From NCBI GenBank assembly GCA_028681135.1, contig JAQUJC010000002.1, positions 21,892 to 85,891 on the forward strand: a stretch of DNA of 64,000 bases, written 5' to 3'. The notes beneath the pieces are model-generated. The model made no database searches and had not been told where the DNA came from. It saw nothing but the letters and a program-made list of their open reading frames with translations. The stretch is from Kiritimatiellia bacterium (GTDB taxonomy: Bacteria; Verrucomicrobiota; Kiritimatiellia; CAIQIC01; Lenti-01). The number at the start of each line of letters is the position of its first letter. Positions within the stretch are counted from its first letter, which is position 1. The translations under genes and the position numbers were made by a program. Shown in pieces: positions 1 to 64,000 of this stretch.

Positions 1-2
1 AT

Positions 3-1175
3 AACGCGACCACGGCGGTGGCCCCCGAGGTGGCGGCGGCGATGCAGCCCTTTTTTGGGCCGGCGTTTTACAATCCGAGTTCGATGTATGAGCCGGCGCT
101 GAGCGTGGCGGAGGCAATCACAACGGCGCGCCAAACGGTGGCGGCCTTCCTGGGGGCGGCGGAGCCCACGGAAGTGTTATTCACCTCGTGCGCGACGGAG
201 AGCAACAACGCGGCCATTTTTGGTGTGGCGTCGGCGACACCCTCGCGCAAGCACATTGTGACGAGCGCGGTGGAACATCCGTCGGTGCTGGAAGTATGCA
301 AAGAGATGCAACGGCGCGGGTATGAGGTAACGTTTTTGCCCGTGGACCGACAAGGGCAGATTGCCACCGCGGACTATGTGCGTGCGTTACGGCCGGACAC
401 TTTGCTGGTCACGCTGATGCATGCGAACAACGAAACGGGCGTGGTATGGCCGGTGGGGGATTGGGCACGGATTGCCAAAGAGACGGACCCGGGAATCGTG
501 TTTCATACGGATGCGACGCAGTCGGCAGGAAAGCTACCGCTGGATTTGACTGGGGCGTGGCCGCACGTGGATTTGCTGTCGCTTTCGGGCCACAAGATGC
601 ACGCACCGAAAGGGGTGGGCGTCTTGTACGTGCGGCGCGGGACGCCGTTGCGCCCCACCCTGCTGGGGGGCCATCAGGAGGGAGGGCGGCGCGGCGGAAC
701 GGAGAACGTCGCCTATATTGTGGGATTGGCGCGGGCGTGCGACCTGGCGGTGGAGCATGTGCCCGATATGGCGCGGATTGCGGCGCTACGCGACGGGCTC
801 CAGGACGAGTTGCGGCAGGTCATCCCGCATGTAGAAATCAATGGTGACGGTGTGGAGCGGACCCCCAACACGCTCAACATTTCCTGCCACTACATCGAGG
901 GCGAAGCGATGCTCTACGAGTTGAATGGGCGTGGCATTTGCGCCAGCACGGGCAGTGCGTGCTCGAGCGGCTCGCTGGAGCCCAGCCACGTGTTGAAGGC
1001 GTTGAGCGTCCCGTTTACGGCGATGCATGGGTCAATCCGGCTGAGTTTCAGCGCCTACACCACGGCGGCGGAGGTGCGGCGGATTGCCGAGGTCTTCCCG
1101 CGGGTGGTGGCGAATTTGCGGCGGATGTCGCCGTACTGGGACCAGAAGACCAATGGTCCGCGTGCGACCCTATGA
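3..1175 (+). CDS. cysteine desulfurase (NifS/IscS family), 5' end outside window
   Basis: The frame is open to the window edge. It has the PLP-lysine motif SGHKMHAPKGVG, GGHQEGGRRGGTEN, and the catalytic Cys loop STGSACSSGSLEPSHV. Confidence 0.9.
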   Translation, partial: NATTAVAPEVAAAMQPFFGPAFYNPSSMYEPALSVAEAITTARQTVAAFLGAAEPTEVLFTSCATESNNAAIFGVASATPSRKHIVTSAVEHPSVLEVCKEMQRRGYEVTFLPVDRQGQIATADYVRALRPDTLLVTLMHANNETGVVWPVGDWARIAKETDPGIVFHTDATQSAGKLPLDLTGAWPHVDLLSLSGHKMHAPKGVGVLYVRRGTPLRPTLLGGHQEGGRRGGTENVAYIVGLARACDLAVEHVPDMARIAALRDGLQDELRQVIPHVEINGDGVERTPNTLNISCHYIEGEAMLYELNGRGICASTGSACSSGSLEPSHVLKALSVPFTAMHGSIRLSFSAYTTAAEVRRIAEVFPRVVANLRRMSPYWDQKTNGPRATL

Positions 1176-1251
1176 GGAGTGGGCGGGTCAGGTGGCGCAT
1201 TGGGTGCAGACCTGATTGCCTCCCGGGACGCACCGGGAGGGGGGGGGGTGG

Positions 1252-1394
1252 TTTTCCACGCTATGGAAAACTTTTTTGGGAATTTTCCACGCTATGGAAA
1301 ACTTTTTCGGAAATTTTCCACGCTATGGAAAACTTTTTCGGAATTTTTCCACGCTATGGAAACTTTTTTCGGAATTTTTCCACGCTATGGAAAA
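1252..1394. repeat. family-A array 1: five direct copies of TTTTCCACGCTATGGAAAA at an exact 31-bp period
   Basis: TTCCA starts at 1254, 1285, 1316, 1347 and 1378. The spacers are near-identical (CTTTTTCGGAAA). Confidence 0.95.
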
Positions 1395-1471
1395 CGGGTA
1401 TCGCGGGGCTGTATCTGTTGGGGGCGGGGGTGGCGGAGGCCAGCGTGGCCCCCAGGCCCGAATTGGCGTCG

Positions 1472-2572
1472 ATGGAATTGGGAATATGGTGCGAGTTTAT
1501 GCCCTATGCGCAGGTGGCGGAGCATCTGCCGCTGTTGGCGGCGTATGACTGCGACTTACTTTTGCATGTGCGCGCGGAGAGTTTGCGGGACCCGGATTTT
1601 GCGCGGCTGTTGCGGGCGGCGGAGCAGACCGATGTCGCGGTGATGGCCTGGCTGCTGCTGCCGGTGGAGGAGCATCTGTATGTTGGCCAGGCCAGCGTGG
1701 AGGCGACCCGCGCGTTGGCGCATCGGGTGGCGGATTACATTGACGAGCACCAGCTACGGCTGCGGGGGTTTATCTTTGATTGCGAGCCGTCACCGCTGCT
1801 GGGCCGGGAGATGTTTACGGCGGTGCGGGCAAAGAGCCTGCGTCAGTTGGCACAGGTGCTTCAACGCGAGTTGGATGCGGAGGAATTTCACCGCGACACC
1901 GCGGCGCTTCATGACCTGACGCAGGAACTGCGCGAGCGCGGCTACCAGGTGAACGGGGCGGCGAACCGGGCCTTTTTGGATGCGCAATCGCGGGGGAATC
2001 TGGCGATGGAAGACGGGTTAAATGCGCCGGTCAGTGGAGTGGCCTGGGATGCGTTGTCGTTTATTACGTATCGCTATGGGGCCAGTCACTTTTCTTATAT
2101 AGCGATGCTGAACCGCTATGCAACGCTGGCGCGGGAGCTGTATGGCGCGCGCGCGGCCCTGGATGTGGGATTGCTGGGCGACTATGATCATATCCCGGAA
2201 AACGCGGAACGCGCCGAGCTGTTTGGCGGCGGGGATTTCTTTTACAATTTTTTGCGGGGGATGTCGAACAGCCATGACCTGGAAGAGGCCGTGGGGGTGG
2301 TGCTGGGCTGCGGGGTGCGGCAGATCAATCTTTACGCGCTGGACGGGGCGGTGGAGTCCGTGGCGGGGCTGGAGAATTGGTTGAAGGCGGCGCGAGGGGC
2401 GCGACCGCGAACGAGCTGGGGCCGCTGGACACCGGTGCGGTCGGTTCACTATGGAGCGTTGGGGGCGCTGACGGAGAAACTATTCCGGTGGTTCACCGGT
2501 GGATCGGAGGCAACGCATGGACAAATCGTGTTCAGAGAGCCGGCCGTTGGTGCTGGCGAGCGCCAGCCCTAG
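1472..2572 (+). CDS. hypothetical protein
   Basis: First in-frame ATG after the repeat array. The upstream part of ORF 938..2572 is just translated repeats (FPRYGKLF/FSTLWKTF). No motif recognised. Confidence 0.55.
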   Translation: MELGIWCEFMPYAQVAEHLPLLAAYDCDLLLHVRAESLRDPDFARLLRAAEQTDVAVMAWLLLPVEEHLYVGQASVEATRALAHRVADYIDEHQLRLRGFIFDCEPSPLLGREMFTAVRAKSLRQLAQVLQRELDAEEFHRDTAALHDLTQELRERGYQVNGAANRAFLDAQSRGNLAMEDGLNAPVSGVAWDALSFITYRYGASHFSYIAMLNRYATLARELYGARAALDVGLLGDYDHIPENAERAELFGGGDFFYNFLRGMSNSHDLEEAVGVVLGCGVRQINLYALDGAVESVAGLENWLKAARGARPRTSWGRWTPVRSVHYGALGALTEKLFRWFTGGSEATHGQIVFREPAVGAGERQP

Positions 2573-3149
2573 ACGGCGCGGGTATCTGCATCAATTGGGC
2601 TACATCTTTACGGTGGTGTCGCCCGACATGGACGAGACGCCGCGAGCCCACGAGTCGGCGCGCGAGTATGTGCTGCGCAATGCGCGGGACAAGGCGGCGG
2701 AGGTGGCCGCCCGGGTCTCGCCGGAAGCCGTAATTGTGGCGGCGGACACGGTTGTGGTGCGGGAGGGGCGTATCATGGAAAAGCCCGCTTCAGCGGACGG
2801 CGCGCGGCAGATGCTCGAGGCATTGAGCGGGCAGATGCACCAGGTCATCACGGGGGTTTGTGTGCGGGGCAAGGCCCGGAACGGGGCCGCGACAAGTCGG
2901 TGTTTTGCGGTCACGACGGATGTCGAATTCAAGGAGTTGAGCGCGGCCGAAATGGAGGCCTACATCGAGAGCGGCGAGCCCTTGGACAAGGCGGGGGCGT
3001 ATGCGATTCAGGGGCGGGCGGCCTACATGATTCGTCACATCCGCGGGTCCTACACAAATGTGGTGGGGTTGCCGCTGACGGAGTTGGAAGAAGTGCTCGC
3101 GAGTGAATTCGGTATCCACCCGACCTTTTGTGGTCCCGCGGGAGCGTGA
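2517..3149 (+). CDS. maf: Maf-like nucleoside triphosphate pyrophosphatase
   Basis: LVLASASPRRR N-terminal motif and KAGAYAIQG near the C-terminus. ATG 2517 is preferred over GTG 2499. Confidence 0.85.
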   Translation: MDKSCSESRPLVLASASPRRRGYLHQLGYIFTVVSPDMDETPRAHESAREYVLRNARDKAAEVAARVSPEAVIVAADTVVVREGRIMEKPASADGARQMLEALSGQMHQVITGVCVRGKARNGAATSRCFAVTTDVEFKELSAAEMEAYIESGEPLDKAGAYAIQGRAAYMIRHIRGSYTNVVGLPLTELEEVLASEFGIHPTFCGPAGA

Positions 3150-3225
3150 ATTCCGGGGGGGGGGGGTAGAAAGCTGTTGCTGGCTAGGGTGTTACCCTTT
3201 GGCTGGCAGTAAACTGCGCAAAAAA

Positions 3226-3312
3226 TGGTGCTCGGGGGGGGACTTGAACCCCCACGGGTTGCCCCACATGCCCCTCAAGCATGCGTGTCTGCCATTCCAC
3301 CACCCGAGCACC
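3226..3312 (-). tRNA. tRNA-Leu (anticodon GAG), 87 nt including encoded CCA
   Basis: The reverse complement is GGTGCTCGGGTGGTGGAATGGCAGACACGCATGCTTGAGGGGCATGTGGGGCAACCCGTGGGGGTTCAAGTCCCCCCCCGAGCACCA. It has a 7-bp acceptor stem, anticodon stem CATGC/GCATG with loop TTGAGGG, a long variable arm, and a GTTCAAGTC T-loop. Confidence 0.9.
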
Positions 3313-3401
3313 GGGAGGGGGGATGACCGTCGTGGTCAATGGGCGTGAAGATACGGGTTCGGTTCGGGAATCGCAAGCGTTTTCAGTTTGGCGCCGCCGA
3401 A

Positions 3402-4103
3402 TTAATTGGCGGGAGGAAGGTCCGGGGCCTCAGCGGGCGGCGGCGTTCGTTCAAGGGGCGAGCGAATGCTGTGGGCGCACTGGATAAGGGCTTCGGTGTG
3501 GAAGGCCGCGGGTTGGCCATCGAGGTGGAGCGAGAATTGCAGGGCGGCGGGGAGCGCGGGGGGCGTGGTGTCGGGGGGGGGCCACTCCACGTGCGCGGTG
3601 TCGTTGCTCATGGCGACCAGGGAGAGGGTGAAGGGGCCGCGAAAAAGCCGATTCGTGACCGGCGCATTGGTGAGCGGGCCGGAACAGGGGGCGGAAATGC
3701 GGCGCAGTTCGCGTTGGTGGTGGCCCAAGTTATGGACCTCGTAGGCGACGTGGTGGATATCGAATGCGTGCGGGTAGGGGGGGGGGGGCACGGGGCGCAG
3801 GGGCACAAAAAAGGCGAGGCGGACGACCGGTTCGCCGGGCGCGGTGGAGGTGGTGAGGGTGAGGGGGACCCTATCCTGAACGGGCGGGACAAAGGCGCAG
3901 GCGACCTCGCGGGAGAGGGTGCGCAGAGCGGCGCGGGCGCTGAATGGTCCCTGTTGGCGTTGGGTTTGGCTATGGCTGGTGATGAGTAGGCCGTGAATGA
4001 GCATGCCCAGAATGCCGGCGACCAGAGCGGACAAGGCGATGGCCAGCAGCAGTTCCACAAATGTAAAGCCATCGCGGTGGCGGATGGCAGCGGGTGGGCT
4101 CAA
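3402..4103 (-). CDS. prepilin-type N-terminal cleavage/methylation domain protein (pseudopilin-like)
   Basis: TTG start. The leader is followed by G|FTFVELLLAIALSALVAG, the type IV pilin/T2SS pseudopilin signature. Confidence 0.75.
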   Translation of the reverse strand: MSPPAAIRHRDGFTFVELLLAIALSALVAGILGMLIHGLLITSHSQTQRQQGPFSARAALRTLSREVACAFVPPVQDRVPLTLTTSTAPGEPVVRLAFFVPLRPVPPPPYPHAFDIHHVAYEVHNLGHHQRELRRISAPCSGPLTNAPVTNRLFRGPFTLSLVAMSNDTAHVEWPPPDTTPPALPAALQFSLHLDGQPAAFHTEALIQCAHSIRSPLERTPPPAEAPDLPPAN

Positions 4104-4131
4104 GCGATCTATCCGGGGGGAAGGGGAAAAA

Positions 4132-4629
4132 TTACCGAGTACTCATGAGGATGAAGAAGTAGAACACGAGGGAGACCAGGGCGACCAAGCCCGTGATAGC
4201 GAGGACAAAGTACCAGGTGCCGCGACGCTCCCGGGGGCGGGCACCAAAGGGCGAGATGCTGGCAAAATCCTGTGGGGCCGACATGGCACCATTTGCCATT
4301 TCGGCATTGGCATCGGTATAGCGGGCGCTGTCGGCAGACAGTTCTGGAGCATCGAAGAGAAACTCAATGGAGCCCAATTGGATCAAGTCCTTGTGATGGA
4401 GAGCGGATTCCTTGATATCGCGCGAATTGACGCGAGTGCCATTGGTGGAGTCCAAATCTTGAAGCACACACGAGTCCCCGCTATGAAGAATACGGCAATG
4501 GTGGCTGGAAATGGTGGGGTGGTCCAGAAGGATCCGGTTATCCGCTTTGCGGCCAACCGTAATTTCGCCTTGCTCGATGGGGAATTCGCGCCCCTTAAAA
4601 TCGCCGGACATGCCGCTAAGTTTGGCCAT
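4132..4629 (-). CDS. FHA domain protein with C-terminal transmembrane anchor
   Basis: ATG at 4629 (MAKLSG). The FHA core is GRKADNRILLDHPTISSHHCRI...DLDSTNGTRVN. The C-terminus WYFVLAITGLVALVSLVFYFFIL is hydrophobic. The longer ORF to 5361 has no support. Confidence 0.75.
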   Translation of the reverse strand: MAKLSGMSGDFKGREFPIEQGEITVGRKADNRILLDHPTISSHHCRILHSGDSCVLQDLDSTNGTRVNSRDIKESALHHKDLIQLGSIEFLFDAPELSADSARYTDANAEMANGAMSAPQDFASISPFGARPRERRGTWYFVLAITGLVALVSLVFYFFILMSTR

Positions 4630-4959
4630 GGAAGACTCTCCCTTGTACTCTGGATCGGTTGCTCGATATTGGAGAGCCACATCATGCCGAGAAACCGTCA
4701 GGATGGCAATCCCAAAGCGCAAGGGAAAATGCAGGTGGAATTGCAGGAGAGAATAAGCGGTGGCGTTTTGGGACCGCCAAGCACTGCGACCGGCGGTGCA
4801 AAAAACCGGGTCCAAGATAAAAAAACGGGTAAAAAATAAGCGAATTAGCGGTTGACGGATCAGGTGGGTTCGGGCATTATCCTGGACATGGTAAACCACG
4901 GTCGGCACCAGATAGCGTCCAACGCCGATTTGTCGCCTTCGGGCAAGGAGAGACAGAAG

Positions 4960-5553
4960 ATGAAAAAGATTCTCGTATATATGTTGGCAGGATTGATGAT
5001 GGCCACCACGGTGGCTATGGCACAAGGGCGGGGAAAAGCGGGGTCTGAACAGACGCAGGCGTCTCAGCCCGTGACCCATCCGCAACTGGCGGAGCTGCTG
5101 GTTCGGGCGCTGGGTCTGGTCCGGTATCTGCCCAACGCGTCCACGCCGCAGCAGATGTTCAGTGTCCTGATGCAAAATGGCATTGCCCCGCAGGACGGCT
5201 GGAAATTGGATGCAGTGGTGACCAAAGCTGATTTGTCGCGCGTGATTGTGCAGGCCTTGCGGGGTCAAGATAGCGTGGAGAACCCGAACGACCCGCAGGC
5301 GTGGATCAACGTATTGAAGGAAATGGGGATTTCGATTGATCGGCTGAGCGAAACGATCCAATCGGTGGAAGCGTTGCCGGAAAGCCTGGCTCAGGATATC
5401 ACCATGAGTTCAACCGACCCGCTAATTACGGGCACGACGTTTGCGCCCAGTACGGTGCAATACTCCGTGGACCTGAATTTGGTGGTGCGGGTACTCAGTG
5501 AAATGGAAATGGTCAGCGGAGAATTCCGCCCGATCTCGCCAACGCCACACTAA
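4960..5553 (+). CDS. secreted hypothetical protein
   Basis: AAGGAG-like site 8 nt upstream of the ATG. Signal peptide MKKILVYMLAGLMMATTVAMAQG. An SLH-like segment is possible but not secure. Confidence 0.55.
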   Translation: MKKILVYMLAGLMMATTVAMAQGRGKAGSEQTQASQPVTHPQLAELLVRALGLVRYLPNASTPQQMFSVLMQNGIAPQDGWKLDAVVTKADLSRVIVQALRGQDSVENPNDPQAWINVLKEMGISIDRLSETIQSVEALPESLAQDITMSSTDPLITGTTFAPSTVQYSVDLNLVVRVLSEMEMVSGEFRPISPTPH

Positions 5554-5600
5554 CGCGGCGGGCTGTGCAGACAAGTGTCAAATCATAAAGGAACAGAGAT

Positions 5601-6830
5601 ATGAAACAGATCCAAATTCTGGTCGTGGCGAGTATGCTGCTGGTACTGGCGGTTCCCGCGTGGGCGGCCTCTGCGACGTCGCCGATCCATGTCAACAACC
5701 GGTTGCGCATTGGCTGGGATGACAATGTGTACCAAGTGGACAGTTCTTCGACGACTGGCCTGTCCAAGCAGGACAGTTTTCGTATTATTGAAGAAGTCGA
5801 AGCCTTGGTGAGTCTAAATTTTGAGCGGACCTATCTGGGATTGCGCTACCGGCCATCATTGATTTGGTATTCGGATCGCGACGATTCGGACACGGAATTC
5901 TTGAATGATTTAGATTTGAACTTCATTCACAATTTCAGTCCAACGCTATCGCTGTCGTTGAGTGACACGCTACGGTCGAGTCAGTTGCCGGAGCTACAGG
6001 ATTCCGGCTATGTGGTGCGTCAGGATGACGACAACATCTACAATGCGGCGATTGCGACCTTGTCGTATACGCTGCGACCGGAAACGCGCATTGATCTGTC
6101 GGGTCGCTACATTATTCTGGAGTACACGGAAAGCGATTACCAGGATGCCTCGGGGGCTCAGGTGTCCCACGACAACGACAACTACTACAGTGTGGTCGGC
6201 GGGTTGACCCTTCGCCACCAGTTGGCCAGTTTGACAACGCTGATGGTGGATGGCCGCTATCAATCGTTGGTGTATGGGGATGCAGATGAGGCCAACAACC
6301 GCGATGCCGACAGTTTCTTCGGGGGGCTGGGCTTGGAGCAGACGTTCAGTCCGCAGATGATCGGGAATTTCCGAGCGGGCGTGGAGCACCGGGTGTATGA
6401 CAACGACCGATTTGACGACGAGACTCGGCCTTACGGGGAAGCGTCCTTGACGTTCATGCCCAGTCCTGCGACGCGTCTGACGGGATCGGCCTCGTACTCG
6501 CTTTATGAATCGGATGTGTCGAATTATCTCAGTCAGGAACGCCTGTATGCGGCGCTGAGTCTGGCGCATGATTTCACGGCCAAGTTGAGTTTTTACCTCA
6601 GCGGTGCCTATACCCTCAACGCCTATGAAGCGAAATACTCCTTGATCGATGGGGTGGAGGATGAAGATGAAAATACCTTCTTGGTTTCCATGCGTATGAG
6701 CTATCGCGTGAACCGCATCAACTGGCTGGAGGCGGGCTATCAGTTCGTGATGCTGGACAGCGATGTGCTCAATCGTGAAAGTTATGAGCGCAACCGGGTG
6801 GATGTGGGCTGGAAAATCCAACTCTTCTAG
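5601..6830 (+). CDS. outer-membrane beta-barrel protein associated with polysaccharide export locus
   Basis: Signal peptide ending AWA, alternating amphipathic strands throughout, and a C-terminal ...VGWKIQLF with terminal Phe. Confidence 0.65.
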   Translation: MKQIQILVVASMLLVLAVPAWAASATSPIHVNNRLRIGWDDNVYQVDSSSTTGLSKQDSFRIIEEVEALVSLNFERTYLGLRYRPSLIWYSDRDDSDTEFLNDLDLNFIHNFSPTLSLSLSDTLRSSQLPELQDSGYVVRQDDDNIYNAAIATLSYTLRPETRIDLSGRYIILEYTESDYQDASGAQVSHDNDNYYSVVGGLTLRHQLASLTTLMVDGRYQSLVYGDADEANNRDADSFFGGLGLEQTFSPQMIGNFRAGVEHRVYDNDRFDDETRPYGEASLTFMPSPATRLTGSASYSLYESDVSNYLSQERLYAALSLAHDFTAKLSFYLSGAYTLNAYEAKYSLIDGVEDEDENTFLVSMRMSYRVNRINWLEAGYQFVMLDSDVLNRESYERNRVDVGWKIQLF

Positions 6831-6842
6831 ACCCGTGTGTCT

Positions 6843-6880
6843 GAAAAGGCGACCGGCGACGGCCGCCTTTTCCTTGTTCC
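6843..6880 (+). terminator. possible intrinsic terminator after the OMP gene
   Basis: GAAAAGGCG (6843-6851) pairs with CGCCTTTTC (6864-6872), with an inner CCG/CGG extension. The downstream T-tract is weak. Confidence 0.4.
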
Positions 6881-6941
6881 CAATGTGTGGCAGATTGGGC
6901 GGGGCCCACTGAGCCCCGTCATTATTGTAGGATAGGACTCC

Positions 6942-9062
6942 ATGGCAGAAGACAACCAGACCTCGGCGCTCCATTTTCTTGATTATTGGCGGGTCATTCG
7001 TGATCGCAAGGAGGTCATTCTGGCGGTGGCGTTGCTGACCATCGTGACGGGCACAGCGTACACGGTGATGATGCCCAAGAAATACACGGCGGTGACCCAA
7101 CTGGAGGTCCGCGAGGACGCGATGGACGTGGACCCGTTCTATGACCGGCAAGTGGCCCGGATGGGCTATAATCCGTTTTTCCTAATGACACAGGAAAAAA
7201 TCATGCGCTCGCGTCCGGTATTGATGGAAGTGATTCGGCGGCTGAATTTGCAGCGGGTGTGGGGGGCGGAACTCAACGAGGATAAATCGCCCATTACGCC
7301 CGATCTGGCATTGCAAATCCTCTCGCGCAGTTTACGAGTCGAGCAGGACCGCGACACGGTGCTGATGAATATTCGGGTCACGACCGAGAACGACAAGCGC
7401 TCGGCAGAGATCGCCAACGAGGTTGCCAATGTGTACCGCGATCGGCGGTTGAATGCCAAGCGGCGTGAAATTCAGCGGGCCATTGATGCCATCAGCAACG
7501 AAGTGCGCAAGCAACAAGAGCGGGTGGAGGAAGCGGAGGCCGAGCTGCAACGCATTCGCGAAGAACGGGGCATCTCGCTTATTGGACACATGGGGTCGGG
7601 CACGGGCATTCGGGTGGAAGCCACGCGCTTAAACATGCTGGAAAGTGAACGCAGTGCGGCACGGGTCGAGATGCTCGTGCGCAAGGCGCGACTGGAGCAG
7701 TTAGAGAATCTCAAAGGCACCGAATTGATGGAGGCGGCGGCCTACATTGTGCAGGATTCGACGTTGATGGCGATTCGGCAGCAGCTCATTGACAGCGAAG
7801 TCAGCCTGCAACTGATGCTCAATACCGGTGTTGTTGGTGAGAATCACCCCGACGTCTTGCGATTAAAGGGGGCGGTGGACGAATTGCATCGCCAGTTGCA
7901 TTCGGCGTTGGAAGGGTTGAAAGCGGGGTTGCGGGCCGACTACGAGGTGGCCCTGCAAAAATATAACGCGTTGGATGAAGAACTCCAGGCGATTAAAGAA
8001 ATAGACATCGAGTCGGAAGGCACAGACTATCTGCCCTTCTACCGTGCCGAGCGCAATGTCCAGGTGCAGCGGGATATTCTGACCGCGTTGCGGGCGCGCG
8101 TTACCCAGACGGGTATCGAGGTGGAAGTTCCGCGGACCACGGTGGATATTATCGAGGAAGCCGAGCCGCCCCAGCGGCCCTCCAGTCCGTTGGTGGTGTT
8201 GAACATTTTTCTCAGCGTGGTGCTGGGGTTGCTGGCGGGAGTGGGGCTGGCCTTCTTTGTGGAATACTTGGATGTGTCGATCAAGACCGTGGACGAGGTG
8301 GAGAAATACCTGGGGTTGCCGGTGCTGGCGGTGATACCCCAGCAGTCCCGGCCGCTGACGGAGGCCGGGCAGTCGAGTGGGCAGGGGGAAGCCTATCGCT
8401 CGCTGCGCACCAGTTTGGCGCTGTTGGCCCGAGAAGGGAATCAGAAGATTTTTGCCGTGCTCAGTGGTGGGGTAGGCGAAGGCAAATCCACAACGTTATT
8501 TAACCTGGCCTATGTGTGCGCCGAACAGGGCAGTAAGGTTCTGATTATCGACTCCGACTTGCGCCGTCCGGTGCAGCACAAGATGGTCGGGTTGCCCAAC
8601 CGGGTTGGGATGGTCAATGTGCTGACCGGGGAAATGAAGCCTGAAGATGTCGTTCAGGAAACCGGTGTGCCAAACTTGTGGATGATGACCAGCGGACGGC
8701 TTCGACGCGGATCGATGGGGATCATGAACAGCCCGCGCCTGCGCGCCGCGCTGGATGAGGTTAAAGATCAGTATGACTACATCTTGCTGGATTCACCGCC
8801 GATTCTGGGGGTGACCGATGCCGCAATCCTGGCGGGTGAAGTCGATGGCGTGTTGCTGGTGGTGCAATACCGCAAGTATCCCAAGATCATTTCGCTGCGC
8901 GCCAAGCGGATGATTGAAAATGCCGGTGGTCACCTGATGGGCTCGGTCCTGAACAACATCAACATCATGCGTGACGACTATTATTATTACTATCACTATA
9001 CAACCAAGAAGTATTATGGTAGCACGAAGCATGAACATGACGACGATGCAACGGAGGTGTGA
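6942..9062 (+). CDS. polysaccharide co-polymerase / tyrosine autokinase (Wzc/GumC-like)
   Basis: N-terminal chain-length-determinant region with a TM segment and long coiled coil. Walker A GVGEGKST, A' LIIDSDLRRP, B ILLDSPPILGVTDA. C-terminal Tyr cluster DDYYYYYHYTTKKYYGS. Confidence 0.85.
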   Translation: MAEDNQTSALHFLDYWRVIRDRKEVILAVALLTIVTGTAYTVMMPKKYTAVTQLEVREDAMDVDPFYDRQVARMGYNPFFLMTQEKIMRSRPVLMEVIRRLNLQRVWGAELNEDKSPITPDLALQILSRSLRVEQDRDTVLMNIRVTTENDKRSAEIANEVANVYRDRRLNAKRREIQRAIDAISNEVRKQQERVEEAEAELQRIREERGISLIGHMGSGTGIRVEATRLNMLESERSAARVEMLVRKARLEQLENLKGTELMEAAAYIVQDSTLMAIRQQLIDSEVSLQLMLNTGVVGENHPDVLRLKGAVDELHRQLHSALEGLKAGLRADYEVALQKYNALDEELQAIKEIDIESEGTDYLPFYRAERNVQVQRDILTALRARVTQTGIEVEVPRTTVDIIEEAEPPQRPSSPLVVLNIFLSVVLGLLAGVGLAFFVEYLDVSIKTVDEVEKYLGLPVLAVIPQQSRPLTEAGQSSGQGEAYRSLRTSLALLAREGNQKIFAVLSGGVGEGKSTTLFNLAYVCAEQGSKVLIIDSDLRRPVQHKMVGLPNRVGMVNVLTGEMKPEDVVQETGVPNLWMMTSGRLRRGSMGIMNSPRLRAALDEVKDQYDYILLDSPPILGVTDAAILAGEVDGVLLVVQYRKYPKIISLRAKRMIENAGGHLMGSVLNNINIMRDDYYYYYHYTTKKYYGSTKHEHDDDATEV

Positions 9063-9065
9063 GAC

Positions 9066-10013
9066 ATGAAACCACCTGCCATGATACGGCGATACCTGAT
9101 GCCCGTGGTGCTGGTGAGCTTGCTGGCTGCCGGCTGTTCTTCTACTCCGCGCTATAACCGACGGATTTACGACCGCTATGCTCAAATGGTGGCGGAGCGA
9201 AGCCGTGCCAAGCCGACGCCGACGACGGACACAGCATCCGCCCCTGCGGTCAAGGCGGCCGACACATCGGATTCCAGCCGAGCTCCGGTAGCCCGCGCCA
9301 ACCCGGAGACCGTCAAGCCGACACCCGAAACCCAAGCGGCCCCACGTGCTACACCCGTGGCCACGGCTAAGCCGGCTGCATCGGCTCCACCGGCGACGGA
9401 GCCGCTGTCGGCCCCACCAGCGCCGGTGCAGGTTCTGGCGCCGCCACCGGTCGCCGCCCCCCCGCCCGCCCCCGAGCCAACGGCCGATTTGGACGTTGAG
9501 GAAGCTTCCCCAGCAAGCGCTGCAAATGATGGCGTGGCCTATATGCTCAAGCAGGGGGATGTGGTGCAAGTGTCGTTACGGGGCATTCCTAACGCCGAGG
9601 CGATAGAAATAGTCATTGATGAGAATGGCATGATTACCTTGCCGTTCATCAATGAGGTGCCTGCTGCCGGCCAGACGTCATCGGAATTGGCCCGGAATAT
9701 CCGTCAGGTTTATTTGGATGAAGGCATTTATCGCAATATTTCGGTGAGTATTGCTGTGCCGACGCGGTTTTATTTTGTGCAAGGCGAGATTCGGCAGCCG
9801 GGCCGCTTTCAGCTTATTTCGGCCATCCGCGTTTCCCAGGCGCTTGCCGGGGCGGGGGGGTACACCGAGTTTGCGAGTGGCAAGGTGCTGATCAAGCGCG
9901 GGGGCAAGATTGTAAAGACCATTCGGAACGCGCGGCGTTTAGAACGCTCGCCAGAAGATGATATTTGGGTGGAGCCCGATGACATCATTGAGGTGCAGCG
10001 AAGCTTTTGGTAG
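9066..10013 (+). CDS. polysaccharide export lipoprotein (Wza/Poly_export + SLBB-like) with long Pro/Ala-rich spacer
   Basis: Lipobox LLAAGCSS. About 110 aa of P/A/T-rich low complexity follows. Then YMLKQGDVVQVSL...GEIRQPGRF, typical of export proteins. Confidence 0.7.
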   Translation: MKPPAMIRRYLMPVVLVSLLAAGCSSTPRYNRRIYDRYAQMVAERSRAKPTPTTDTASAPAVKAADTSDSSRAPVARANPETVKPTPETQAAPRATPVATAKPAASAPPATEPLSAPPAPVQVLAPPPVAAPPPAPEPTADLDVEEASPASAANDGVAYMLKQGDVVQVSLRGIPNAEAIEIVIDENGMITLPFINEVPAAGQTSSELARNIRQVYLDEGIYRNISVSIAVPTRFYFVQGEIRQPGRFQLISAIRVSQALAGAGGYTEFASGKVLIKRGGKIVKTIRNARRLERSPEDDIWVEPDDIIEVQRSFW

Positions 10014-10034
10014 GCCGGTTTGCAGGCCGCAGCT

Positions 10035-11975
10035 ATGAGCGATCCTTTGGAGCGGGGAGGTGGGCAGCGCCGGGTCGGCTGGGGGGAACGGGGGTATGAC
10101 TGTTGTTGCCTGTTGCTGTTGATGTGGCCCGCCACAGGGGGCATGTGGCTGATGGGGTCCACGCGCGTGTGGGGCTACGCGCCGGGTCTGTTGCTCTCTT
10201 TTCTAGGGGCAAGCCTGGTTTTGATGCGTCCTGTGGTTTTCCCCCATACCCCGCGTTGGTTTGTGCCGCCGGGATTCACGGGCTGGGGCCTGATGACGGC
10301 CTACGCCGTCGCGGGGGTGATCTGGGCGAGCGTGCCCCATGCGGCACGGGCTGAGGCTTTGCGTTGGATGTGCCTGCTGGCGGCGGGTTTTGCCTGGACA
10401 CAACTGGGCATTCGCGGACATCGCTGGAAGTGGGTGCTGGGGGTGCTGTTGGCGGCGGTGACCCTCACGGGCTTATATGCCTGGGTGCAGCATATGGACC
10501 AGTCTCGCCAAGTGTTGTGGATGCTGCGACCCGATCAGTACGGGTTACGGGCCAGCGGCACCTATTTATGTCCCAATCATCTGGCGAATATGATTGCCAT
10601 GCTCGTTCCGGTGGCGCTCGTTGTGCTGGTGTTGCCGGCCGCCGGATTCCCCTTGCGGATTTTAGCCGGCTATTTTCTGTTGGTGACAACACCGGTACTG
10701 TATTGGACGCACTCGCGGAGTGGGTGGTTGGGTATGGCGGGGGGGGTGGGAGCGATGCTGCTATTGCTGGCGTGGCGAAAGAGCCGTGCGGGGCTGCTGG
10801 TGATCGTGGTGGCGCTGCCATTGCTGGGGGCCGTGGGCGGGTGGATCGCCTGGAAAACTCTGCCCGCCGTTCAGGAGCGGATTGCCCCAGTCATCGAGAA
10901 TCCGGAGAAGGCCAGCGGCATTCGGATGAAGATGTGGAGCGATGCCCCGGCCATGTTCCGCGATCATCCTGTGTTGGGCCATGGCGGCGGCTCCTTCGTG
11001 TGGGCCTATCCCCCGTATCAGCGGCATGTCACTCAGCATCTGCGCTATGATTTTATCCATAACGATTACCTGCAACTGGCAATCGAATATGGGGGCGTTG
11101 GCCTGCTGTTGGCGGGGCTGGCGCTGGTGGCGAGCCTGTGGGGGATGGGTCGCGGGGTGCTGGGGGCGCGGACCGATGAAGCGGCCTACCTGTTGGCCGG
11201 GGCGGGGGGGGGCGTGGTGGGCAGTCTGCTGCACGCTCTGTTCGATTTTAATTTCCATATCTTTCCCAACCCGCACGCACTGGTGTGGATTGGCGGGATG
11301 GCCTGGGGAGTCTGGGCTGCCATGGAAAGAAAGTCGGAGCCGGTGACGCCCCGGGGGCAGCTCGTGCGGCGGGTACTGGGGGGCTTGGGGGCGGCGGGGT
11401 GCATGGTGGGGGCCTGGCTGGCTCTGTCCACTGGAATGGCCTATTGGGCGAATCTGAAAGGCGACCTGGCCAAAAGCCGCCTGGATTGGGACCAGGTCGA
11501 GGCTCATTATCAGCGGGCCAACCGTTGGGACGCGTGGGACTGGAAACCCTATCTGGGTCTGGGGCATTTCAATGCCAGCCGCGCGCTCTGGTATCGGGAC
11601 CCGGACAGAGCGGCGGAACAGGAGGGCAAGCGGCGTCTGGCAGAAGAGGCAATCGGCTATTTCCAAGCGGCTCAGGAGCGGAATCCGCTAGAGATGGCCG
11701 CGGAATTCGGTTTGGCGCGCGCCCATAACGCGGCGGGCCATCCGGAGGAGGCGCTGGAGCATTATCGAAATGCCGCCCGTCATCAGAGGCGCCATGTTTT
11801 TTATCGCGAGCAATTGGGCATACAGTTGCGTCGTCTGGGGCAGGATGATGAGGCCATGGAGGTGTTTCGCCAGAACGTTGCCGATGGGGTTGCCACGGAT
11901 GTCAGTCGGATGAATATCCGGGCATTGGAACGTAAAGCGGCACGCGCGGCTGCCCTGAAGGACGCCCCACCCTAG
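10035..11975 (+). CDS. O-antigen ligase/polymerase-like (Wzy_C) membrane protein with C-terminal TPR-like region
   Basis: Ten or more hydrophobic segments. The loop motif is HGGGSFVWAYPPYQ...HNDYLQLAIEYGGVG. The C-terminal ~170 aa is helical and repeat-like. ATG 10035 is preferred over TTG 10020. Confidence 0.7.
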   Translation: MSDPLERGGGQRRVGWGERGYDCCCLLLLMWPATGGMWLMGSTRVWGYAPGLLLSFLGASLVLMRPVVFPHTPRWFVPPGFTGWGLMTAYAVAGVIWASVPHAARAEALRWMCLLAAGFAWTQLGIRGHRWKWVLGVLLAAVTLTGLYAWVQHMDQSRQVLWMLRPDQYGLRASGTYLCPNHLANMIAMLVPVALVVLVLPAAGFPLRILAGYFLLVTTPVLYWTHSRSGWLGMAGGVGAMLLLLAWRKSRAGLLVIVVALPLLGAVGGWIAWKTLPAVQERIAPVIENPEKASGIRMKMWSDAPAMFRDHPVLGHGGGSFVWAYPPYQRHVTQHLRYDFIHNDYLQLAIEYGGVGLLLAGLALVASLWGMGRGVLGARTDEAAYLLAGAGGGVVGSLLHALFDFNFHIFPNPHALVWIGGMAWGVWAAMERKSEPVTPRGQLVRRVLGGLGAAGCMVGAWLALSTGMAYWANLKGDLAKSRLDWDQVEAHYQRANRWDAWDWKPYLGLGHFNASRALWYRDPDRAAEQEGKRRLAEEAIGYFQAAQERNPLEMAAEFGLARAHNAAGHPEEALEHYRNAARHQRRHVFYREQLGIQLRRLGQDDEAMEVFRQNVADGVATDVSRMNIRALERKAARAAALKDAPP

Positions 11976-11997
11976 GCGGGGTGAGTCAGGGGCGCCG

Positions 11998-12912
11998 TCA
12001 TGATTTCCAGCGCGGACACACGCGCAGGAAAGGGCAGGTGGGGCAGGGCTCGGGGTTGTCCGTGCAGTCGAAGGTCGAGCCATCGCCCGCCCGATTTTCT
12101 TCGGGAACGTCCAGGGGAAACAGCATTTCATCGGCGGAATCACGGATGAAGTCCCGCAGGGTTTCCACGTCATCGGCGCTGAACTTAAAGGATTCCTGCT
12201 GGCCGGTGAGCGGATTGAACGCCACCGATTCAATGTCAGCGGGATCGGCGGTCCAGCGATCCAGGGCCAGCAGAGCGTAGATGCCGAGTTGGAGGCGGTG
12301 GTCGGTCAACGGCGCGACGCCGGTTTTCCAGTCGTAGATCACCACGCCGCCGTCGCGGCGGATGACGAGATCGGGCATAGCATGGACCTTGAGTCCATCG
12401 AGTATGAAATGCGCCCGGGGTTCCACGGCCAGCATGGCATCGGCGGGGAGGGCCTGCAACTGTTGCCAAAGATCAGAGGCCAGGAACCCGCGGATGGCGG
12501 TGGATACGCGCTCGACCGTGGCCTTCCACTCCTCCGGCGGCACCTCGATTTGATATTCATGCTCGAAGAGGGCGGGGGTGCGGACGGGATTCTGGCGGTA
12601 GGCCCCCGCGCGGGAATCACGGAACTCGCGCCGCATCAGTTCAATTTGACGCGGCTCGATCGCAGCCGCGCGCGCCGCATCCCGGCGGGCCTGTTTGATC
12701 AGTGTTTCGAGGGCGCGGTGGGCATGAAGGCCCGCCCATTGCTGGCGGGTGCTCAGGCGCTTGAGCATATAGAGCTCGCGGGTGGGGGCCGGTGCCGAGT
12801 CCTCCCAGCCGCGCCAAGCGCCGTAATACGCAAAGAAGTAGCGCTTGAGGCAGGTTTGAAAGGTGTGATGGCGCGAGAACGACCAGCTAAAGTCATGGAT
12901 CAGCATGCTCAT
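11998..12912 (-). CDS. PD-(D/E)XK nuclease, Cas4/AddB-like with C-terminal Cys cluster
   Basis: N-terminal Cys in TFQTCLKRYFF, core D...IYDWKTG, C-terminal CTDNPEPCPTCPFLRVCP. This Cys pattern resembles 4Fe-4S RecB-family nucleases. Confidence 0.65.
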   Translation of the reverse strand: MSMLIHDFSWSFSRHHTFQTCLKRYFFAYYGAWRGWEDSAPAPTRELYMLKRLSTRQQWAGLHAHRALETLIKQARRDAARAAAIEPRQIELMRREFRDSRAGAYRQNPVRTPALFEHEYQIEVPPEEWKATVERVSTAIRGFLASDLWQQLQALPADAMLAVEPRAHFILDGLKVHAMPDLVIRRDGGVVIYDWKTGVAPLTDHRLQLGIYALLALDRWTADPADIESVAFNPLTGQQESFKFSADDVETLRDFIRDSADEMLFPLDVPEENRAGDGSTFDCTDNPEPCPTCPFLRVCPRWKS

Positions 12913-14168
12913 GGCGGGGGCTTTCTGTGCAGGCGGCGTTCGATATCACGGCGCCAGAGTTGGGCCAGGCCGCCGGTGGACGTCTCCCGGTAGGCGGCCT
13001 GCATGTCGCGTCCGGTCTGGTCCATGACTTCAATGACATCATCAAAGCTGACCCGATGGCGGCCATCGGTCAGCACCGTGAAGGTGGCGCATTCAATTGC
13101 CCGCAATGCGGCGTTCATATTGCGTTCGATACATGGAATCTGCACATAGCCTTCGATGGGGTCGCAGGTCAGGCCGAGGTTATGTTCCATCGCCATTTCG
13201 GCGGCATATTCGATTTGGCTGAGCGAGGCACCAGTAAGCTGGGCCGCGGCGGCGGCAGCCATGGAACAGGCCGACCCGATCTCGGCTTGGCAGCCGGCTT
13301 CCGCCCCTGAAACCGTGGCATTGGCGCGGATGGAGGCCCCGAAGAGGCCGGCTGTGGCCAGCGCGTGAAGGATGTCGGGCAGGGGGCGCCGCCGGACGGT
13401 TCTAAAGAAATAGAGGACGGCCGGGAGGACACCGGCAGCACCGCACGAAGGGGCCGTCACCACCGTCATCCCCGCCGCATTTTCCTCGGCCACGGCCAGG
13501 GCGAAAGCGGCGATCAAGCCCATATCGCGCGGGGTGCCCTGCAAGTCGCGGGCTCGCCGCCAGGTGGTGCTCGCGCGTCGCGCCAATTCCAACCGGCCGG
13601 GCAGGATAATCTGTTTGCTGTGCAGCCCGCGCTTGACCGTGTCGCGCATGGTGTTCCAGAGGGTTCCCAGGCGCGGCCACACGTCTGTTTCTGTCTGCTC
13701 CACCAACTGCCAAAACGTCAGGTCGTTGGCGCGGCAATGGTCCAAAGCGTCTTCGATATTGCCCACCGGATACGTGACGGGATGGGGCGTGAAGGCGACG
13801 GGGCGTCCATCGGTCTCCATCAGCGTGCCGCCGCCGATACTGCACACCGTCCAATCTTGCAGGGGGTGCCCCTCGTCGTCGAAGGCTTCAAAACGGAGCG
13901 TATTGGGGTGAGGAAGCGGCGTCGCCGTGAGATCAAAGACCACGTCGGTGGGGACGGGGTTCAAGGTGCGCAGCAGTGTCCGATCGGTCCAGTGTCCGCG
14001 GCCCGTCGCTGCCAGACTGCCATAAAGGGTGACGCGCACCCGCGCTGGCGAGACCGGAAGCGAACGCAGGAAAAGGCGCGCTGCCCGCTGGGGCCCGATG
14101 CTATGGGTGCTGGAGGGGCCTGCCCCGACGGCAAAGACATCGAAAATAGATTGCAGGGCAGTGCTCAT
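12909..14168 (-). CDS. sdaA: L-serine ammonia-lyase (iron-sulfur dependent, single chain)
   Basis: N-terminus MSTALQSIFDVFAVGAGPSSTHSIGP, plus SIGGGT and APSCGAAGVLPAVLYF. The ATG at 14168 forms an ATGA overlap with the upstream gene. Confidence 0.85.
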   Translation of the reverse strand: MSTALQSIFDVFAVGAGPSSTHSIGPQRAARLFLRSLPVSPARVRVTLYGSLAATGRGHWTDRTLLRTLNPVPTDVVFDLTATPLPHPNTLRFEAFDDEGHPLQDWTVCSIGGGTLMETDGRPVAFTPHPVTYPVGNIEDALDHCRANDLTFWQLVEQTETDVWPRLGTLWNTMRDTVKRGLHSKQIILPGRLELARRASTTWRRARDLQGTPRDMGLIAAFALAVAEENAAGMTVVTAPSCGAAGVLPAVLYFFRTVRRRPLPDILHALATAGLFGASIRANATVSGAEAGCQAEIGSACSMAAAAAAQLTGASLSQIEYAAEMAMEHNLGLTCDPIEGYVQIPCIERNMNAALRAIECATFTVLTDGRHRVSFDDVIEVMDQTGRDMQAAYRETSTGGLAQLWRRDIERRLHRKPPP

Positions 14169-14614
14169 ACAGCCGGTGGGAGGGGCGAGGGGCGCAGGGC
14201 ATCCCGCCAGATGGCCAACGTCAACCAGATCAAAGAGGCATTGCGCAAGAGGTTCCAGCCATCGGACACGGCGGCATCGGCACGAGTGGTAAAGCAACCG
14301 CAGGAGGCTTCGATGCCCCGAAGCAGATTCAGCGAGATGGCCCCGGTGAAGACGATCAGCATGCCCAGCAGGAGCAGCGCGGCTGCGGCCCGGACGCGGC
14401 GCGGCCCGGCCAGAACCGCCAGCCCGCAGGTCAGTTCAATCCACGGCAGGACAATCGCCACTCCATTGACTGCAAAGCCCGGCAGCAGCCGGTAGCGGTG
14501 GACTGCCAGCGCAAAGGATTCGGGATCACTTATCTTGGCCAGGCAGGCACCGAGAAAGACCCCTGCAACCGCCAGGCGTGCCAGCCAGATGAACGGGAGG
14601 CGGGGCGGCGTCAT
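14165..14614 (-). CDS. MauE/DoxX-family membrane protein
   Basis: Four hydrophobic helices. KISDPESFALAVHRYRLLP is typical of MauE-like proteins. There is a CGC motif near the C-terminus. Confidence 0.6.
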   Translation of the reverse strand: MTPPRLPFIWLARLAVAGVFLGACLAKISDPESFALAVHRYRLLPGFAVNGVAIVLPWIELTCGLAVLAGPRRVRAAAALLLLGMLIVFTGAISLNLLRGIEASCGCFTTRADAAVSDGWNLLRNASLIWLTLAIWRDALRPSPLPPAV

Positions 14615-15135
14615 GATTCGCTCCCCGTGTGGATGGCCCCGCCATACGCCACCCATTCCGCGATCCCCCCCGGGTAGAGCGTCACATCCTCGAATCCAAA
14701 CTCGCGCAGCTTTTTGGCTAGTTCCAAGGCGTCATCGCACTCGCTTCCCCCGCAATAGACCAGAATAGGTGTTTCCGGCGTCAACTGGCTGACATAATCA
14801 ACAAGACGTTGTTCGACGTCGGCCACTGGCAGCGACCACGCGCGGGGGAGATGGCCCGCGGCGAATTCATCGGGCACGCGGGCATCGATAATGGCGGTGG
14901 CCGGATCGCCGACACGGGTTTGCGCGCCGTTCAGGAACGTGACGGGAATACCGGCGCGGAAGGCCAGGGTTTCGATGTGCCGGTCCCAGTCACTAACCCA
15001 CGGCAGACGTGTCGCCTGGGGACGTACGAAGTTGGCCACGGTGCCCAGCAGAACGGCCATGGCCAGCAAGACCATGGCATCGGATATCCGCAGCAGGACC
15101 CCGCGTGGCATGGACCTGGCGGCCCGGGGGGTCAT
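14611..15135 (-). CDS. membrane-anchored rhodanese-domain sulfurtransferase
   Basis: N-terminal TM segment, IIDARVPDEFAAGHLPRAWSLP, and an active-site loop region VYCGGSECDDA. Confidence 0.75.
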   Translation of the reverse strand: MTPRAARSMPRGVLLRISDAMVLLAMAVLLGTVANFVRPQATRLPWVSDWDRHIETLAFRAGIPVTFLNGAQTRVGDPATAIIDARVPDEFAAGHLPRAWSLPVADVEQRLVDYVSQLTPETPILVYCGGSECDDALELAKKLREFGFEDVTLYPGGIAEWVAYGGAIHTGSES

Positions 15136-15905
15136 GGGGCCGCGGGGGGGGAGGGGGGGGCTTGCAGGTAGGCGGCTACCGGGATGGTGATCTCGCGTCC
15201 GTCACCCTGGTCGGTTTTCACAACGACGTGACCATTCAGCGTGCCGTTCGGGAGGGTGTCATCCAGCGTCAATTCAAACCGGTGGCGGGTTCCGTCGTCA
15301 CCCGGTTCTGGGTCCAGGCGCGTGACAATCATGCCATCTTGGCTGGCCCCCACCTCGAGAATTTGGACGGGCCCGCGCCCGGAGAGTATCTCAAAGGGGC
15401 GCATCCGTTGGGCACCTGGCTCCACCCGGCCAAAAAAGAGAGTGGCGGGCTGGGCCCGCAGACCCTGCACAATGGTGCCTTGAATTTGTAGATTCACGTT
15501 GGGCGTTTCAGGGTCATTGCTTTGGACAAAGATGGTTTTAATTTGGCGGCCGTTGCGGCCCCGCAAGTTGAACCGCACCTGGATGGTTGTTTCGCCGCCG
15601 GGCGGGACCACGTTGTCGGTGGGTTTGACCGCCGTACACCCGCAGGATGCCCGCACATTGCGGATTTCCAGGGAAAGGGTGCCCTCGTTGCGCACGACAA
15701 AATGATGTTCGACGACTTGATCGCTTTCCCTTTCGCCAAAATCATAGACGGTTTCGGGGCACACGATTTTTGGGGCCAATGCGGCAGTCGTGTCCGCTGG
15801 CGGGGTGGACGTTATGGCGGGCGCGGGCGGACTTTGGGAAAATGCGATGAGCGGCAGGAGGAGCAGGAGCAGAACAAACGATGTAAATGCTTTCATACGC
15901 GGCAT
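15132..15905 (-). CDS. DUF1573 domain protein (secreted)
   Basis: Signal peptide. YDFGERESDQVVEHHFVVRNEGTLSLEIRNVRASCGCTAVKP is the DUF1573 signature. Confidence 0.8.
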   Translation of the reverse strand: MPRMKAFTSFVLLLLLLPLIAFSQSPPAPAITSTPPADTTAALAPKIVCPETVYDFGERESDQVVEHHFVVRNEGTLSLEIRNVRASCGCTAVKPTDNVVPPGGETTIQVRFNLRGRNGRQIKTIFVQSNDPETPNVNLQIQGTIVQGLRAQPATLFFGRVEPGAQRMRPFEILSGRGPVQILEVGASQDGMIVTRLDPEPGDDGTRHRFELTLDDTLPNGTLNGHVVVKTDQGDGREITIPVAAYLQAPPSPPAAP

Positions 15906-15968
15906 ACTAACGCAGGGGGGGCGGAGTATTCAAGTCTACACCCAGCCGTCTTGGCGGACCCGCTCCGC

Positions 15969-16751
15969 TCAGCCCAGGTTGAGCCGGTATACCGGCAGGG
16001 CGATCAGGAGCGTGGCGAGGTAGGCGACTACAAATGCGGGCAGGATATCAAAGTGAAAGAGCGCAGTGCGGAAGAACAGGGCGAACACGGAGCAGTTGAT
16101 GACGGCACTGAAGACGAGCGAGCGGGCCAGCGCACGAGCGAAACCCAGGCCCACCCGGTGGTAGGTAATAAACAGCGAGCAGATGAGCACCACGGGCAGG
16201 GAGGCTAACACTCCGCTGATGACGGTCCCGCCCCAGAGGGCCGTAGCCGCCGCCACCGTGACGAGCACTCCGCTGGCGAGGGCCCGGACCAGAAGAGTTC
16301 CAAAACCAGAGGGGGTCCCGCTGGAGGATTGCGCGTCTACCTTCACCCCGAATTTAAATCCCAGCCAGCAGATACAGAAGCAGACGCCCCAGGCCACGAT
16401 GGCGAAACCCAGCGTGGGCGCGCCATGCACGACAATGGCCGATTGGGCCGCGACCCATGCGGCTAGCGACAGACCCATGCTCCAATAAAAACCGTAGCGC
16501 GTGAGCACGACGAACAGCAGTACATAAAGCCCATTGATTCCGAACGACAATGGCGCAATGCCCGCAGCTTGGATGGCATGCTCCCGGCCACCTGTCAGGG
16601 CCACAAATAATAGCGCAATCGCCAAGGTGGAGGGGAGCCCCCCGATAAAGCCGCCCAACCGACTGCCATGGCGTTCGGCGACCGCAGTGGTGGCCGCCAC
16701 GCAGAGACCGCCAACGAAAAACCCCAGCAGCAAACGGAGGCCATCATGCAT
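15969..16751 (-). CDS. integral membrane protein, internally duplicated
   Basis: Eight hydrophobic segments. The two halves resemble each other (GGxxGGLP... motif). No function assigned. Confidence 0.5.
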   Translation of the reverse strand: MHDGLRLLLGFFVGGLCVAATTAVAERHGSRLGGFIGGLPSTLAIALLFVALTGGREHAIQAAGIAPLSFGINGLYVLLFVVLTRYGFYWSMGLSLAAWVAAQSAIVVHGAPTLGFAIVAWGVCFCICWLGFKFGVKVDAQSSSGTPSGFGTLLVRALASGVLVTVAAATALWGGTVISGVLASLPVVLICSLFITYHRVGLGFARALARSLVFSAVINCSVFALFFRTALFHFDILPAFVVAYLATLLIALPVYRLNLG

Positions 16752-16826
16752 GGCGGGGATACCTGGGGCGCGCGGATACGCGATAGGCGAGCGTGATGGA
16801 TTGCAGTGAAAAGGATGCCAGGGCGG

Positions 16827-17597
16827 CTACCATTCGATTTGCAACCCATCGTAGGCGGGGGCGATGCCGGCGGGCAGGAGGCGCTCGGCCTGGGCATGGG
16901 AAACTTCGTGGCACAGGTGGATGACGAGCGAGCGCTTGGCCCCAATGTGCCGGAGCGCGGCGGCCGACTCGTCGAGATTCATGTGGGTGGGATGCGGGCG
17001 AATGCGTAAGGCATCCAGCACCGCGAGATCGGCACTCCGGCATAATGCCAGGGTTTCTGGCGGGAGCACTTTGCAGTCGGAAATGGCCGCGAAGACCCGC
17101 CCCTCGTGCTCGATTTTCCAGCCGATCATGTCGGCGCGTCCGTGTTCGGCAGGCAGGGGCGTCAGATGGCAACCCATGAAATCGAAGGGCCCGGTGGCGG
17201 TGTGCAAGCAGATGCGCGCCAGCGAGGTGCCGGGCAGGGGTGGACGGTCGAGATAGGAAAAGATGTGCCGCAGCGTTTTCTCTGTTCCCGGTGACGCCCA
17301 GACCGGCATGGGTTCCGGCATCCGATTGGTATAGGGCCGCAGATCGTCGAAGCCAAAAATGTGGTCGGCGTGATCGTGGGTCATCAGGACGCCGTCAATG
17401 TGGCGGATATCGTGGGCCAGACATTGCGTACGCAGGTCGGGGGGGGTATCGATCAATAGGGTGACGCCGCCGGATTCCACGAGCATGGCAGTACGGTGGC
17501 GCTTGTCGCGTGGGTCGCTGGAACGGCAAACCGCGCACTCGCATCCCGGCATGGGGATGCCATATGAAGTTCCGGTTCCCAGGAATGTGACACGCAT
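16827..17597 (-). CDS. MBL-fold metallo-hydrolase (PhnP-like)
   Basis: MRVTFLGTGTSYGIP..GCECAVCRS and the THDHADHIFG metal motif. Confidence 0.75.
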   Translation of the reverse strand: MRVTFLGTGTSYGIPMPGCECAVCRSSDPRDKRHRTAMLVESGGVTLLIDTPPDLRTQCLAHDIRHIDGVLMTHDHADHIFGFDDLRPYTNRMPEPMPVWASPGTEKTLRHIFSYLDRPPLPGTSLARICLHTATGPFDFMGCHLTPLPAEHGRADMIGWKIEHEGRVFAAISDCKVLPPETLALCRSADLAVLDALRIRPHPTHMNLDESAAALRHIGAKRSLVIHLCHEVSHAQAERLLPAGIAPAYDGLQIEW

Positions 17598-17614
17598 GCA
17601 GCCCAGTATAGGCC

Positions 17615-17650
17615 TTTTCCATACTGTGGAAAACTATTTTTCCATAGCCC
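17615..17650. repeat. family-A array 4: one full copy TTTTCCATACTGTGGAAAA plus a half copy
   Basis: TTCCA starts at 17617 and 17640. The half copy encodes the last codons (MEK) and the TAG stop of the GH20 gene on the minus strand. Confidence 0.85.
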
Positions 17651-19400
17651 CCAGGTAGTGGCGCATGGGTTCAAAGCCACGCTGGTGCAGATCGAGGAGT
17701 CCGTAGGGTTGGCTTTCGGCAAACCAAAGGGGGGCGGTCGCCTTTTCGAGTTCATCGAGGAGGGGGCGGGTGGCGGAGGCGGGGGCGCCGGAGGCGACGC
17801 GGGCACTGAAGTGCAGAAACCGACAGGCGAGGGCTAACTGGGCGTGGTCAGTTTCGTCGACCCATTCGCTGGGGGTGAGCTTGGAAAAGGCGTCGGCCCA
17901 GGTCGCGGCGTGCTCCGCTACCTCACTCGCGTGGACGGGATCGGCAGACGGAGGGATGTCCCGCAACGGCCAGAAGGGCCAGGCGGCCAAGACGTCGGCG
18001 ACGGAGCCGGCACGCGAAAACAAGTCAGCGGGATGCGCATCGGGCGCGTCGAAGAGCATCCGCGAGAAGGCACGATCGAAGGTGGGGCCGGCGTCGTTCA
18101 ACGGATTCCAGGCGAGTTGCGCGCCAAGCGCGAGACCATGGAGTGCGCAGGGGGGCATATTGAAGTGGCCGTAGTCGCCCCAGTCGGTGGTGAGCACCCC
18201 CTGTGCGCCGAGGGCGTGGCCGGTGCGGGCATAGGCCACCAGAACGGCGCGGGCCTCTTCCACCGCATTGAAAAGGCGTCCGAATCCGCGCACCGATGGG
18301 CAGACAACGGTGGGGAGGCCGCGAGAGATGAAGGCGTCGCATTTTTCAAAATGGTTGCCGGGAAAATAGGCCCAGTCGAGGATGGCGCAGTCATCGGGCA
18401 GCTCGGAGATCGCGGCGGGATGTTGCAGGAGCATATCGCCCCAGAGCATGAGCGATTTACCGTAGCCCGCGACTTCTTTGTGAAGAAAGCGGATATGGTC
18501 GAGGTACTGGCGGGCCAGGTCAGCGGGGGAGGCGTCGGGGGTCCGGCGACCCAGGTCATGGGTCTCGTCGCCGCAGAGATTAAAGCGCGAGGAGGAAAAA
18601 CAGGGTAGAAATTCGGCCAGGATACGCCGCAACAGGTTTTGGGCGTCGGGGTCGCGGGAGTACAGCGTGGCGCCGCGCAGGCGCTGGAGCCAGGTGGCCT
18701 CTTCCCACGAGGGCGCCGGGAATTCGGCCTCGGCGAGATCGCGATAGCGGGGCAGCGAGAGAAGGCGCCCCAGATGCCCAAAGCAGGTGAAGGAGGGCAC
18801 CAGTTCGATGAAGTGCTCGCGGCAAAAGGCGTCCAGCATGATCATGTCATCGGCGTCGACCGCGTCGCCGTCGCCGGCAATGTCGGGGTCGAATTGGAAT
18901 CGGAAGGGGTGCTCAAAATAGAGCTGGAGATGATTGATCTTGAGCGCGGCGAGGAGCTGAATGCGGCGCTTGAGCATGGCCAGGCGCGGCACTCGGCCGC
19001 GGCTGATGTCGAGATAGTATCCGCGCAGAGGCCACACGGGGGCATCGTCGATTTCAAGGCAGGGGAGGGCGACGCCGGACTGCCGGCGAATATGGCGCAG
19101 CGTTTGGAGGGCGTAGAAGTGCCCGGCGGCGTCGGAAGCGGCGATGTGGACGCCCTCAGGGGTGATACGGAGCCTATAGGATTCAGGCGTGCCCGGGACG
19201 TTGACCAGACGCAGGTCAGGATGGGGCGGATGGTGGGCGATGTGATGAAGACCGGGGAAAAGCGTGTGGAGCATCTTGCCAACGCGCGGGTCCAGGGAGG
19301 CGGGCGTGCCGATGGTAGGCAAATCGGGCAGCGTGAAGGTTCCGGGATGGACCTGGAGGTGGGTGGGGGTGGGCAGAAACTGAATCATGGGCGTAGGCAT
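17634..19400 (-). CDS. glycoside hydrolase family 20-like (beta-N-acetylhexosaminidase-like)
   Basis: IDDAPVWPLRGYYLDISRGRVP...LKINHLQLYFEHPF is GH20 catalytic-domain-like. An N-terminal GH20b-like domain is present. Confidence 0.7.
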   Translation of the reverse strand: MPTPMIQFLPTPTHLQVHPGTFTLPDLPTIGTPASLDPRVGKMLHTLFPGLHHIAHHPPHPDLRLVNVPGTPESYRLRITPEGVHIAASDAAGHFYALQTLRHIRRQSGVALPCLEIDDAPVWPLRGYYLDISRGRVPRLAMLKRRIQLLAALKINHLQLYFEHPFRFQFDPDIAGDGDAVDADDMIMLDAFCREHFIELVPSFTCFGHLGRLLSLPRYRDLAEAEFPAPSWEEATWLQRLRGATLYSRDPDAQNLLRRILAEFLPCFSSSRFNLCGDETHDLGRRTPDASPADLARQYLDHIRFLHKEVAGYGKSLMLWGDMLLQHPAAISELPDDCAILDWAYFPGNHFEKCDAFISRGLPTVVCPSVRGFGRLFNAVEEARAVLVAYARTGHALGAQGVLTTDWGDYGHFNMPPCALHGLALGAQLAWNPLNDAGPTFDRAFSRMLFDAPDAHPADLFSRAGSVADVLAAWPFWPLRDIPPSADPVHASEVAEHAATWADAFSKLTPSEWVDETDHAQLALACRFLHFSARVASGAPASATRPLLDELEKATAPLWFAESQPYGLLDLHQRGFEPMRHYLGAMEK

Positions 19401-19528
19401 GACATGATGGTTAATGAACGATCATGTGGCTGTACAGAGTATCCGTTGCTCGCGTGGGAGAGCATGCTGATTATGACCATAGGCGGACGTCCGCTCATGC
19501 GAAATCCAGGTGTCGATAATCGGAGGGA

Positions 19529-19897
19529 TCAAGTTTTCGACTGGGTGGCCTTGGCGAGTAGGCTTTTGATGAAGGCCAGTTCAAAGGGCTTGGTCAGAAA
19601 AGCGGTGATTTCACCGCCCCGGGCTTTGGCCGCCAGCTCTTCGGAGGGCTCGCCGGTGATCAGGATAAGGGGGCGTCCGGCGGCATTTGTTTTGAGTTGA
19701 TGGACCCATTCGCCAAGATCGGGGCCGTCTGGCAAATAGATGTCGGCGATGATGACCTCAATGCTGGGGTCGGCCATTCCAGCACGACCTTCGGCGCAGG
19801 TGGCGGCCTGGACGGCCTCATGCCCCAGACGGGTGACTAGAGTTGCAAGATAGCCGCAAACAGCATCATCATCATCAATAATCAAAATACGAGCCAT
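19529..19897 (-). CDS. stand-alone response regulator receiver domain
   Basis: MARILIIDDDD, IIADIYLPDG (phospho-Asp), ILITG, FLTKPF. No output domain. Confidence 0.8.
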   Translation of the reverse strand: MARILIIDDDDAVCGYLATLVTRLGHEAVQAATCAEGRAGMADPSIEVIIADIYLPDGPDLGEWVHQLKTNAAGRPLILITGEPSEELAAKARGGEITAFLTKPFELAFIKSLLAKATQSKT

Positions 19898-20028
19898 AAC
19901 GCCCTTCCCCAGCACTTATCCAGTAACAACATAGGGTCAGTGTAAGCGCGATGCCGTCCGTTGTCAATGGGCGCAGACACTGCTAACACAAACAAAACAG
20001 TGTTCAGCGCTTGGCCGCGTGGGCGTTG

Positions 20029-21063
20029 TCAGGCGCCGGAGGCCTTCATTTCATTCCATTCGTCGTCCACGCCGTCCCCTTTGACCACGGCGACATTTTG
20101 CCCGCGGGTCAGGACCCAGCGAATGGCGGCAAAGAGCAGGCCAGGGGCAATCAGGCCGACCCACATCAAGTGCATAAAACCAAAATGGAAGGTCATATCG
20201 GGTTGATAGCGATAGAGATTCCAGAAGATCAGCAGGCACCCGATCCAGATGGTAAGGAAGTTGGGCAGGCCGTCGCCAGAGTGCATCCATTGCAGTCCGG
20301 GGGTGCGCAGCTTCGTGAGCGGATAGAAAATGTTGGAGCCCATATGGCCCAATTGGTCTTCGACGACATGCACGCCATAGCAGGCGGCAATGGTGACAAA
20401 ACACTGCCAGGCCATGGTCCAGCCGGAGGCGAGCCAGGCGACTGCGCCCACCAAAACGCCCAGAATGGCGCCAATGGTCAGCGAGTGGGACCACTCGCGG
20501 TGCCAGGGTAAAAATTCGAGATCCAGATCGCCATTGTCCAGTGGCTTGAGGCCAATGCTGGGGCCATCAAAGATATCGACTTTCAAGCGGGCGTCATACG
20601 TCTGGATGACCTTGGTTTTGAGAGGTGCCCGCCCAATGGCCGGGTACCGGTTTTCGGTGCCCTCGACAGGGACTTGCCCGGTGTTGACCACGGGGCCGAA
20701 CTTGACGAGCACTTCACCCTTCTCGTTATCCAACTTGACGGAGTACTGCTGCCAGAAGTCGGCCCCCAGTCGGATGGAGACCAGCTTGACATCGACGTAG
20801 CGTTTTTCATCGACGGCTATCGCTACCGCACGGGCGATTTCATCGGCCACAAATTGCGGGTCGGGGTTGATCGGGTCGGGCGTGACATAGACATCGTGGT
20901 GATAGAAAAAGCGATAGAACTTGAAATCGATGGTGTCGGGCAAAATGCCGCAGGCACCGCCGAGGACAAAGAACAGGGGGTTGCCTTGCATGGCCGCTTC
21001 AATGGCCCAGGGGCCAAACGAAGCGACGGCCACGCCGGACATAAAATGTGTGAAGCCTTTCAT
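20029..21063 (-). CDS. membrane-bound metal-dependent hydrolase (YdjM/DUF457-like) with large insert
   Basis: MKGFTHFMSGVAVA start and HVVEDQLGHMGSNIFYPL motif. A soluble insert of about 150 aa is present. Confidence 0.5.
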   Translation of the reverse strand: MKGFTHFMSGVAVASFGPWAIEAAMQGNPLFFVLGGACGILPDTIDFKFYRFFYHHDVYVTPDPINPDPQFVADEIARAVAIAVDEKRYVDVKLVSIRLGADFWQQYSVKLDNEKGEVLVKFGPVVNTGQVPVEGTENRYPAIGRAPLKTKVIQTYDARLKVDIFDGPSIGLKPLDNGDLDLEFLPWHREWSHSLTIGAILGVLVGAVAWLASGWTMAWQCFVTIAACYGVHVVEDQLGHMGSNIFYPLTKLRTPGLQWMHSGDGLPNFLTIWIGCLLIFWNLYRYQPDMTFHFGFMHLMWVGLIAPGLLFAAIRWVLTRGQNVAVVKGDGVDDEWNEMKASGA

Positions 21064-21079
21064 GATCGTTCTCCTTTGC

Positions 21080-22414
21080 TCAGGTTAATCCGAGCCAACC
21101 TGTGATCGTTTCGCCGAAACCAGACATATTGCAGGCGATGGGCAACAGCAAGATACCCAGACAATTCAGGCGGCGGGAGCCAAACAATACGGGCAGCAGC
21201 CCAATGCCGGTGGCGACGGTGGCGATGAACATGCCGACCCAGCCGGTGACGCCTAGAACCATCAGAAGGATGATGGCGAGTGCGACACTCGAGACGTGGC
21301 GGTAATTGAAGCGGTTGATGAACTTGAGGGTCACTTTGGCCAGGGGCTCCATCATCAGGTAGGAAATTGCGGCTGCAATGGCGATGCAACCGATGACGAG
21401 GTAATAGTCGGCCCAGCCCAGGGGAGTAAAGAGGGTCTTGGTCATCCAGGCCCCCCCGCCGCGGGTCAGGTGCAAGCCCGGGACGAACATCAGCATGAAC
21501 GCCCCGACATAATAGATGAATTTTGAGACGCCTTGGCCCATGATGAAGATGCGTTCATCGCGCTGGGCGGTGGCGTGGCCAGCCAACATGCCGCCCACAC
21601 CGCCGGTCACGATCGGAAAATAGGCGGCAATGCCTCCGCCAAGGGCGCCGGACCAGACCGAGCGCAGGACCACATCGCCGTTGATTCCTAGGCTGGTGGT
21701 CGTGTGCTGGGGGGGGACGCTGGCCGCTGAAATGATGTTCAGCAGGCACCAGGGGATGGCGAACAACCCCACAAAGGCGGGCATGATATTTTGAAAGGCA
21801 ACGACATGGCTGACCGGCGAACGGGTCAGGATGATGAATCCCAGTAGACCGGCGAGCAGGAAGGTGATCACCCCGGCAATCAAGGTCTTCCAGGCGTCGA
21901 AGAATTTGGCCCACCCGGCGGGGCCGCGGTTGCCGCCCTTGGGCCATTCGGACATGAGCATGAAGGTGATGATAATCCACAGCACCCAGTGCATGTGGCC
22001 CTTGAGCACCTGCTGGGCAACGGGCAGATAGCGCGGGGCCAGCGGGGCCATGACGCAGACGATGAAGAACGCGCCGGCCAGGCCGCCGACAGCGGTGATC
22101 ATGGTGCCTTCGAAGCCGCGGCCCGCCATCAGGTATTTTTGGCCGGGCATCACGGTAAATAAGGCCGATTCGTCGGGGGTGCCCAGCAGGACAGCGGGGA
22201 TTGTATTGAGGATGGCCCAACTGACGATCATGCCGGTGAAGGCCGGCAGATAGACCATTGCGGGGATGGCAAAGCTGGTGCCGTCCAGCGCGAGGATGCC
22301 CAGGACGAGGGCACCCATCAGATTGTAAACATGCAATCCCGGCAGGCAGGAGAGCACACTCATCAGCACGGTTCCGGCACTGACGGATAGCAGAACGATC
22401 CAAAATTCAGACAT
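21080..22414 (-). CDS. TctA/DUF112-family transporter permease
   Basis: About 12 TM segments with a Gly-rich LPG/GG motif pattern. Recognition is moderate only. Confidence 0.5.
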   Translation of the reverse strand: MSEFWIVLLSVSAGTVLMSVLSCLPGLHVYNLMGALVLGILALDGTSFAIPAMVYLPAFTGMIVSWAILNTIPAVLLGTPDESALFTVMPGQKYLMAGRGFEGTMITAVGGLAGAFFIVCVMAPLAPRYLPVAQQVLKGHMHWVLWIIITFMLMSEWPKGGNRGPAGWAKFFDAWKTLIAGVITFLLAGLLGFIILTRSPVSHVVAFQNIMPAFVGLFAIPWCLLNIISAASVPPQHTTTSLGINGDVVLRSVWSGALGGGIAAYFPIVTGGVGGMLAGHATAQRDERIFIMGQGVSKFIYYVGAFMLMFVPGLHLTRGGGAWMTKTLFTPLGWADYYLVIGCIAIAAAISYLMMEPLAKVTLKFINRFNYRHVSSVALAIILLMVLGVTGWVGMFIATVATGIGLLPVLFGSRRLNCLGILLLPIACNMSGFGETITGWLGLT

Positions 22415-22432
22415 AGCGTGATTCCCTTCCGG

Positions 22433-23953
22433 TCAGCGGAGAATGTAAACCGACGGGCCGGCGTTGGCCTTAAGTTGTAACTGTCCATCGTATTCGCCGA
22501 TGGTGCCGGTGGCCGCGACGGTCTGGCCTTCCGCCAAGGGGGTGCGGACGTCCGCCGGCACGGTGGAGTGCCACAGGATCAGGTCGATGGCGCCACTGTC
22601 GTCGGTCAGCGTGTAGGCGGTGCCCTTGCCGAGGTCGCGTGCGGCACCCAACGTGCCTTCGATGGTGCGGATTTGCCCCTTGTCTGCGGCAGAGATGGAC
22701 GCGATGGCGACCGGTTCGGGAGCGGCGGGAGCCGCTTCCACCTGCCGGACCTTGTAACCGCTTTCGACCGTCAGTTGCGGGCGGTCGCGAAAGACATCGA
22801 CAACGCCTTCCATTTCAAAGAGGGCGCCTGGCACCGGCTTGTCGGCGATCCGTTCATCCACATTAGACCAGTAGGTCACGCGCAGAGATGTGTCGCCGTC
22901 GCGCAATAGTACCGCAAAAGGTTGCTTGCTGTCCGGCTGGGGCGGGGTAACGGAGGCCACCCGGGCCTGCACCCGGACGGTATGGCCTTTTTTATCGGCG
23001 GTGATGTCGCTCAAGGGGATGGCCTCGGCGGTGGCGGCCCGGCCGCGCGAAAAATCGCGGGGCGGGGCTTTTTTGCGATAGGTTTCGGCCGCCTGTTGAG
23101 CGGGGGTGCGGGAGTCGTCGGTGGCAGGCGGGCCATCGAGGATTTCCAGGTCCAGTCCAGAGCCCAGGGTGAGTTGCACCTTATCCCGATAGGTACCCAC
23201 GTTGACGCGCAAGCGCACATTGGCACCGGGCAGCGCGTCGGGGTTTTCGATCTGCTCATATTCCGCCTGCCAGAAGTTGACCACCTGCTCGCCGGAGGCA
23301 TCCTTGAGCTGCAAGGCATAGGGCCGTTTGGACTCCTCCGGCGGCACCTCCAATTTGGTGACGGTGCCGGCGATGGTGATCGCAGAGCCCTTAAGCTTTT
23401 TGGTGATGTCGGCCAGTTGTACTGATTCCGCCACCGCGCGCGTCAGGTGGAATTCCTTTACGCTCAGCAGGCGCATGGACATCTGGTCATCGGAGACATT
23501 CAGCGAGCCAATGAAGCTGACCTGATCGCCAGCCTTGGGCGTGAGATTATTCTCGATCATCTCGTCCATCTGCTTCTTGGTGATGAACACAATGACCGCC
23601 CCGGTGCCGTCGGTGAAGTGAAAACTCATGCCCATGCCGGTTCGGAAGGGACGCGCATCCGTTTTAACCTCGCCCTCCAGCCGAATCTGAGCGAAATTCA
23701 TGGTGGGTTGGATATCGCCCAATTTAACGACGGGGACATCGCGTTTGACGGCCATCAGCCACAGCAGAAATAGGCCGATGGTGGCCAAAAGAACGGCCGC
23801 CCAGCGGGTCGCGGTCAGGCTCATGCGTTTTTCCACCTTGGCGCCGCAATAGGGGCATTTGGTAACCGCGCCGACGAAGCGCCCGCAACTGGGGCAGTTC
23901 ATTTCGCTGGATTGAGTCTCGTGTCCAGGCAAGGCCTGCTTGTTCTCCGTCAT
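22433..23953 (-). CDS. zinc-ribbon, single-TM protein with four tandem OB-fold-like repeats
   Basis: ATG at 23953. CPSCGRFVGAVTKCPYCGAKV, then TM segment WAAVLLATIGLFLLWLMAV. Four ~90-110 aa repeats follow, each starting [IV]R/T..G.V and ending Q[LM].L. Confidence 0.6.
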   Translation of the reverse strand: MTENKQALPGHETQSSEMNCPSCGRFVGAVTKCPYCGAKVEKRMSLTATRWAAVLLATIGLFLLWLMAVKRDVPVVKLGDIQPTMNFAQIRLEGEVKTDARPFRTGMGMSFHFTDGTGAVIVFITKKQMDEMIENNLTPKAGDQVSFIGSLNVSDDQMSMRLLSVKEFHLTRAVAESVQLADITKKLKGSAITIAGTVTKLEVPPEESKRPYALQLKDASGEQVVNFWQAEYEQIENPDALPGANVRLRVNVGTYRDKVQLTLGSGLDLEILDGPPATDDSRTPAQQAAETYRKKAPPRDFSRGRAATAEAIPLSDITADKKGHTVRVQARVASVTPPQPDSKQPFAVLLRDGDTSLRVTYWSNVDERIADKPVPGALFEMEGVVDVFRDRPQLTVESGYKVRQVEAAPAAPEPVAIASISAADKGQIRTIEGTLGAARDLGKGTAYTLTDDSGAIDLILWHSTVPADVRTPLAEGQTVAATGTIGEYDGQLQLKANAGPSVYILR

Positions 23954-24112
23954 ACGGCGTACTCCTTGATTCCTGCCAAGCGGCAGCGGGTTGAACTTAC
24001 ACTGTCCGATGACTCTAGCCCAATAGACCTCGAGACTCAACCACCAAAATCACCCCCCACCACCACCCAAATCCGTAGGGCGTCGGCCAGTCTGATTCAA
24101 GAAGGAGCCCCC

Positions 24113-24475
24113 ATGGACACACCGGACCAGAAGAAGCAGGCAGCATTGAACCAACTGATGGCGATTGGAACGGCGCGCCGGGGACAGCTCAGCGAGCAGT
24201 ACTACGAGCGCAAGGCGGCGGACGGAACCGTGCGCCGGACCGGCCCGTATTACGTGTGGCAGCGTTGGATCGATGGCCGCAAGCATTCCGTCCGGATTCC
24301 CGCCGGAGCCATCGCGCAAGTAAAGGCCGATCTGGCCAGAGGGCGCCAGGTGCAGAAGCTTTTCAACGAGTTGTTCGCCGGGTTGGAACAGGCGGCGATT
24401 CGAGGAGACGCCGAGAGTAAAAAAATACACGGACGGTCCAGACGGCTCAAGGCCGGGAAGTCGCGCACTTCCTGA
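24113..24475 (+). CDS. small basic protein, DUF6788-like (often transposon-associated)
   Basis: GAAGGAG RBS. RRGQLSEQYY...GPYYVWQRWIDGRKHSVRIP resembles DUF6788 architecture. This is recalled from memory, not aligned. Confidence 0.4.
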   Translation: MDTPDQKKQAALNQLMAIGTARRGQLSEQYYERKAADGTVRRTGPYYVWQRWIDGRKHSVRIPAGAIAQVKADLARGRQVQKLFNELFAGLEQAAIRGDAESKKIHGRSRRLKAGKSRTS

Positions 24476-24481
24476 ACAAAT

Positions 24482-24997
24482 AGGGGTCAGTCCTATGAAA
24501 TGATGTATTGGGAATAATAAGAAGGGAGACGATGTGGGGGAATGGGGACATGCCAAGGAAACCAAGAGTCGAATATGCAGGGGCCGTTTATCATGTAATG
24601 AGCCGCGGGAACCGCCAACAAGCGATTTTCCGAACAGATCGAGACCGAGAGACATTTCTAGATACCTTAGAGGAGGCGTGCGGGCGTACCGGCTGGAAGG
24701 TTCATGCATTTGTATTAATGGGGAATCATTACCATCTGCTTCTGGAAACACCGGAGGCCAATCTTGTGGTGGGTATGCAATGGCTGCAAAGCACATATAC
24801 CAAGCGATTCAATGCTCATCATCGCGAGTGGGGTTATGCGCGTTTCCCAAAGTCAAATACATTAAAACATAGGACTGACCCCTCCTGTTTGCAATGGCTG
24901 CAAAGCACATATACCAAGCGATTCAATGCTCGTCATCGCGAGTGGGGTTATGCGCGTTTCCCAAAGTCATATACATTAAAACATAGGACTGACCCCT
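24482..24997 (+). mobile_element. decayed RAYT/IS200-like unit bracketed by inverted AGGGGTCAGTCCTATG repeats
   Basis: Left copy at 24482-24497. Inverted copies CATAGGACTGACCCCT at 24868-24883 and 24982-24997. The adjoining ATGTATT is also inverted. Confidence 0.65.
24550..24834 (+). pseudogene. N-terminal 95-aa fragment of a Y1/HUH (IS200-like, RAYT-type) transposase
   Basis: MPRKPRVEYAGAVYHVMSRGN...NHYHLLLETP aligns by eye with aa 1-95 of the intact copy at 57769. Similarity stops after RFNAHHREWG, before the catalytic Tyr region. Confidence 0.75.
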
Positions 24998-25004
24998 CCT
25001 GTTC
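24777..25004 (+). repeat. 2 x 114-bp tandem duplication (3 mismatches)
   Basis: GCAATGGCTGCAAAGCACATATACC... starts at 24777 and again at 24891. Each copy ends with the inverted repeat CATAGGACTGACCCCT. Confidence 0.95.
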
Positions 25005-25035
25005 AACCGTGGAACAAGATGGGCGTAACCGGTGG

Positions 25036-25602
25036 CTACTCGAAAAAGCTTTCTTCGCTGGGGGGGCGTTCGTTTTCGAAGATGCAGATGTTCTGGCGCA
25101 TTGTGTTGCACGTTTTTTTGAAATGCTCGCAGGCGTCCAGGAAATCCGCGCCCTGTTTGTCGGGTGGGGTCTCATGGACGGAGCGGGTGGTCTTGAGAAA
25201 CTCATCGCATTCCCCGGCAAAGTCTAGCAATTGGCGGTAGAGGCCCTGGGGCAGGCCCCGCGCGCCCTCCTTGGACATAATTTTGTCCTGCAATTCTGGG
25301 ATGATGTCGATGAGATCGGCGTTGTAGTGGGAGAAGATATGCCGCGCCAGACCCAGCCATTCGATACCGAAACGGTCCTGGTGTCCCGACAGGTCCAGCG
25401 TCAGTCGCTCGCTAATATTTAGCAGCGCCAGAAGGTCGCGATAGATGTGAACGCGGATTTTGGCTTCTGACTTCCGGGCATGTTGCGCCTGGGCTTTTTT
25501 CTGGCGCTGGGCGTCTGCACTGCCGCCCAGCCGGAGTTGGGGGGGGGTCTTCTTCGGCTTGGGTTTTATGATGACAGTAGAGTTGGGCGGCCGCGGCTTC
25601 AT
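25036..25602 (-). CDS. hypothetical protein (basic N-terminus)
   Basis: ORF with an ATG start. No motif recognised. Its 3' end overlaps the meaningless extension of the transposase-fragment ORF. Confidence 0.45.
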   Translation of the reverse strand: MKPRPPNSTVIIKPKPKKTPPQLRLGGSADAQRQKKAQAQHARKSEAKIRVHIYRDLLALLNISERLTLDLSGHQDRFGIEWLGLARHIFSHYNADLIDIIPELQDKIMSKEGARGLPQGLYRQLLDFAGECDEFLKTTRSVHETPPDKQGADFLDACEHFKKTCNTMRQNICIFENERPPSEESFFE

Positions 25603-25698
25603 GCTGGTACCCGTAGCATGTTCGCTTCAAACATACCAGCAAGAATAGCCGCACCCGCCGACTAACACGCAAGGGGAGGGTGCGCCCCCCCCCCCTCG

Positions 25699-26496
25699 TT
25701 ATCGGCGGGGTTGGGCGTCGAGAATTCTGATGGCTTCGATGGCGGTGTGGATGGCCTCTTCCACGCCGACCTTGGCGATGATGGGTGCGTCGTCGTAGGT
25801 CAGGCCAATGGTGGCCAGGATTTCGCCGGCGCGGACGCGGCGAATACTGGCGACAACAAAGAGCGCGCCGGATTCCATCGATGTCGAGATGACGTTCGAG
25901 CGGTACCAGGCATTCCATTTGGCGTCGATGTCCTCACGGATGGGGATGTCCTTGTCCTCGATGAAGAAGGCATCCTTGCAGTGGCCAATGCCGGTATGGG
26001 CGGGGAATTTCAGTTTAGCGGCGGCTTGGCGCAGGGCCAGCGACACGTCGAGGTCGGCCACGGCGGGATAGGATAGCGGTACGTACTGGCGGGAGGTGCC
26101 TTCCTCGCGCACGGCACCGGTGGTGATGCACAGATCGCCGAGTTTGACCTCGCGCTGAAGAGCGCCACAGGTGCCGATGCGAATGAAGGTATCGGCACCG
26201 CACTTGATCAGCTCTTCGACCGCGATGGCTGTGGAGGGGCAGCCGATGCCGGTGGAGCAGCAGGAGACCTTGATGCCATCGACGGTGCCGGTGAATGTGC
26301 GGTACTCGCGGTTATAGGCGACTTCCTTGGCATTATCAAAGAAAGACGCAATCAGCGGCACGCGGCCGGGGTCGCCCGGTAGCAATACATAGCGGCCCAC
26401 ATCGCCGGGCTTTAGGTGCACGTGATACTGCATTTCAACAGTGGCCTTCTTCGGTGCCTTCTTGCTGGTCGTTTTCTTGGATACCTTTTTTGCCAT
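25699..26496 (-). CDS. uridine/nucleoside phosphorylase (PNP_UDP_1 family) with Lys-rich N-terminal tail
   Basis: VLLPGDPGRV, YRTFTG..DGIKVSCCSTGIGCPSTAIAVEEL, IRIGTCGAL. The 21-aa tail MAKKVSKKTTSKKAPKKATVE precedes an alternative start at 26433. Confidence 0.8.
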   Translation of the reverse strand: MAKKVSKKTTSKKAPKKATVEMQYHVHLKPGDVGRYVLLPGDPGRVPLIASFFDNAKEVAYNREYRTFTGTVDGIKVSCCSTGIGCPSTAIAVEELIKCGADTFIRIGTCGALQREVKLGDLCITTGAVREEGTSRQYVPLSYPAVADLDVSLALRQAAAKLKFPAHTGIGHCKDAFFIEDKDIPIREDIDAKWNAWYRSNVISTSMESGALFVVASIRRVRAGEILATIGLTYDDAPIIAKVGVEEAIHTAIEAIRILDAQPRR

Positions 26497-26628
26497 GGTG
26501 GATTCCTTATGGTGAGGATTGGATCTTCTTATTGCAAATTATGTTCTCACGCAAAGACGCGAAGACGCCAAGATAATCAAGTGACTGAATTGTGGTGTCT
26601 TTGCGGCTTGGCGTGAGACTCCTTCTGA

Positions 26629-27465
26629 TTAAAGTTTTTCCTTGGCCAGTTCCTGCCAGAATTGGAGGGTGAGTTTTTTCATGTTGGCCATGGCCTTTTG
26701 GGAGGTCTCGAAGACCTCCTGATGGGTCAAGGGCTGGTCCAGGATACCGGCGGCCATGTTGGTGATGCAGGAGAGGCCGACGACCCGCAGCCCGGCGGCA
26801 TTGGCGAGCATGGCCTCAGGCACGGTGCTCATGCCCACGGCATCGGCACCGAGGGTACGCCAGGCACGGACTTCGGCGGGAGTCTCATAGGTCGGGCCGG
26901 TCCCGGCGAAATAGGTGCCGTGGCGCAGGGCGACATCGGTTTTTTCGCCGGCGCGCGAAAGGACTGCGCGCAGCTTGCGGTCATAGATGAACGACTGGTC
27001 CGGGAAGCGGGCCCCCCAGAAGGGATCGTGAGCGCCCAGCAGGGGGGTGACGCCCATCATATTGATATGGTCGTCGATGATCATCAGGTCACCGGGGGTC
27101 CACTCGGGATGGGTGCCGCCGGCGGCATTGGTCAGGAAGACGGCTTTGGCGCCGAGGCTTTTGAGCAGGAAGAGGGGGGTGGCCACGGCTTCCCAGCCCA
27201 CGCCCTCATAGACGTGGCGGCGGCCCTGGAAAATGAGGGTTTCGATCCCGGCGGATTTGCCCCAGACCAGACGTCCGGCATGACCCGCGACGCCCGCCTT
27301 GCCCAGGCTGGGAATCTCTTCGTAGGACAGGACGCCGAGAGGGTCAAATGCGTCGGCAATATCGCTGAGGCCGGAGCCGAGGATCATGCCCAGTTGGGGG
27401 GTGGCCTCGGGGAAGGCTTTTTTGACAGTAGCGAGAGAGGCATCGAGGGGGTCACGGTTAATCAT
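26629..27465 (-). CDS. punA: purine nucleoside phosphorylase (PunA/MTAP trimeric family)
   Basis: GMILGSGLS, VAGHAGRLVWG, QGRRHVYEG, GPTYETPAE, VGMSTVPE. Confidence 0.85.
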   Translation of the reverse strand: MINRDPLDASLATVKKAFPEATPQLGMILGSGLSDIADAFDPLGVLSYEEIPSLGKAGVAGHAGRLVWGKSAGIETLIFQGRRHVYEGVGWEAVATPLFLLKSLGAKAVFLTNAAGGTHPEWTPGDLMIIDDHINMMGVTPLLGAHDPFWGARFPDQSFIYDRKLRAVLSRAGEKTDVALRHGTYFAGTGPTYETPAEVRAWRTLGADAVGMSTVPEAMLANAAGLRVVGLSCITNMAAGILDQPLTHQEVFETSQKAMANMKKLTLQFWQELAKEKL

Positions 27466-27529
27466 GGGGTGGGGCTCCTTTCAATGAGCAATGAATAGGT
27501 TTAATGAAGGACGAGAATGGGGGCTGGAG

Positions 27530-27685
27530 TTTTCCACAGTGTGGAAAACTGTTTTCCATAGTGTGGAAAAAACAGGCCGGAATTTTCCATAGCGTGGAAA
27601 ACCCATGCGATATTTTTCCACAGTGTGGAACCTTTTTTTCCATAGCGTGGAAACCTCACATAACAGCGTTCCATAGCGTGGAAAC
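27530..27685. repeat. family-A array 2: six copies of TTTTCCAYAGYGTGGAAAA
   Basis: TTCCA starts at 27532, 27554, 27585, 27616, 27638 and 27669, giving spacings of 22, 31, 31, 22 and 31 bp. It lies between the deoA stop and the punA start. Confidence 0.95.
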
Positions 27686-27694
27686 CCCCGGGCA

Positions 27695-29005
27695 TCACCC
27701 GGTGATGCGGGCGACGATGGGTTTGGGGGCGGTGACGGGGTCGGCGACGATGTCGAAGGCCTGTTGGATGTGGGCCATGGCCTGATCGAGTTTGTCCTGC
27801 GCGGTCGCGTGCACCGTGACGAGCGGCTGGCCTGCTTCAACCTTATCGCCGATCTTGGCGAGGCCCGAGGTGCCGACGGCATAGTCGATGACATCATCGG
27901 TCTTCTGGCGTCCGCCCCCCAGCACCAGGACGGCGCGGCCGATGGACTCGGCATCCACCTTGGCGAGGTAGCCAGACGTGGGGGCGGGGTAGGGGGTGAC
28001 GATGGCGGCCTGCGGCAACTTGGAGAGGTCGTCGAGGCTCGAAACATCAGCACCCTGGAGGGCGGCCATTTGCTTGAATTTCTCGAAGGCGGCGCCCGAA
28101 GCGATGATCTGCTCGAGGTTGCCGCGGGCCTCTTCGACTGTGGCGGCCTTATGCCCAAGCACGAGCATTTCGGCAGTGAGGGCCAGGGTGATATTCATCA
28201 GGTCGCTAGCGGCGTGTTGACCTTGCAGGCATTCGATGGACTCGATGACTTCCAAGGCGTTGCCGGCGGTGCGGCCGAGGGGCTGGTTCATATCGGTGAT
28301 GAGCGCGACCATCCCTTTGTTCATGGCCTTGCCAACGCGGACCATCGACTCGGCGAGAGTGGTGGCATCTTCGATGGTGCGCATGAAGGCGCCCGCGCCC
28401 CACTTGACGTCGAGGACCAGTGAATCAATGCCTTCGGCCATCTTCTTGCACATGATGGAGGCGGTGATCAGGGCGATGGAGGCGACGGTGCCGGTCACAT
28501 CGCGCAGCGCGTAGAGCTTTTTATCGGCCGGGGCGATTTCGCCTGTTTGGCCGATCATGGAGAAGCCGCATTGCTGGATGATGTCGATGAACGCCTTTTC
28601 GGAGAGATTCGTATTGAAGCCGGGGATGGCTTCCAGTTTGTCGAGGGTGCCGCCGGTGATGCCAAGGCCCCGGCCGGAAATCATCGGCACGGCCAGTCCG
28701 GCGGCGGCGGCGAGCGGGGCGAGGATCAGCGAGACCTTGTCGCCGATGCCGCCGGTGGAATGCTTATCGACCTTGGGCCCGGTGAGTGACGAGGTATCGA
28801 CCATAGCGCCGGAGTGCATCATGGCATCGGTCAGGACGGCGATTTCCTCGGGCGTCATGCCCTTGAGGTAGATCGCCATGGCCATGGCGGCCATCTGGTA
28901 GTCGGGGATGGTTCCCTGGGTGTAGCCATTGATGAAAAAGCGGATTTCCTCATCGGTGAGGATGTGGCCGTCGCGTTTCTTTTCGATTATCCATTGGGGG
29001 ACCAT
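27695..29005 (-). CDS. deoA: thymidine/pyrimidine-nucleoside phosphorylase
   Basis: IIEKKRDGHILTDEEI, DYQMAAMAMAI, DKHSTGGIGDKVSL. The ATG at 29005 is preceded by GAAGGAG, so it is preferred over TTG 29020. Confidence 0.9.
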   Translation of the reverse strand: MVPQWIIEKKRDGHILTDEEIRFFINGYTQGTIPDYQMAAMAMAIYLKGMTPEEIAVLTDAMMHSGAMVDTSSLTGPKVDKHSTGGIGDKVSLILAPLAAAAGLAVPMISGRGLGITGGTLDKLEAIPGFNTNLSEKAFIDIIQQCGFSMIGQTGEIAPADKKLYALRDVTGTVASIALITASIMCKKMAEGIDSLVLDVKWGAGAFMRTIEDATTLAESMVRVGKAMNKGMVALITDMNQPLGRTAGNALEVIESIECLQGQHAASDLMNITLALTAEMLVLGHKAATVEEARGNLEQIIASGAAFEKFKQMAALQGADVSSLDDLSKLPQAAIVTPYPAPTSGYLAKVDAESIGRAVLVLGGGRQKTDDVIDYAVGTSGLAKIGDKVEAGQPLVTVHATAQDKLDQAMAHIQQAFDIVADPVTAPKPIVARITG

Positions 29006-29146
29006 GGGGGACTCCTTCAATTTTCAATGTCCACTATTCAATATCCAAAGATACAATCCGGCTCGGCGGGGACGCTTCGCCCACCCTTCGATCCGGTGGG
29101 AGGGCGAACCCTCCGGGTGAGCCGGGGTTTCGGGATTCCTCCGCTG

Positions 29147-30325
29147 CTACACAAAGGACGCACCTCGCGGCATGGCCGGGATGCCAAAGAAGCGGGCGAG
29201 GGATTGAGCGATGTCGTAGAAGCCACAGCGGATGCCGAGGTTGTCACCTGGCTGGCCGGGTTGATACACCAGCAGCGGCACGTATTCGCGGGTGTGGTCG
29301 GTGCCCTGAAAGGTGGGGTCGTTGCCGTGGTCGGCGGTGAGAATGAGCATATCGCCTTCCTTGAGGAGCGGCAGGTAGGTCGCCAGCCACTGGTCGGTCA
29401 GTTCGAGACTATGCGCATAGCCCTTGGGATCACGGCGGTGGCCGTAGAGCATGTCATAGTCGATGAAGTTGGCAATGATTAGGCCTGAGTCCTTCTCCTG
29501 GGTCCATTTCTCGACCAGCGCCTGGGAATCGAGGTTGTTGCCGGTGTGATTCGATTCGGTGATGCCGCGGTGGGCGTAAATGTCTTCGATCTTGCCCACG
29601 GCATAAACGGGAATATCTTTCTCCACCAGGCGTTCGAGGACGGTCGGCTCGTCGGGCAAAAAGGCGAAATCCCGACGATTTTCGGTGCGCTTGAATGCGC
29701 CGGGTTGGCCGATGAAGGGGCGGGCGATGACGCGCCCGACGCGCAGCGGGTCGCACAGGCGGCGAGCTATTTCGCAGTAGCGATAGAGTTCGGGGACGGG
29801 CACGACATCTTCATGAGCGGCGATCTGGAAGACGCTATCGGCCGAGGTGTAGCAGATGAGCGCGCCGGTTTCGAGGTGCTCGGGGCCGAGTTCGTCGAGA
29901 ATGACGGTGCCGCTGGCGGCCTTGTTGCCGATGAGGTTGCGGCCGGTTTCCTTTTCAAACGCGGCAATCAGCTCGGGGGGAAACGAGTTTTCAAGGGGGA
30001 AGTTGTGGAAGCCGGGATCCACTTCCAGGCCGGCGATTTCCCAATGGCCGGTGATGGTGTCTTTGCCATCGGACATTTCGCGCATGGCGCCAAAGGAGGC
30101 CATGGGGGCGTCTACGGGGTCGACGCCCAGGATGGTTTGGGCGGGGCGATGGTGCAGGAGCGGGGGGATATTGCCCAGGCCCATCTGTTGGAGGGTGGGC
30201 AGGTGGACGCCTCCCGTGGCAGTGGCAAGATTGGCGAGGGTCGAGGACCCCTCATCGCCATATTCTGCGGCGTCGGGCGCGGCGCCAATGCCCACGGAGT
30301 CGAGAATGATCAGGATGGCTTTCAT
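29147..30325 (-). CDS. deoB: phosphopentomutase
   Basis: MKAILIILDSVGIG, TGHWE, ADHGNDPT. The length is typical for DeoB. Confidence 0.9.
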   Translation of the reverse strand: MKAILIILDSVGIGAAPDAAEYGDEGSSTLANLATATGGVHLPTLQQMGLGNIPPLLHHRPAQTILGVDPVDAPMASFGAMREMSDGKDTITGHWEIAGLEVDPGFHNFPLENSFPPELIAAFEKETGRNLIGNKAASGTVILDELGPEHLETGALICYTSADSVFQIAAHEDVVPVPELYRYCEIARRLCDPLRVGRVIARPFIGQPGAFKRTENRRDFAFLPDEPTVLERLVEKDIPVYAVGKIEDIYAHRGITESNHTGNNLDSQALVEKWTQEKDSGLIIANFIDYDMLYGHRRDPKGYAHSLELTDQWLATYLPLLKEGDMLILTADHGNDPTFQGTDHTREYVPLLVYQPGQPGDNLGIRCGFYDIAQSLARFFGIPAMPRGASFV

Positions 30326-30421
30326 CTGTGGCCTCTTTCTTTAGTGCGTTACACGCGGTGGGGGAACATCATTACACAACATTATTCACTATCAGCGTTC
30401 ATTAAGCAAATGGCGCGGTTG

Positions 30422-30447
30422 AAATAAAAACCCCGTTTTCACGGGGT
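30422..30447 (-). terminator. intrinsic terminator overlapping the stop codon of the last BMC-P gene
   Basis: The minus-strand RNA is ACCCCG-UGAAAA-CGGGGU followed by UUUUAUUU. Confidence 0.55.
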
Positions 30448-30717
30448 GTTCTCTTCGATGATGGTATCGACTATGCCGACAATGACACTGCGCACCGGCC
30501 CGTTTTTAGATTCTAAAATCTGACGTCCTCCATTTCCTTCGTTGAGGACGAGAACGGTTTCGCCCGGCCCCGCGCCGACGCAATCAATGGCGACCAGGTA
30601 GTCATCGGTGATCGTGCCATCCGGTTTGATCTGCTCGACAATCAGCAGTTTGCGGTGGTCATAAAAGGGGTGACGAATGGTGGAATGGATATTGCCGATG
30701 ACGTTGCCGAGGATCAT
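30439..30717 (-). CDS. BMC-P pentameric vertex protein (EutN/CcmL family), copy 3
   Basis: MILGNVIGNIHSTIRHPFYDHRKLLIV...AIDCVGAGPGETVLV. ATGA overlap with the preceding gene. Confidence 0.8.
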   Translation of the reverse strand: MILGNVIGNIHSTIRHPFYDHRKLLIVEQIKPDGTITDDYLVAIDCVGAGPGETVLVLNEGNGGRQILESKNGPVRSVIVGIVDTIIEENTP

Positions 30718-31004
30718 GTGGGGCCCCCTTTCCACTGGGGGGCCTCGACGCCATCCACAATGCCGACAATGGCATGATCGACGGGGACAAACCACGGTTC
30801 GAGGAGCAGCGCGGCTTCGCGGCCGCCTTCGTAATAGATGAGTTCGTCGGGGCCGGCCATACGGGTGCCATCCGCACAGACGATGGGGGCCCCCTTGTCG
30901 GTGCCATCCTTGGCCAGGGGCTGAACCCAGAGCATGGGGACGCCTTCGAGGCCTTCGTAGACCTGAGTGGAGACCACCGTTCCTATAACTTTTCCTAGCA
31001 GCAT
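30714..31004 (-). CDS. BMC-P pentameric vertex protein (EutN/CcmL family), copy 2
   Basis: MLLGKVIGTVVSTQVYEGLEGVPMLWVQPL...VDHAIVGIVD. Confidence 0.8.
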   Translation of the reverse strand: MLLGKVIGTVVSTQVYEGLEGVPMLWVQPLAKDGTDKGAPIVCADGTRMAGPDELIYYEGGREAALLLEPWFVPVDHAIVGIVDGVEAPQWKGGPT

Positions 31005-31019
31005 GGCGATTCCTGTCGG

Positions 31020-31634
31020 TTAGGACGCAATTTCTCCCTCGAGGGTAAGCGGGTGGGCGAGATCGAAACGGGTGGAGACGGCAATTTGTGAAAGCAAGCC
31101 GTCGTGCGGCGACGTGAGCACGCGGTGCTGGGCGGGGATGCCGCGGGTTTCCAGAGAGGCCAGCGCGATATCCTGAGCGGCTTCGACATCGGTGAGATCG
31201 CCCTGCACAATGGCCAGCCCGCGGCCATCCATGCGCGGGTCGCCCGCACGGAATTCGAGCAACTCGACATTGACGCCCTTCATGGCGCGCTCAATGGCCT
31301 GGATGTTGCAGGAGACGGTGGGCGTTTCGAGAATCCACAGGGGGCCTTCGCCCATCTGGCGTTTGTTGCCCAGAATGGCCTCGTAGAGCGCGGGGTGGAT
31401 ATCGGGCAAGAAGGCGTCGTCGGCCACTTGCAGGCCGCCGTGGAAGAGGGCTTCTTCGTGGGCTTCGGCGACGGAGGCCGTGGTGCCGGCGAGCAAAATG
31501 AGAAACCGTCCCGCGCCGATGGTGCCGGAGCGGATCATGCCAATCGGTGACTTTTTGAGCAGGGCATCGGCGGCAAAGAGCCCGGCCGGCACGCTAGTCA
31601 TTTCGATGGAGGCAAAGGCGGGATGGGGTTTCAT
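31020..31634 (-). CDS. tandem-domain BMC shell protein (BMC-T-like)
   Basis: Two BMC-like halves: ASIEMTSVPAGLFAADALLKKSPI... and LWILETPTVSCNIQAIERAMKGVNVELLEF... Confidence 0.65.
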   Translation of the reverse strand: MKPHPAFASIEMTSVPAGLFAADALLKKSPIGMIRSGTIGAGRFLILLAGTTASVAEAHEEALFHGGLQVADDAFLPDIHPALYEAILGNKRQMGEGPLWILETPTVSCNIQAIERAMKGVNVELLEFRAGDPRMDGRGLAIVQGDLTDVEAAQDIALASLETRGIPAQHRVLTSPHDGLLSQIAVSTRFDLAHPLTLEGEIAS

Positions 31635-31637
31635 TAA

Positions 31638-33101
31638 TTAAACAATCCTAAAGTGGTCAACCATGGCACAGCGGCGCCAGCGGGAGAAACTACGGGGGGT
31701 AGTGATGCCTTCACCTGTGGGCGAGGCGATGGTGAAGGAGGTCGGTCCTTCGCCGCCAAAACCGATTCCAGCCTGCGAGCGGCCGTTTTTGACGAAAATC
31801 GAGCAGTTGCACTGGCGGGCCATCTTGGACAGCTTATCGATGTTCTTGGAGTGCATGACCGCGGTGTGGTAGTTGAAGCCTTCCATCTGCAAGCCGATGT
31901 CGATGGCGACGTCCACATTGGGTGCCCGGGTTATGGGCATGATGGGCAGCATCTGCTCGGTCCAGAGCAGGGGATGGTCCTCGGGCACCTCGACAATACC
32001 TAGGCGGGTGGTGGGGGGGGCGGAGATACCGATTTCCGCGAGAATCTTGTCGGCGTTTTGGCCAATCCATTTACGGTTGATGGTGGCATGTTCGCGGGGA
32101 CCGGCCATCTTAGAAAAGATGACCTGTTCCATGGCGGGGATTTTAGACGAGTCGATCAGGACCGCATTGTTGCGTGTCATGGCCTGGATAAGTTTGTCGG
32201 CGACCGAGGCGACCACGATGGTCTCCTTTTCCTCGACGCAAATCATATTGTTATCAAAGGACGCGCCCAGGACGATGTCCGCCGCGGCTTTTTCAATGTC
32301 GGCCGTTTCATCCACGACGACGCAGGGGTTGCCGGGGCCGGCGCAGATAGCGCGTTTGCCGCTGGCCATGGCCGCCTTGACGACCCCGCCCCCGCCGGTG
32401 ACAACGATGACGCGGATGCCGGGGTGCTTCATGAGGGCACCCGCCGTTTCGATGGTGGGCTCTGCCACGCAAACGCAGGTATTGGGCGGCCCGCCGGCGG
32501 CCATGACGGCCTTGTTCAACAAGGCGATGGTCTGGATGGAACACTGTTTGGCGGAGGGATGGACATTGAAGACAACGACATTGCCGGCGGCCAACATGCC
32601 GATGGCATTGCAAATGATCGTGGAGGTGGGGTTGGTGGTCGGGGTGATGGCGCCTAAAACACCCCAGGGGGCGGATTCCATCAGCGTCAGGCCGTGATCG
32701 CCCGTCCAGGCGATCGGGGCGAGGTCTTCGGTGCCGGGAGTTTTTTCAATGACGAGCTGGTTTTTGAGGATTTTGTCCTCGAAGCGGCCATAGCCGGTTT
32801 CGTCGGCGGCAGCTTTCGCCAGGGCTGTTGCATTTTCGCGCATCACGGCACGGATGCTCTGAATGACCTGCTCGCGTTTGGATAGGGCCAAACGGGCGAA
32901 GAGCGGGAAGGCGGCCTGGGCCGCGGTCACGGCTTCGTCAATGGTCTGAAATACGCCCAGGGCGCCATCAATGGCCGCGGGGGCGGTGGCCGGGGCCGGG
33001 GCCGCAGCAGGGGCCGCGACGGGGGCAGGGGCGGGCGAGCCACTGAGATCGCCGGCAATACGCCGGGCGATGGCTTCGATGTCTTGATCGGTCAGTTTCA
33101 T
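31638..33101 (-). CDS. CoA-acylating aldehyde dehydrogenase (PduP/EutE-like) with N-terminal encapsulation peptide
   Basis: The amphipathic MKLTDQDIEAIARRIAGDL is followed by a Pro/Ala linker (SPAPAPVAAPAAAPAPATAPAA). The AldDH core has ITPTTNPTST and a catalytic-Cys region. Confidence 0.85.
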   Translation of the reverse strand: MKLTDQDIEAIARRIAGDLSGSPAPAPVAAPAAAPAPATAPAAIDGALGVFQTIDEAVTAAQAAFPLFARLALSKREQVIQSIRAVMRENATALAKAAADETGYGRFEDKILKNQLVIEKTPGTEDLAPIAWTGDHGLTLMESAPWGVLGAITPTTNPTSTIICNAIGMLAAGNVVVFNVHPSAKQCSIQTIALLNKAVMAAGGPPNTCVCVAEPTIETAGALMKHPGIRVIVVTGGGGVVKAAMASGKRAICAGPGNPCVVVDETADIEKAAADIVLGASFDNNMICVEEKETIVVASVADKLIQAMTRNNAVLIDSSKIPAMEQVIFSKMAGPREHATINRKWIGQNADKILAEIGISAPPTTRLGIVEVPEDHPLLWTEQMLPIMPITRAPNVDVAIDIGLQMEGFNYHTAVMHSKNIDKLSKMARQCNCSIFVKNGRSQAGIGFGGEGPTSFTIASPTGEGITTPRSFSRWRRCAMVDHFRIV

Positions 33102-33150
33102 GTGATCTCCCGCAGGTGAAGGGGGGCAGCGGTAGGGGAGGGCTGCATTC

Positions 33151-33209
33151 CAGACGACACGAAGGCCGTCTTTCCAATAGCGGACGACACGAAGGTCGTC
33201 CTTCCAAAA
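33151..33209 (-). repeat. two tandem near-identical stem-loops in the BMC-P / aldDH intergenic spacer
   Basis: In the RNA sense: GGACGAC-CUUCGU-GUCGUCC and AGACGGC-CUUCGU-GUCGUCU. Each is followed or preceded by UUGGAA. Confidence 0.7.
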
Positions 33210-33254
33210 TCGCCGGCGTCAGCCTGAATGACTGGGATGCAGCCGTTCATTTCG

Positions 33255-33542
33255 TTATTTGGTGTACTTGGTTTTGCCATCGATATCCCAGGTATCCACG
33301 ATGGCCAAAATGACGGCGTCGACGGGTTTGTTCTGGGTCAGGGTGGTCTGGCGGGCCGATGAACCGGCCGCGGTCAGTACCATTTCGCCAGGGCCGGCGC
33401 CCATGGCATCAGCGGCGACAACAAACGATGGGGTTTCCTTGCCATCGGTGTCCACCAGGCGGACGAGGAGAAAACGGATGCCGTCCAAGACGGATTCTTT
33501 ACGAGTTGACACGACTGTGCCAACGACTTTGCCAAGATTCAT
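33255..33542 (-). CDS. BMC-P pentameric vertex protein (EutN/CcmL family), copy 1
   Basis: [31 protein letters not shown]...[14 protein letters not shown]. Confidence 0.85.
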
Positions 33543-33625
33543 GGGGACTCCGGGGCTAGACTACGGACAGGGGGGGGGGCGCAGCCGCACCCGGGAGGAT
33601 GCGGTCTGCGCCACAGTCGGGGGGC

Positions 33626-33919
33626 CTACTTGCCCTTGGCCGGGGCGCGGCCGAGCGGCAGCACCACTTCCAGGTTGGCGTGCGGGCGGGCGATCACATG
33701 GACAGCCACTACTTCGCCGACGCGTCCGCCGGCAATCTGCCCGGCGTCACAGGCGGCCTTGACGGCTGCCACGTCGCCACGAACGATGACGGAGGTAAAG
33801 CCCCCGCCGGTCTTTTCGTAGGTGACCAGTTCGACCTTGGCGGCCTTTACCATCGCATCCGCGGCTTCCACCGTTGCGGGGAAGGAGCGTGTCTCAATCA
33901 TTCCTAATGCTTCAGCCAT
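33626..33919 (-). CDS. BMC-H hexameric shell protein (PduA/EutM-like)
   Basis: [32 protein letters not shown]...[13 protein letters not shown]...VHVIARPH. Confidence 0.9.
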
Positions 33920-33965
33920 TTGTATACCTCTTGTTGTTGGTTGTGTTTTTCAAATTTGCCCGTCG

Positions 33966-34601
33966 TTAGTGGCGGGCGCCCGAGCCATCGGCACGCCCCG
34001 TGACCGCCTCAATGGCAGCTTCGGCAGCGCGGTAGGCAACATCGATGTCGCGTTCTTCGCCCCCGAGCCATATCCGTCCAAAAGAGCCGAACGTAATGAC
34101 TTCGAGGATGTTGATGTTGGCCGCTTTTTCGGCCTCGTTCGCGGCGAGCGCGGCGTAGGCGGCGGGGGCGACCTCCATAATATACAGCGATTGCCCGCGG
34201 GTGATCAAGTTGCCGTGGCGCATGCGGTTGATCAGCATCGTCTGGTGGTCATCGATGTTGCGAATGACCTGGGACGAATAGACCTTGGGCTTTATGCGCT
34301 CGCCTTCGTCAAGATCGAGGTCCTTGAGGATGGCCGCGCCCGCCTGGCGGACATCGGCCTGCGAGTCCGAGTGAATCTCGAGCATGCCGTAGAGGCGCTC
34401 GACGATCTGCATGCCGGGGCGCACATGGGTGGACTTGAGCGCCACGTCGGTGACCTGGTTAATGGCGATGCCCGGGGAAATTTCCACGAACAACGCGGCC
34501 TGCCCCTCGACGGGCAGGTAGCCTTTGGCCACGGTGGCCAGAAAAGAGGCAAACTGCGGTTGGAGGCTGTCAATGAATATGTATGTTCTGAGTTCTGCCA
34601 T
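33966..34601 (-). CDS. tandem-domain BMC shell protein (BMC-T-like)
   Basis: Two BMC-like halves: IFIDSLQPQFASFLATVAKG...LEIHSD and LYIMEVAPAAYAALAANEAEKAANINILEV... Confidence 0.65.
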   Translation of the reverse strand: MAELRTYIFIDSLQPQFASFLATVAKGYLPVEGQAALFVEISPGIAINQVTDVALKSTHVRPGMQIVERLYGMLEIHSDSQADVRQAGAAILKDLDLDEGERIKPKVYSSQVIRNIDDHQTMLINRMRHGNLITRGQSLYIMEVAPAAYAALAANEAEKAANINILEVITFGSFGRIWLGGEERDIDVAYRAAEAAIEAVTGRADGSGARH

Positions 34602-34614
34602 GGGGGCTCCTTGC

Positions 34615-35886
34615 TTATTTGCCGCCGGTAGCGGCGGCCGCTTCTTCCATCATTTTCACACTGTTGGATGATCCAATACGGGTGGCCCCGTTTTGAACCA
34701 TCAGCATGGCGTCGGCATAGGTGCGAACGCCACCGGAGGCCTTGACGCCGAGGCGCTTGGGCGCGACGGTGCGGGCCATGAGGGCGATGTCTTCGGCCTT
34801 GGCCCCGCCCTTGTTGAATCCCGTGGAGGTCTTGACGTAGTTGGCGCGGGCGCGCATGGACGCCTCGCAGGCCTTGACAATCTCGTCCGGGGTTAGCAGG
34901 CACGTCTCGATGATCACCTTGAGCAGAGCGCCGCCATCTGTGACGGACTCTGCCACCGTGCGGATGTCCTTCATGACGGCATCCCAATCGCCAGACTTCA
35001 CGAGGCCGACGTTGATAACCATGTCGATTTCCTTGGCGCCTTCGCGGATGGCGCGGCGGGCTTCCAGGGCTTTGATTTCCGGCGCGCCAGCGCCGAGGGG
35101 AAACCCGACGACCGCGCAAACCTTGACGGAGGAACCGCGCAAAATCTGAGCCACATAGCGCACCCACGAGGAGTTGACGCAGCAACTGAAGAAGTTGTGC
35201 TGGAGGGCTTCCTCGCACAACGTCTTAACGTCGTCTTTGGTGGCTTCCGGTTTGAGCAGGGTATGATCGATGATCCGCGCCAATTGGGCGGGTGTCAGGT
35301 TCTCTCCGCCCGCCGAGGTGGAGCCCCCCCCGCCGACAATTTGTTTCACGCGCTCGGCGATCCGCGCGACATCCTGGGTGCTGAGTTCCAATTTCATCTC
35401 CTTAATGGCGGTCATGACGGGGGTGCCCGCTCGTCCGCTTTCGAGGTCCTGGATCATTTGGACGCGCCGCAGGTGCCTCTCTTCGGTGCAGTCCGTGGCG
35501 ATGAAGACATCTGCGATGGCTTTCGCCTGTTCAAAAGTGGTTTGCCCGGACCCCAGGGTCAGGACGTTGGCCCCATTGTGCTCGCGAGAGTTTTTTGCCA
35601 GGACCTCATTATAGCAGGCGGCGGCGCGGACACCGGGAATTTTGTTGGCTGTCATGGCCGAGCCTATGCCCGCACCATCCACCATGATGCCGAGATCGCA
35701 CCGTCCCGAAGCTACCGCGCGGGCCACCGCCGCCGCAAAGACGGGGTAATCAACTGACTCTTTGGAATTTGTTCCGGCATCGGTCACATTATGTCCCTGG
35801 CCCTTGAGCCAATCCGACAACTGGGTCTTTAATTCAAAGCCACCATGGTCGGAGCCAACGGCAATTCTGCGCGGACGTGTAGACAT
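34615..35886 (-). CDS. fusion: RpiB/LacA-type sugar-phosphate isomerase + deoxyribose-phosphate aldolase (DeoC)
   Basis: aa 1-148: IAVGSDHGGFELK...GIGSAMTANK...REHNGANVL (RpiB). aa ~200-423: IDHTLLKPEAT, VCAVVGFPLG, IDMVIN, VKTSTGF (Schiff-base Lys region), VKASGGVR (DeoC). Confidence 0.85.
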   Translation of the reverse strand: MSTRPRRIAVGSDHGGFELKTQLSDWLKGQGHNVTDAGTNSKESVDYPVFAAAVARAVASGRCDLGIMVDGAGIGSAMTANKIPGVRAAACYNEVLAKNSREHNGANVLTLGSGQTTFEQAKAIADVFIATDCTEERHLRRVQMIQDLESGRAGTPVMTAIKEMKLELSTQDVARIAERVKQIVGGGGSTSAGGENLTPAQLARIIDHTLLKPEATKDDVKTLCEEALQHNFFSCCVNSSWVRYVAQILRGSSVKVCAVVGFPLGAGAPEIKALEARRAIREGAKEIDMVINVGLVKSGDWDAVMKDIRTVAESVTDGGALLKVIIETCLLTPDEIVKACEASMRARANYVKTSTGFNKGGAKAEDIALMARTVAPKRLGVKASGGVRTYADAMLMVQNGATRIGSSNSVKMMEEAAAATGGK

Positions 35887-35967
35887 AACGGCGCATATGT
35901 TTAACTCTTGGCGCGCCTAGGGCAAGCCTTATTTACAAAAAAATGAGAAAAAACGTTTGACTGTTAC

Positions 35968-36001
35968 ATAAAACCTAAAAGAAGGGACTTCATTCGTCCC
36001 T
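35968..36001 (-). terminator. intrinsic terminator downstream of arsC and upstream of the BMC operon
   Basis: Minus-strand RNA AGGGAC-GAAUGAA-GUCCCU followed by UCUUUUAGGUUUUAU. It lies ~200 nt after the arsC stop. Confidence 0.45.
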
Positions 36002-36199
36002 AACCAGGATGGTAAAGAGTTGTTCGAGCCTGTTCAGATCGCTTTCTCAGGGAACCAGTGCTGCGTGCGCAGGCAGATTCGCCCAAATGAAGAACCGGCA
36101 GATGGCGATGGCGCATCTGTGGCTTTGCGGTAGGGCGAGGCGTTCCTGCCGAACTGCGGCGGGTTGACTCCTGATCCCGGCTCACCCGGTCCCAACCCC

Positions 36200-36664
36200 T
36201 CAGAGAGTTGGGACGTCTCTACCAGGGGTTGTCGAACTCAGGGCGTCCGGCAACGTTTCGACAAAGGCCTTGATCTCGTCGCGGACGCGGCGGTAATGGG
36301 AAAGGGCTTCTGCTTCGGTCGAAGCCTCCCGGGCCAGACGTGGCGGATCGTCGAAGCCCGCATGCACCACGTGTGTCTTGCCGGGGAAGAGGGGGCAGGA
36401 CTCGTGGGCATGGTCGCAGACCGTCACAACATAATCAAAGTCCTGCGTTGGCAGGTCGGCGACGGTTTTGGACCGCTGGCCGGAGATGTCCACCCCCGCC
36501 TCGGCCATGACCTTTATGGCTCGCGGATTGAGACCATGGGTTTCGATGCCGGCGGAAAATGCATTGATCTGGTCGCCTTTTAACGCACGTACCCAGCCTT
36601 CGGCCATCTGGCTGCGACACGAATTGCCCGTGCAGAGGAAGAGGATGTTCACGGGGCCGCTCAT
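36200..36664 (-). CDS. arsC: arsenate reductase / low-molecular-weight phosphotyrosine phosphatase family
   Basis: ILFLCTGNSCRSQMAEG P-loop, SAGIETHGLNPRAI, VVTVCDHAHESCPLFPG. An alternative upstream start is at 36712. Confidence 0.75.
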   Translation of the reverse strand: MSGPVNILFLCTGNSCRSQMAEGWVRALKGDQINAFSAGIETHGLNPRAIKVMAEAGVDISGQRSKTVADLPTQDFDYVVTVCDHAHESCPLFPGKTHVVHAGFDDPPRLAREASTEAEALSHYRRVRDEIKAFVETLPDALSSTTPGRDVPTL

Positions 36665-36894
36665 GGGAGTCGTGGGCTGGGAGATGTTAGTGCCATACCC
36701 AGTTCTCTCCACGTGGCGAGCCTGTCAGAGGGATTGTCTTCATGGGGGCTCCTATTCCGTTTTGGTATTCCTCTATGGAGCAATGGCTCCAAAGACCATG
36801 CCGCTGGTCGGGGCCATGACAACGACGAGGGCCCCTGCAAGGGAAAACGCCGGCCCCAGACAGAGCACGACATCTTCACGGGCATACCACGTGG

Positions 36895-39420
36895 CTACGA
36901 CACCAGATTCCGCGCGATTGCCTCGCGGGTAGCATCCGCCAGGCGTGTTTCATTTGTGCGGTCGGCCTCGGGGAGGGCGGGCAGAAAGCGGACCGTGATG
37001 CGCGTGAGGAAGCGCGGGAGGCGGCGGCCGCGGGGCAGCGCGCGTATGGCACCGCTGATGGCGACCGGGATGACCGGGATTTGTAATTCGAGCGCCAACG
37101 CAGCAAACGTTCCCTTGAAATCGCCGAGTTGTCCGTCTTCCGAGCGTGTGCCTTCGGGGAAGATGATCAGATTGCCGCCCTGACGCAGAGCTTGGGCCAT
37201 CATTTGTAGCGAAAGTTGTACGTCGCGCCCTACTTCGACAACGATGACATTGCTGTGCCGCGCGAGCCATTCAAGCAGGCCGTTCTTCACGTGCTTGCGC
37301 TTGGCATAGTAGTAGGTGCGGCGCAGGAATGCATTCTTCAGATACATCGAGACCAAAAGCCCGTCGATAAAGGATTGGTGGTTGGCGACCAGGATGCATG
37401 GCCCTTGAGGGGGCAGGTGCTCGCGCCCTTGGCTGCGAACACGGAACATCAGGCGAACCAACCCGCCGAGGAGCATCTTAAGGAATGGATGGACCCAGCC
37501 GGAGCGGGGCAGGGCCAGCGGCGTCTTGCTGTCTTGGGGCTTGAGTAGCGAATCCCAGGTGCCGGCGCGCTCGCGGAAAAAGAGCCGGTGGGCATCAGCA
37601 TGCTGGGCGAGTGCCAACACCGTTGGGAAGTCCGTGAAGACACTTTCGGGCAGTTTGACGCCAAATGTTTTTTCGATAAAAATCAGCACCGAGAGGCGGG
37701 CCAGAGAATCGAGGGCGAGGTCCATCTCCCAATGCGAGGTGGGGGCTACGCGCAGGCATTCCAGTTCAGAACGCAGGAAACGATCAAAGGCGGCATAAGC
37801 CGGGCCGAGGTCTTCGGGCTTGGGCGCCGGAGTCGAGTTGCCCGAGAAAGTGCCGACCGCCAACGCAGCCAGTTCATGGCGCTTCAGTTTGCTGAGACGG
37901 GTTTTGGGCAGCTCGTCCGCCACGATAGTCAGTTGCGTGATCTTCTTGGCGGGAGGAGCGAGGCGGTTGTAGGGTTCCAGCAATTTCCAGCGGAAATGCT
38001 CGGCCTGGGCCGCCGGCACGCCATCGAGAAATCCCGCCTGGGGTACAATCAGCGCGTGTAGCAGATCATCGCGAAATGTGACGGCGACCTCCTTGATATC
38101 TCCTGAAAGGCTGGCCAGTTTTTCTTCGAGTTCGGCGGGGTTGACTTTTTTCCCGTTGGGTAGAACCACGATTTCTTTCTTGCGGCCAGTGATGAAAAGG
38201 TAGTTGTCAGTGTCAAGGTAGCCCAGGTCGCCGGTATGCAGCCAGTCATCCTGAATCGCTTCGGCGGTCGCCTCGGGATTACGCCAGTAGCCCGGAAAAA
38301 CGTGCGGGCCGCGAACGAGCACTTCACCGGCTTCAATGCGAACAGAGTCCGGCAGGCAGGGATTGCCGCAGGCTCCCAGCCGAACGGATTTGGGGCGAGG
38401 AAAACTGATCAACGGGGCGCATTCGGTCATGCCATACCCCTCCAGGACTTCAAACCCGCAGACGGTCAGGTCGCGGGCCACATCGCGGTCGAGTGCGGCT
38501 CCCCCAGAGACCATTTGGCGCAGATGACCGCCAAACTTCTTTTGCACGGGATAGAGGAGAATGCGCGAGATCGGCAGACGATCGATCACGGCCGATAGAC
38601 GGTAGAGCAAGCGGCCGACCGGGGTCTTGAACAGGTTGTCGATGATGGCCTTGCGGAAGAGCGCATAGAGACGGGGAACGCCGATGAGCAGCGTGGCTTT
38701 GTGGCGGCGCATGGTGGCGACCATTTCGGCCGGGTCGAGGGAATGGGACATGATGATGCTCCCGCCGGAATAGAGCGGAGCGAGGAGACAGCCCACCAGC
38801 GGCAGAATATGATGGAAGGGCAGGAGCGCAAAGGTCCGACTGTCGGAGCGAAAGATGGGGACGCGATCGCAAACCGACTCCAAATTCACCAGCAGATTGC
38901 CGAAGGTCAGCATGACGCCTTTGGGATCGCCGGTGGTGCCAGAGGTATACAGGATGGCGGCCAGTGTATCGGCGGGGCCGGACTCAAGCGGGACCGTGGC
39001 CAGAGCCCCCGACGGCAGGGCCGGAAAATCTTCTTTGTCAAAGCACACCACGCGCGGGGAAAGCGAGGGGAGTGTACGCAGGGCCTCTTGAACGATCGGG
39101 TGAGTCTTATCCGAGCAGAACAAAGCCACGGGTTCGGTCTGCTCCACAATGTAGGCCAGTTCAGCGGCGGGGCTCATGGCATCGACGGGCACGGCGATGC
39201 AGCGGTTGCGCCAAATCGACAAAAGCGCGGTGAGCCATTCCGGGCGGTTCTCAGAGAAAAGCACAATGCGTTCACCAGGAGAGGAAAAATAGAGTGAGGC
39301 CAGTGCCGCCGAGTGGGCCAGCAGGTCGGAATAGGAAATTTCGTCGTCTTTCCAATAGACCGCTGGAAGGGCCAGGGGGCGAAGCACTGTGAAAGCCGGT
39401 TCAGGTTGGGGCGATGTCAT
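36895..39420 (-). CDS. tri-domain acyl-activating enzyme: AMP-binding ligase + carrier-protein-like domain + PlsC-type acyltransferase
   Basis: YTSGTTGDPKGV and TGDLGY..GRKKE (ANL). LALDSLARLSVLIFIEK (DSL phosphopantetheine-like site). ANHQSFIDG (HX4D) and FPEGTRS (acyltransferase). Confidence 0.8.
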   Translation of the reverse strand: MTSPQPEPAFTVLRPLALPAVYWKDDEISYSDLLAHSAALASLYFSSPGERIVLFSENRPEWLTALLSIWRNRCIAVPVDAMSPAAELAYIVEQTEPVALFCSDKTHPIVQEALRTLPSLSPRVVCFDKEDFPALPSGALATVPLESGPADTLAAILYTSGTTGDPKGVMLTFGNLLVNLESVCDRVPIFRSDSRTFALLPFHHILPLVGCLLAPLYSGGSIIMSHSLDPAEMVATMRRHKATLLIGVPRLYALFRKAIIDNLFKTPVGRLLYRLSAVIDRLPISRILLYPVQKKFGGHLRQMVSGGAALDRDVARDLTVCGFEVLEGYGMTECAPLISFPRPKSVRLGACGNPCLPDSVRIEAGEVLVRGPHVFPGYWRNPEATAEAIQDDWLHTGDLGYLDTDNYLFITGRKKEIVVLPNGKKVNPAELEEKLASLSGDIKEVAVTFRDDLLHALIVPQAGFLDGVPAAQAEHFRWKLLEPYNRLAPPAKKITQLTIVADELPKTRLSKLKRHELAALAVGTFSGNSTPAPKPEDLGPAYAAFDRFLRSELECLRVAPTSHWEMDLALDSLARLSVLIFIEKTFGVKLPESVFTDFPTVLALAQHADAHRLFFRERAGTWDSLLKPQDSKTPLALPRSGWVHPFLKMLLGGLVRLMFRVRSQGREHLPPQGPCILVANHQSFIDGLLVSMYLKNAFLRRTYYYAKRKHVKNGLLEWLARHSNVIVVEVGRDVQLSLQMMAQALRQGGNLIIFPEGTRSEDGQLGDFKGTFAALALELQIPVIPVAISGAIRALPRGRRLPRFLTRITVRFLPALPEADRTNETRLADATREAIARNLVS

Positions 39421-39572
39421 AATGGATAGACTCCTGTCGGACCGGAAGTAAAAACACCGGATTCATTCCAGTAACCTAGCCCATTGGTGCGTCGGTAACA
39501 ACGCTAAGTTCAACAAATATCAACTCGGCAAACGCGGACTCCTAGCGGTGATTCAGTGCAACCCAAACACCA

Positions 39573-39630
39573 TTAGTTATATTTTAAGGGCTGACCCCAA
39601 CTGTGGGGTCAGCCCTTAAAATATAACTAA
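39573..39630. repeat. family-B REP-like doublet: perfect 26-bp-stem hairpin
   Basis: TTAGTTATATTTTAAGGGCTGACCCC-aactgt-GGGGTCAGCCCTTAAAATATAACTAA. It sits in the divergent intergenic region. Confidence 0.95.
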
Positions 39631-39683
39631 TGACATTCAAAGAAGCTTGGCGGGTGGGGTGGGGCGGGGTAAAGTGGCGGCCC

Positions 39684-39980
39684 ATGGACTTTTTGAAGGT
39701 CATCCAGAGGGTTTGCCAGATTGCCATAGTCCTGTTGTTGATTGGCATTGTGGTGCGCTTGTTTTTGCCGCTGATTGCTCGCCAGAAGGAATTGCGGGCG
39801 CGCGAAGCGGAATTACGGATGGAGATTCAGCAGGAAGCCGAGGCCCTTCGGATGCTGCGCTTAAAGCAGGTGCGGTTGCAGGAAGACCCGCAATTTGTTG
39901 AAAAGATTGCGCGTGAAAAGCTGGGCTATGCCAAACCTGGCGAGACCATTTTCCGTTTTATGGATGCCGAGGAGCCATAG
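39684..39980 (+). CDS. ftsB: septum formation initiator (FtsB/DivIC family)
   Basis: A single TM segment, then a coiled coil, then FVEKIAREKLGYAKPGE, typical of FtsB. Confidence 0.75.
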   Translation: MDFLKVIQRVCQIAIVLLLIGIVVRLFLPLIARQKELRAREAELRMEIQQEAEALRMLRLKQVRLQEDPQFVEKIAREKLGYAKPGETIFRFMDAEEP

Positions 39981-41082
39981 CGGTTGCCGCCCAGCGCAAT
40001 TCGGCGGCAATGGACTCTGCCAGTGGGTGGGGGTGCAGGGGGGGGGGGAGAATGGCGTAGGTATAGGTTTCCACTTCACAAAAGGTCTGCCGCGCTTTTT
40101 CAAAGAATGCCGGGGTGAGGTGGCCGCGGGTGGAGCGCAGGGGGCCGGTGCCCGCCCAGGTCAAGGGGACATGGACATGGGTACGCACGGTGGCTTCGCG
40201 CGGTAGCGCAGGCAAGTCGTGCAAGGCCGGTCCGAGGTCATCCCACGCCCCAAGGATTTCACCGTGAAGCGCGGCGCGGGTCTGGTGGAGATAGGCGGAT
40301 TCGTCGAAGGGGGCCAGGGCGTCACGGGCCGCAGGGGTATTGTCGCACTCGATGGCAGCCGATAGTTGTACCCGTCCAATCTGAGTCCAGTCGAGGCCGT
40401 CCATGGATTGGAACTCGACGGCGGCGTGACAGGTGTCGAGGCACCAGCAGATTTCGGGGCCGAGGTCTGTTATACGCGGATCGAACAATGTCCAGACGCA
40501 ACCGGGTTCGGGTTCGATGGCGATCTGGATGCGGCGGCCGGTGTCGTCCTGGAGGCGGCGGCAGAAGCGGGCCGCCTGGCGCAGATTGCTTAGGGCGGCA
40601 CTATCGTCGGCGGGCGAATTCCAGTCGCGGGTCCATCCGCCAGGCACCGTGGTGACGGTGGCGTTCATTCCTTCGGGCACTACCCGCGCTAGAAAGGACG
40701 CTGCCGCCTGCGTATAGTCAGCTCGCGCGGGATCGCTCCAATTGGGGCGGTAGACCTCTTTTTTGACGTCTACGCCTTGGAAGGGGCCATAGGGGAACGC
40801 GTTGAGCGCCACGATGAAACAGTCGTGTTGGGTGAGCCACTCGCGTAAGCGGGGAATGGCCGCAGTAGCTTCGCGCAGGGCGCGCTGGCCCAGATGCAGG
40901 CTGAGCGGGAAAGGGTGGTCCGGCGCTACGAGTGCTTTGACGGCCAGGGCATGGGTGTCGAGTGCGTGTTGCACCGCCGCCCAAGTCGAGGCGTCGTGGA
41001 CATTCAGGCAATAGGGCAGGGGGAATGGGGTGAGCGTTGGATCGGGCGTAGGCGTGATAAGGGGTCTTGGCGTCATTCCCAT
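39958..41082 (-). CDS. xylose-isomerase-like TIM-barrel protein, EboE-like
   Basis: YCLNVHDASTWAAV start region. Size and pairing with a DHQS-like gene match EboE as I recall it. The start may be 41076, giving an ATGA overlap. Confidence 0.5.
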   Translation of the reverse strand: MGMTPRPLITPTPDPTLTPFPLPYCLNVHDASTWAAVQHALDTHALAVKALVAPDHPFPLSLHLGQRALREATAAIPRLREWLTQHDCFIVALNAFPYGPFQGVDVKKEVYRPNWSDPARADYTQAAASFLARVVPEGMNATVTTVPGGWTRDWNSPADDSAALSNLRQAARFCRRLQDDTGRRIQIAIEPEPGCVWTLFDPRITDLGPEICWCLDTCHAAVEFQSMDGLDWTQIGRVQLSAAIECDNTPAARDALAPFDESAYLHQTRAALHGEILGAWDDLGPALHDLPALPREATVRTHVHVPLTWAGTGPLRSTRGHLTPAFFEKARQTFCEVETYTYAILPPPLHPHPLAESIAAELRWAATAMAPRHP

Positions 41083-42260
41083 TCACCGAGGGCGGCGATA
41101 CAATCGCTCATCAGGGTGTTATCGATCTCATGCAGTTCGATCCGCGCGCCCAGCGGCGCAGGAAAAGTGACCGTCAGGTCGCCGCCCAGATGAGCGCGAA
41201 AATCCTCGAGGCCATCGAGGACGGTCAGGCGTCCGCGGCGATCCGTCTGCGCCAATTCCGGCGCAAAGACGGGCAGGCCGCAGGTGCGCAGGGTATCGAT
41301 CAAGCGCCGCACCTGCGCCTCGGGCATCAGGCCCAGACAGCCAGCATACAGGGCGTCCAGGGCGATGCCGATGGCCACCGCGTGGCCGTGGGAAAGGCGG
41401 TGTTTCGACATGGATTCGAGTTTGTGCGCCGCCCAATGGCCGTAGTCGAGCGGACGCGCTGCACCCTGTTCAAACGGATCCCCCGATGTCGCAATGTGGT
41501 CGAGGTGCAGCAGCGCGCATCGCTTCAGCAGGCGTTGGATCGTGGGTAAATTCCCGCGGGCAATTTTTGGGGCACCGCGTTCGAGGGCACGGAAGAACGC
41601 CACATCTTTGATCGCCGCCACCTTGACGGATTCCGCGATACCATCGAGCAGCAGCGGCAGCGGCAGCGATTCCAGGAAGGCGCTATCATTGAGAACGGCG
41701 CTGGGCGGCGCAAAGGTGCCGAGGAGATTTTTGGCCCCGGCATAATTGATGGCATTTTTCACGCCGACGCCGGAATCGCATTGGGCGAGAGCCGTGGTTG
41801 GAATGCGGATCAGGCGCACGCCCCGATGGAATAGGGCCGCCGCCAGCCCCGCCGCATCGAGAAAGGCCCCGCCGCCAACCGCCACACAATAGGAATGGCG
41901 GCAAATGTTGCCGGCGCGCAAGGCGTCGATTATCCGTTGGACGGGCGCGGTTGACTGCTTGATGGATTCGCCACCGACCAGCGTCAGGGGAGTGCGGACC
42001 AGATGCAGCACCTCGGCATGGGCTTTGAAGTAGGCGCGGATGTGTTGTGGCAACTCTGGAAAGGCGGTACGCACGCCCTTATCGATTAGGACGAGTGCGC
42101 GGTGGCGGTTGGTGGACGGGATGCGGGTCAGCGCCTTGCGCAGCACAAGGTTACCTGGCGAAAACAGGTGGCGTGTAAATACGACCGGAAAGGTATGCTC
42201 GACACTGATTTTCTGCAGGTGGACGTGCGCGGATGAGGATGATTTCTTGCGGGTGGCCAT
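41073..42260 (-). CDS. 3-dehydroquinate synthase-family sugar-phosphate cyclase (EboD-like)
   Basis: VAVGGGAFLDAAG, DSGVGVKNAIN, HGHAVAIG metal motif. Confidence 0.7.
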   Translation of the reverse strand: MATRKKSSSSAHVHLQKISVEHTFPVVFTRHLFSPGNLVLRKALTRIPSTNRHRALVLIDKGVRTAFPELPQHIRAYFKAHAEVLHLVRTPLTLVGGESIKQSTAPVQRIIDALRAGNICRHSYCVAVGGGAFLDAAGLAAALFHRGVRLIRIPTTALAQCDSGVGVKNAINYAGAKNLLGTFAPPSAVLNDSAFLESLPLPLLLDGIAESVKVAAIKDVAFFRALERGAPKIARGNLPTIQRLLKRCALLHLDHIATSGDPFEQGAARPLDYGHWAAHKLESMSKHRLSHGHAVAIGIALDALYAGCLGLMPEAQVRRLIDTLRTCGLPVFAPELAQTDRRGRLTVLDGLEDFRAHLGGDLTVTFPAPLGARIELHEIDNTLMSDCIAALGEWE

Positions 42261-42337
42261 AATCTTCTATATTAGTCCAAACGCCGGGACTCCTCAAAAG
42301 GTTCACCCTGAGCGCAGTCCCCGCACGGCATGGTGTG

Positions 42338-44002
42338 TCAGGTGCGTTTCCAGGAATCCCGGAGGGGGACCGTGCGATTAAATACGGGCGCACCGGGTTG
42401 GCTGTCGGAATCCGCCGCGAAGTAGCCGATGCGCTCAAATTGGAAACGATCGCCGGCGGTGGCGGTGAGCAGCGAGGGCTCCACCCACGCGGTGGTAACC
42501 GTGAGCGAATCGGGATTCAGATGGGTTTTGAAGTCTACGTTCCGGTCGCCATCGGGTTCCGGGACATTAAAGAGGCGGTCGTAGAGCCGGACTTCGACAG
42601 ATTTGGCCGTGTGGGCGGCGACCCAATGGATGGTTGCTTTGACCTTGAGGGGCTCGCTCATGGGCGTGAAGGTGCCACGAATAGCCGTGAGAACACCTGC
42701 GGCATCTTTTTCCACGCCGGTGCAGGTCAGAAAGCCGGCATTGCGCAGACGAACAGATTTGCCGGGGCTGAGACGGAAAAATTTGGGCGGGGGGACTTCG
42801 GCAAAATCGTCACGTTCGATCACCAGTTCGGGGCCGAAGGGGATATCGCGCTCGCCGGCGTCGGGGTCTTCGGGATTGTTGCGGCTACGGATGGTAGCCG
42901 GCAGGGCCTCTGGATTCTCGATGATGACGCGCAGCGGATTCAAAACGGCCATCGCCCGCCGGGCGGTCCGGTTGAGATTGTCTCGGATGCAATGCTCCAG
43001 CAGGGCGACATCGGTCAGGGAATCGTATTTGGTAATGCCCACGCGTTCGCAAAATTCGCGAATGGCGGCCGGGGGGACACCCCGACGGCGCAGGCCGCAG
43101 AGCGTTGGCAGCCGTGGGTCATCCCAGCCGTTGACCCGCTTGAGTTGCACCAGTTCCAGCAGTTTGCGTTTACTCATGACCGTATAAGTCAGTTCGAGCC
43201 GGGCAAACTCGATTTGCCGGGAAGGGAAGAGGTGGCAGTTGCGAATGACCCAATCGTATAGCGGGCGGTGAACCTCGAACTCCAGGGTACACAGCGAGTG
43301 GGTAATCTTCTCGATGGCGTCCTCGATGGGATGTGCAAAATCATACATTGGATAGATGCACCACGAATCGCCCGCGTGGGGGTGGGGGGTGTGGAGAATG
43401 CGATAGATCACCGGATCGCGCAGGTGGAGATTGGGCGAGGCCATATCAATCTTTGCCCGCAGCACCTTGGCACCATCGGGAAATTCACCGGCGCGCATCC
43501 GCTGGAAGAGATCGAGATTATCTTCTGGCGAGCGCTGGCGGTAGGGGGATTCGCGGCCGGGTTCGGTCGGGATGCCCCGATATTCTTTCCATTGCTCGGG
43601 GGACAGTTCACAGACATAGGCCTTGCCTTCGCGAATGAGGCCGCAGGCGAGATCCACCATTTGCTCGAAGTAGTCGGAGGCGTGATAGTAATGCGGGCCC
43701 CAGTCGAAGCCCAGCCAACGCACATCGGCCTTGATGGATTCGCTGTATTCGATGTCTTCTTTGATGGGGTTGGTGTCGTCCATTCGCAGATGGCAGACGC
43801 CGTCATTTTCAAGCGCCATGCCAAAATCCAGGCAGATGGCCTTAGCGTGGCCAATATGCAGATAGCCGTTGGGCTCGGGCGGGAAGCGCGTTACCACCCG
43901 GCCATCATATGTGCCGGTGCGGTTATCTTCCGCGATGATCTCGCGGATGAAGTGCATGGTGCGAGCCGGGGCGTCTGACCGGGCCTGAGCGGGGCGGGTC
44001 AT
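42338..44002 (-). CDS. glnS: glutamine--tRNA ligase
   Basis: [26 protein letters not shown] (HIGH), VMSKRKL (KMSKS). Confidence 0.92.
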
Positions 44003-45204
44003 GTGTCACCTTTGGCGGCATCCATCGCGGCTTTGCGTTCGTAAAATTCCGCCGCTTGTTTGCGAATAGCAACCAGGCGCGGATGGTTGGATTCTTTGAC
44101 CGCGGCGCCAAAGGCTGCCAGCAGGTCGCCCGCATTTCGAGACAGACCGGTGGGAACCTCAATCGTGATCGCCACGTGGTGATCGCCAGTGGTGCGGCCA
44201 CGGACATCCGTCAGTCCCAGTCCCCGCAATGTGAATACCCGACCCGCTTGCGTCCCGGCGGGAATTTTAAGCGGGACGTCACCCCTCAGGGTGGGCACCT
44301 GGATGTCGCCCCCGAGCGCGGCAATATGAAATGGGATAGGGATTTCGCAATGGGTATCCTGACCTTGACGGGCAAACAGCGGGTGGGGCCGAACATGCAG
44401 GACGACAAATAAATCCCCCGGCGGTCCGCCGCGGGCGCCCCCCTCGCCTTTACCGGCCAGGCGCATTCGCGAGCCGGTATCGACTCCGGCGGGAATGGTC
44501 AGGCTGATTGTTTGCGCGGCTTTGATCCGGCCCTCGCCATGACACGCGCGGCAGGGATGACGAATAAATTCGCCTGTGCCGCCGCACTGTCCACAGGGTT
44601 GGCGAAATTGCATTGGGCCCATGGCGTGAACCACCATGCCGCTTCCGCCACATTTGGGGCATGTCTCGCGTTGGCTGTTGGCATCGGCACCGGTGCCCTT
44701 ACAGGCCGCGCAATCTTCCACGATGTTGAGGCTCAGTTCACGCTTGGAGCCAAACGCGGCCTCTTCAAAATCGATTTCCAGATCATAACGCAAGTCAGCC
44801 CCTCGGGCACGCCCACTGCGGTCGCGGGGCCTGCCGCCCATGCTGCCAAAGAGGCCTTCAAAGAAACTGCTGCCGCCCCCCCCGCCGCCGCCACCAAAGG
44901 CAGAGGCAAAGGCACGCAGGGCCTCTTCGAGATCGATGGAGCCCATTCCCCCGAAGCCGGCGCGACCATTGCCACGCTCAAAGGCATCCCAGCCAAACTG
45001 ATCATAGCGCTGGCGCAGATCGGGGTTGGAGAGAATTTCATAGCATTCCGTAGCCTGCTTGAACTTGTTCTCGGCCTCCGTGTTGCCCGGATTACGGTCC
45101 GGGTGATACTTCATCGCCAGTTTGCGATAGGCCTTTTTAATCTGCTCTTCGGAAGCCGTGCGGGCGACGCCCAACACATCGTAACAATCACGTTTTTTGC
45201 TCAT
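43999..45204 (-). CDS. dnaJ: molecular chaperone DnaJ
   Basis: [27 protein letters not shown]-domain, G/F region, four CxxCxGxG zinc repeats. Confidence 0.95.
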
Positions 45205-45216
45205 GAGGAAGGGGCC

Positions 45217-45807
45217 CTAGTCCGCGGCTGGGCCGGAAGAGACGATGACCTGGGCGGGCCGCAGCAGCTTCTCGCCCATTTTGTAGCCGCGCCGGGTCTG
45301 GGTCATGACGTGGTCGACTGGCACGGTGTCGGAGTGTTGCGCCGACATGGCTTCGTGCAGATTCGGATCAAAGGGCTGACCCTCGGCATCGATGGCTTGC
45401 ACACCGGCCTTTTCAATCGCCGATAGCAGTTGGGTATAGATGAGATGGAAGCCCTCGGTAAAGGTTTTTGGGGCACCATTGTTGGCGCAATCAGCCAGGC
45501 CCAGTTCAAAATGGTCCAAAACTGGCAGCAGGTCCATCACCAGCTTTTCGCTGGCAAAAGCGATCCAATCCAGCTTTTCGCGGGCCATACGCTTGCGGTA
45601 ATTTTCAAAATCAGCCTGCAAGCGCAGCATCTGGTGCGGCAGCGGCTCGGGGGGGGGGGGCGTGGCTTCAGCAGCAGTTTCCACCGTGGCTTCATCTGCA
45701 GCCTCAGCTGCGACATCGTCCGCTGGTGGAACGTGCCCGTTTTCTTCGTGCCCGTTTTCTTCCGGAGCGGGGGAGTTTTGTTTGGAATGAGAATGTTTTT
45801 TAGTCAT
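45217..45807 (-). CDS. grpE: nucleotide exchange factor GrpE
   Basis: LRLQADFENYRKR, LLPVLDHFE, and GYKMGEKLLRPAQV at the C-terminus. Confidence 0.9.
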   Translation of the reverse strand: MTKKHSHSKQNSPAPEENGHEENGHVPPADDVAAEAADEATVETAAEATPPPPEPLPHQMLRLQADFENYRKRMAREKLDWIAFASEKLVMDLLPVLDHFELGLADCANNGAPKTFTEGFHLIYTQLLSAIEKAGVQAIDAEGQPFDPNLHEAMSAQHSDTVPVDHVMTQTRRGYKMGEKLLRPAQVIVSSGPAAD

Positions 45808-45819
45808 ATCAAGAGCTGG

Positions 45820-45848
45820 ACGATACGCATGAAGTCGCGTTTCGTCAA
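45820..45848 (-). promoter_or_regulatory. candidate sigma70-type promoter for grpE-dnaJ
   Basis: Minus strand TTGACG-17 nt-TATCGT, ending 12 nt before the grpE ATG. No CIRCE element seen. Confidence 0.25.
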
Positions 45849-45973
45849 CCGCTTCGCAAGACGGAAATGATCTGTGCCTAGTGATACGAGCGGATCATCG
45901 GCGTGTCGTGTGGGTGAGGGTGATGAGCAGAGTGGCTTTCCATTCGATTAACCCTATGGTAGGCATCAAGCTC

Positions 45974-46723
45974 ATGAATACAAAACGCATGCAATGGGTT
46001 AGCGCGCGCAGACACGTTTTTCAAATCTGGTCGTGGCTGGTGGGGATGGGGCTGGTCGCAACCAGTTGTGCTCCGGCCATTGACGACACGCCGATCGATA
46101 GCGCTGCGTATAGAGGAAAGATACGTTTGGCTTGCGTTGGCGACAGCATCACCGGGTCTCCCGGCTGCTGGCCCAACCCGATTGCCAAGATGCTGGGGCC
46201 GCGCTGGGAGGTCCGGAATTTTGGTTTGGGCGGAGGCACCCTATTATCGTTTGGCGATTATCCGTACCTCAGCTTGAAATTACCGGACGTGCTGGCCTAC
46301 GCCCCTGATGTAGTGGTGGTCTTGCTGGGCACCAATGACAGCAAGCCACGGCATTGGTATTATCAGAAAGAAGTGGCGCGGGATTACCGCCAGCTTCTGG
46401 CTGCACTTAAAGGGTTGGAATCGTCCCCGCGTATTTGGATTTGTCTGCCGCCACCTGCATTTCCCGGGCAATGGGGGATTGATGACCAACGGTTAAGAGA
46501 AATGCAGCCGCTTATTCGACGCGTGGCGCGAAAAATGGGTATCCCTCTCATTGATCTGTATACCCCATTTGTGGGGCGTCCCGAGCGTTTCCCCGATCAA
46601 ATTCATCCTGATGAAAAAGCGTCGCAGGAAATAGCCCGCCACATCTACAGCGCGTTGGTTGGTAAGGCTGTCCCGCATGACTTTGCCACAGGAACAACGC
46701 CACCTGCCGATGATCAAGATTAA
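45974..46723 (+). CDS. SGNH/GDSL hydrolase (secreted esterase)
   Basis: Block I ACVGDSIT, block III LLGTNDSK, block V IHPDEKA. N-terminal hydrophobic signal or anchor. Confidence 0.75.
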   Translation: MNTKRMQWVSARRHVFQIWSWLVGMGLVATSCAPAIDDTPIDSAAYRGKIRLACVGDSITGSPGCWPNPIAKMLGPRWEVRNFGLGGGTLLSFGDYPYLSLKLPDVLAYAPDVVVVLLGTNDSKPRHWYYQKEVARDYRQLLAALKGLESSPRIWICLPPPAFPGQWGIDDQRLREMQPLIRRVARKMGIPLIDLYTPFVGRPERFPDQIHPDEKASQEIARHIYSALVGKAVPHDFATGTTPPADDQD

Positions 46724-48003
46724 GGTGGTGTAATAGGGCGGGGGGGCGGATTGGATGCCGTGGCCAGACATTGAGCAAAAAGCCGGGTGAGGCGCTTGCG
46801 GCCGATGGCATTCACATGTGTCATATCGCGCCAGACAGACACAGGCAAATCGACGTGTTGTTCTTCAATCGGGATAAAGCGGATATGGCCCAACTGCTGT
46901 TGTTGCGCCAGAAATTGTCTAACGTCGAGCGCAAGGGGGGCAAATTCCGGCGATGGATAAGTGGGGTTCACACGGCCTTCCAGCACCGTGATCTGTCGGC
47001 ATTTGGATGCCATATCGGCCAGAAAACGCGCAAAAGCCCGGTAGCAGAGGTGAACCATGGCGGGGTTGCTCCCCAAGTGCCCATAGGCGCGTTTTTGTTC
47101 GGTCAGCGTCTCCGACTGGACCGGAGCGGCCGGGATATGAGCGGGCGAAAACGGATGCTCAAGCAGAAAGCGCGCATAATCGCGTGAGCGCCATAAGTCG
47201 CATCTGGCCGCCAGGTGCAGATCCATGAAGGTGCGCCAATAGCGAAGCCGAAAGGGCCAATCTGCTGCAGCCCACAAGTGCTGAATGCCTGCCGACGTCG
47301 CTTGCGGTCGAATGGCGTCAACGTAGAGACCATCGCGGGCGCCGAAGTCAAAGGCCGATAACATCAGGGCCAGATGATTATCGGGATGAAAATTGGAAAA
47401 TTCCTGACTGGCGACCAGTTCAGCGATGAAGAGGCCCGCCACGGCCCGACGATACACGGGTTGCCCTGTTTGCCGGGCCAATTCTGGTGTGTCCACGCCA
47501 TAGACAAGTTGACTGGAGCCCAGCAGAACAATGCCGGGGGCGGGGGCATTCGCCCGACGGCAAGCGGCGGCCTCTTCGCGGAAGAGGCTAACTTCCCGTG
47601 CCTGATGCTGATTGCCAGAGCGTGCCCGTACGGCTTGCCAGAAAAGGGATTGTCCCGTGAACGAGCGTAGGGCTAATTCGATAGCGAGCACTCCTAGCAC
47701 GGCGAGCAAGGGGGCGATCGGCCATCGGCGTAGACTCCAGCCCCGTTCACGTTCCATCCGAATCCCCCCGCGCCAAATCCAGGGCAGCAGGCCCAGTGCG
47801 AAGCCCAGCCCAACTCCTTTGGCGGTAAACCACTGCATGCTGAGACCCGGCACGTCTGCACGATTCAGAAGGACGATGGGCCACACGAGCCGGCCTAGCA
47901 CGAGGCCCAAGCCGACCCCCAGCAGGGAAAGCCATAGGCTGTGGCGCCGGAGCCACTCTCTTTCCCAAGGGAGGGGGGCATATGGTTTTTCAAAAGATGA
48001 CAT
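46720..48003 (-). CDS. membrane-anchored hypothetical protein, probable MBOAT partner
   Basis: ATG at 48003 (MSSFEKPY). Four TM segments, then a soluble domain. It lies immediately downstream of the MBOAT gene. Any DltD/AlgJ-like role is inferred from position only. Confidence 0.5.
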   Translation of the reverse strand: MSSFEKPYAPLPWEREWLRRHSLWLSLLGVGLGLVLGRLVWPIVLLNRADVPGLSMQWFTAKGVGLGFALGLLPWIWRGGIRMERERGWSLRRWPIAPLLAVLGVLAIELALRSFTGQSLFWQAVRARSGNQHQAREVSLFREEAAACRRANAPAPGIVLLGSSQLVYGVDTPELARQTGQPVYRRAVAGLFIAELVASQEFSNFHPDNHLALMLSAFDFGARDGLYVDAIRPQATSAGIQHLWAAADWPFRLRYWRTFMDLHLAARCDLWRSRDYARFLLEHPFSPAHIPAAPVQSETLTEQKRAYGHLGSNPAMVHLCYRAFARFLADMASKCRQITVLEGRVNPTYPSPEFAPLALDVRQFLAQQQQLGHIRFIPIEEQHVDLPVSVWRDMTHVNAIGRKRLTRLFAQCLATASNPPPRPITPP

Positions 48004-48020
48004 AATTAGCTTTGATAGAG

Positions 48021-49424
48021 TTAAAATTGAAAATAGATGAAGGCACGGCTCCCCGTATTGGCGAACACCAGTAACATAACGCCCAGGCCAGTATACAACA
48101 GGGCACGAGGAACCACGGAAAGCCGGAGAGGGGCCAGCATGTCGCCCGTTTGTTTCTGGAGCAGTTGGATTCCTATAAGCGGCAGGCACAACACGGCCAA
48201 TTGAAAGAGCCACGCTGCGGCTCCTGGAAACCATACCGGCTTGTGGATAATGGCCGCCAACATGCCGACAACATCGTGCATGGTTTCGGCGCGAAACAGC
48301 AGCCAGCCCAAACAGACGCCATGGAACGTCGCCACCATACGCCAAATCTTGCCCCACCCGGATAGGGGTTTAGAGCGCTTCCCGCACAGCAAGCGCTGTA
48401 AGGCCAGCCAAGCACCATGAAATAGGCCCCAAAAGACGAACGTCCAAGCGGCTCCATGCCAGAGGCCTCCCAGGCCCATTGTCAGCATCAGGTTGAGATA
48501 CGTGCGCCGTGATCCCAGCCGATTGCCGCCCAGAGGAATGTAAAGATAATCGCGCAGCCACGACGACAGGCTGATATGCCATCGTCGCCAAAAGTCACTT
48601 GGGCCTAGCGCAAAATACGGATTGCGAAAGTTGACCATAATGTCGAAGCCCAATATTCGCCCCAATCCGCGGGCCATATCGCTATACGCGGAAAAATCGC
48701 AATAAATTTGAATGGCAAAGGCATACACCCCCAGCATCACCGAGCCGGCCGTCCAGTCCAGCGTTCCCGAAAACACCTGGTCTGCCAGGACGGCTACGTT
48801 GTCGCCAATCACTACTTTTTTGAAAAGCCCCCAGAAAAAAAGCCAAGCGCCAATTTGAAGACCAGACCACGACAGAGTCCTGGGGCGTGTGATTTGTCCC
48901 AGCAGGTGTGCGGCCCGTTCGATCGGCCCGGCGACCAGTTGGGTAAACAGGGATACAAACAGGGCGTAATCCCAAAAATTCCGGGCGGGTTTCAACTGCC
49001 CTCGGTAGACATCGAGGGTGTAGCTCATCGACTGAAAGGTATAAAATGAGATTCCCACGGGCAGGATCAGGCCGAGACGCAGGTGGGGAGGACTCAGCCC
49101 GATGATCTGGGCGAGTGCCTCGGCGCTTTCTACAAAAAAATCAAAATATTTAAAAAAGCCGAGGATGCCGAGATTGATCACCATGCTGACCACCAGCAGT
49201 CGGCGACGGCGGCGCGAGTCGTCGCTGGCCGCGATCCCGTGCGAAACCGCATAGTCGACAGACGTCGACAACGCAATCAGCGCCAGAAAACGCCAGTCCC
49301 AGCAGCCATAAAAGAAATAGCTGGCGACGAGGAGCAGACGGTTTTGGCCTCGGTGCGGCAGGGCCGCATAGGCCGCAAAGACCACCAGGAAAAAGAGAGC
49401 AAAGTCTAGCGAGTTGAAGAGCAT
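48021..49424 (-). CDS. MBOAT-family O-acyltransferase (AlgI/DltB-like)
   Basis: MLFNSLDFALFF start, GISFYTFQ, RRWHISLSSWLRDYLYIPLGGNR with the conserved His. Confidence 0.88.
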   Translation of the reverse strand: MLFNSLDFALFFLVVFAAYAALPHRGQNRLLLVASYFFYGCWDWRFLALIALSTSVDYAVSHGIAASDDSRRRRRLLVVSMVINLGILGFFKYFDFFVESAEALAQIIGLSPPHLRLGLILPVGISFYTFQSMSYTLDVYRGQLKPARNFWDYALFVSLFTQLVAGPIERAAHLLGQITRPRTLSWSGLQIGAWLFFWGLFKKVVIGDNVAVLADQVFSGTLDWTAGSVMLGVYAFAIQIYCDFSAYSDMARGLGRILGFDIMVNFRNPYFALGPSDFWRRWHISLSSWLRDYLYIPLGGNRLGSRRTYLNLMLTMGLGGLWHGAAWTFVFWGLFHGAWLALQRLLCGKRSKPLSGWGKIWRMVATFHGVCLGWLLFRAETMHDVVGMLAAIIHKPVWFPGAAAWLFQLAVLCLPLIGIQLLQKQTGDMLAPLRLSVVPRALLYTGLGVMLLVFANTGSRAFIYFQF

Positions 49425-50602
49425 GAGCGATGACGGACGGCCAGCTCGCCGAGGGTGCGGGTAGTGAAGATTTCCAGGGATGCGGCGGGGTCGATGGCTT
49501 CGCCGCCGGTCATAGCTGCCTGGGCATCAATGGCGGCATTGAGCCAGCGGAACCAGCGGCCGGCCGGGAAGCGTGCGGCTTGGGCGGCAAGCATGGTGGC
49601 GGCATAAGGATTGCCCTTGCGCGGGTCCTTTTCCAGAGTGCTGAGCAGCGCTTCGCCATCGGGGGGCACCGACCACGATAGCTTGCGCCAGCGGTCGCCG
49701 CCCGACAAGTGCGCCCAACCGCGCTTCAAGCAATCGGCCAGCACCAGCATATCGCGTAGCCGGTTCTGGAGATTGATGATCAAGCCCACCGCGTTTTCGC
49801 CCTGGCCGAGCAGGCGGTGCATGACCCGCAACGTATGGGCCAGATCACCCGTGCAAAAGGCATCGGCAAACTCCCAGAACTTGCCTTCCCGTATGGGTGC
49901 CACCATGAGGGTGAGGTCCTCGGCGGTGACGCGGGTGCGGTCGCCGAGGTAGAGTGACAGCTTTTCAATTTCGGTGGTCACATGGCGCAGGCTGCTGCCG
50001 GCACGGTCAAGAAAAAGGGCCAGGACCTCGCCGGACATCGTGATTCCTTTTGCCGCAAGCAGTTTCTCCACCTGCGGGATGAATTCGCGCTCAATCTCCT
50101 TGTCCTTCTCGGGTGAGTCGAACGCATGGACTTCGCCGAGTGACTGAAACGTCTTGTAGAAGCTGGTGGCTTTGTGAACGGCGCGCGTTAGGAGCACGAG
50201 TCGGACGCCTTCGGGCAGGCCGGCCTTGAGTCGGCCCACGAGACGGGTGGTCTCCTCCTTGACGCTGGAAAATTTGCCGGGGTCGACTAACGGATTAAAA
50301 AAGGGAGCATTGCGGACATAAACCGTCTTGGCACCGCCCAGAAAGGGCGGGGTTAGCAGGGCCTCGGTCACGTTGCGCAGAAAAGCGCAGACCGCATCCG
50401 CATTGAGGTCGGCGTCGGGATCGAAGGTTTCCAGTCCAAACGCTTGTTCTTCCGGCGGGCACAGGCGGTTGACGATATCATCGGCTTTACGGGTGGCGGA
50501 CAGATCGTCGGTGCCATAAACAAGAAATAGAGGGGACCCGCCCTCGGCATCCTGGGCGGAAGTTGTTTTCGTGGAGTGCTTGGAGATATTTGACGACATC
50601 AT
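49406..50602 (-). CDS. holA: DNA polymerase III delta subunit
   Basis: FLVYGTDD, LTPPFLGGAKTVYV, and a C-terminal helical domain. Longer than typical at the N-terminus. Confidence 0.65.
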   Translation of the reverse strand: MMSSNISKHSTKTTSAQDAEGGSPLFLVYGTDDLSATRKADDIVNRLCPPEEQAFGLETFDPDADLNADAVCAFLRNVTEALLTPPFLGGAKTVYVRNAPFFNPLVDPGKFSSVKEETTRLVGRLKAGLPEGVRLVLLTRAVHKATSFYKTFQSLGEVHAFDSPEKDKEIEREFIPQVEKLLAAKGITMSGEVLALFLDRAGSSLRHVTTEIEKLSLYLGDRTRVTAEDLTLMVAPIREGKFWEFADAFCTGDLAHTLRVMHRLLGQGENAVGLIINLQNRLRDMLVLADCLKRGWAHLSGGDRWRKLSWSVPPDGEALLSTLEKDPRKGNPYAATMLAAQAARFPAGRWFRWLNAAIDAQAAMTGGEAIDPAASLEIFTTRTLGELAVRHRSCSSTR

Positions 50603-50651
50603 GGGCAGGATGGAATATCCGGCAGGATATTACAATTTGTAATACGCGGGC

Positions 50652-51587
50652 TCACAGGTGCAGCGCGGCGGGGCCGTATCTGGACCAGATGCGGCGAATG
50701 TGACCGGCCAGGCGTTCGGGGGCGTCATGCGGGCCGACATCAATCCAGACGACGTCGGCTTGATGGCGGAACCACGTCATTTGGCGTTTGGAATACCGGG
50801 CAGTACGGACTGCCGTTTGCTGGATCGCCTCTTCCTCGGTGAGTTGGCCATCCAGCACCCCGGCCGCTTCCTGGTAGCCGATGGCGTGCTGTGCTGTATC
50901 GGACAGTTGTGGGTAGCGGCCTCGCAGGGCGCGAACTTCTTCGACGAGGCCATGAGCGAACATCTGGCGAGCACGGCGCTCGATGCGTGCCCGCAACTCG
51001 TCTGGCGGCAGGCGCAACCCGGCAATCCGCGGTTTGGGCCGATCCGTTGCAGTGGGGAGCGGCTGGCCGGCGGCCAGCCGCTCATAGGCTCGCACGACCC
51101 GGCGCGGGTTGTCGGGGTCGCGCAGACGCTCATATTGAGCGGGGTTCAACGCCCGGGTCGCTGCCTGCAAGGCCGCGAGTCCTTCCGTCGCCAGCAGGGC
51201 TTCGGCGGTGGCGCGGAGGGCGGGGTTGGATGGTGTGCTATCGAGACCTTCCAGCAGCGCCTTCACATAGAGGCCGGTTCCGCCCACGACGATGGGCGTG
51301 GCATTGCAGGCGGCAATGGCCGGGGCCGTCGTACGGATGGCGGCGAGGTAGTCGCCCACAGAAAAGGGCTGATCGGGATCGACGAGATCAACGCCGAAGG
51401 TGGGCACGGCATCGCGTTCCGCCGATGTCGGTTTAGCCGTGCCGATATCCATCCCGCGGTAGATCGCCATGGAGTCGGCGGAGAGAATCGGGGTGGGCGG
51501 GCGGTTGGCGCAGGCGAGATGCTGAGCCACGGCGCTTTTGCCGGAGGCAGTGGGCCCAACGAGAACATGCGCCACCCATGCGCTCAT
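50652..51587 (-). CDS. miaA: tRNA dimethylallyltransferase
   Basis: LVGPTASGKSAVA P-loop, SADSMAIYRGMDIGTAKP. ATGA overlap with lspA. Confidence 0.9.
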   Translation of the reverse strand: MSAWVAHVLVGPTASGKSAVAQHLACANRPPTPILSADSMAIYRGMDIGTAKPTSAERDAVPTFGVDLVDPDQPFSVGDYLAAIRTTAPAIAACNATPIVVGGTGLYVKALLEGLDSTPSNPALRATAEALLATEGLAALQAATRALNPAQYERLRDPDNPRRVVRAYERLAAGQPLPTATDRPKPRIAGLRLPPDELRARIERRARQMFAHGLVEEVRALRGRYPQLSDTAQHAIGYQEAAGVLDGQLTEEEAIQQTAVRTARYSKRQMTWFRHQADVVWIDVGPHDAPERLAGHIRRIWSRYGPAALHL

Positions 51588-52057
51588 GGCGCGGGGGCGG
51601 GGGGCGCAGGGGACGGGGAAGTGAACAGGGTCCCCAGCAGATAGATACCGACGCCAATACAGATGGCGGAATCGGCGATGTTGAATGCCGGCCAGTGCCA
51701 AGTGCCGATATAGAAGTCGAGATAATCGGTGACGTAGTCGAGGCGAAGGCGATCAAAAAGGTTGCCCGTGATGCCGCCGCACAGGAGGCCCAGCGCCACG
51801 CGGTGAAGCGCCCCCGGCGGTAGAATCTTACGCCGAAACAAGACCAAGGCCACCAGCATGGTCAGCGCCAACAGCGCCAGAGTGAGATTCTGACCGCTGA
51901 ACATTCCCCAGGCGGCACCGGTGTTGCGGATATACGTCAGGTTGAAAAACCCGGGGATCAGCTCGACCGATTGATGCAAGTCAAAGGCATTTCGCACCCA
52001 CTCCTTGGAGGCTTGGTCCAGCAGGAGCACATACAGGGCAACCAGCAGCGGCGTCAT
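51584..52057 (-). CDS. lspA: lipoprotein signal peptidase II
   Basis: LLDQASK, FNLTYIRNTGAAWG, GNLFDR, WPAFNIADSAI. Confidence 0.9.
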   Translation of the reverse strand: MTPLLVALYVLLLDQASKEWVRNAFDLHQSVELIPGFFNLTYIRNTGAAWGMFSGQNLTLALLALTMLVALVLFRRKILPPGALHRVALGLLCGGITGNLFDRLRLDYVTDYLDFYIGTWHWPAFNIADSAICIGVGIYLLGTLFTSPSPAPPAPAP

Positions 52058-52077
52058 GACAAAAGAGGGGCTGACCT

Positions 52078-52989
52078 TCAGGAGTCGGACATGTCCAGCG
52101 CATCGTCCGAGAACCGTGGTTTTGCCGTGTAGTGGGTCTTGAAGGGCTGCAAGCGGCTGCGCCCGCGTTCGGCGGCATTCTGGCAAGTGACGCACGTCTT
52201 GGCAAAGGGCAATGCCTTGAGGCGCGGACGCTCAATCGGCTTTTCACAGACTTGGCAGGTGCCGTATTCGCCCTCGTCGATCCGGCGAATAGCATCTTCA
52301 ATGGCGTAGACGGAGTCCTGGCGACTGGAGGCCAGGCTCAGCGCCAGTTCACGGTCGAAGTTTTCGGTACCATGATCGGCCATGTGTGTAGAGTGACTGC
52401 TGATGTCGTTGGTGGTATCGAGCGGCGAGCGCTTGAGATTATCGCCGGCCAAGGCGTTGATGTTGCCCTGGATCAGCTCTAGCTGCTTTTGAAGCATGGC
52501 CCGGAACGAGGCCAGTTCTTCTTTGCGGAAGGCGCGGCCCTTGGGGGCGTTGGCCCGAGCCTTTTTTGGGGGGGCCTTGGGGGCTTTAGCCTTTTTCACT
52601 GATGCGGTTTTGGGGGCTGCTGCTTTTTTAGGGACCGCTTTCTTTACCGCAGGTTTCTTGGCGGCGGTCTTTTTTACGGCAGACTTCTTGGCGGCAGACT
52701 TCTTAGCGGTGGTCTTTTTTACTGGAGGCTTTTTTGCGGCGGGTTTCTTCGTCGCAGGCTTCTTCGCCGCAGGCTTTTTTGCGGCAGGCTTCTTCGCCGC
52801 AGGCTTCTTCGCCACAGGCTTCTTCGCCACAGGCTTTTTTGCGGCAGGCTTTTTAACCGCGGTGTTTTTCGCCGTAGTCTTTTTTAGCTGCCCTTTCTTG
52901 GGGGATGTTTTTTTTGCCGCCGGTTTTGCTGCCTTACGGGAGGGGGAGGAGGATTTCTTCGTCGGTTGCGATGCGTTTGTTTTTGCCAT
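52078..52989 (-). CDS. DksA/TraR C4 zinc-finger protein fused to a ~170-aa histone-H1-like Lys/Ala/Pro repeat tail
   Basis: N-terminal (A/V)AKKP pentapeptide repeats. C-terminal coiled coil plus CQVCEKPI-N17-CVTCQ. Confidence 0.8.
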
Positions 52990-53204
52990 GGGACACCTCT
53001 TGTGTAGCTGACCTATACGCTTGCGGATGGCCCGGCCTGCCCGGGGGTATCCGCAAGGGATGGGGTGTCTATCAGGGGGGCGCTGAAAAGTCAACTGTGG
53101 TTCGGCATCGGGGGGCCGGCATTGACCCCATTTTGGGGCAGGGGCGGCTGGGGGGGGGCATTCCGGGATTGTCGCCGCGCGGGCAAGGCCGTAGGATGGG
53201 GCGC

Positions 53205-54101
53205 ATGAAACGGTATCCAGGGGTCAGTGACAAAGTGGTGGTGGTGACCGGGGCGTCGACCGGTATTGGCCGGGCAACGGCGCGAATGCTCAAGAGCCGG
53301 GGGTGGCGGGTGTTTCCGACGGCACGCCAGCGGGCCGATCTGGATTTGTTGCGGGGCGAAGGCTTTCAGCCCGTGGAATTGGATCTGGTCGATCCGGATT
53401 CCGTAAAGCACGCCGCCGAAGAAGTGCTCGAATTGACCCAGGGCCTGATGGGAGCGGTGGTCAACAATGCAGGCTATGGCCAGCCGGGCGCGCTGGAGGA
53501 CCTCTCGCGCTCCGCCATGCGCAAGCAGTTGGAAACCAATGTGCTGGGCACCCTGGATTTCACCAGCCGCTTTATTCCCCTCTTCCGGGCGCAGGGCAAC
53601 GGGCGCATCGTGCTGGTTTCGTCGGTGCTGGGGCGGCTGGTTCTGCCCTTCATGGGGGCCTATTGCGCCAGCAAATATGCGTTGGAGGCCATCGGCGACG
53701 GGTTGCGTATGGAACTGGGGCCGGCGGGAATTTCAGTGTCGCTGGTAGAGCCGGGACCCATTACAACTGATTTTCGAAAACGGGTGATCAGCGAAACCAC
53801 ACGGGGGCTGGTGATCAAACAGTCGGCCTTCGCCCAGCACTATGCCAAGGAATTGAGCGAGCCAGAGCGTACCTATTCACGCCCGACCGATATCTTTCGC
53901 AAGCCGCCCACCGCCGTGGCCCGTAAAATTGTCCATGCGCTGGACGCCAGGTTTCCGCATGCGCGTTATCCGGTCACCGGTGCCGCCTGGCTGGGCGAAC
54001 TGGCCATTCGTTTCGTCCCGGGGCGCCTCCGCGATGCCCTGATGGTCTCGAAAATCATCGGGCGCGAGGTCGCGGATGCTCCCTCTCCGCCGACGTCATA
54101 A
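53205..54101 (+). CDS. short-chain dehydrogenase/reductase (SDR)
   Basis: VVVTGASTGIGRA, NNAG, YCASKYALE catalytic YxxxK. Confidence 0.85.
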   Translation: MKRYPGVSDKVVVVTGASTGIGRATARMLKSRGWRVFPTARQRADLDLLRGEGFQPVELDLVDPDSVKHAAEEVLELTQGLMGAVVNNAGYGQPGALEDLSRSAMRKQLETNVLGTLDFTSRFIPLFRAQGNGRIVLVSSVLGRLVLPFMGAYCASKYALEAIGDGLRMELGPAGISVSLVEPGPITTDFRKRVISETTRGLVIKQSAFAQHYAKELSEPERTYSRPTDIFRKPPTAVARKIVHALDARFPHARYPVTGAAWLGELAIRFVPGRLRDALMVSKIIGREVADAPSPPTS

Positions 54102-54142
54102 CAGCCGAACGACAACCCCCCATCCGTTTTCGTGCTTTCTAT

Positions 54143-54245
54143 TTTTCCATAGTGTGGAAAAATGGGGCTCGCTTTTTCCATGGTGTGGAAAAAAGACACA
54201 CCATTTTTCCATAGCGTGGAAACTTTTTTTCCACAGTGTGGAAAC
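54143..54245. repeat. family-A array 3: four copies of TTTTCCAYRGYGTGGAAA
   Basis: TTCCA starts at 54145, 54176, 54207 and 54229, giving spacings of 31, 31 and 22 bp. The array ends 21 nt before the pheS ATG. Confidence 0.95.
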
Positions 54246-54265
54246 TTTGGCAGGTAAGGAGATTC

Positions 54266-55282
54266 ATGGACATCCAGGACATTGATGACGTAACAACCCG
54301 CGCACTAACCGAGCTGGCGGCGGCAGAGGATCAGACGGCCCTGGAGGCGTTGCGGGTGAAGTACATCGGCCGCAATGGGTTGCTGCCAGAACTGATGCAG
54401 GGCCTCAAGGCGGTGCCCCCGGCGGACAAACCCGCCATGGGCCAAGCTTTGAACCGCTTTAAGGTGGGAGTGACGGCGGCTGTGGCCGAGCGTAAGACGG
54501 CGTTGGCCGCCGTGGCTCAGACGGCCAAAGCTGGCGCATTCGACCTCTCCCTGCCGGGGCGCTGGCCGCGCCGAGGGCGCGTGCATCCCATTACTCAGTT
54601 GATCGATAAAACGACGGAAATTTTCCGCCGGATGGGTTTCACGGTCGCCGATGGGCCGGACATCGAGACGGAGTATTATAATTTCGACGCGCTGAATACG
54701 CCCGCGGATCATGTGTCGCGGGATTTGGCCGATACCTTTTATCTGCCGGGGGGCATGCTCTTGCGTACGCAAACGTCCGCCGTTCAGGCGCGCTACATGG
54801 AGTGCCATCCGCCGCCGGTGCGGATTGTGTGTCCGGGGCGCTGCTACCGACGAGACACCACCGACGCCACCCATAGCGCCAATTTCCATCAGATCGAAGG
54901 GCTGTATGTGGATGAAAAAGTCAGCCTGGCGGATCTGAAGAGCGATCTGGACCACTTCGCCCGAGAACTGATGGGGCCGGGCGTCAAATCGCGCTTCCGG
55001 ACTCATTTCTTTCCCTTTACCGAACCGAGCGTGGAGGTGGATTTCTCCTGCCATATGTGCGGCGGCAAGGGCTGCCGGGTGTGCAAGCACAGCGGCTGGA
55101 TCGAAATCATGGGCGCGGGCATGGTCGATCCCAATGTGTTTGAGTTGGCGGGGTATGATCCCGAGGCCGTGACGGGCTATGCCTTCGGCATGGGGATCGA
55201 GCGCTTGGCTATGATCTTATTCGGCATCGATGATATCCGCCGCCTCTACGAAAATGACGCGAGGTATCTCGCCCAATTCTAG
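54266..55282 (+). CDS. pheS: phenylalanine--tRNA ligase alpha subunit
   Basis: HPITQ, FRRMGF, class II motifs (RTQTS, GRCYRRD, GAGMV). Confidence 0.95.
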   Translation: MDIQDIDDVTTRALTELAAAEDQTALEALRVKYIGRNGLLPELMQGLKAVPPADKPAMGQALNRFKVGVTAAVAERKTALAAVAQTAKAGAFDLSLPGRWPRRGRVHPITQLIDKTTEIFRRMGFTVADGPDIETEYYNFDALNTPADHVSRDLADTFYLPGGMLLRTQTSAVQARYMECHPPPVRIVCPGRCYRRDTTDATHSANFHQIEGLYVDEKVSLADLKSDLDHFARELMGPGVKSRFRTHFFPFTEPSVEVDFSCHMCGGKGCRVCKHSGWIEIMGAGMVDPNVFELAGYDPEAVTGYAFGMGIERLAMILFGIDDIRRLYENDARYLAQF

Positions 55283-55308
55283 CCGTTAATAATAAGTAGG
55301 ATTTACCC

Positions 55309-57723
55309 ATGAACATTTTGCTGAGTTGGTTGAAGGACTATGTGGACTTCGAGGATACGGTCGAGGGCTTGGCAGACAAGCTGACGTTCTCCGGAATTGA
55401 GGTCGAGGGCATTACCACCGTAGGCGGCGGAGTGCCAGGCGTGGTGGTTGGTGCCGTCACGGCGATTGAGCGGCATCCGAACGCGGACCGGCTGACGCTT
55501 TGTAAGGTGAATGCTGGCGGGCCGGCAGAACTGACGGTGGTCTGCGGTGCGCCGAACGTGGCGGTGGGCGGGATGTATCCTTTCGCACCGGTGGGCACGG
55601 TGCTGCCGGGCGAATTCACAATCGAGAAACGTAAGGTGCGCGGCGTGCTCAGCGAGGGCATGCTCTGCGCCGAAGACGAATTGGGCATTTCCGACGACCA
55701 CGAAGGCCTGATGGAACTGGACGCGACTTGGGCGCCGGGGACGCCGATGGCCGAGGTCATGGGGCCGCCCGAAACCGTGATCGAGGTCGAGATTACCCCG
55801 AACCGTCCCGACTGCCTGAGCCTGCTGGGGGTGGCGCGCGAAGTGGCGGCCCTGTACGGCACCAAGCTGAAATTGCCCACCATAAATTTGTCGGAGTCGG
55901 ATGTACCGGTGCAGGAAGCAACCAGCGTTGTTGTCGAGGATTTGACGGACTGTCCGCGCTATACCGCGCGCGTTTTACGTCATGTGAAGGTGGGCCCGAG
56001 CCCCGCCTGGATGAAGCGCCGCCTCGAAGCGGCTGGCATTCGGGCCATCAATAATATCGTCGATATTACCAATTATGTGATGCTCGAGTGTGGTCAACCG
56101 CTGCATGCCTTTGACCAAAAGTGGCTGGCGGAAGGCCGGATCGTGGTGCGGCATCCGCGTTCGGGTGACACCATCCTGACGCTCGATGGCGTCGAGCGTA
56201 AACTGGAGCCGGCCATGCTGGTGATTTGCGATGCTGAAAAACCGATGGCGGTGGCGGGGGTGATGGGTGGCGAGAATAGCGGGATTAACGACGCGACGAC
56301 GGAGGTGCTGCTGGAGAGCGCCAACTTCCGTCCCGCGGCTATTCGCGCCACGAGTAAACGGTTGGGGCTGATGTCGGAATCGGCCTATCGCTTCATCCGC
56401 GGGGTCGATGCCGAGGTGGCGGAGTTTGCCAGCCGTCGGGCGGCGCACCTGATGTGCGAGTTGGCGGGTGCGACCCTGCTGGCCGGATGTCTGGATGTGC
56501 GCGCGGAAGCAACCACGTCGTGGAACGTGATCTGCCGCCCGCAGCGCCTGTCCACTCTGCTGGGCTTTTCCGCAACGCCCGAGGATATGGCCCGGGTCTT
56601 TGAGTCCCTGGAATTGACGGTCGTGAGCTGCTCCCCGGAGGCGGTCGAGGTGACCGTGCCGTCTTTCCGCGCCGACCTGATGCGCGAAGCGGACCTGATC
56701 GAGGAATATGCGCGGCTGCACCTGAAGGCGTTGCCGCCGGTGCGCTCAATGGCGACCATCGTGCCCGATGCCGATGACCAACCGGCGCAGGCGCAGGCGC
56801 GGCTGCGTGATGTGCTCGTCGGCCTGGGCCTGCAGCAGATCATGAACTATAGCTTTTTGGCCGAGGACCTCCTGGACCTGCTGAACAAAGACAGTGCCCC
56901 AGAGCGCGTGAAGTTGGCCAATCCGTTGACCGCCGACCATACCGTGCTGCGCGATTCACTCCTGCCTCAGATGGTCGAGACGATCGGACTGAACGTGTCC
57001 CGCCAGGTGGACGAAGTGGCCTTTTTCGAGACCGGGCGGGTGTTTCGCCAGGGCCCGGAGAATCTGCCGGCCGAACAGGATCATATCGCGATTGGCTTGT
57101 TGGGGCCCGTGGGACGGACCGGTCTGGAACGCTTCCAGCCCGTGAGCGAACGGGATATGATGTTGTGGATCAAGGGACTCTGGGAGCAGGCGGCCGCGGC
57201 GCTCCAGTTGCGTGGGGCCTCGCTGCAACCAGCCGACCGCCCCTGGAGTGAGCCGGGGAGGGGGCTGGAGATTGTGACGGCCGACGAAGTCATCGGCTGG
57301 CTGGGGGTGCTGAATGGCGCCATTGCCAAGGAATGGCGCATTCACGAACCGGTGGGGTTGCTGGAAGCAGCCGTGCACCCGCTGCTGAAAGATGTGGGCG
57401 CCCTTCCCCAACTGACTCCGCCGCCGACCTATCCGAGCATTCGCCGCGACGTGGCCTTGATCGTCGCTGCGGACGTGCGCCACGAGCAGGTGCTGGAGGT
57501 CGCGCGCGCAGCGGCCCCCGCAGAACTCGAAGCCATCGAACTCTTCGACGTCTACCAAGGAAAAAATCTGGGCGAAGGCCGCAAGAGTATGGCCTATGCC
57601 TTTACCTATCGCGCCCCAGCCGGCACCCTCACCGATGAGGCCGCCAACGCCTTCCAAGAAAAAGTAAATACCGCCTTGAAAGCACACCTCCCCGCCGACA
57701 TCCGCGATGGGGTCAGCCCTTGA
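55309..57723 (+). CDS. pheT: phenylalanine--tRNA ligase beta subunit
   Basis: MNILLSWLKDYV start, tRNA-binding OB domain, and B3/4, B5 and FDX-ACB regions. The last 4 codons and the TGA stop lie inside the left inverted repeat of the RAYT unit. Confidence 0.95.
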   Translation: MNILLSWLKDYVDFEDTVEGLADKLTFSGIEVEGITTVGGGVPGVVVGAVTAIERHPNADRLTLCKVNAGGPAELTVVCGAPNVAVGGMYPFAPVGTVLPGEFTIEKRKVRGVLSEGMLCAEDELGISDDHEGLMELDATWAPGTPMAEVMGPPETVIEVEITPNRPDCLSLLGVAREVAALYGTKLKLPTINLSESDVPVQEATSVVVEDLTDCPRYTARVLRHVKVGPSPAWMKRRLEAAGIRAINNIVDITNYVMLECGQPLHAFDQKWLAEGRIVVRHPRSGDTILTLDGVERKLEPAMLVICDAEKPMAVAGVMGGENSGINDATTEVLLESANFRPAAIRATSKRLGLMSESAYRFIRGVDAEVAEFASRRAAHLMCELAGATLLAGCLDVRAEATTSWNVICRPQRLSTLLGFSATPEDMARVFESLELTVVSCSPEAVEVTVPSFRADLMREADLIEEYARLHLKALPPVRSMATIVPDADDQPAQAQARLRDVLVGLGLQQIMNYSFLAEDLLDLLNKDSAPERVKLANPLTADHTVLRDSLLPQMVETIGLNVSRQVDEVAFFETGRVFRQGPENLPAEQDHIAIGLLGPVGRTGLERFQPVSERDMMLWIKGLWEQAAAALQLRGASLQPADRPWSEPGRGLEIVTADEVIGWLGVLNGAIAKEWRIHEPVGLLEAAVHPLLKDVGALPQLTPPPTYPSIRRDVALIVAADVRHEQVLEVARAAAPAELEAIELFDVYQGKNLGEGRKSMAYAFTYRAPAGTLTDEAANAFQEKVNTALKAHLPADIRDGVSP

Positions 57724-58768
57724 ATCTTGAATCTTGACGGGGGGGGGAGAAGCCGTCATGATTGCGTCATGGCCAGAAAACCCAGGGCGTTGATCAAGGG
57801 CGGTATTTACCATGTGACCAGCCGAGGAAACGAACGGCAGGCCATCTTTCGAGACGACCAGGATCGGGAGCAGTTTCTTGAAAGCGTGGCGGACAGCGCG
57901 GTAATTGATCAGGTGCGCGTGTATTTGTATTGCCTGATGCCCAACCATTTTCACCTGTTGGTGGAGACACCGCAGGGGAATCTGGATCGCTTCATGGGCC
58001 GCCTGTTGACTGGCTACACGGTCTATTTCAATCGCCGCCACCAGCGTGTGGGACATCTGATGCAGGGACGCTATGGTGCGCAGGTCGTGGAAGGTAACGA
58101 TTACCTGCTGAAATTGAGTCGCTATATTCATCTCAATCCGGTGCAGGTTCATGATATCAGGGAATGGCCGTTGACTGAACGGCTGCGCCTGTTGCGGAAC
58201 TATCGCTGGAGCAGTTTCCGGGAGTATGCGGGCACCGCAAAGCTCAGCGGCTGGTTAGCCATGGGGCCGGTGCTGGCCATGATCACGGGAGGGAACGCGG
58301 CAAACCAGAATAAGACCTATGCCCATTATGTTGAATCAGGCCTGGCGAAGACCGACGACGATTTCGTCCGCCTGATGGATGAACGCGGGGTGGCTATCGG
58401 GTCGGATAGCTTTATCGAAACCATAAAAAATCTGCATGGACAGAAGGCAGCCGAATCTCTGAAACGCGAAGATGTGTCGTTCCGCCAGATACGAATCCAC
58501 AAAAGCGTAACGGAAGTGGAAGCCGCCGTTCAGGAGATCATCGGAGATCGCTGGGGGCAATTCGAGGCCTATAAAGCAGGGCGGGTGGTGCGCGGATTCA
58601 CGGCCTGGGCCTTGCGAAAATATGCGGGACTGACGCAGCGGGAAATCGCTGATCGCGTCCGCGTGGGAACAGGGTCGGCTGTCAGCCACATGATCAGAAG
58701 TGCGATGGCGTCGTCCGAGGTGGTGGCGTGGCAGCAGGCGCTAGATTCAAGATTCAAGGGCTGACCCC
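57709..58768 (+). mobile_element. RAYT-type unit: Y1/HUH transposase gene bracketed by inverted repeats (29 nt left arm, 26 nt matching)
   Basis: Left arm GGGGTCAGCCCTTGAATCTTGAATCTTGA (57709-57737). The right arm AGATTCAAGATTCAAGGGCTGACCCC (58743-58768) is its exact reverse complement over 26 nt. Confidence 0.85.
57769..58764 (+). CDS. REP-associated-type Y1 (HUH) transposase with C-terminal HTH domain
   Basis: IYHVTSRGN, HUH motif NHFHLLVET, catalytic Tyr context SRYIHLNPV. The C-terminal GLTQREIADRVRVGTGSAVSHMI is HTH-like. The stop lies inside the right inverted repeat. Confidence 0.8.
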   Translation: MARKPRALIKGGIYHVTSRGNERQAIFRDDQDREQFLESVADSAVIDQVRVYLYCLMPNHFHLLVETPQGNLDRFMGRLLTGYTVYFNRRHQRVGHLMQGRYGAQVVEGNDYLLKLSRYIHLNPVQVHDIREWPLTERLRLLRNYRWSSFREYAGTAKLSGWLAMGPVLAMITGGNAANQNKTYAHYVESGLAKTDDDFVRLMDERGVAIGSDSFIETIKNLHGQKAAESLKREDVSFRQIRIHKSVTEVEAAVQEIIGDRWGQFEAYKAGRVVRGFTAWALRKYAGLTQREIADRVRVGTGSAVSHMIRSAMASSEVVAWQQALDSRFKG

Positions 58769-58783
58769 AATGGGGAGGGGGCG

Positions 58784-61594
58784 ATGAAAGTGACCAATCG
58801 GTCTCCGGCTGCTGAGAAGATACGCATCTTCCGCGCCTTGTTTCGGGGACGGGAAGACGTGTACCCCCGGCGGTTCGAAAGCGTGAAGACCGGACGCTCG
58901 GGATATCAGCCCGCGTGCGCCAATGAATGGAATCGGCTTTTTTGCGACAAACCAAAAGTGAAGTGCGGCGCGTGTCCGAACCGGCGGTTCATGTCGGTGA
59001 CGGACGAGGAAGTGAGATGGCATTTAACGGGAAGGGATAAGTTTGGCAAACCCTTCGTGATGGGGGTATATCCGCTCCTGGCGAACGAGCACTGCTGGTT
59101 TTTGGCGGCGGATTTCGACAAGGAATCGTGGCGTGAGGATATCGCGGCCGTGGCCGCGATTTGTCGGGAACGAGACATCCCGGTGGCGGTGGAGCGGTCG
59201 CGGTCCGGCAACGGAGCCCACCTCTGGTTCTTTTTCAATCAGCCTGTGGCGGCACGGCTGGCGCGCGAATTTGGCTCGGTTTTGCTAACCGCGACGATGG
59301 AACACTATCCTGACGTGGGGCTGGATTCGTATGATCGCCTATTTCCAAACCAAGATACGATGCCGAAGGGGGGGGTAGGGAATCTGATCGCCTTGCCTTT
59401 GCAGAAAATGGCGCGAGATAACGGCAATAGCGTGTTTCTGGATGAACAGTTTCAGCCCTATGAAGATCAATGGGCATTCTTGAGCGGGGTGCGGCGGCTC
59501 ACAATAGGAGATGTGAACCGCATCGTTGAACCCGCGCGGCGCGAGAATCTCATTTTGGCGGTGGATGAAGTGTTGTCCGAAGAAAGCGACACCCCTTGGC
59601 TTTTACCGCCTTCGCGGGCGCGAGTATTGCGTCCCATAATAGGCCCCTTGCCAGAAGAAATCGAAGTGGTGTTAAGCGATCAGCTTTACATTTTGAAAGA
59701 GGGCTTGAACCCCATGTTACGGGGCCGGTTGATTCGGCTGGCGGCATTTGCAAATCCGGAGTTCCACAAAGCCCAGGCGATGCGGATGAATACCTATGGC
59801 AAGTCTCGGGTCATTTGTTGTGCGGAGGACTATCCCCAGCATGTAGCGTTGCCGCGGGGGTGCCTGGACCGCATTCGCATGTGCCTGAAGGAATGCGGAG
59901 TGCGGATGCGCTTGCGGGACGAGCGAAACCCAGGAACGCCGCTGGCGGCAACATTCTGCGGAGAATTGCGCCCTGAGCAGGCCTTGGCCGGTAAGGCGAT
60001 GTTGGCACATGACACCGGGGTTCTGGCGGCTGGCACGGCTTTCGGAAAAACGGTTTTGGCGGCGTGGCTGATCGCCCAGCGCGGGGTCAATACGCTAGTG
60101 CTGGTGAATCGCCGCCAGTTGCAGGCGCAATGGGTGGCGCAGTTGGCGACGTTCCTGGACATCCCCCAAAATGAGATTGGTCGGATTGGCGGTGGCAAGC
60201 GGCAGATTACAGGCACGTTGGAGGTAGCCCTGCTCCAGAGCCTTGGGCGCAAGGGCGATGTGGACGACATCGTAGCCAACTACGGCCACCTGATTGTTGA
60301 CGAATGCCATACGATTTCCGCCCCAGCATTTGAACGGGTCGCGCGGCGTTGTAAGGCACGCTATGTGGCCGGGCTTTCGGCGACGCCGGTCCGTAAGGAC
60401 GGTCATCACCCCATCATATTTATGCAATGCGGGCCGCTGCGGCATCGGGTGAATCCCGCTAAAATGCGGCAAATTCAATCGTTTCGCCACACCGTGTGGG
60501 TGCGTCCCACGACTTATAGCGGGGATTCATTCCTGGGCGCGGAGAGTCAGCCGCCCCCTTTTCACGCGCTGTGCGATGATTTGTCCCACAACGAAGCGCG
60601 CAATCGCCTGATTGTGGCGGACGTGTTGGCAGCGGTGAAAGAGGGGCGCTCACCAGTGGTGTTGACAGAACGCAGAAACCATCTCGCCGAGTTGGCGGCA
60701 CGGCTGGATGGGGCGGTTCGGCATTTGGTCATAATGCGCGGGGGGATGGGGCGGAAACAACTGGCGGCCATTGACGCGCAACTGGCCGCGATTCCGGATA
60801 CCGAACCGCGTGTCCTGTTGGCAACCGGCAGTTATTTGGGCGAGGGCTTCGACGATGCGCGCCTGGATACGCTGTTTTTGACCATGCCGATCTCGTGGCG
60901 CGGTCGCATTGCGCAGTACGCCGGGCGGCTGCACCGGGCCCATGCCGGGAAGCGGGAGGTTCGGATTTGTGACTATGCCGACCTGAATGTGCCGATGCTG
61001 GCGCGGATGTTCGACCGCCGTTGCAAGGGGTATCGCGCGCTAGGCTATTCCATTCTGTTGCCGCTGAAAACCGTGCCGGGCTGGCCAGAGGAAGTGCCGA
61101 TGCCGGTGTCATCGGGATGGCAGGAAACCTATGCGGATAGTGTGCGAAGGCTGGTGCGCGACGGGGTTGAATCGGAGTTGGCGGGCTTGTTTGTCGAGGC
61201 CACACAACGAAAGGTTCCAGAGGGGATGACGACGGGAGTGGCACGCGCCCGCAGCGCAGTGGAAGCTTTTCTCTATCGCCGACTGGAAACGTTGCCGGCG
61301 ACTTCTGGGCATTTCCAGTTGAATGCTCAATTGGGTATTCCGTTCGATGGGACGGGGGGCATGGAGGTGGATTTGTTGTGCCCCGAGCGACGGTTGGTGA
61401 TCGAGATCGATGGCCCGCACCATTTTGCCGGGGCAGAGGCCTATCGGCGGGATCGACGTAAGGATGCGTTGCTGCAGGAGAATGGGTATCATGTGCTGCG
61501 GTTTCTCAGTGACGATATTGCGGATCGGTTGGGGGAGGTCTTGGATGCCATTCTACGGGCATGGACTTCATTGGGGTCAGCCCTTAAAATATGA
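58784..61594 (+). CDS. 936-aa fusion: AEP (primase-polymerase)-like domain + SF2 DExH helicase + DUF559/Vsr-like endonuclease
   Basis: AEP motifs: AADFD (DxD), SRSGNGAHLWFFF (sGxGxH), DSYDRLFP. Cys4 cluster C45/C54/C61/C64. Helicase motifs: GTAFGKT, VDECH, SAT, QYAGRLHR. C-terminus: VDLLCPERRLVIEIDGPHH...GYHVLRF (DUF559). Confidence 0.8.
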   Translation: MKVTNRSPAAEKIRIFRALFRGREDVYPRRFESVKTGRSGYQPACANEWNRLFCDKPKVKCGACPNRRFMSVTDEEVRWHLTGRDKFGKPFVMGVYPLLANEHCWFLAADFDKESWREDIAAVAAICRERDIPVAVERSRSGNGAHLWFFFNQPVAARLAREFGSVLLTATMEHYPDVGLDSYDRLFPNQDTMPKGGVGNLIALPLQKMARDNGNSVFLDEQFQPYEDQWAFLSGVRRLTIGDVNRIVEPARRENLILAVDEVLSEESDTPWLLPPSRARVLRPIIGPLPEEIEVVLSDQLYILKEGLNPMLRGRLIRLAAFANPEFHKAQAMRMNTYGKSRVICCAEDYPQHVALPRGCLDRIRMCLKECGVRMRLRDERNPGTPLAATFCGELRPEQALAGKAMLAHDTGVLAAGTAFGKTVLAAWLIAQRGVNTLVLVNRRQLQAQWVAQLATFLDIPQNEIGRIGGGKRQITGTLEVALLQSLGRKGDVDDIVANYGHLIVDECHTISAPAFERVARRCKARYVAGLSATPVRKDGHHPIIFMQCGPLRHRVNPAKMRQIQSFRHTVWVRPTTYSGDSFLGAESQPPPFHALCDDLSHNEARNRLIVADVLAAVKEGRSPVVLTERRNHLAELAARLDGAVRHLVIMRGGMGRKQLAAIDAQLAAIPDTEPRVLLATGSYLGEGFDDARLDTLFLTMPISWRGRIAQYAGRLHRAHAGKREVRICDYADLNVPMLARMFDRRCKGYRALGYSILLPLKTVPGWPEEVPMPVSSGWQETYADSVRRLVRDGVESELAGLFVEATQRKVPEGMTTGVARARSAVEAFLYRRLETLPATSGHFQLNAQLGIPFDGTGGMEVDLLCPERRLVIEIDGPHHFAGAEAYRRDRRKDALLQENGYHVLRFLSDDIADRLGEVLDAILRAWTSLGSALKI

Positions 61595-61633
61595 ATTTGA
61601 TGCTAAATTCATATTTTAAGGGCTGACCCCAAT
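61570..61633. repeat. family-B REP-like doublet: 29-bp-stem hairpin
   Basis: ATTGGGGTCAGCCCTTAAAATATGAATTT-gatgct-AAATTCATATTTTAAGGGCTGACCCCAAT. The left arm encodes the last 8 codons and the TGA stop of the helicase gene. Confidence 0.95.
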
Positions 61634-61677
61634 CGTGGCTTTGCGTTGGCCAGAACAGTTATGCTAGGTTGCCCGGG

Positions 61678-63186
61678 ATGCTATCACCCCTCCACTTTAT
61701 TTATGTTCGGAACATCGTCTCGCGGACGGTTACTGGGACCTTTCAGGAGATCGCATTTGCGGTTCGGGTGTTGAACATTGGCCATGGCAAGCGAGTTGGG
61801 ATTCACTGGTGCGGCGAAGACGGAGATTGGCGGGAAAGCCCGGCGGACTACCGGTGCACGCTGCCCGGCGGCGACGAGGTCTGGGTGGCGGAGGTAGCGG
61901 TACCGCTGACCATGGAGTCCTCCATCCCGGGCAACATTCAGTTTTCCGCCTGCCTCGAACGCGGCGACGAGCGCTATTGGGACAGCCGTTTTGGCAGCAA
62001 CTACCGCTCCGACGCGGATTCGGGGGTTATTGTTTTTGATGCGCTGGACCTGCGCGTGGTGGGCTGCCGCCCCTGTTTGCCAGCAGCGATGGTGTCGCTG
62101 CCGCTAGAAGTCGCGGTGCGTCAGGAGATCGAGCCGACCTCTGTGATCATTCATTGGACCACGGATGGCTGGGCGACGCGCCAAACCACGCCGGCTTATT
62201 TTCGGCGCGATCACTGGGACCGCAGTGTCGGCAGCAATGCGCGCAACCCCAATCGCTATGGGTGGGGGATATGGGCCGCCCGCCTGGCCCTGCCGCAGGC
62301 CTATCGGGTTGAATTTGTCGTGGAGTGCCACACCGCAAGCGGTGTGGTCTGGGACAACCACGCCGGGGGCAACTACCGCGTGCAGCGCGATACCCTCAAG
62401 GTGATGACCTTGAATCTGCATACCTATCAAGAAGAGGAGGCCCTGGAAAAACTGGCCACCGTCGCCCGCGCGATCCGCGAGCGGGACATTGATCTGGTTT
62501 GTTTGCAAGAAGTGGGTGAAAACTGGAATGGCGGAGAGGGCGACTGGGCCTCGAATGCGGCACGCATCATCAACGACCAGTTGCCGCGGCCCTATCATCT
62601 GCACACGGATTGGTCGCATCGGGGCTTTGATCGTTTCCGCGAAGGCGTCGCAATTCTCAGCCGCCATCCGTTCCGCGGCACGGATGCCGGCTATGTATCC
62701 GACAGCACCGATCCCTATGACATCCATGCGCGCAAAATCGTAATGGCCCAGGTGAGCGTGCCCTTTATGGGAATGCTCCATGTTTTCAGCGCGCACCTGA
62801 GTTGGCCCGCCGATGGTTTCAGGGTGCAATTCGAGCGTTTGCGCCGCTGGGCCGCCGAGCGGCACACGCCGGAAGTGATCGGGACGCTATTGTGCGGAGA
62901 CTTTAACATCGCGGCTGACAGCGAGGCCTTTGGGCAGATTGTGCAGACGGAGGCATTCGAAGAACAAGTCTTGAAGATATGGAATCCACCGGCCTTTCAG
63001 CGTGTATTTCGTGATCGGCAGGAGACATCGATGCAGGTTCTGGCGGGTGACGGACGGATTGACCACATCTGGCTGAGCCGCGGCTCACAGTTGCGCGCCA
63101 TTGCGGCCGAGGAGTTGTTCACTTCGACGACCTACGGCCGGGTCTCCGACCATACGGGTTACCTGGTGGAGTTTGAACTGCGCTAA
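61678..63186 (+). CDS. two CBM21-like beta-sandwich domains + endonuclease/exonuclease/phosphatase (EEP) domain protein
   Basis: Two copies of the pattern V.V.N....K.V.IHW..D.W......Y......W(D)..(F/A)G.NYR. Then LKVMTLNLHT, LVCLQEV, GDFN, SDH (EEP motifs). Confidence 0.65.
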   Translation: MLSPLHFIYVRNIVSRTVTGTFQEIAFAVRVLNIGHGKRVGIHWCGEDGDWRESPADYRCTLPGGDEVWVAEVAVPLTMESSIPGNIQFSACLERGDERYWDSRFGSNYRSDADSGVIVFDALDLRVVGCRPCLPAAMVSLPLEVAVRQEIEPTSVIIHWTTDGWATRQTTPAYFRRDHWDRSVGSNARNPNRYGWGIWAARLALPQAYRVEFVVECHTASGVVWDNHAGGNYRVQRDTLKVMTLNLHTYQEEEALEKLATVARAIRERDIDLVCLQEVGENWNGGEGDWASNAARIINDQLPRPYHLHTDWSHRGFDRFREGVAILSRHPFRGTDAGYVSDSTDPYDIHARKIVMAQVSVPFMGMLHVFSAHLSWPADGFRVQFERLRRWAAERHTPEVIGTLLCGDFNIAADSEAFGQIVQTEAFEEQVLKIWNPPAFQRVFRDRQETSMQVLAGDGRIDHIWLSRGSQLRAIAAEELFTSTTYGRVSDHTGYLVEFELR

Positions 63187-63196
63187 GAAGGCGGTT

Positions 63197-64000
63197 ATGG
63201 ACTACGCGGAACAATTTGCGTTGCCAACCGAGGCGTACCTGAGTGCGCCCTATGCCCGCCGCAACGACTTTCGCGATCTGTTTGTCCTGCGCTGGGGGCG
63301 GCTACACTTCCAGGTGAACTGGGGCGTTGATTTGAATCTCAAAGTGCTGCTCAAGGTGTTCCATGCCGATGGCACCTGCGAGCAGTATTTGGCCCACACC
63401 GATCCGTGCGAGGTGCAATGGGATCGGCATCGCCGCGCCACCCGCGACCTATTTCTGCACCCCCGGCCGATGCACCAGGGGCACATCACGGGCGTCAAGT
63501 TTTCCTATCTTGTTCATCATCAGGGCCGTTCGATTCCGTCGCGCCTGGAATATATGTTCATGGACGGGCCCGAGTTTCATCAGCCCGGCGAGGTGCGTCG
63601 CAGCGTGACGGAGCAGTGGGCCACGCCAAATCTGTGGCGCACCCACGAGGTGGATGCCGGGCAGCTCCAGCGCGACGTGGACCACATCAACCGCCATTTT
63701 GAATCGCTCCATCTGACCCCCAAATTCACCAAGGGGCAAGCCTGGCACCCCTATCATCCCAAGCGGTATATTCACGATCAGATCGATGCCATGGTCTGGC
63801 GCCAGCAAACCGCCCCTGGTCGGCCCTGTGGCATCAAGGTCTGCGTGGATTGCATTGACGATGCCGACTTCATCCGCCATCTGATCCATGCTCACCGCTG
63901 CGGAGTGCCGGTGCAGTGCATCGTGGACTGGCGCAAAATGACGCTGACCAACAGCGACAACTATCTGGCGCTGAAACGCTCGGGCATCGAGTTGCTGGGC
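63197..64000 (+). CDS. hypothetical protein, possibly PLD-like domain (3' end outside window)
   Basis: The open frame (not in the supplied track) runs from ATG 63197 to the window end. IKVCVDCIDDADFIRHLIHAHRCGVPVQCIVDWRK resembles the segment preceding an HKD motif in PLD-family proteins. No HKD motif is seen yet. Confidence 0.4.
   Translation, partial: MDYAEQFALPTEAYLSAPYARRNDFRDLFVLRWGRLHFQVNWGVDLNLKVLLKVFHADGTCEQYLAHTDPCEVQWDRHRRATRDLFLHPRPMHQGHITGVKFSYLVHHQGRSIPSRLEYMFMDGPEFHQPGEVRRSVTEQWATPNLWRTHEVDAGQLQRDVDHINRHFESLHLTPKFTKGQAWHPYHPKRYIHDQIDAMVWRQQTAPGRPCGIKVCVDCIDDADFIRHLIHAHRCGVPVQCIVDWRKMTLTNSDNYLALKRSGIELLG

What the first reader, a model, noticed from the sequence alone, without database searches (positions are those of the whole stretch)
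25699..35886. DeoC-type (sugar-phosphate) microcompartment locus directly joined to a full deoxynucleoside breakdown gene set
Seen in sequence:
- One minus-strand block encodes an RpiB-DeoC fusion, two tandem-domain BMC proteins, one BMC-H and three BMC-P.
- It also encodes an acylating aldehyde dehydrogenase with an N-terminal encapsulation peptide.
- After a terminator come deoB, deoA, punA and a udp-like phosphorylase.

Established knowledge:
- DERA splits deoxyribose-5-P into glyceraldehyde-3-P and acetaldehyde.
- Metabolosomes sequester aldehydes around an acylating AldDH.
- SPU-type loci with DeoC and RpiB were defined bioinformatically (Axen/Kerfeld 2014 and Sutter 2021, from memory). 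As far as I know they have not been characterised experimentally.

Inference:
- This organelle channels deoxyribose from nucleosides or extracellular DNA.
- No phosphotransacylase (PduL/Pta), alcohol dehydrogenase or acetate kinase is visible anywhere in the 64 kb. CoA/NAD recycling is therefore unexplained.
Basis: partly seen in the sequence, partly recalled or inferred. Interest (0 to 1): 0.78.

Follow-up and report, generated by a model that had tools for sequence, protein, structure and literature searches.

The report
SPU3 microcompartment locus with deo genes
This is a typical member of an already catalogued bacterial microcompartment type (SPU3, which breaks down deoxyribose phosphate) from an uncultured Verrucomicrobiota lineage; the one modestly new point is that the genes making its substrate from deoxynucleosides sit next to it and stay there across related genomes.

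Summary
Window 25699-35886 (minus strand) encodes, in order:
- an RpiB-DERA fusion
- a CcmP-like BMC-Tdp
- one BMC-H
- a BMC-P
- a CoA-acylating AldDH with an N-terminal encapsulation peptide
- a PduT-like BMC-Ts without a pore cysteine
- two overlapping BMC-P genes
- a terminator-like hairpin
- deoB, deoA, punA and a Udp-like phosphorylase.

No PTAC, Pta, acetate kinase, Fe-ADH or PduS is found anywhere in the 64 kb.

This matches feature for feature the published SPU3 subtype (Sutter 2021, Supplementary Data 2). The fusion is 83% identical to the one in Verrucomicrobia bacterium ADurb.Bin018, the example used by Dwyer et al. 2024.

What I add:
- The deo module follows the shell genes in 15 of 15 close relatives.
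- It abuts or overlaps the last BMC-P gene in three more distant PVC (Planctomycetes-Verrucomicrobia-Chlamydiae group) genomes.
- Nucleoside phosphorylases recur downstream of SPU3 loci in three other phyla (7 of 49 diverse loci in all).

The BMC papers I read do not mention this linkage. It supports the accepted model that deoxyribose-5-phosphate is the substrate. Verdict: a new member of a known kind, of modest interest.

The parts
34615..35886 (-). RpiB-like / DERA fusion protein (423 aa), the signature enzyme of the locus
   Evidence: Pfam gives PF02502 3e-49 and PF01791 4.5e-13. NCBIfam TIGR00126 deoC scores 271.8 against a cut-off of 117, and rpiB TIGR01120 scores 146.2 against 138.65. 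Best PDB matches are DERA 5dbu at 1e-69 and RpiB 3he8 at 7e-39. The DERA motifs YVKTSTG, GVKASGG and EIDMV are present. In the RpiB domain the catalytic Cys-Gly-Thr is replaced by Asp70-Gly-Ala72.
35329..35391 (-). Encapsulation-peptide-like helix between the two domains of the fusion (residues about 166-186, LELSTQDVARIAERVKQIV)
   Evidence: It shares the motif L-[ST]-x-Q-D-[IV]-x-x-I-A-x-R-[IV] with the AldDH N-terminus. That motif occurs only twice in the six-frame translation of the whole window. Its hydrophobic moment is 0.73, above the 95th percentile of the background. An internal EP is described for SPU3 fusions in Sutter 2021 Supplementary Data 2.
33966..34601 (-). BMC-Tdp: a permuted tandem-domain, CcmP-like, gated-pore shell protein (211 aa)
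   Evidence: PDB matches are HO BMC-T 5v76 at 7.8e-77 and CcmP 5lsr/4ht5 at 1.6e-76. NCBIfam CcmP scores 316.6, below the 340 cut-off. The Glu68-Arg69 dyad is invariant in alignment A1. It is 89-97% identical across the close clade.
33626..33919 (-). BMC-H hexamer shell protein (97 aa)
   Evidence: PF00936 2.2e-28. The KAAK and (A)RPH interface motifs are visible in the sequence.
33255..33542 (-). BMC-P pentamer protein 1 (95 aa)
   Evidence: PF03319 3.9e-28.
31638..33101 (-). CoA-acylating aldehyde dehydrogenase (487 aa) with an N-terminal encapsulation peptide and an Ala/Pro-rich linker
   Evidence: PF00171. NCBIfam NF011927 scores 629.6 against a cut-off of 403. The best PDB match is the BMC-associated acylating AldDH 5jfl at 1e-133, and the catalytic Cys288 aligns. 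The N-terminus MKLTDQDIEAIARRIAGDL plus an A/P linker is conserved across phyla.
31020..31634 (-). BMC-Ts: a PduT-like tandem-domain shell protein (204 aa) without a pore cysteine
   Evidence: Two PF00936 domains. PduT 3n79 matches at 4.6e-22. The position of PduT residue 38, the Fe-S ligand, aligns to Gly40.
30714..31004 (-). BMC-P pentamer protein 2 (96 aa)
   Evidence: PF03319 3.6e-18.
30439..30717 (-). BMC-P pentamer protein 3 (about 92 aa), overlapping BMC-P2 by ATGA
   Evidence: PF03319 3.9e-23, with the match starting at residue 27 of the longer ORF. Orthologues are 90-93 aa and overlap the previous gene in the same way.
30421..30447 (-). Terminator-like hairpin plus T-run overlapping the BMC-P3 stop codon; it separates the shell module from the deo module
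   Evidence: The same hairpin is conserved in 15 of 17 close-clade loci that carry both BMC-P3 and deoB, with loop variation. It is absent where BMC-P3 and deoB overlap or abut in L028, L029 and L039.
29147..30325 (-). deoB, phosphopentomutase (392 aa)
   Evidence: PF01676. NF003766 scores 506 against 256, and TIGR01696 scores 450 against 341.
27695..29020 (-). deoA/pdp, thymidine or pyrimidine-nucleoside phosphorylase (441 aa)
   Evidence: PF02885, PF00591 and PF07831. NF004490 scores 555 against 269, and TIGR02644 scores 552 against 409.
26629..27465 (-). punA, PNP-I type purine-nucleoside phosphorylase (278 aa)
   Evidence: PF01048 2e-49. NF006054 scores 313.8 against 218.
25699..26496 (-). 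Udp-like nucleoside phosphorylase (265 aa) with a Lys-rich N-terminal tail
   Evidence: PF01048 1.8e-37. TIGR01718 scores 271.8, just below the 280.3 cut-off. The Lys-rich tail is conserved in character in 9 of 9 close relatives.
35897..35980 (-). Conserved upstream region of the operon: an AT-rich element, then a -35-like CTTGCC, then GTTAAACAT. It is a candidate promoter and operator. No Shine-Dalgarno sequence precedes the start codon.
   Evidence: The 27-nt consensus TTTAGGTTTTGTGAAAACGGTTTAACG occurs once per locus, with its start roughly 80-95 nt upstream of the fusion start codon, in 24 of 25 close relatives with 0-6 mismatches. The window's copy is more diverged and carries an indel.

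Best explanation
The region is an intact SPU3-type (sugar-phosphate-utilising) bacterial microcompartment operon. It comes from an uncultured Verrucomicrobiota (Kiritimatiellia-like) bacterium and is coupled to a deo module.

Proposed mechanism:
1. In the cytosol, DeoA/Pdp, PunA and the Udp-like phosphorylase split deoxynucleosides into a base plus deoxyribose-1-phosphate.
2. DeoB converts deoxyribose-1-phosphate to deoxyribose-5-phosphate (dR5P).
3. dR5P enters a shell built from one BMC-H, a CcmP-like gated BMC-Tdp, a PduT-like BMC-Ts and three BMC-P proteins.
4. [quoted passage not shown]
5. The co-encapsulated acylating AldDH traps the acetaldehyde as acetyl-CoA and makes NADH.

Both cargo proteins carry the same encapsulation-peptide motif. 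The RpiB-like domain lacks the catalytic cysteine and is more likely a packaging or scaffold domain than an isomerase.

The locus has no PTAC, alcohol dehydrogenase or PduS, and the BMC-Ts has no Fe-S pore. NAD+/NADH and CoA/acetyl-CoA must therefore cross the shell, most plausibly through the BMC-Tdp pore.

Shown here: gene content, family membership, conserved catalytic and targeting motifs, and conserved synteny. Inferred: the substrate, encapsulation, the route taken by cofactors, and co-regulation.
For: - Family and threshold matches for every gene.
- A feature-for-feature match to the published SPU3 description.
- 83-90% identity and the same gene order as 25 Verrucomicrobiota/Kiritimatiellia MAG loci, including ADurb.Bin018 (L017), the published SPU3 fusion example.
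- The DERA Schiff-base Lys motif and the AldDH catalytic Cys are conserved.
- The EP motif is found only on AldDH and the fusion in the whole window, and it is conserved on AldDH across phyla.
- The deo module lies downstream in 15 of 15 close loci with enough sequence.
- deoB overlaps or abuts the last BMC-P gene (-4 to +6 nt) in L028, L029 and L039, which have 63-66% identical fusions.
- Two PNP_UDP_1 genes plus a pyrimidine-nucleoside phosphorylase directly follow SPU3 loci in a gammaproteobacterium, a planctomycete and an acidobacterium.
- Nucleoside phosphorylases are among the most frequent Pfam families in 125 ORFs downstream of 49 diverse SPU3-like loci.
- SPU6 DERA was shown to be active and the SPU RPI inactive on R5P by Dwyer et al. 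2024.
Against: - There is no experimental or expression evidence for this organism; all close relatives found are MAGs.
- A conserved terminator-like hairpin and a 113-nt spacer separate the shell and deo modules in this clade, so co-transcription is not assured.
- Only 7 of 49 diverse SPU3-like loci have nucleoside phosphorylases next to them, and one PVC relative (L030) has none. The linkage is therefore lineage-specific.
- The deo enzymes also act on ribonucleosides.
- The role of the RpiB-like domain is unexplained.
- Cofactor passage through BMC-Tdp is a literature hypothesis and is untested.
- The rest of the genome could not be searched for a satellite PTAC or ADH.
Confidence: 0.75

Rival explanations
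1. The microcompartment operon and the deo genes are merely neighbours. On this view the deo cluster is a housekeeping nucleoside-salvage operon with its own promoter, transcribed independently, and its adjacency carries no functional meaning.
For: A terminator-like hairpin sits at 30447-30430, followed by a 113-nt spacer and a separate Shine-Dalgarno sequence before deoB. The hairpin is conserved in the close clade. Most diverse SPU3-like loci (42 of 49) have no deo genes downstream. L030 has none.
Against: The order and orientation are conserved in 15 of 15 close loci even though the intergenic regions turn over, with insertions of 0.7-1.8 kb and a restriction-modification system inserted between deoA and punA in L111. 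The genes overlap or abut in L028, L029 and L039. Nucleoside phosphorylases recur independently next to SPU3 loci in three other phyla. DERA itself is the fourth classical deo enzyme.
Confidence: 0.1
2. The organelle's main substrate is not nucleoside-derived dR5P. It would instead be another sugar phosphate or aldehyde source, for example a rare pentose or deoxy-sugar phosphate handled by the RpiB-like domain, or acetaldehyde from another pathway. The deo genes would then supply only one of several inputs.
For: The RpiB-like domain is strictly retained and fused, yet it has no role in dR5P cleavage. SPU RPIs have an unexplained function. Some SPU3 and SPU6 genomes carry EUT satellite modules. 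Aldolase_II and TIM recur near other SPU3 loci.
Against: The DERA domain scores far above the deoC equivalog cut-off and keeps its catalytic motifs. The RpiB domain lacks the catalytic Cys, and the SPU6 homologue was essentially inactive on R5P. From established chemistry, an aldose-ketose isomerase cannot act on a 2-deoxy sugar. No other aldehyde-generating enzyme lies in the locus or anywhere in the 64-kb window.
Confidence: 0.12
3. The locus is a decaying remnant that no longer makes a compartment.
For: An IS200-like gene lies just downstream (24508-25227). The window's copy of the conserved upstream element is diverged.
Against: All 12 ORFs are intact, with high GC3. Shell proteins are 89-97% identical to orthologues in more than 20 species-level genomes. 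The catalytic and targeting motifs are intact.
Confidence: 0.03

Closest known systems
SPU3 BMC locus, fused RPI-DERA form, as catalogued by Sutter et al. 2021 and exemplified by Verrucomicrobia bacterium ADurb.Bin018 (BWX54) in Dwyer et al. 2024
   Same: It has the same gene set and order: fusion, CcmP-like Tdp, BMC-H, BMC-P, AldDH with an N-terminal EP, Ts without a pore Cys and without PduS, then two BMC-P, with no PTAC. The ADurb.Bin018 contig (L017) shows 83% identity for the fusion, the same order, and deoB downstream.
   Different: It comes from a different species-level lineage; the best protein match anywhere is 92%. The spacer between BMC-P3 and deoB is 113 nt here against about 715 nt in L017. 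The main texts and the Supplementary Data 2 part that I read do not mention the deo genes.
SPU6 BMC of Chloroflexi, whose DERA and RPI were expressed and assayed (Dwyer et al. 2024)
   Same: It has the same signature chemistry (DERA plus acylating AldDH). The RPI likewise lacks the canonical catalytic Cys. DERA and RPI associate physically, as a complex there and as a fusion here.
   Different: In SPU6 the DERA and RPI are separate proteins, the EP is at the C-terminus of AldDH and on the RPI, the Tdp belongs to a different clade, and there is no BMC-Ts.
Classical deo operons: E. coli deoCABD; B. subtilis dra-nupC-pdp and drm-pupG (from my own knowledge)
   Same: The enzyme set is the same: DERA, thymidine or pyrimidine-nucleoside phosphorylase, phosphopentomutase and purine-nucleoside phosphorylase, clustered and co-oriented.
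   Different: Here a shell gene set and an acylating AldDH are inserted between deoC and deoB, and deoC is fused to an RpiB-like domain. No DeoR/CytR-type regulator or NupC/NupG transporter is adjacent.
Hodarchaeales SPU-type archaeal microcompartments (preprint PMC12747264)
   Same: They share the DERA plus AldDH core and a proposed DNA-derived dR5P substrate. Lys/Arg-rich disordered tails occur in both systems.
   Different: The archaeal loci carry a PTAC, a flavoprotein fusion and an MNdh-Ts electron route. Their basic tail is on a BMC-P protein and was shown to bind DNA; here a Lys-rich tail sits on the Udp-like phosphorylase and is untested. As described there, their dR5P-forming enzymes were found by whole-genome analysis and are not described as part of the AMC operons.
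Haliangium ochraceum (HO) BMC shell and carboxysomal CcmP
   Same: The Tdp is 59% identical to HO BMC-T (5v76) and matches CcmP at 1.6e-76. The HO locus also has a BMC-P triplet.
   Different: The function of the HO BMC is unknown, and the carboxysome is anabolic. Here the Tdp scores below the CcmP equivalog cut-off.

Membership tests
SPU3 bacterial microcompartment locus (Sutter 2021, Supplementary Data 2) | The signature enzymes pfam01791 (DERA) and pfam02502 (RpiB-like) are present. In the fused form pfam02502 is N-terminal. | tested here: met
   PF02502 covers residues 8-145 and PF01791 covers residues 206-398 of one 423-aa protein. deoC and rpiB score above the NCBIfam cut-offs.
SPU3 bacterial microcompartment locus (Sutter 2021, Supplementary Data 2) | [quoted passage not shown] | tested here: met
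   The AldDH has an N-terminal helix MKLTDQDIEAIARRIAGDL followed by an A/P linker. The same motif occurs at fusion residues 166-186. These are the only two occurrences in the window. Targeting itself was not tested.
SPU3 bacterial microcompartment locus (Sutter 2021, Supplementary Data 2) | Shell set: one BMC-H, a BMC-P triplet (two adjacent and one separate), and a CcmP-like BMC-Tdp. | tested here: met
   One PF00936 single-domain protein; three PF03319 proteins, two of them overlapping at the 3' end; the Tdp matches CcmP and HO-T at about 1e-76.
SPU3 bacterial microcompartment locus (Sutter 2021, Supplementary Data 2) | A BMC-Ts with no cysteine in the pore and no co-occurring PduS homologue; no PTAC in the locus. 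| tested here: met
   Gly40 aligns with PduT residue 38. No PduS, PF06130 or PF01515 is found in any scanned ORF of the 64 kb.
SPU3 bacterial microcompartment locus (Sutter 2021, Supplementary Data 2) | Assignment by the catalogue's own shell-protein colour-clade HMMs and locus clustering (BMC Caller). | not testable with these tools
   BMC Caller HMMs are not available here. The substitute evidence is 83% identity and collinearity with a catalogued SPU3 genome, ADurb.Bin018 (L017).
Metabolosome (functional aldehyde-sequestering organelle) | The shell assembles, the cargo is encapsulated, and the aldehyde intermediate is confined. | not testable with these tools
   This requires expression, electron microscopy and biochemistry. 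Only sequence-level prerequisites were shown.
Metabolosome (functional aldehyde-sequestering organelle) | Internal cofactor recycling: a PTAC for CoA, and an alcohol dehydrogenase or PduS/MNdh for NAD+. | tested here: not met
   None is encoded in the locus or the window. This is typical of SPU2 and SPU3, where an incomplete core is recognised. The rest of the genome was not searchable.
deo (deoxynucleoside catabolism) gene set | DERA, phosphopentomutase, pyrimidine-nucleoside phosphorylase and purine-nucleoside phosphorylase are present and clustered. | tested here: met
   The NCBIfam models for deoC, deoB, deoA and punA all score above their cut-offs. All four genes are co-oriented within 10.2 kb.
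deo (deoxynucleoside catabolism) gene set | The fourth phosphorylase is a true uridine phosphorylase. | tested here: inconclusive
   TIGR01718 scores 271.8 against a 280.3 cut-off. The DeoD-type models also score below their cut-offs.
Active RpiB ribose-5-phosphate isomerase | The catalytic base Cys (E. coli Cys66 / C. thermocellum Cys65; residue numbering from memory) lies in the GxxxCGTG motif. | tested here: not met
   The query has vDGAG where solved RpiB structures have iCGTG. This is consistent with the SPU RPIs that Dwyer 2024 reported as lacking the Cys and being inactive on R5P.

The most novel reading that the evidence does not exclude
In this PVC lineage the SPU3 organelle would be the terminal module of a dedicated deoxynucleoside or DNA-scavenging operon. 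It would work as an 'open-cofactor' metabolosome with no internal CoA or NAD+ recycling at all, so that NAD(H) and CoA or acetyl-CoA shuttle through the gated CcmP-like BMC-Tdp. The conserved hairpin would set the expression ratio between the shell and deo modules. The conserved Lys-rich tail on the Udp-like phosphorylase would tether nucleoside phosphorolysis to nucleic acid or to the shell surface.
Probability: 0.25. Interest if true: 0.55.

Novelty: new member of a known kind. Interest (0 to 1): 0.33.

Why it matters
SPU is one of the most widespread microcompartment types, but its physiological substrate has only been inferred from the presence of DERA. The conserved physical coupling found here provides independent comparative-genomic support for the idea that deoxyribose from nucleosides or DNA is the substrate. 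In some genomes deoB, deoA, punA and udp are coupled to an SPU3 shell operon with overlapping genes, and nucleoside phosphorylases recur next to SPU3 loci in other phyla. The BMC papers I could read do not report this.

The finding also points to a compact 12-gene cassette that could be expressed heterologously to test two things: substrate channelling, and the unresolved question of how a metabolosome without PTAC, ADH or PduS exchanges its cofactors.

Beyond that, the locus is an ordinary example of a catalogued type.

Tried and rejected
- Riboswitch or known regulatory RNA in the spacers: Rfam found nothing in 25000-36900 at E<=1, and only a tRNA in the whole window at the gathering threshold.
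- Sigma-70 promoter scan: no more hits than in shuffled sequence, and none in the relevant spacers.
- Candidate alcohol dehydrogenases in the window: the Fe-ADH hit at 41073-42260 is a sub-threshold match inside a 3-dehydroquinate-synthase-family protein. The SDR at 52905-54101 is an ordinary short-chain dehydrogenase; its apparent 100-aa N-terminal extension probably results from an ORF start called too far upstream, and it has no EP motif.
There was no positive control, so this is weak evidence. The Pfam survey of downstream ORFs is the better evidence that PTAC is not a common neighbour.
- Supplementary tables: those of Dwyer 2024 are not held, so I could not check whether deo genes appear in their per-locus Pfam tables. 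In Sutter 2021, text searches of the held supplementary files found no mention of nucleosides or phosphorylases, and the SPU3 description I read does not mention them.
- First gene-calling pass for the neighbourhood survey: it picked wrong-strand ORFs in GC-rich loci. It was redone with a GC3-weighted choice, which is still imperfect, so the counts are lower bounds.
- Satellite PTAC, Pta-AckA or ADH elsewhere in the source genome: this could not be searched, because only the window and flanks of up to 10 kb in relatives are accessible.
- Source genome: it does not appear among the best protein matches. The best fusion match is 92%.

Full report
**Observation**

Pfam and NCBIfam identify these genes, in order of transcription:
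- an RpiB-like/DERA fusion (34615-35886), with deoC TIGR00126 at 271.8 bits against a cut-off of 117
- a 211-aa tandem BMC protein (33966-34601)
- a BMC-H (33626-33919)
- a BMC-P (33255-33542)
- an aldehyde dehydrogenase (31638-33101), with NF011927 at 629.6 against 403
- a 204-aa tandem BMC protein (31020-31634)
- two further BMC-P genes (30714-31004 and 30439-30717) that overlap by ATGA
- deoB (29147-30325), deoA/pdp (27695-29020) and punA (26629-27465), all above their curated cut-offs
- a Udp-like phosphorylase (25699-26496), just below the uridine phosphorylase cut-off.

A hairpin, ACCCCGTGAAAACGGGGT followed by TTTTTATTT, overlaps the stop codon of the last BMC-P gene.

I scanned essentially every sizeable ORF of the 64 kb against Pfam. 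No PduL-type or Pta-type phosphotransacylase, acetate kinase, genuine Fe-alcohol dehydrogenase or PduS homologue is present.

**Anatomy in more detail**

- *The 211-aa shell protein* is a permuted, double-stacking BMC-Tdp. It matches the HO BMC-T structure 5v76 at 7.8e-77 and CcmP at 1.6e-76. A Glu68-Arg69 pair is invariant in the alignment. From memory, this corresponds to the gating dyad of CcmP and CsoS1D.
- *The 204-aa shell protein* is a PduT-like BMC-Ts at 4.6e-22. The position of the PduT Fe-S-ligand residue 38 is Gly40, so it cannot carry the pore cluster.
- *The AldDH* is closest to the BMC-associated CoA-acylating enzyme 5jfl at 1e-133, and the catalytic cysteine (Cys288) aligns.
- *The DERA domain* keeps the motifs YVKTSTG, GVKASGG and EIDMV. 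From my memory of the E. coli enzyme, these hold the Schiff-base Lys, the second Lys and the Asp.
- *The RpiB-like domain* aligns over its full length to solved RpiB structures, but it has vDGAG where they have iCGTG. The catalytic Cys is therefore Asp70, and the neighbouring Thr is Ala.
- *Targeting motif.* The AldDH N-terminus (MKLTDQDIEAIARRIAGDL, followed by an Ala/Pro-rich linker) and the interdomain segment of the fusion (LELSTQDVARIAERVKQIV) share the motif L-[ST]-x-Q-D-[IV]-x-x-I-A-x-R-[IV]. This motif occurs nowhere else in the six-frame translation of the window. On AldDH it is conserved in other phyla.
- *The four deo-module proteins* have no such extension, so they are predicted to be cytosolic.

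**What is already known**

This is the SPU (sugar-phosphate-utilising) class. It was defined by Axen et al. 2014 (PMC4207490) and expanded to seven subtypes and more than 280 loci by Sutter et al. 2021 (PMC8217296).

Their Supplementary Data 2 describes SPU3 as follows:
- AldDH with an N-terminal EP
- pfam02502 and pfam01791, fused in 12 loci with pfam02502 N-terminal and an internal EP-like sequence
- one BMC-H
- a BMC-P triplet
- a CcmP-like BMC-Tdp

Every one of these features is met here.

Dwyer, Sutter and Kerfeld 2024 (PMC11585597) curated 206 SPU loci and reported the fusion in 20 SPU3 loci, using Verrucomicrobia bacterium ADurb.Bin018 as their example. They showed that an SPU6 DERA is active, that the SPU6 RPI lacks the catalytic Cys and is essentially inactive on R5P, and that the two form a complex. 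They also noted that SPU loci without a PTAC typically encode a BMC-Tdp, and they propose that acetyl-CoA leaves through its pore.

"Not characterised experimentally" is outdated. The cofactor puzzle is a recognised property of the subtype, not a peculiarity of this window.

**Relatives**

A scan of one genome per species with the fusion protein returned 25 loci with 83-90% identity. All are Verrucomicrobiota, Kiritimatiellia or "Lentisphaerae" MAGs, and several have names pointing to anaerobic digesters or bioreactors. They include ADurb.Bin018 itself as L017.

The gene order fusion-Tdp-H-P-AldDH-Ts-P-P-deoB-deoA-punA-udp is kept wherever the contig is long enough. All 15 loci with at least 1.5 kb beyond the last BMC-P gene carry deo genes there. 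This holds even though the intergenic spacers turn over. The BMC-P3 to deoB gap ranges from 81 to 715 nt. The deoA to punA gap ranges from about 30 nt to 1.8 kb, and in L111 it holds a restriction-modification system.

The stop-codon hairpin is conserved in 15 of the 17 close-clade loci that carry both BMC-P3 and deoB.

More distant fusion-bearing PVC genomes (63-66% identity; L028, L029, L039) lack the hairpin. There deoB overlaps or abuts the last BMC-P gene (-4 to +6 nt), and in L028 and L029 a cytidine deaminase ends the cluster. One PVC relative, L030 (71% identity), has no deo genes there. It has instead, among others, a Bmp-family gene nearby on the opposite strand; from memory, that family includes nucleoside-binding lipoproteins.

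A second scan used the Tdp alignment and returned 80 loci from many phyla. Of these, 54 show the same SPU3 core order. Among the 49 with enough downstream sequence, 7 have nucleoside-catabolic genes directly downstream. Four are the PVC loci. The other three come from a Granulosicoccus (Gammaproteobacteria), a Planctomycetota and a Thermoanaerobaculia MAG; each has two PNP_UDP_1 genes and a pyrimidine-nucleoside phosphorylase but no DeoB.

I also ran a Pfam survey of 125 ORFs immediately downstream of these 49 loci:

| Pfam family | ORFs |
|---|---|
| PNP_UDP_1 | 6 |
| Pyrimidine-nucleoside phosphorylase domains | 6 |
| Methyltransf_25 | 6 |
| Aldolase_II | 4 |
| Metalloenzyme (DeoB) | 4 |
| TIM | 3 |

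Neither PTAC nor Fe-ADH appears among the 25 most frequent families.

The linkage to nucleoside phosphorolysis is therefore lineage-specific but recurrent. In some genomes it is clearly operonic.

I found no mention of phosphopentomutase or nucleoside phosphorylases in the main texts of the three BMC papers, in text searches of the held Sutter 2021 supplementary files, or in the SPU3 description I read. I also found no BMC paper pairing these terms in the searchable library. The Hodarchaeales preprint reports the dR5P-forming enzymes from genome-wide analysis, not as part of the operon. The per-locus tables of Dwyer 2024 were not available to me.

**Mechanism**

Steps 1-5 below are inferred from well-established enzyme families.
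1. The three phosphorylases convert deoxynucleosides to deoxyribose-1-phosphate.
2. DeoB makes dR5P.
3. dR5P enters the shell.
4. DERA gives glyceraldehyde-3-phosphate and acetaldehyde.
5. AldDH converts the acetaldehyde to acetyl-CoA and NADH.

Encapsulation of exactly two cargo proteins is predicted from the shared EP motif.

No PTAC, ADH or PduS is encoded in the locus or the window, and the Ts lacks an Fe-S pore. Unless satellite enzymes exist elsewhere in the genome, CoA/acetyl-CoA and NAD+/NADH must cross the shell. The gated Tdp is the obvious route, which is the literature hypothesis.

An aldose-ketose isomerase cannot act on a 2-deoxy sugar, and this domain also lacks the catalytic Cys. 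Its most likely role is therefore structural, in packaging. This agrees with Dwyer et al.

In this clade the conserved hairpin probably acts as a partial terminator or a transcript-stabilising element that uncouples the expression levels of the shell and deo modules. This is inference only.

**Rivals**

- *Chance adjacency.* This is disfavoured by the conservation, by the overlapping genes in L028 and L039 and the 6-nt gap in L029, and by the independent recurrence in other phyla.
- *A different or broader substrate range.* This cannot be excluded, because the RpiB-like domain is unexplained. However, no other aldehyde-generating enzyme is present.
- *Decay.* This is contradicted by intact ORFs and by 89-97% identical shell proteins across more than 20 species-level genomes.

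**Verdict**

The locus is a new member of a known, catalogued subtype (SPU3, fused form) from a lineage that already supplied the published example.

The modest added value is the documented, conserved coupling to a deo module. This gives genomic-context support for the accepted substrate hypothesis and provides a compact cassette for testing it.

I score interest at 0.33.

Noticed in passing
window 27532-27683; also 1254-1392, 17617-17631 and 54145-54243: A dispersed palindromic repeat, TTCCAYAGYGTGGAA(A), gives 22 matches on the two strands at up to 2 mismatches, against 0.06 expected. These fall at 16 distinct sites, because several palindromic sites match on both strands. The sites form arrays with 22- or 31-bp spacing in intergenic gaps: six copies between deoA and punA, four upstream of pheS, and five inside the Pfam-less 'ORF' 938-2572. 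Similar TTTCCACNNNGTGGAAA units appear upstream of the fusion gene in relatives (L007, L009, L012, L015, L027).
   Followed up: partly
window 26434-26496 (N-terminus of the Udp-like protein): The Udp-like phosphorylase has a Lys-rich, low-complexity N-terminal tail (MAKKVSKKTTSKKAPKKATVE). The tail is conserved in character but varies in length (10-30 aa) in 9 of 9 close relatives, and it is absent in the more distant L029. It recalls the DNA-binding K/R-rich tail on a shell pentamer in Hodarchaeales SPU-type compartments (PMC12747264).
   Followed up: partly
window 35948-35980, and roughly 80-95 nt upstream of the fusion start codon in L001-L027: A conserved 27-nt AT-rich element (TTTAGGTTTTGTGAAAACGGTTTAACG) occurs once per locus in 24 of 25 close relatives. 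It is followed by a -35-like CTTGCC and GATAAACAT, with no Shine-Dalgarno sequence before the start codon. This could be an operator plus promoter giving a very short or absent leader. The window's copy is diverged and carries an indel.
   Followed up: partly
window gap 27466-27694; L001, L006 and L111: The deoA-punA intergenic gap is an insertion hotspot. It ranges from about 30 nt to 1.8 kb among relatives, and in L111 it holds an N6/N4 methyltransferase plus an EcoO109I-like restriction enzyme.
   Followed up: partly
window 24508-25227 (+): An IS200-like (Y1_Tnp) ORF contains an internal tandem duplication of about 39 aa (LQWLQSTYTKRFNA[HR]HREWGYARFPKS.TLKHRTDPSC, twice). It overlaps the 3' part of the conserved unknown gene 25036-25602(-), which has a 48%-identical homologue directly after udp in L009.
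   Followed up: no
window 22433-24040 (-) and 21080-22414 (-): A 535-aa protein has an N-terminal zinc-ribbon-like motif, a predicted membrane segment and several OB-fold (tRNA_anti-codon) nucleic-acid-binding domains. It lies next to a lone TctA-family transporter subunit, just downstream of the deo module. A link to nucleic-acid uptake is conceivable but untested, and I could not check whether it is conserved next to the locus.
   Followed up: no
window 57727-61594 (+): A second IS200-like Y1_Tnp gene (57727-58764) is followed by a 936-aa protein with TOTE-conflict-system AEP primase, helicase (ResIII/DEAD) and DUF559 endonuclease domains (58784-61594). This is a candidate defence or conflict system.
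   Followed up: no
window 61669-63186 (+): A 505-aa protein combines CBM21/CBM53 carbohydrate-binding modules with an endonuclease/exonuclease/phosphatase domain.
   Followed up: no
L031 13644-18529; L032 14896-18188; L109 14338-17287: SPU3 loci in a gammaproteobacterium, a planctomycete and an acidobacterium are followed by two PNP_UDP_1 genes and a pyrimidine-nucleoside phosphorylase, but no DeoB-type phosphopentomutase was detected within 10 kb. The enzyme that makes dR5P in those genomes is therefore unidentified.
   Followed up: partly

Follow-up and report, generated by a model that had tools for sequence, protein, structure and literature searches.

We lean towards reading the six short palindromes between deoA and punA as a member of a lineage-specific REP family with a BIME-type organisation, and apparently one not described before: a literature search on the motif, the taxon and RAYT/TIRYT turned up no published description of these repeats. 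The motif recurs with the same spacing in no fewer than 19 related PVC/Kiritimatiellia MAGs, with hundreds of unit copies in the sampled loci and an extragenic location, in a comparative set of fragmentary MAG loci that were all picked by the motif itself. A sequence-only reading of the DNA had offered REP-like hairpins, a DnaA titration or operator array and relics of a mobile element as possible roles while claiming none of them, and the REP-like or mobile-relic option is the best supported in kind, backed by high-copy intergenic clusters with fixed linkers, by variation in unit number, and by the absence of the array from the deoA-punA junction of relatives.

The window, that is the whole stretch of 64,000 nucleotides that was analysed, holds the array within a nucleoside cluster:

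27530..27685, minus strand: flagged array of six 19-bp palindromic units (27530-48, 27552-70, 27583-601, 27614-32, 27636-54 and 27667-85)
27695..29005, minus strand: pyrimidine-nucleoside phosphorylase (deoA/pdp type; Glycos_transf_3 + PYNP_C), upstream flank
26629..27465, minus strand: purine-nucleoside phosphorylase (punA type; PNP_UDP_1), downstream flank
29147-30325: phosphopentomutase-like gene of the nucleoside cluster
25699-26496: second PNP of the nucleoside cluster

The six palindromes, their positions and their 22- or 31-bp spacing had been proposed from the letters alone and were reproduced exactly, with TTCCA-N5-TGGAA cores starting at 27532, 27554, 27585, 27616, 27638 and 27669 (spacings 22, 31, 31, 22 and 31). 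The window contains 16 such cores against 0.11 expected from shuffles, and the 19-mer with up to three mismatches gives 27 strand matches against an expectation of 0. Read on the minus strand, from deoA to punA, the array falls into two three-unit modules, in both of which the first two units are 12 nt apart and the last two 3 nt apart (spacings 31, 22 | 31 | 31, 22), with the terminal doublet adjoining punA. Units 4 to 6 are degenerate at the outer T/A positions (...GGAACC, ...GGAAAC and CGTTCC...GGAAAC), and a sigma-70 promoter scan around the array gave no match.

The other arrays that had been reported in the window, at 1252-1394, 17615-17650 and 54143-54245, are likewise present:

1252..1394, plus strand: five-unit array at a constant period of 31 bp (unit TTTTCCACGCTATGGAAAA, spacer CTTTTTCGGAAA)
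17615..17655, no strand assigned: doublet remnant, with a full unit at 17615-17633 and, 22 bp further along, a decayed second one from 17637
54143..54245, plus strand: array of four units at spacings 31, 31 and 22, with the doublet on the pheS side

The array at 1252-1394 repeats its spacer as well as its unit (TRF 93%) and has no terminal doublet. The 3-nt spacer of the 17615 doublet (CTA, 17634-17636) doubles as the TAG stop codon of a GH20 gene on the minus strand, the last codons of which contain the decayed second unit; two relatives (L087 and L040) carry a repeat at the matching position. The 54143-54245 array stops 21 nt short of the pheS ATG (54267); orthologous arrays of 3 to 8 units stand upstream of pheS in six genomes, that of the window included, and are preceded by a conserved GTTTTCGTGCTTTCYATT.

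Across the relatives the unit, TTTTCCA-N5-TGGAAAA (C-type), is an AT-ended palindrome of 19 bp found in 114 loci, almost all of them from PVC/Kiritimatiellia MAGs, where the spacing is 22 bp in 65 cases and 31 bp in 37. Its commonest form is a 41-bp doublet of unit, 3 nt and unit, and longer arrays obey a polar grammar, (unit + 12-nt spacer)n followed by unit, 3 nt, unit, in which extension is one-sided and proceeds by 31-bp modules of a unit plus a semi-conserved 12-nt spacer (consensus about AnTTTTCGCGAT). Linkers are solely 3 nt or 12 nt, the 12-nt spacer opening with a T-run; 48 of 52 arrays have their doublet 3'-terminal, and the most frequent array forms are the '22' doublet and the '22-31' triplet, with 28 examples each. 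Orientation within doublets is CG in 32, GC in 7 and the same in 58, and the arrays are predominantly head-to-tail, not alternating. The strict quantisation at 22 and 31 bp thus follows from one-sided growth by 31-bp modules onto a 3-nt doublet, 31 being 22 + 9. The suggestion that the two spacings represent 2 and 3 helical turns is therefore not needed to account for them, since the 3-nt and 12-nt modules give both values, although binding of a protein on one face of the helix may still apply.

The arms are near-invariant across hundreds of units from many genomes, while the centre positions vary at 28-50%, and positions 8 and 12 were anti-correlated in a check for stem covariation; given the variable centre and this anti-correlation, the centre is not a conserved stem. 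A sibling family, the T-type (TTTTACGT-N3-ACGTAAAA), shares the architecture and the spacer and was found in 120 loci, mostly at a 31-bp spacing (139 instances, against 18 at 22 bp). The CAYMTY lineage is C-type, the DAOTNL and DDWR lineages T-type. Arrays that mix C-type and T-type units stay in phase and use the common spacer, and at orthologous positions one genome may hold the C-type and another the T-type between flanks that are 70-92% identical. Genomes of the T-type contain 13 hybrid units versus 4 pure C-type units, with few intermediate half-sites, and the hybrids are half/half units joined at the dyad centre. An insertion of the form half-spacer-half at the dyad centre was considered for these and left as a possibility: it fits some hybrid arrays (L281 and L340; L103 and L356), never both ends of one array.

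Both the phasing and the intergenic location of the flagged array recur in the relatives. The arrays lie at gene 3' ends and operon junctions, often starting 2-50 nt past a stop codon. That they always lie between co-directional genes, as had been stated, holds within the window but not across the relatives, where convergent gaps are enriched: the counts were 108 co-directional, 46 convergent and 17 divergent, against 112.6, 28.7 and 29.7 expected (p = 3e-4), an over-representation between convergent genes and an under-representation between divergent ones. Array polarity showed no significant relation to transcription (22 versus 15, then 33 same versus 49 opposite) or to GC skew (odds ratio 1.6, p = 0.17). 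Orthologous array positions are kept across species while the unit number shifts, from 2 to 8 units, and unit counts differ even between genomes whose flanks are 92-98% identical.

The deoA-punA junction itself is empty and some 30 nt long in relatives that share 82-88% identity, as well as in others further removed, L404-type genomes being among those without the array; it is filled with 2 to 5 units in three loci (L414, L405 and L457). Given that the junction of close relatives measures about 30 nt and carries no array, the flagged array is, by sequence comparison, a lineage-specific insertion into an otherwise tight junction. Neither a clean empty/filled pair nor a target-site duplication was found among the compared loci, whose junctions are too diverged.

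The resemblance to the REPs and BIMEs of Enterobacteria, with their RAYT/TnpA-REP, lies in short imperfect palindromes of high copy number that are intergenic, at 3' ends and within operons, and that form clusters with a small set of fixed-length linkers and a unit number that varies at conserved positions. Several features speak against so direct an assignment. REP palindromes are tagged at one end by a conserved tetranucleotide, GTAG or CGTC (PMC3733652), whereas the array units end in TTTT/AAAA, the C-type having neither tetranucleotide and the T-type having GTAG at the dyad centre only. The stems are weak, at -4.5 to -6.9 kcal/mol for each unit, and rich in AT in a genome of 60% GC, in contrast to the GC-rich REPs; the arrays are polar, with a terminal doublet and a head-to-tail orientation that is atypical of REPs; they come in two dialects with hybrid units; and no RAYT gene flanked by array units, as in a REPtron, was found. 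The missing empty/filled pair and target-site duplication also count against a REP assignment, and positional persistence together with arm conservation could equally reflect a protein-binding function selected by the host rather than selfish DNA.

The arrays share with the REPIN doublets of Pseudomonas (Bertels and Rainey) a commonest form that is a doublet with a short spacer, here of 41 bp, as well as genome-specific populations and long-lived orthologous positions. They differ from REPINs in that the units themselves are full palindromes, in the partial orientation bias of the doublets, and in that no cognate single-copy RAYT was found. Among the remaining repeat classes, intrinsic terminators, in which a U-run follows a GC-rich hairpin in the direction of transcription, were set aside on stems of 2 to 4 GC pairs, on the folding energies given above and on a polarity of 33 same and 49 opposite. 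The dRS3 elements of Neisseria, of about 20 bp and the form ATTCCC-N8-GGGAAT, likewise have conserved inverted arms around a variable centre and stand in intergenic mosaic arrays, but the spacers of NIMEs are repeat units of 50-150 bp, and dRS3 is targeted by IS110-type recombinases and phage integration, nothing comparable having been found for the arrays. CRISPR arrays combine a leader and cas genes with repeats of 23-50 bp and unique spacers of some 26-72 bp; they are ruled out by 19-bp repeats, semi-conserved spacers of 3 or 12 nt and the occurrence of hundreds of short arrays.

If the flagged array does belong to such a REP-like family, its units would be spread and homogenised by a copy process and not by point mutation, for which slippage, palindrome-templated switching, ectopic conversion and a sequence-specific nuclease or recombinase are candidates, and the arms would be under selection by a sequence-specific reader. 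Transcribed units may fold into weak nested hairpins that, by analogy with REPs, could uncouple or buffer the expression of the flanking cistrons.

The one Y1/HUH gene of the window was considered as a source of a trans-acting factor for the arrays:

57769..58764, plus strand: TIRYT-type Y1/HUH transposase of 331 aa (TnpA-Y1 subclass 2.1-like; HUH motif H60 and H62, Y119 in SRYIHLNPV)
57701..57734, plus strand: left 34-nt TIR, containing GGGGTCAG, unrelated to array units
58743..58776, minus strand: right 34-nt TIR, within which the conserved ...FKG* C-terminus is encoded

The product matches PF01797 (E = 1.6e-12), with H60, H62 and Y119 conserved, and has its best fold match in 4er8 (E = 4.9e-6). 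The top fold matches of its C-terminal domain are DnaA domain IV structures (8btg, 3pvp and 1j1v; TM 0.63-0.71, probability 0.97-0.99), a similarity that rests on the predicted fold and comes with weak Foldseek E-values of 0.1-0.65; a sequence-profile search of the domain against PDB returned generic HTH proteins only. No DNA partner is known for the DnaA-IV-like domain in this subclass of TnpA-Y1, and the TIRs of the TIRYT type have the consensus GGGG[AT][CG]A[CG] (PMC6006769). The same TIR start occurs at five homologue loci. With its Y1/HUH core, a long C-terminal HTH related to Bac_DnaA_C, TIRs of that consensus and no REPs beside it, the gene resembles the TIRYT/TnpA-Y1 subclass 2.1 (Di Nocera 2013; Quentin 2018) and appears to be an ordinary member of it.

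A RAYT-like link between this gene and the arrays was considered on two grounds and rejected on both. By adjacency, units flank the Y1 gene neither in the window nor at four homologue loci (L273, L400, L206 and L277), the repeat-rich CAYMTY genome has none less than 21 kb from its homologue, and tblastn of the protein against the 114 repeat loci gave a single partial match, 4 kb from a repeat. By covariation, P0028 and P0030, which belong to genomes of T-type and C-type respectively, have near-identical HTH segments, and the idea was therefore dropped. Palindrome and TRF searches found no arrays near distant homologues in other phyla. Of the earlier suggestion that this protein might be the one to bind the motif, the DnaA-domain-IV-like fold stands, as a prediction, while nothing was found to tie the protein to the arrays; the gene has unrelated TIRs of its own and an HTH that does not co-vary with dialect.

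A bolder form of the copy process, which we put forward as speculation that is probably wrong as it stands, is that the arrays are the substrate of an undiscovered sequence-specific write-and-rewrite system, a single enzyme or a pair of reader and nuclease, that would read the 7-8-bp arms, cut or exchange at the dyad centre, add units in fixed register from a 41-bp seed doublet, and overwrite the arrays of a genome with a new dialect when its specificity changes, the positions staying fixed. Were this true, repeats and reader would co-evolve, and the arrays would stand apart from REP/RAYT, MITEs and CRISPR as a new class of their own, a kind of mobile or 'genome punctuation' DNA.

It is also conceivable, though we judge it unlikely, that the arrays are cooperative platforms for a dimeric sequence-specific protein with a nucleoid-organising, insulating or roadblock function, perhaps the DnaA-IV-like domain of the TIRYT protein, one dimer occupying each 19-mer on roughly the same helical face at spacings of 22 and 31 bp (about 2.1 and 2.95 helical turns) and a change in reader specificity accounting for the dialect switch. 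Invariant arms around a variable centre do point to a constraint that is sequence-specific and not purely structural, and two discrete dialects with few intermediates, orthologous positions that persist across species, and the presence in the window of a domain with a DnaA-IV-like fold and no known DNA partner in its subclass are all consistent with such a reader. The proposed protein is a poor fit, however, given its dialect-independent HTH, its own TIRs, its weak DnaA-IV matches and its distant homologue loci that have no arrays. A unit number that is highly variable among close relatives, and convergent 3' ends that are often filled, would be unusual for operators, and the 31-bp spacing stems from an added spacer module.

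That the arrays work chiefly through RNA, their hairpins at gene 3' ends and operon junctions serving as weak bidirectional terminators or barriers to 3'-exonucleases and the DNA pattern being secondary, seems to us quite improbable. REPs in E. coli have been shown to act in these ways, and the enrichment between convergent genes and the frequent starts shortly after stop codons are in keeping with such a role. Transcripts of the arrays are much more stably folded than shuffled sequences (z from -4.5 to -7), the T-run that opens the 12-nt spacer is suggestive, and a simple scan for a hairpin plus a T-run flags sites inside the flagged array, these terminator-like matches being the palindrome units themselves. 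Against this, the polarity of T-run after hairpin is indifferent to transcription, as noted above, the hairpins of single units are weak, some arrays lie 20-25 nt upstream of the start codon of the essential pheS, and Rfam gave no match at the arrays. A structural role predicts many compensated stem variants, and what is seen is one or two fixed arm sequences per genome with no covariation of positions 8 and 12.

There is little to recommend a third alternative, in which the arrays are motifs akin to DNA-uptake sequences, enriched across the genome by molecular drive as a competence receptor prefers DNA that carries them, with dialects that follow receptor specificity. The dialects of Neisseriaceae DUS and Pasteurellaceae USS do follow changes in receptor specificity, and the array motif is similarly specific to genome and lineage and swapped at homologous positions between close relatives; Neisseria DUS also occur as inverted pairs at gene ends, which the units recall. 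However, many DUS and USS are single and intragenic, whereas the array units are near-exclusively intergenic, tandem and phase-locked, with a common, conserved spacer.

Least credible of all is a cluster of DnaA boxes that, like datA or DARS, titrates or recruits the replication initiator DnaA. The perfect form of the unit had been described as two convergent 9-mers that fit TTWTNCACA, and the perfect half-site TTTTCCACA does match this consensus and has been reported as the DnaA box of a cyanobacterium (PMC4674748); the boxes are also closely paired, as at oriC, datA and DARS. But the fit extends to only 8 of the 32 half-sites in the window, 4 of the 12 in the flagged array and none in the 1252-1394 array, the variable unit positions 8 and 9 falling in the CACA part of the consensus, and the T-type core TTTTACGTA, which occupies orthologous positions with the same architecture, lies outside it; orthologous sites switch to TACGT cores. 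Given a sibling core that misfits the box and the 8 of 32 half-sites that fit, DnaA titration is not the common function, and the proposal of a titration or operator array is not supported. TTTT and C6 are common to both dialects, which puts a chance fit at about 1 in 64 per dialect. The arrays are, moreover, high-copy, dispersed and without origin context; comparison with dnaA and the GC-skew switch found neither within the window, where the cumulative GC skew is monotonic. Since the two dialects are interchangeable, the DnaA-box resemblance of one of them is most likely incidental, and it serves as a caution that a perfect DnaA-box match inside a repeat need not imply DnaA.

The REP-like family that we favour has practical as well as biological consequences. 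Such arrays break MAG assemblies and can mislead annotation, with spurious ORFs crossing arrays and one real gene terminating in one. In the cell, the arrays probably modulate the expression of operons, deoA/punA being an example. If confirmed, they would add a well-defined repeat family to a poorly studied phylum, that of Kiritimatiellia and relatives, which are frequent in anaerobic digesters and guts. The evolution of the family is unusually readable, owing to the strict unit register, the polar grammar and the dialect swaps at orthologous sites between genomes 80-92% identical, with hybrids that pinpoint exchange at the dyad centre, and with sister genomes of differing dialect as a handle on the responsible protein the arrays would offer a natural system for studying the homogenisation of dispersed repeats and the identity of their reader.

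The six TTCCA core starts between 27530 and 27685 (27532, 27554, 27585, 27616, 27638 and 27669) are separated by steps of 22, 31, 31, 22 and 31 bp, which reproduces the six 19-bp palindromes described in the sequence-only reading, and the three further arrays that it placed elsewhere in the window are all present. We counted 16 TTCCA-N5-TGGAA cores in the window (about 60% GC), compared with 0.11 expected from dinucleotide-preserving shuffles. The other arrays, and the genes flanking the one at 27530-27685, are:

1252-1394: array of five units, every step 31 bp, the spacer repeated too
17615-17650: array of one full unit and a decayed second unit 22 bp on
26629-27465, minus strand: PNP-family phosphorylase (punA)
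27695-29005, minus strand: pyrimidine-nucleoside phosphorylase (deoA)
54143-54245: array of four units, steps 31, 31 and 22 bp, its end just upstream of pheS

Given that the two flanking phosphorylases have a phosphopentomutase-like gene on one side and a second PNP on the other, it was fair to place the array inside a nucleoside operon. The region 25699-35886 points to a catabolic locus for deoxyribose or nucleosides that is linked to a microcompartment; beside the nucleoside-phosphorylase cluster there are:

31020-31634: BMC shell protein
31638-33101: aldehyde dehydrogenase
34615-35886: RpiB-DeoC fusion

At 17634-17655 the 3-nt spacer of the repeat doublet provides the TAG stop of a minus-strand GH20 gene, whose last codons are the decayed second unit, which is thus absorbed into the coding 3' end; two related loci (L087 and L040) carry a repeat at the same spot. 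Two other repeats also occur in the window: a 114-bp tandem duplication at 24776-25003 (2.0 copies, 98% identical), where the coding signal is weak, and a 15-bp tandem repeat, TTCTTTGCGGCAGGC, present in about 14 copies at 52640-52884 (about 75% matches), where the minus-strand ORF 52078-52989 probably encodes pentapeptide repeats.

When one genome per species was scanned for the exact pattern, the window's own unit type (C-type) appeared at no fewer than 114 loci, with at least 19 assemblies holding several each, and the source MAGs listed are almost all labelled Verrucomicrobiota, Kiritimatiellia, Lentisphaerae or Opitutia. Among the matches listed, centre-to-centre spacings of 22 bp (65 times) and 31 bp (37 times) prevail, the others being mostly sums or ±1 variants. 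In the comparative loci, all chosen by the motif and taken from fragmentary MAGs among the matches listed, housekeeping genes share 70-90% DNA identity with the window, and homologues of window proteins carry the name Kiritimatiellia in their source records, so the repeat-bearing group is roughly family- to genus-level.

With its centre left free, the C-type unit is TTTTCCA, 5 nt and TGGAAAA, with a gap of 5 nt only. The centre positions vary at 28-50%, mainly by transitions in the pattern YRSYR, with an anti-correlation between positions 8 and 12 (CG 160, CA 90, TG 83, TA 14); the centre is thus no conserved stem, and most units have one half-site that is 'better' than its partner. In-phase units that have lost a perfect arm are only a minority, to judge by the small number of 41-62-bp gaps beside 102 adjacent pairs. 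The module of 31 bp has a polarity, TTTTCCACRCWATGGAAAA being followed by a 12-nt spacer with the approximate consensus AnTTTTCGCGAT, and the 22-bp step has a 3-nt AT-rich spacer; thus 31 = 22 + 9. Arrays most often take the form of a 22-bp doublet or a 22-31 triplet (n = 28 each). Of 52 informative arrays, 48 have the doublet at the 3' end as defined by spacer polarity, so the grammar can be written (unit + 12 nt)n, unit, 3 nt, unit. On the minus strand the deoA-punA array reads as two tandem modules of this grammar, its final doublet adjoining punA. One 'split' palindrome, TTTTTCC-10 nt-GTGGAAAAA, with its centre expanded and its arms intact, lies beside a normal unit upstream of prfC (L277, 12665-12690).

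Orthologous sites revealed both persistence and turnover. An array of 3 to 8 units lies directly upstream of pheS in six genomes, although the upstream gene differs among them, and a conserved GTTTTCGTGCTTTCYATT precedes it in the window (54117-54142) and in four related loci (L075, L076, L021 and L058); this segment may serve as a promoter or leader element, or be a spacer-like module in decay. At the deoA-punA junction, three related loci carry 5 (L414), 2 (L405) and 4 (L457) units, the terminal doublet always beside punA. Given that the gap is about 30 nt and array-free in four others (L404, L443, L407 and L412; deoA 82-88% identical), and likewise in more distant relatives, the deoA-punA array is a lineage-specific insertion into a tight operon junction, its unit number altered since. 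In L414 (about 1330-1375) and L405 (about 4460-4505), some four direct TTCCA pentamers repeat every 8 bp (ATTCCA TTCTTCCA TCATTCCA ACATTCCA) in the stretch from the terminal doublet to the punA ribosome-binding site; the segment is degenerate in the window (27466-27529) and missing from the array-free relatives.

A sibling dialect with another core (T-type) was first met in another Kiritimatiellia MAG locus as TTTTACGTA-S-TACGTAAAA units 31 and 22 bp apart. A scan for its 19-mer returned at least 120 loci, concentrated in four or five assemblies, with spacings among the matches listed of 31 bp (139), 22 bp (18) and 32 bp (15), and the spacer consensus is that of the C-type. The C-type core CCA-N5-TGG and the T-type core, which contains TACGTA / ACGT-N3-ACGT, are presumably Type II restriction-enzyme-style palindromes, PflMI/Van91I-like and SnaBI-like, respectively. 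T-type arrays in two CAZCWK contigs labelled Bacteroidales (L362 and L396), about 97% identical to a Verrucomicrobia bin (L302), probably reflect a binning error.

At many orthologous intergenic positions one genome has a C-type array and another a T-type array, with flanks 70-92% identical, and several such positions are conserved on both sides; dialect was assigned per assembly, and bins may be mixed. Both dialects were present in one assembly, and T-type genomes have almost no C-type units (6 in 849 kb), some of them in phase inside T-type arrays. In T-type genomes there are 13 hybrid units, in which a C half meets a T half at the dyad centre, and only 4 pure C units; the hybrids typically lie at the border of T-type modules and a C-type terminal doublet, and intermediate half-sites are rare. 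Stepwise point mutation across hundreds of units on this timescale is implausible, and we therefore infer that a process which copies or converts sequence in half-unit steps must be at work.

By the approximate calls of a crude home-made gene caller applied to both repeat sets, co-directional, convergent and divergent gene pairs flank 108, 46 and 17 arrays, respectively, against 112.6, 28.7 and 29.7 expected from the intergenic-type background (p = 3e-4), and many start 2-50 nt from a stop codon. Neither transcription (33 arrays of the same polarity, 49 of the opposite one) nor local GC skew (odds ratio 1.6, p = 0.17) is significantly associated with array polarity. A single unit folds weakly as RNA (-4.5 to -6.9 kcal/mol), whole arrays form nested hairpins far better than shuffles, and Rfam has no match to the arrays. 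A host-selected protein-binding array and an RNA-hairpin role are both live options, and one does not preclude the other.

The transposase ORF 57769-58764 was considered as a partner of the arrays. Its element and neighbour are:

57701-58776: complete TIRYT-type element after pheT, with 34-nt terminal inverted repeats (TIRs), 91% complementary
58784-61594: 936-aa protein directly after the TIRYT gene, combining AEP-TOTE primase, ResIII/DEAD helicase and DUF559/REase-like domains in a TOTE conflict system architecture

The ORF has an N-terminal Y1_Tnp domain with the HUH motif and Tyr conserved, scores 67 bits against the NCBIfam REP-tyrosine-transposase model (under the cutoff of 80), and has a predicted structure (pLDDT 87.5) whose best solved match is 4er8, an E. 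coli RAYT-REP complex. Modelled alone, the C-terminal domain has best matches that are all DnaA domain IV (TM 0.63-0.71, probability 0.97-0.99, E-values weak); by sequence profile it finds generic HTH proteins only. The TIRs contain GGGGTCAG, the TIRYT consensus, and CTTGAAT heptamers in tandem; the end of pheT overlaps the left TIR, and the right TIR encodes the conserved C-terminal FKG* of the protein. The same TIR start surrounds homologues in C-type and T-type genomes alike, and homologues occur in at least three gene neighbourhoods, two of them mutually syntenic. No array units were found flanking the gene, its HTH is near-identical in one T-type and one C-type genome, and distant homologue loci in other phyla have no such arrays. 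These features agree with TnpA-Y1 subclass 2.1, a group in which no REPs were seen beside the gene (PMC6006769). On balance, the putative link of this protein to the arrays is weakened.

The DnaA titration or operator array suggested earlier is not supported: TTWTNCACA is fitted by 8 of 32 half-sites in the window and by none in the 1252-1394 array, the variable unit positions fall within the CACA core, no T-type half-site can fit the box, cumulative GC skew climbs monotonically through the window, and no dnaA gene is among its annotated ORFs. Since TTTT and C6 are common to both dialects, a chance box match of one dialect is not negligible (by our own estimate, about 1 in 64 per dialect at the remaining three positions). 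DnaA titration is not the function that this repeat family has in common.

Of the earlier proposals, the REP-like or mobile-relic kind has the best support. The GTAG/CGTC end tag that defines REPs is missing from the array units, and no RAYT with these repeats on its flanks, the other defining feature, is found here, so we file the arrays as a variant working like REP/BIME rather than as a member. The arrays are most economically read as a new family of repetitive extragenic palindromes, REP/BIME-like in kind, in which a seed doublet would grow by polar addition of units, the units persist long at gene ends with their arms conserved sequence-specifically, and genome-wide homogenisation can swap one dialect for another.

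Follow-up and report, generated by a model that had tools for sequence, protein, structure and literature searches.

A protein from a Kiritimatiellia bacterium joins an IEE-family primase-polymerase and ATPase core to a predicted DUF559 endonuclease

What might a single bacterial protein do that carries a primase-polymerase, a helicase-like ATPase and a nuclease? The question is raised by a complete open reading frame in a 64,000-nucleotide stretch of a Kiritimatiellia bacterium contig (hereafter the window). The frame starts with an ATG at position 58784 and ends at 61594 on the forward strand, has GGAGG 8-9 nucleotides 5' of the start and encodes 936 amino acids; an identical protein is recorded at NCBI for a Kiritimatiellae bacterium MAG. 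The original prediction, made from the letters of the DNA, read it as an AEP domain followed by an SF2 helicase and a DUF559 nuclease, and matches to Pfam, the PDB and structure models bear out these three modules. The motifs named at the time are present as AADFD (aa 108-112), SGNGAH (aa 141-146), YDRLFPNQD (aa 183-191), a Cys4 array spaced C-x8-C-x6-C-x2-C (aa 45-64), DECH (aa 506-509), SAT (aa 532-534), QYAGRLHR for QxxGRxxR (aa 711-718) and EIDGPHH (aa 874-880); only the Walker A sequence had been misread and is AFGKT (aa 419-423) rather than GFGKT. Inactivated motifs, which would have spoken against a function, are not seen, since the catalytic residues of the AEP, ATPase and nuclease are invariant in an alignment of 51 homologues and at least 97% conserved in an alignment of 75.

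The protein belongs to the family of IEE, the IS-excision enhancer encoded by ECs1305 in E. coli O157, which has a Z1568-like AEP. To our knowledge, IEE is the only bacterial protein dedicated to the removal of insertion sequences. In BLASTP, aa 11-758 of our protein align collinearly with aa 49-778 of the 786-residue IEE (46% identity and 64% positives over 748 aa, E = 0), and the E. coli protein compared carries the published IEE residues Y128, D142, D144, H178, D216, K451 and R735. The AEP catalytic residues D110, D112, H146 and D184 correspond to D142, D144, H178 and D216 of IEE at a constant offset of 32, and the Walker A lysine K422 and arginine finger R715, both invariant in the 51 homologues, correspond to K451 and R735. 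The differences lie at the ends. IEE has an N-terminal extension of about 40 residues that is missing here, and as a two-domain protein it stops 48 residues or so after motif VI, whereas the 936-residue protein continues with a linker and a DUF559 domain. Judged by these alignments, it is an IEE-family enzyme with an extra, nuclease-bearing tail of about 180 residues, in other words an IEE-family core that would have acquired a C-terminal endonuclease of the DUF559/Vsr type.

This relationship alters what can be said about function. IEE promotes transposase-dependent excision of IS3, IS1 and IS30 elements as well as adjacent deletions (Kusumoto, 2011; Calvo, 2023, PMC9943667). Biochemically, it is a Mn-dependent polymerase that performs microhomology-mediated end-joining (MMEJ) requiring both domains, and an ATPase without unwinding activity (PMC9943667). 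The earlier remark that such proteins lack biochemical data is therefore wrong for the family, and the two roles offered with it, a mobile-element replication engine or an immunity effector, miss the documented one of transposase-dependent IS excision and microhomology end-joining. The in vivo mechanism of IEE is disputed between end-joining after a double-strand break and strand switching during copy-out, and the published model invokes unidentified cellular nucleases for incision or end processing (PMC9943667).

The N-terminal AEP domain (58799..59548, forward strand, aa ~6-255) is of the Z1568-like/AEP-TOTE family and matches Pfam PF22548 over the full profile (E 2.6e-96, 322 bits). Its best PDB match by sequence is MpCAPP (7nqd, E 2.8e-10), and an AlphaFold model of aa 1-290 finds the same CAPP Prim-Pol domain in Foldseek (E 1.3e-12, TM 0.78, 22% identity), followed by Prim-PolC and LigD PolDom. 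Profile and structure thus agree on the AEP fold that the original prediction had assigned to this module. Motif A comprises D110xD112, motif B S141-G-N-G-A-H146 and motif C D184. Within the domain, the Cys4 insert (C45, C54, C61, C64; 58916..58975, forward strand) is a predicted zinc-binding element; its four cysteines are invariant in the 51 homologues and are also found in E. coli IEE, and its confidence in the model is low (pLDDT <55).

The original prediction had also attached a TOTE label to this domain. As a database name the label is correct (PF22548 is "TOTE conflict system, AEP domain", and PGAP uses the name in E. coli as well), but it denotes a domain family and not a system. TOTE stands for TPR, OB, TBP, Effector (PMC12458937). 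That our gene product is the effector of a TOTE conflict system (Aravind, Iyer and Burroughs, 2022), as the Pfam/NCBI name suggests, we consider extremely unlikely. The full-length PF22548 match and the naming of some homologues by NCBI agree with it. However, the 14-kb annotated contig that contains the gene (about 5.5 kb on each side) is free of TPR, cold-shock/OB and TBP genes, neither TPR-OB nor TBP genes occur among 147 immediate neighbours of 80 homologous loci or in recurrent clusters within four genes, and PGAP applies the same name to IEE of E. coli, although that protein belongs to no TOTE system. Membership is contradicted for this locus, where the AEP-TOTE domain of an effector is present but the adjacent TPR-OB (cold-shock) and TBP genes are absent. 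Proteins that bear the label, E. coli IEE among them, need not belong to a TOTE system.

CAPP (CAPP_A; Zabrady, 2021, PMC8211822), which the AEP domain resembles most closely in structure, has non-CRISPR relatives whose commonest architecture includes a putative helicase domain, the "CAPP-helicase" type (PMC8211822). The 936-residue protein differs from CAPP in lacking a TPR or PriCT domain and nearby cas genes or an array, and in having a nuclease: CRISPR-like repeats were not found in the 54-64 kb part of the window, nor cas genes among the annotated neighbours, nor Cas families among the 25 most frequent PADLOC matches of homologues' neighbours. It scores 85.8 bits with the NCBIfam PrimPol_Msp equivalog, below the cutoff of 200. 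Nevertheless, the closeness to a CRISPR-associated AEP, together with a match to the PADLOC profile for cas-associated PrimPol (E 7.7e-86), argues for a stand-alone, restriction-like anti-phage or anti-plasmid enzyme, in which the SF2 motor would move on invading DNA and the DUF559 domain would cut it. The AEP would then provide substrates by converting replication intermediates or single-stranded DNA that enters the cell, or make aberrant DNA that blocks replication; a Thermus PrimPol is a barrier to transforming DNA. We regard such a defence role as possible, though on the unlikely side, since no defence phenotype is known in the family and its one characterised member, IEE, has another documented role.

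The SF2 ATPase/translocase core (59954..61048, forward strand, aa ~391-755) is collinear with the helicase part of IEE and is XPB-like. It matches Pfam ResIII (E 3e-15) and DEAD (E 3e-8) and, in the PDB, XPBII (6p4f, E 1.3e-13), and the best Foldseek matches of the full-length AlphaFold model are XPB/TFIIH and StoXPB-Bax1 (E 2e-18 to 1e-17). AFGKT, DECH, SAT and QYAGRLHR form motifs I, II, III and VI. SAT is followed by RKD, which we take to sit where XPB has its RED motif. Although XPB is the best match by fold, the NCBIfam XPB equivalog reaches 56 bits where the cutoff is 610, and RadD is also far under its cutoff. An XPB-like module by sequence and fold would fit a motor that translocates on duplex DNA but does not separate the strands, in keeping with the lack of unwinding by IEE. 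A conserved pre-helicase domain (59651..59953, forward strand, aa ~290-390) precedes the core, is well modelled (pLDDT 74-93) and contains conserved AAFxNPEF and PRGC sequences. Pfam returned zero matches for aa 245-392 even at E 10, and the XPB Foldseek alignments span 500-546 columns, which is longer than two RecA lobes. The pre-helicase domain may thus correspond to the XPB N-terminal domain.

For aa ~290-755, archaeal XPB-Bax1 (PDB 6p4o, 6p4f) matches best in both fold and sequence, and it too pairs a motor with a nuclease. Bax1, however, is a separate nuclease, whereas here the nuclease is fused, of the Vsr/DUF559 type and accompanied by an AEP polymerase. The parallel with this repair machine raises the alternative of a host enzyme that mends its own chromosome, unrelated to mobile DNA, by nicking, unwinding and fill-in (very-short-patch or NER-like) or by microhomology end-joining. 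DNA repair employs Vsr-type nucleases as well as AEP polymerases (LigD, Prim-PolC), both kinds being among the structural matches, and IEE and pAgo-associated PrimPol perform MMEJ in vitro; the low XPB and RadD scores speak against it. As the distribution of the gene, discussed below, also does, we rate housekeeping repair as rather improbable.

The C-terminal tail sets the protein apart from IEE. After motif VI it has 218 residues compared with 48 in IEE. The first part is a conserved linker segment (61049..61243, forward strand, aa ~756-820) of the pattern GWPxxVPxP...W...Y...RLxxDG, which lies between ATPase and nuclease and is not present in IEE, whose end aligns at about aa 758. This linker has the highest mean column conservation of any segment (0.795 in the 75-sequence alignment), yet it is poorly modelled (pLDDT <50), and Pfam returned zero matches for aa 740-858 even at E 10. 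The second part is the predicted DUF559/Vsr-like endonuclease domain of the PD-(D/E)xK superfamily (61244..61573, forward strand, aa ~821-930). Pfam DUF559 matches it at E 1.3e-11 in the full protein (44.8 bits, cutoff 20.6) and at E 2.5e-13 in the fragment, the MTES_1575 REase profile at E 2.3e-6, and in the PDB it resembles an endonuclease-like protein (3hrl, E 6e-5) and, weakly, a "Mobile intron protein" (3r3p, E 0.035). E861, D863, E874, D876, G877 and H880 are invariant in the 51 homologues.

Similar tails recur in the family. Among 46 diverse cluster representatives, all with AEP and ResIII, about 20 have a tail of 177-220 residues after motif VI and about 21 end like IEE; Pfam recognises PLDc_2 in nine of the roughly 20 tails and DUF559 in two, and no domain was detected in the rest. 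The occurrence of DUF559 or PLD in diverse clusters suggests that the nuclease is an exchangeable module that recurs on the IEE core. Exchange of DUF559 and PLD is typical of effectors, and among defence proteins, helicases that end in a Vsr/DUF559 or PLD nuclease are common; both points favour the anti-phage or anti-plasmid role. Hhe, the YprA-Vsr fusions of ARMADA/Druantia and the MTES_1575 REases share the C-terminal Vsr-like nuclease on an SF2 motor but have a helicase of a different clade and no AEP, and matches to them are weak and confined to the nuclease domain. PADLOC has no system model that includes our gene and gave weak matches to Hhe (E 0.016), mREase_IV and PbeA; the lack of a model counts against defence. 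A literature search for a described AEP, helicase and Vsr defence system yielded nothing specific.

By analogy with E. coli IEE, we propose that the protein acts on broken or branched mobile-element DNA such as transposition intermediates, the likeliest of the roles discussed here and in our view about as likely as not. First, the ATPase module would bind and synapse DNA ends, or translocate on duplex DNA without classical unwinding. Second, the AEP module would extend 3' ends paired by microhomology, leading to end-joining and strand switching. Third, the fused nuclease would provide in cis the incision or end processing that the IEE model leaves to nucleases of the cell. As a net outcome, mobile DNA would be excised or deleted and the chromosome resealed. 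We infer in this way every activity of the 936-residue protein, including the role of the nuclease, and its target in vivo; what the analysis shows directly is its place in the family, its domains with their catalytic motifs intact, a gene that stands alone, and a patchy, horizontally spread distribution.

Genomic context and distribution bear on all of these possibilities. Clustering of genes within four positions by BLAST and a Pfam census of the 147 immediate neighbours revealed no conserved neighbour across 80 homologous loci. The census contains 114 families, none more than three times and mostly housekeeping, and neighbour orientation is mixed. This suggests that the protein works alone. 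Housekeeping neighbours and strong purifying selection would suit chromosomal repair, and the diversity of mostly housekeeping families argues against defence. Defence genes do occur among the immediate neighbours of homologues, namely AbiEii and DpdE-like (three each), BrxH and DrmD (two each), mREase_IV and BrxA. Given these neighbours and the CAPP-like AEP structure, the anatomy would suit an anti-phage or anti-plasmid role just as well as action on mobile-element DNA.

The DUF559 form occurs in at least 586 GTDB species representatives, and its distribution is patchy: the gene is absent from the same locus in six of about ten close Kiritimatiellia relatives. Between phyla, the gene is about 60-66% identical compared with 34-40% for PheT. 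Patchiness and a conservation far above that of PheT indicate horizontal spread, and the gene is thus accessory and moving rather than a core repair function. Patchy occurrence and exchange between phyla are also in line with defence. At one locus in the Kiritimatiellia clade, however, the gene has co-diverged with PheT (77-83% versus 73-78% identity), which is unusually stable for a defence gene. IEE shares the horizontally spread, patchy and accessory character, and its gene sits in an IS-rich island in E. coli.

Spread between phyla without an obvious vehicle could also point to a mobile-element replication or mobilisation protein, either a primase-helicase replicase or a self-mobilising single-gene element that cuts its target with the nuclease. 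Replication of mobile elements is the role usually given to PrimPol-helicase fusions of prokaryotes. Moreover, shorter relatives on alphaproteobacterial conjugative plasmids adjoin transposition modules, either TniA/B/Q or a tyrosine-recombinase trio, and in Yoonia the AEP-helicase gene and a recombinase trio lie between two halves of a split strawberry-notch gene. The vicinity of transposition modules, like the IS-rich island in E. coli, also favours the proposed action on mobile-element DNA. Against a replication or mobilisation role, PLSDB assigns the carrier plasmids replicon clusters of their own, and the helicase is an XPB-like SF2 enzyme and not of the hexameric SF3, SF4 or DnaB type that marks pRN1, D5 or DUF927 replicases. 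No full-length homologue was found in 50,697 phage genomes, where the helicase part alone matches at 21-29% identity. TniA/B/Q are absent from all 80 DUF559-form loci and from the window, and ten transposase and recombinase probes gave zero matches in 1.26 Mb of flanks of these loci, a weak test with proteobacterial probes that also found no integrase; this negative result counts against the proposed action on mobile-element DNA as well. Terminal inverted repeats around the frame in 68 loci are no better than chance (score 6.6, compared with 6.0 in a mismatched-locus control). Hence we judge a replication or mobilisation role to be very unlikely.

Upstream of the gene lies a RAYT/IS200-like Y1 transposase gene (57727..58764, forward strand; Pfam Y1_Tnp E 1.7e-12; NCBIfam REP_Tyr_transpos 67 bits, under the cutoff of 80), a lineage-specific, REP-flanked neighbour that forms no part of the enzyme. 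Inverted REP copies flank it at 57701-57734 and 58743-58776 (inverted repeat I1, 34 nt, 91% complementary), an arrangement kept in two relatives (L085 and L092), and one Kiritimatiellia lineage has an AAA_14/DUF4143 gene where RAYT stands elsewhere. The original prediction had asked whether RAYT recurs beside homologues; by tblastn with the RAYT of the window it does not, being within 10 kb in three of 80 loci and adjacent in one (L036). A REP-bounded mobile unit of RAYT and the gene is unproven, as the pair lies between inverted REPs in the window and L085, whereas in L092 it does not. A second RAYT-like fragment at 24550-24837 of the window shows RAYT-like genes to be common in this genome. 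Over the stop codon of our frame lies a REPIN-type perfect hairpin (61570..61633, forward strand; inverted repeat I2, 29-nt arms, 6-nt loop, 100% complementary; RNA fold -49.8 kcal/mol, z -11.6), whose motif also occurs at 57708, 58752 and 39582/39604 and which is a copy of the local REP family. The hairpin is likely a transcript end or stabiliser.

The fused nuclease offers a testable handle on whether incision belongs to the IEE mechanism. A further-reaching reading, which we think has a rather small chance of being right, is that nuclease-fused IEE proteins are autonomous "cut, synapse and fill" machines that destroy or excise mobile DNA without the transposase of the element, a form of single-protein anti-transposon immunity. 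If this were true, transposons and incoming plasmid or phage DNA would be the targets, and the immunity would have spread horizontally over Verrucomicrobiota, Planctomycetota, Acidobacteriota and other phyla. As a corollary, the fused DUF559 or PLD domain would be the missing nuclease step of the IEE mechanism.

The open reading frame at 58784-61594 (+) is uninterrupted, starts with ATG, is preceded by a GGAGG 8-9 nt upstream and encodes the 936-aa window protein. Its sequence covers the whole Pfam profile PF22548 (AEP-TOTE; E 2.6e-96) and also matches ResIII (E 3e-15) and DUF559 (E 1.3e-11, exceeding the gathering score). Sequence matches in the PDB are XPB-II (E 1e-13), CRISPR-associated CAPP (Prim-Pol domain, E 3e-10) and one structure of DUF559 (E 4e-4). 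The original prediction had named motifs for all three modules, and every one of them was located at a defined position: AADFD (aa 108-112) and SGNGAH (aa 141-146) in the AEP domain, YDRLFPNQD (aa 183-191), a cysteine insert of the form C-x8-C-x6-C-x2-C (aa 45-64), DECH (aa 506-509), SAT (aa 532-534), QYAGRLHR (aa 711-718) and EIDGPHH (aa 874-880). The Walker A motif, given there as GFGKT, reads AFGKT. Across 51 aligned sequences, none of the three modules varies in its catalytic residues, and conservation of these among 75 genome-derived homologues is at least 97%. Judged by its sequence, the window protein shows no sign of any inactivated domain.

AlphaFold models the full-length protein with a mean pLDDT of 74, and the best structural neighbors of this model are XPB/TFIIH and archaeal XPB-Bax1 (Foldseek E 2e-18 to 1e-17; 500-546 aligned columns). 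The AEP fold that was predicted for the N-terminus is present: residues 1-290 modeled alone (pLDDT 79, pTM 0.78) resemble CAPP (7nqd; E 1.3e-12, TM 0.78), followed by mycobacterial Prim-PolC and LigD polymerase domains. The AEP domain (aa ~6-255) carries the poorly modeled Cys4 insert and is connected by a flexible linker to a conserved pre-helicase domain (aa ~290-390) with no Pfam match, which probably corresponds to the N-domain of XPB, as judged solely from the length of the alignment. Within the SF2 ATPase core (aa ~391-755), the residues RKD come after SAT, and we take them to occupy the position of the RED motif in XPB. The adjoining segment (aa ~756-820; 61049-61243) has the highest mean conservation within the window protein, yet it is unmodeled, with an AlphaFold pLDDT below 50. 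It has no profile match and is missing from the E. coli IS-excision enhancer (IEE), and may help to dock or regulate the nuclease. The C-terminal DUF559/Vsr-like nuclease (aa ~821-930) can be aligned to PDB 3hrl at E 6e-5 and, weakly (E 0.035), to 3r3p, which was deposited as "Mobile intron protein".

A literature search on the combination of AEP and SF2 helicase surfaced IEE of E. coli O157, a 786-aa protein with an N-terminal "Z1568-like" AEP and a C-terminal SF2 helicase-like domain, catalytic residues D142, D144, H178, and D216, Walker lysine K451 and arginine finger R735 (PMC9943667). In a DNA search, the window gene was matched in 735 of 5,426 complete E. coli genomes, and among the records listed PGAP gives the matching gene the TOTE conflict-system AEP name. 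The 786-aa E. coli gene at L177:5367-7727 (a fetched E. coli locus) has exactly the residues published for IEE. BLASTP aligns aa 11-758 of the window protein with aa 49-778 of IEE (46% identity, 64% positives, 748 aa). The four AEP catalytic residues lie at a constant offset of 32 positions and the Cys4 insert is common to both. Thus, the window protein is a member of the IEE family that runs ~180 aa past the end of IEE.

[quoted passage not shown] Its AEP domain is an error-prone, Mn-dependent DNA polymerase; both domains are required to join ends with 3' overhangs that have at least 4 nt of microhomology, and the protein hydrolyzes ATP in a DNA-dependent manner without unwinding DNA (PMC9943667). 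The model of its authors requires end resection by unidentified nucleases (PMC9943667); a competing model invokes primer realignment at the copy-out step. Nuclease-fused relatives of IEE are mentioned neither in PMC9943667 nor, by term search, in the Chandler preprint.

The AEP domain alone, used as the query of an exhaustive search, retrieved 7,506 clusters at 50% identity with E <= 1e-3, of which 1,342 reach E <= 1e-30. All of 46 full-length representatives surveyed combine AEP-TOTE with ResIII. About 21 of them stop 34-68 aa past motif VI, like IEE, and about 20 have a tail of 177-220 aa. Pfam assigns these tails to PLDc_2 (n=9) or DUF559 (n=2) and leaves the remainder without assignment; a nuclease is thus a recurrent, interchangeable add-on to a constant polymerase-motor core. 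The form with DUF559 is highly abundant: each of the best 120 database matches has it (60-87% identity).

No full-length homolog was found in phage genomes, and a short form (54-57% identity) occurs on 61 plasmids, most of them from Rhizobiales and Rhodobacterales; many of these plasmids are conjugative. In Agrobacterium, Sinorhizobium, and Bradyrhizobium, the short form (~795-825 aa, without the nuclease) adjoins tniA-tniB-tniQ (fetched loci L084, 6230-12274; L083, 8398-12274; L175, 5794-12334), an association for which no description was found in the literature searched. The three tni genes are a Tn5053/Tn7-type module; in Agrobacterium the short gene shares their strand and comes fourth, and in Bradyrhizobium it is convergent to tniABQ, the pair lying between two RHE_PE00001 genes. 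On Rhodobacterales plasmids of Dinoroseobacter, Paracoccus, and Yoonia, the short form adjoins three tandem tyrosine recombinases (L082, 9833-15748; L173, 5833-11213; L176, 5833-11750). The recombinase trio is convergent to the gene at a distance of 40 nt, and in Yoonia a strawberry-notch gene is split in two, with gene and trio between its halves, like a single inserted element. The wider family thus accompanies transposition machinery, as does IEE in E. coli, where its gene adjoins IS66 copies. That the window protein is itself a replicase or part of a self-mobile element is very improbable, given that its helicase is of the SF2 type and that neither flanking repeats nor element genes were found at the homologous loci.

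The TOTE label refers to TPR, OB, TBP, and Effector, in the wording of Aravind et al. (2022) quoted in PMC12458937. On the 14-kb annotated contig around the gene (~5.5 kb on each side), SDR, pheS, pheT, the Y1 transposase, and the IEE-like gene are accompanied by a CBM21-EEP hydrolase, a peptidase, a hydrolase, and a methyltransferase, and TOTE partner genes are absent. Of the homologous loci in GTDB species representatives, which number at least 586, 80 were compared. No neighbor family recurs among them: the largest BLAST cluster within four genes comprises seven loci, and the 147 immediate neighbors fall into 114 Pfam families with at most three members each, none of them being TPR, CSD, or TBP. 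Neighbor orientation is mixed. Together, the absent partners, the lack of a recurring neighbor and the mixed orientation show that the gene is a stand-alone unit. For the window protein, "TOTE" is the name of a domain family only and not of a system; a role as TOTE effector is contradicted by the missing partner genes and hardly credible. The main rival is a stand-alone defense enzyme that acts like a restriction system, which we consider unlikely but of some weight: it is favored by the kinship of the AEP domain to CAPP, by the swapping of C-terminal nucleases, by a few defense neighbors (AbiEii, DpdE-like, BrxH, DrmD, mREase_IV, and BrxA) and by the blocking of transforming DNA by Thermus PrimPol.

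The DUF559 form shows a mean pairwise identity of 66% between phyla and 68-72% within phyla, and the nearest neighbor belongs to the same phylum in 56 of 73 cases. PheT of the window shares only 34-40% identity with its counterparts in other phyla, so the gene crossed phyla far later than the phyla diverged. Several Acidobacteriota loci among the homologs (L004, L006, L018, L020, L030, and L011) share stretches of 17-82 nt with 88-100% identity in the 250 nt upstream of the gene, just 5' of the aligned start; these may encode a longer N-terminus or form a conserved leader.

Within the Kiritimatiellia clade of the host (PheT 73-78% identical), the IEE-like gene lies at the 3' side of pheT in four lineages and is 77-83% identical between pairs of them. 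The intervening gene is a RAYT in three lineages (the window, L085, and L092) and an AAA_14/DUF4143 gene in the fourth (L086/L088). Six relatives (L093-L096, L098, and L099) lack the IEE-like gene, together with its upstream RAYT or AAA_14 gene, at this site downstream of pheT; in four of them Zn_ribbon_8-unk235-Dtd comes directly or nearly directly after pheT. Filled sites are not monophyletic on the PheT tree, where L085 is sister to the empty L095 (91% PheT identity) and L092 to the empty L099. This pattern implies that the gene either was lost cleanly and repeatedly or re-entered the one site, and ancestral presence with repeated loss is its simplest reading. Hence, the gene is accessory, and under strong purifying selection where it is kept. 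A pure host-repair role is improbable in view of the patchy, horizontally moving distribution.

The upstream gene (57727-58764, +) encodes a Y1/IS200-like transposase that scores 67 bits against the NCBIfam RAYT model, below the 80-bit cutoff. A dispersed REP family with the core TGGGGTCAGCCCTT occurs at 57701-57734, 58743-58776, 61570-61633, and 39582-39621, the last being a further doublet 19 kb from the IEE-like gene. Inverted 34-nt copies lie on both sides of the RAYT gene, and a REPIN hairpin (-49.8 kcal/mol, z -11.6) with perfect 29-nt arms spans the stop codon of the IEE-like gene. The 3' ends and stop codons of pheT, RAYT, and the IEE-like gene are all overlapped by REPs, which have rewritten the C-termini; this accounts for the non-conserved last few residues of the window protein. 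The possibility raised originally, that a RAYT is recurrently adjacent, did not hold in the neighborhood census: a RAYT lies within 10 kb at three of 80 loci and is adjacent at one. The arrangement was inherited inside the Kiritimatiellia clade but was not found outside it, and a second RAYT-like fragment (24550-24837; 47% identity over 96 aa to the RAYT at 57727-58764) shows that RAYT-type genes are multi-copy and common in this genome. We conclude that the adjacency is a trait of this lineage rather than a functional link.

Two further features of the window were recorded. Directly 5' of pheS (54142-54256), four ~31-nt units with the palindrome TTTCCAyrGTGTGGAAA resemble an operator array or a further family of small repeats. 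An ORF at 52078-53094 (-), its domains read by eye, has a long histone-H1-like repeat region rich in Lys, Ala, and Pro (KKPAAKK) and, at the C-terminus, four cysteines (CxxC...CxxC).

Homology, anatomy, motif conservation, stand-alone organization, and evolutionary pattern are shown for the window protein; all of its activities we infer. In an IEE-type mechanism, our preferred reading, for which we see the chances as about even, the XPB-like ATPase would engage and synapse DNA, the AEP domain would extend 3' ends paired via microhomology, and the fused Vsr/DUF559 nuclease would provide incision or end processing in cis, the substrates being DNA intermediates produced by mobile elements. The IEE family and its domain pair are already known and partly characterized, and the three-domain architecture already appears in automatic annotations, e.g., as "helicase/very-short-patch-repair endonuclease" (JGI); no study of the nuclease-fused form was found in the literature. 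The fusion offers a direct experimental route into the mechanism of IEE, and likewise into whether bacteria possess enzymes dedicated to countering transposons.
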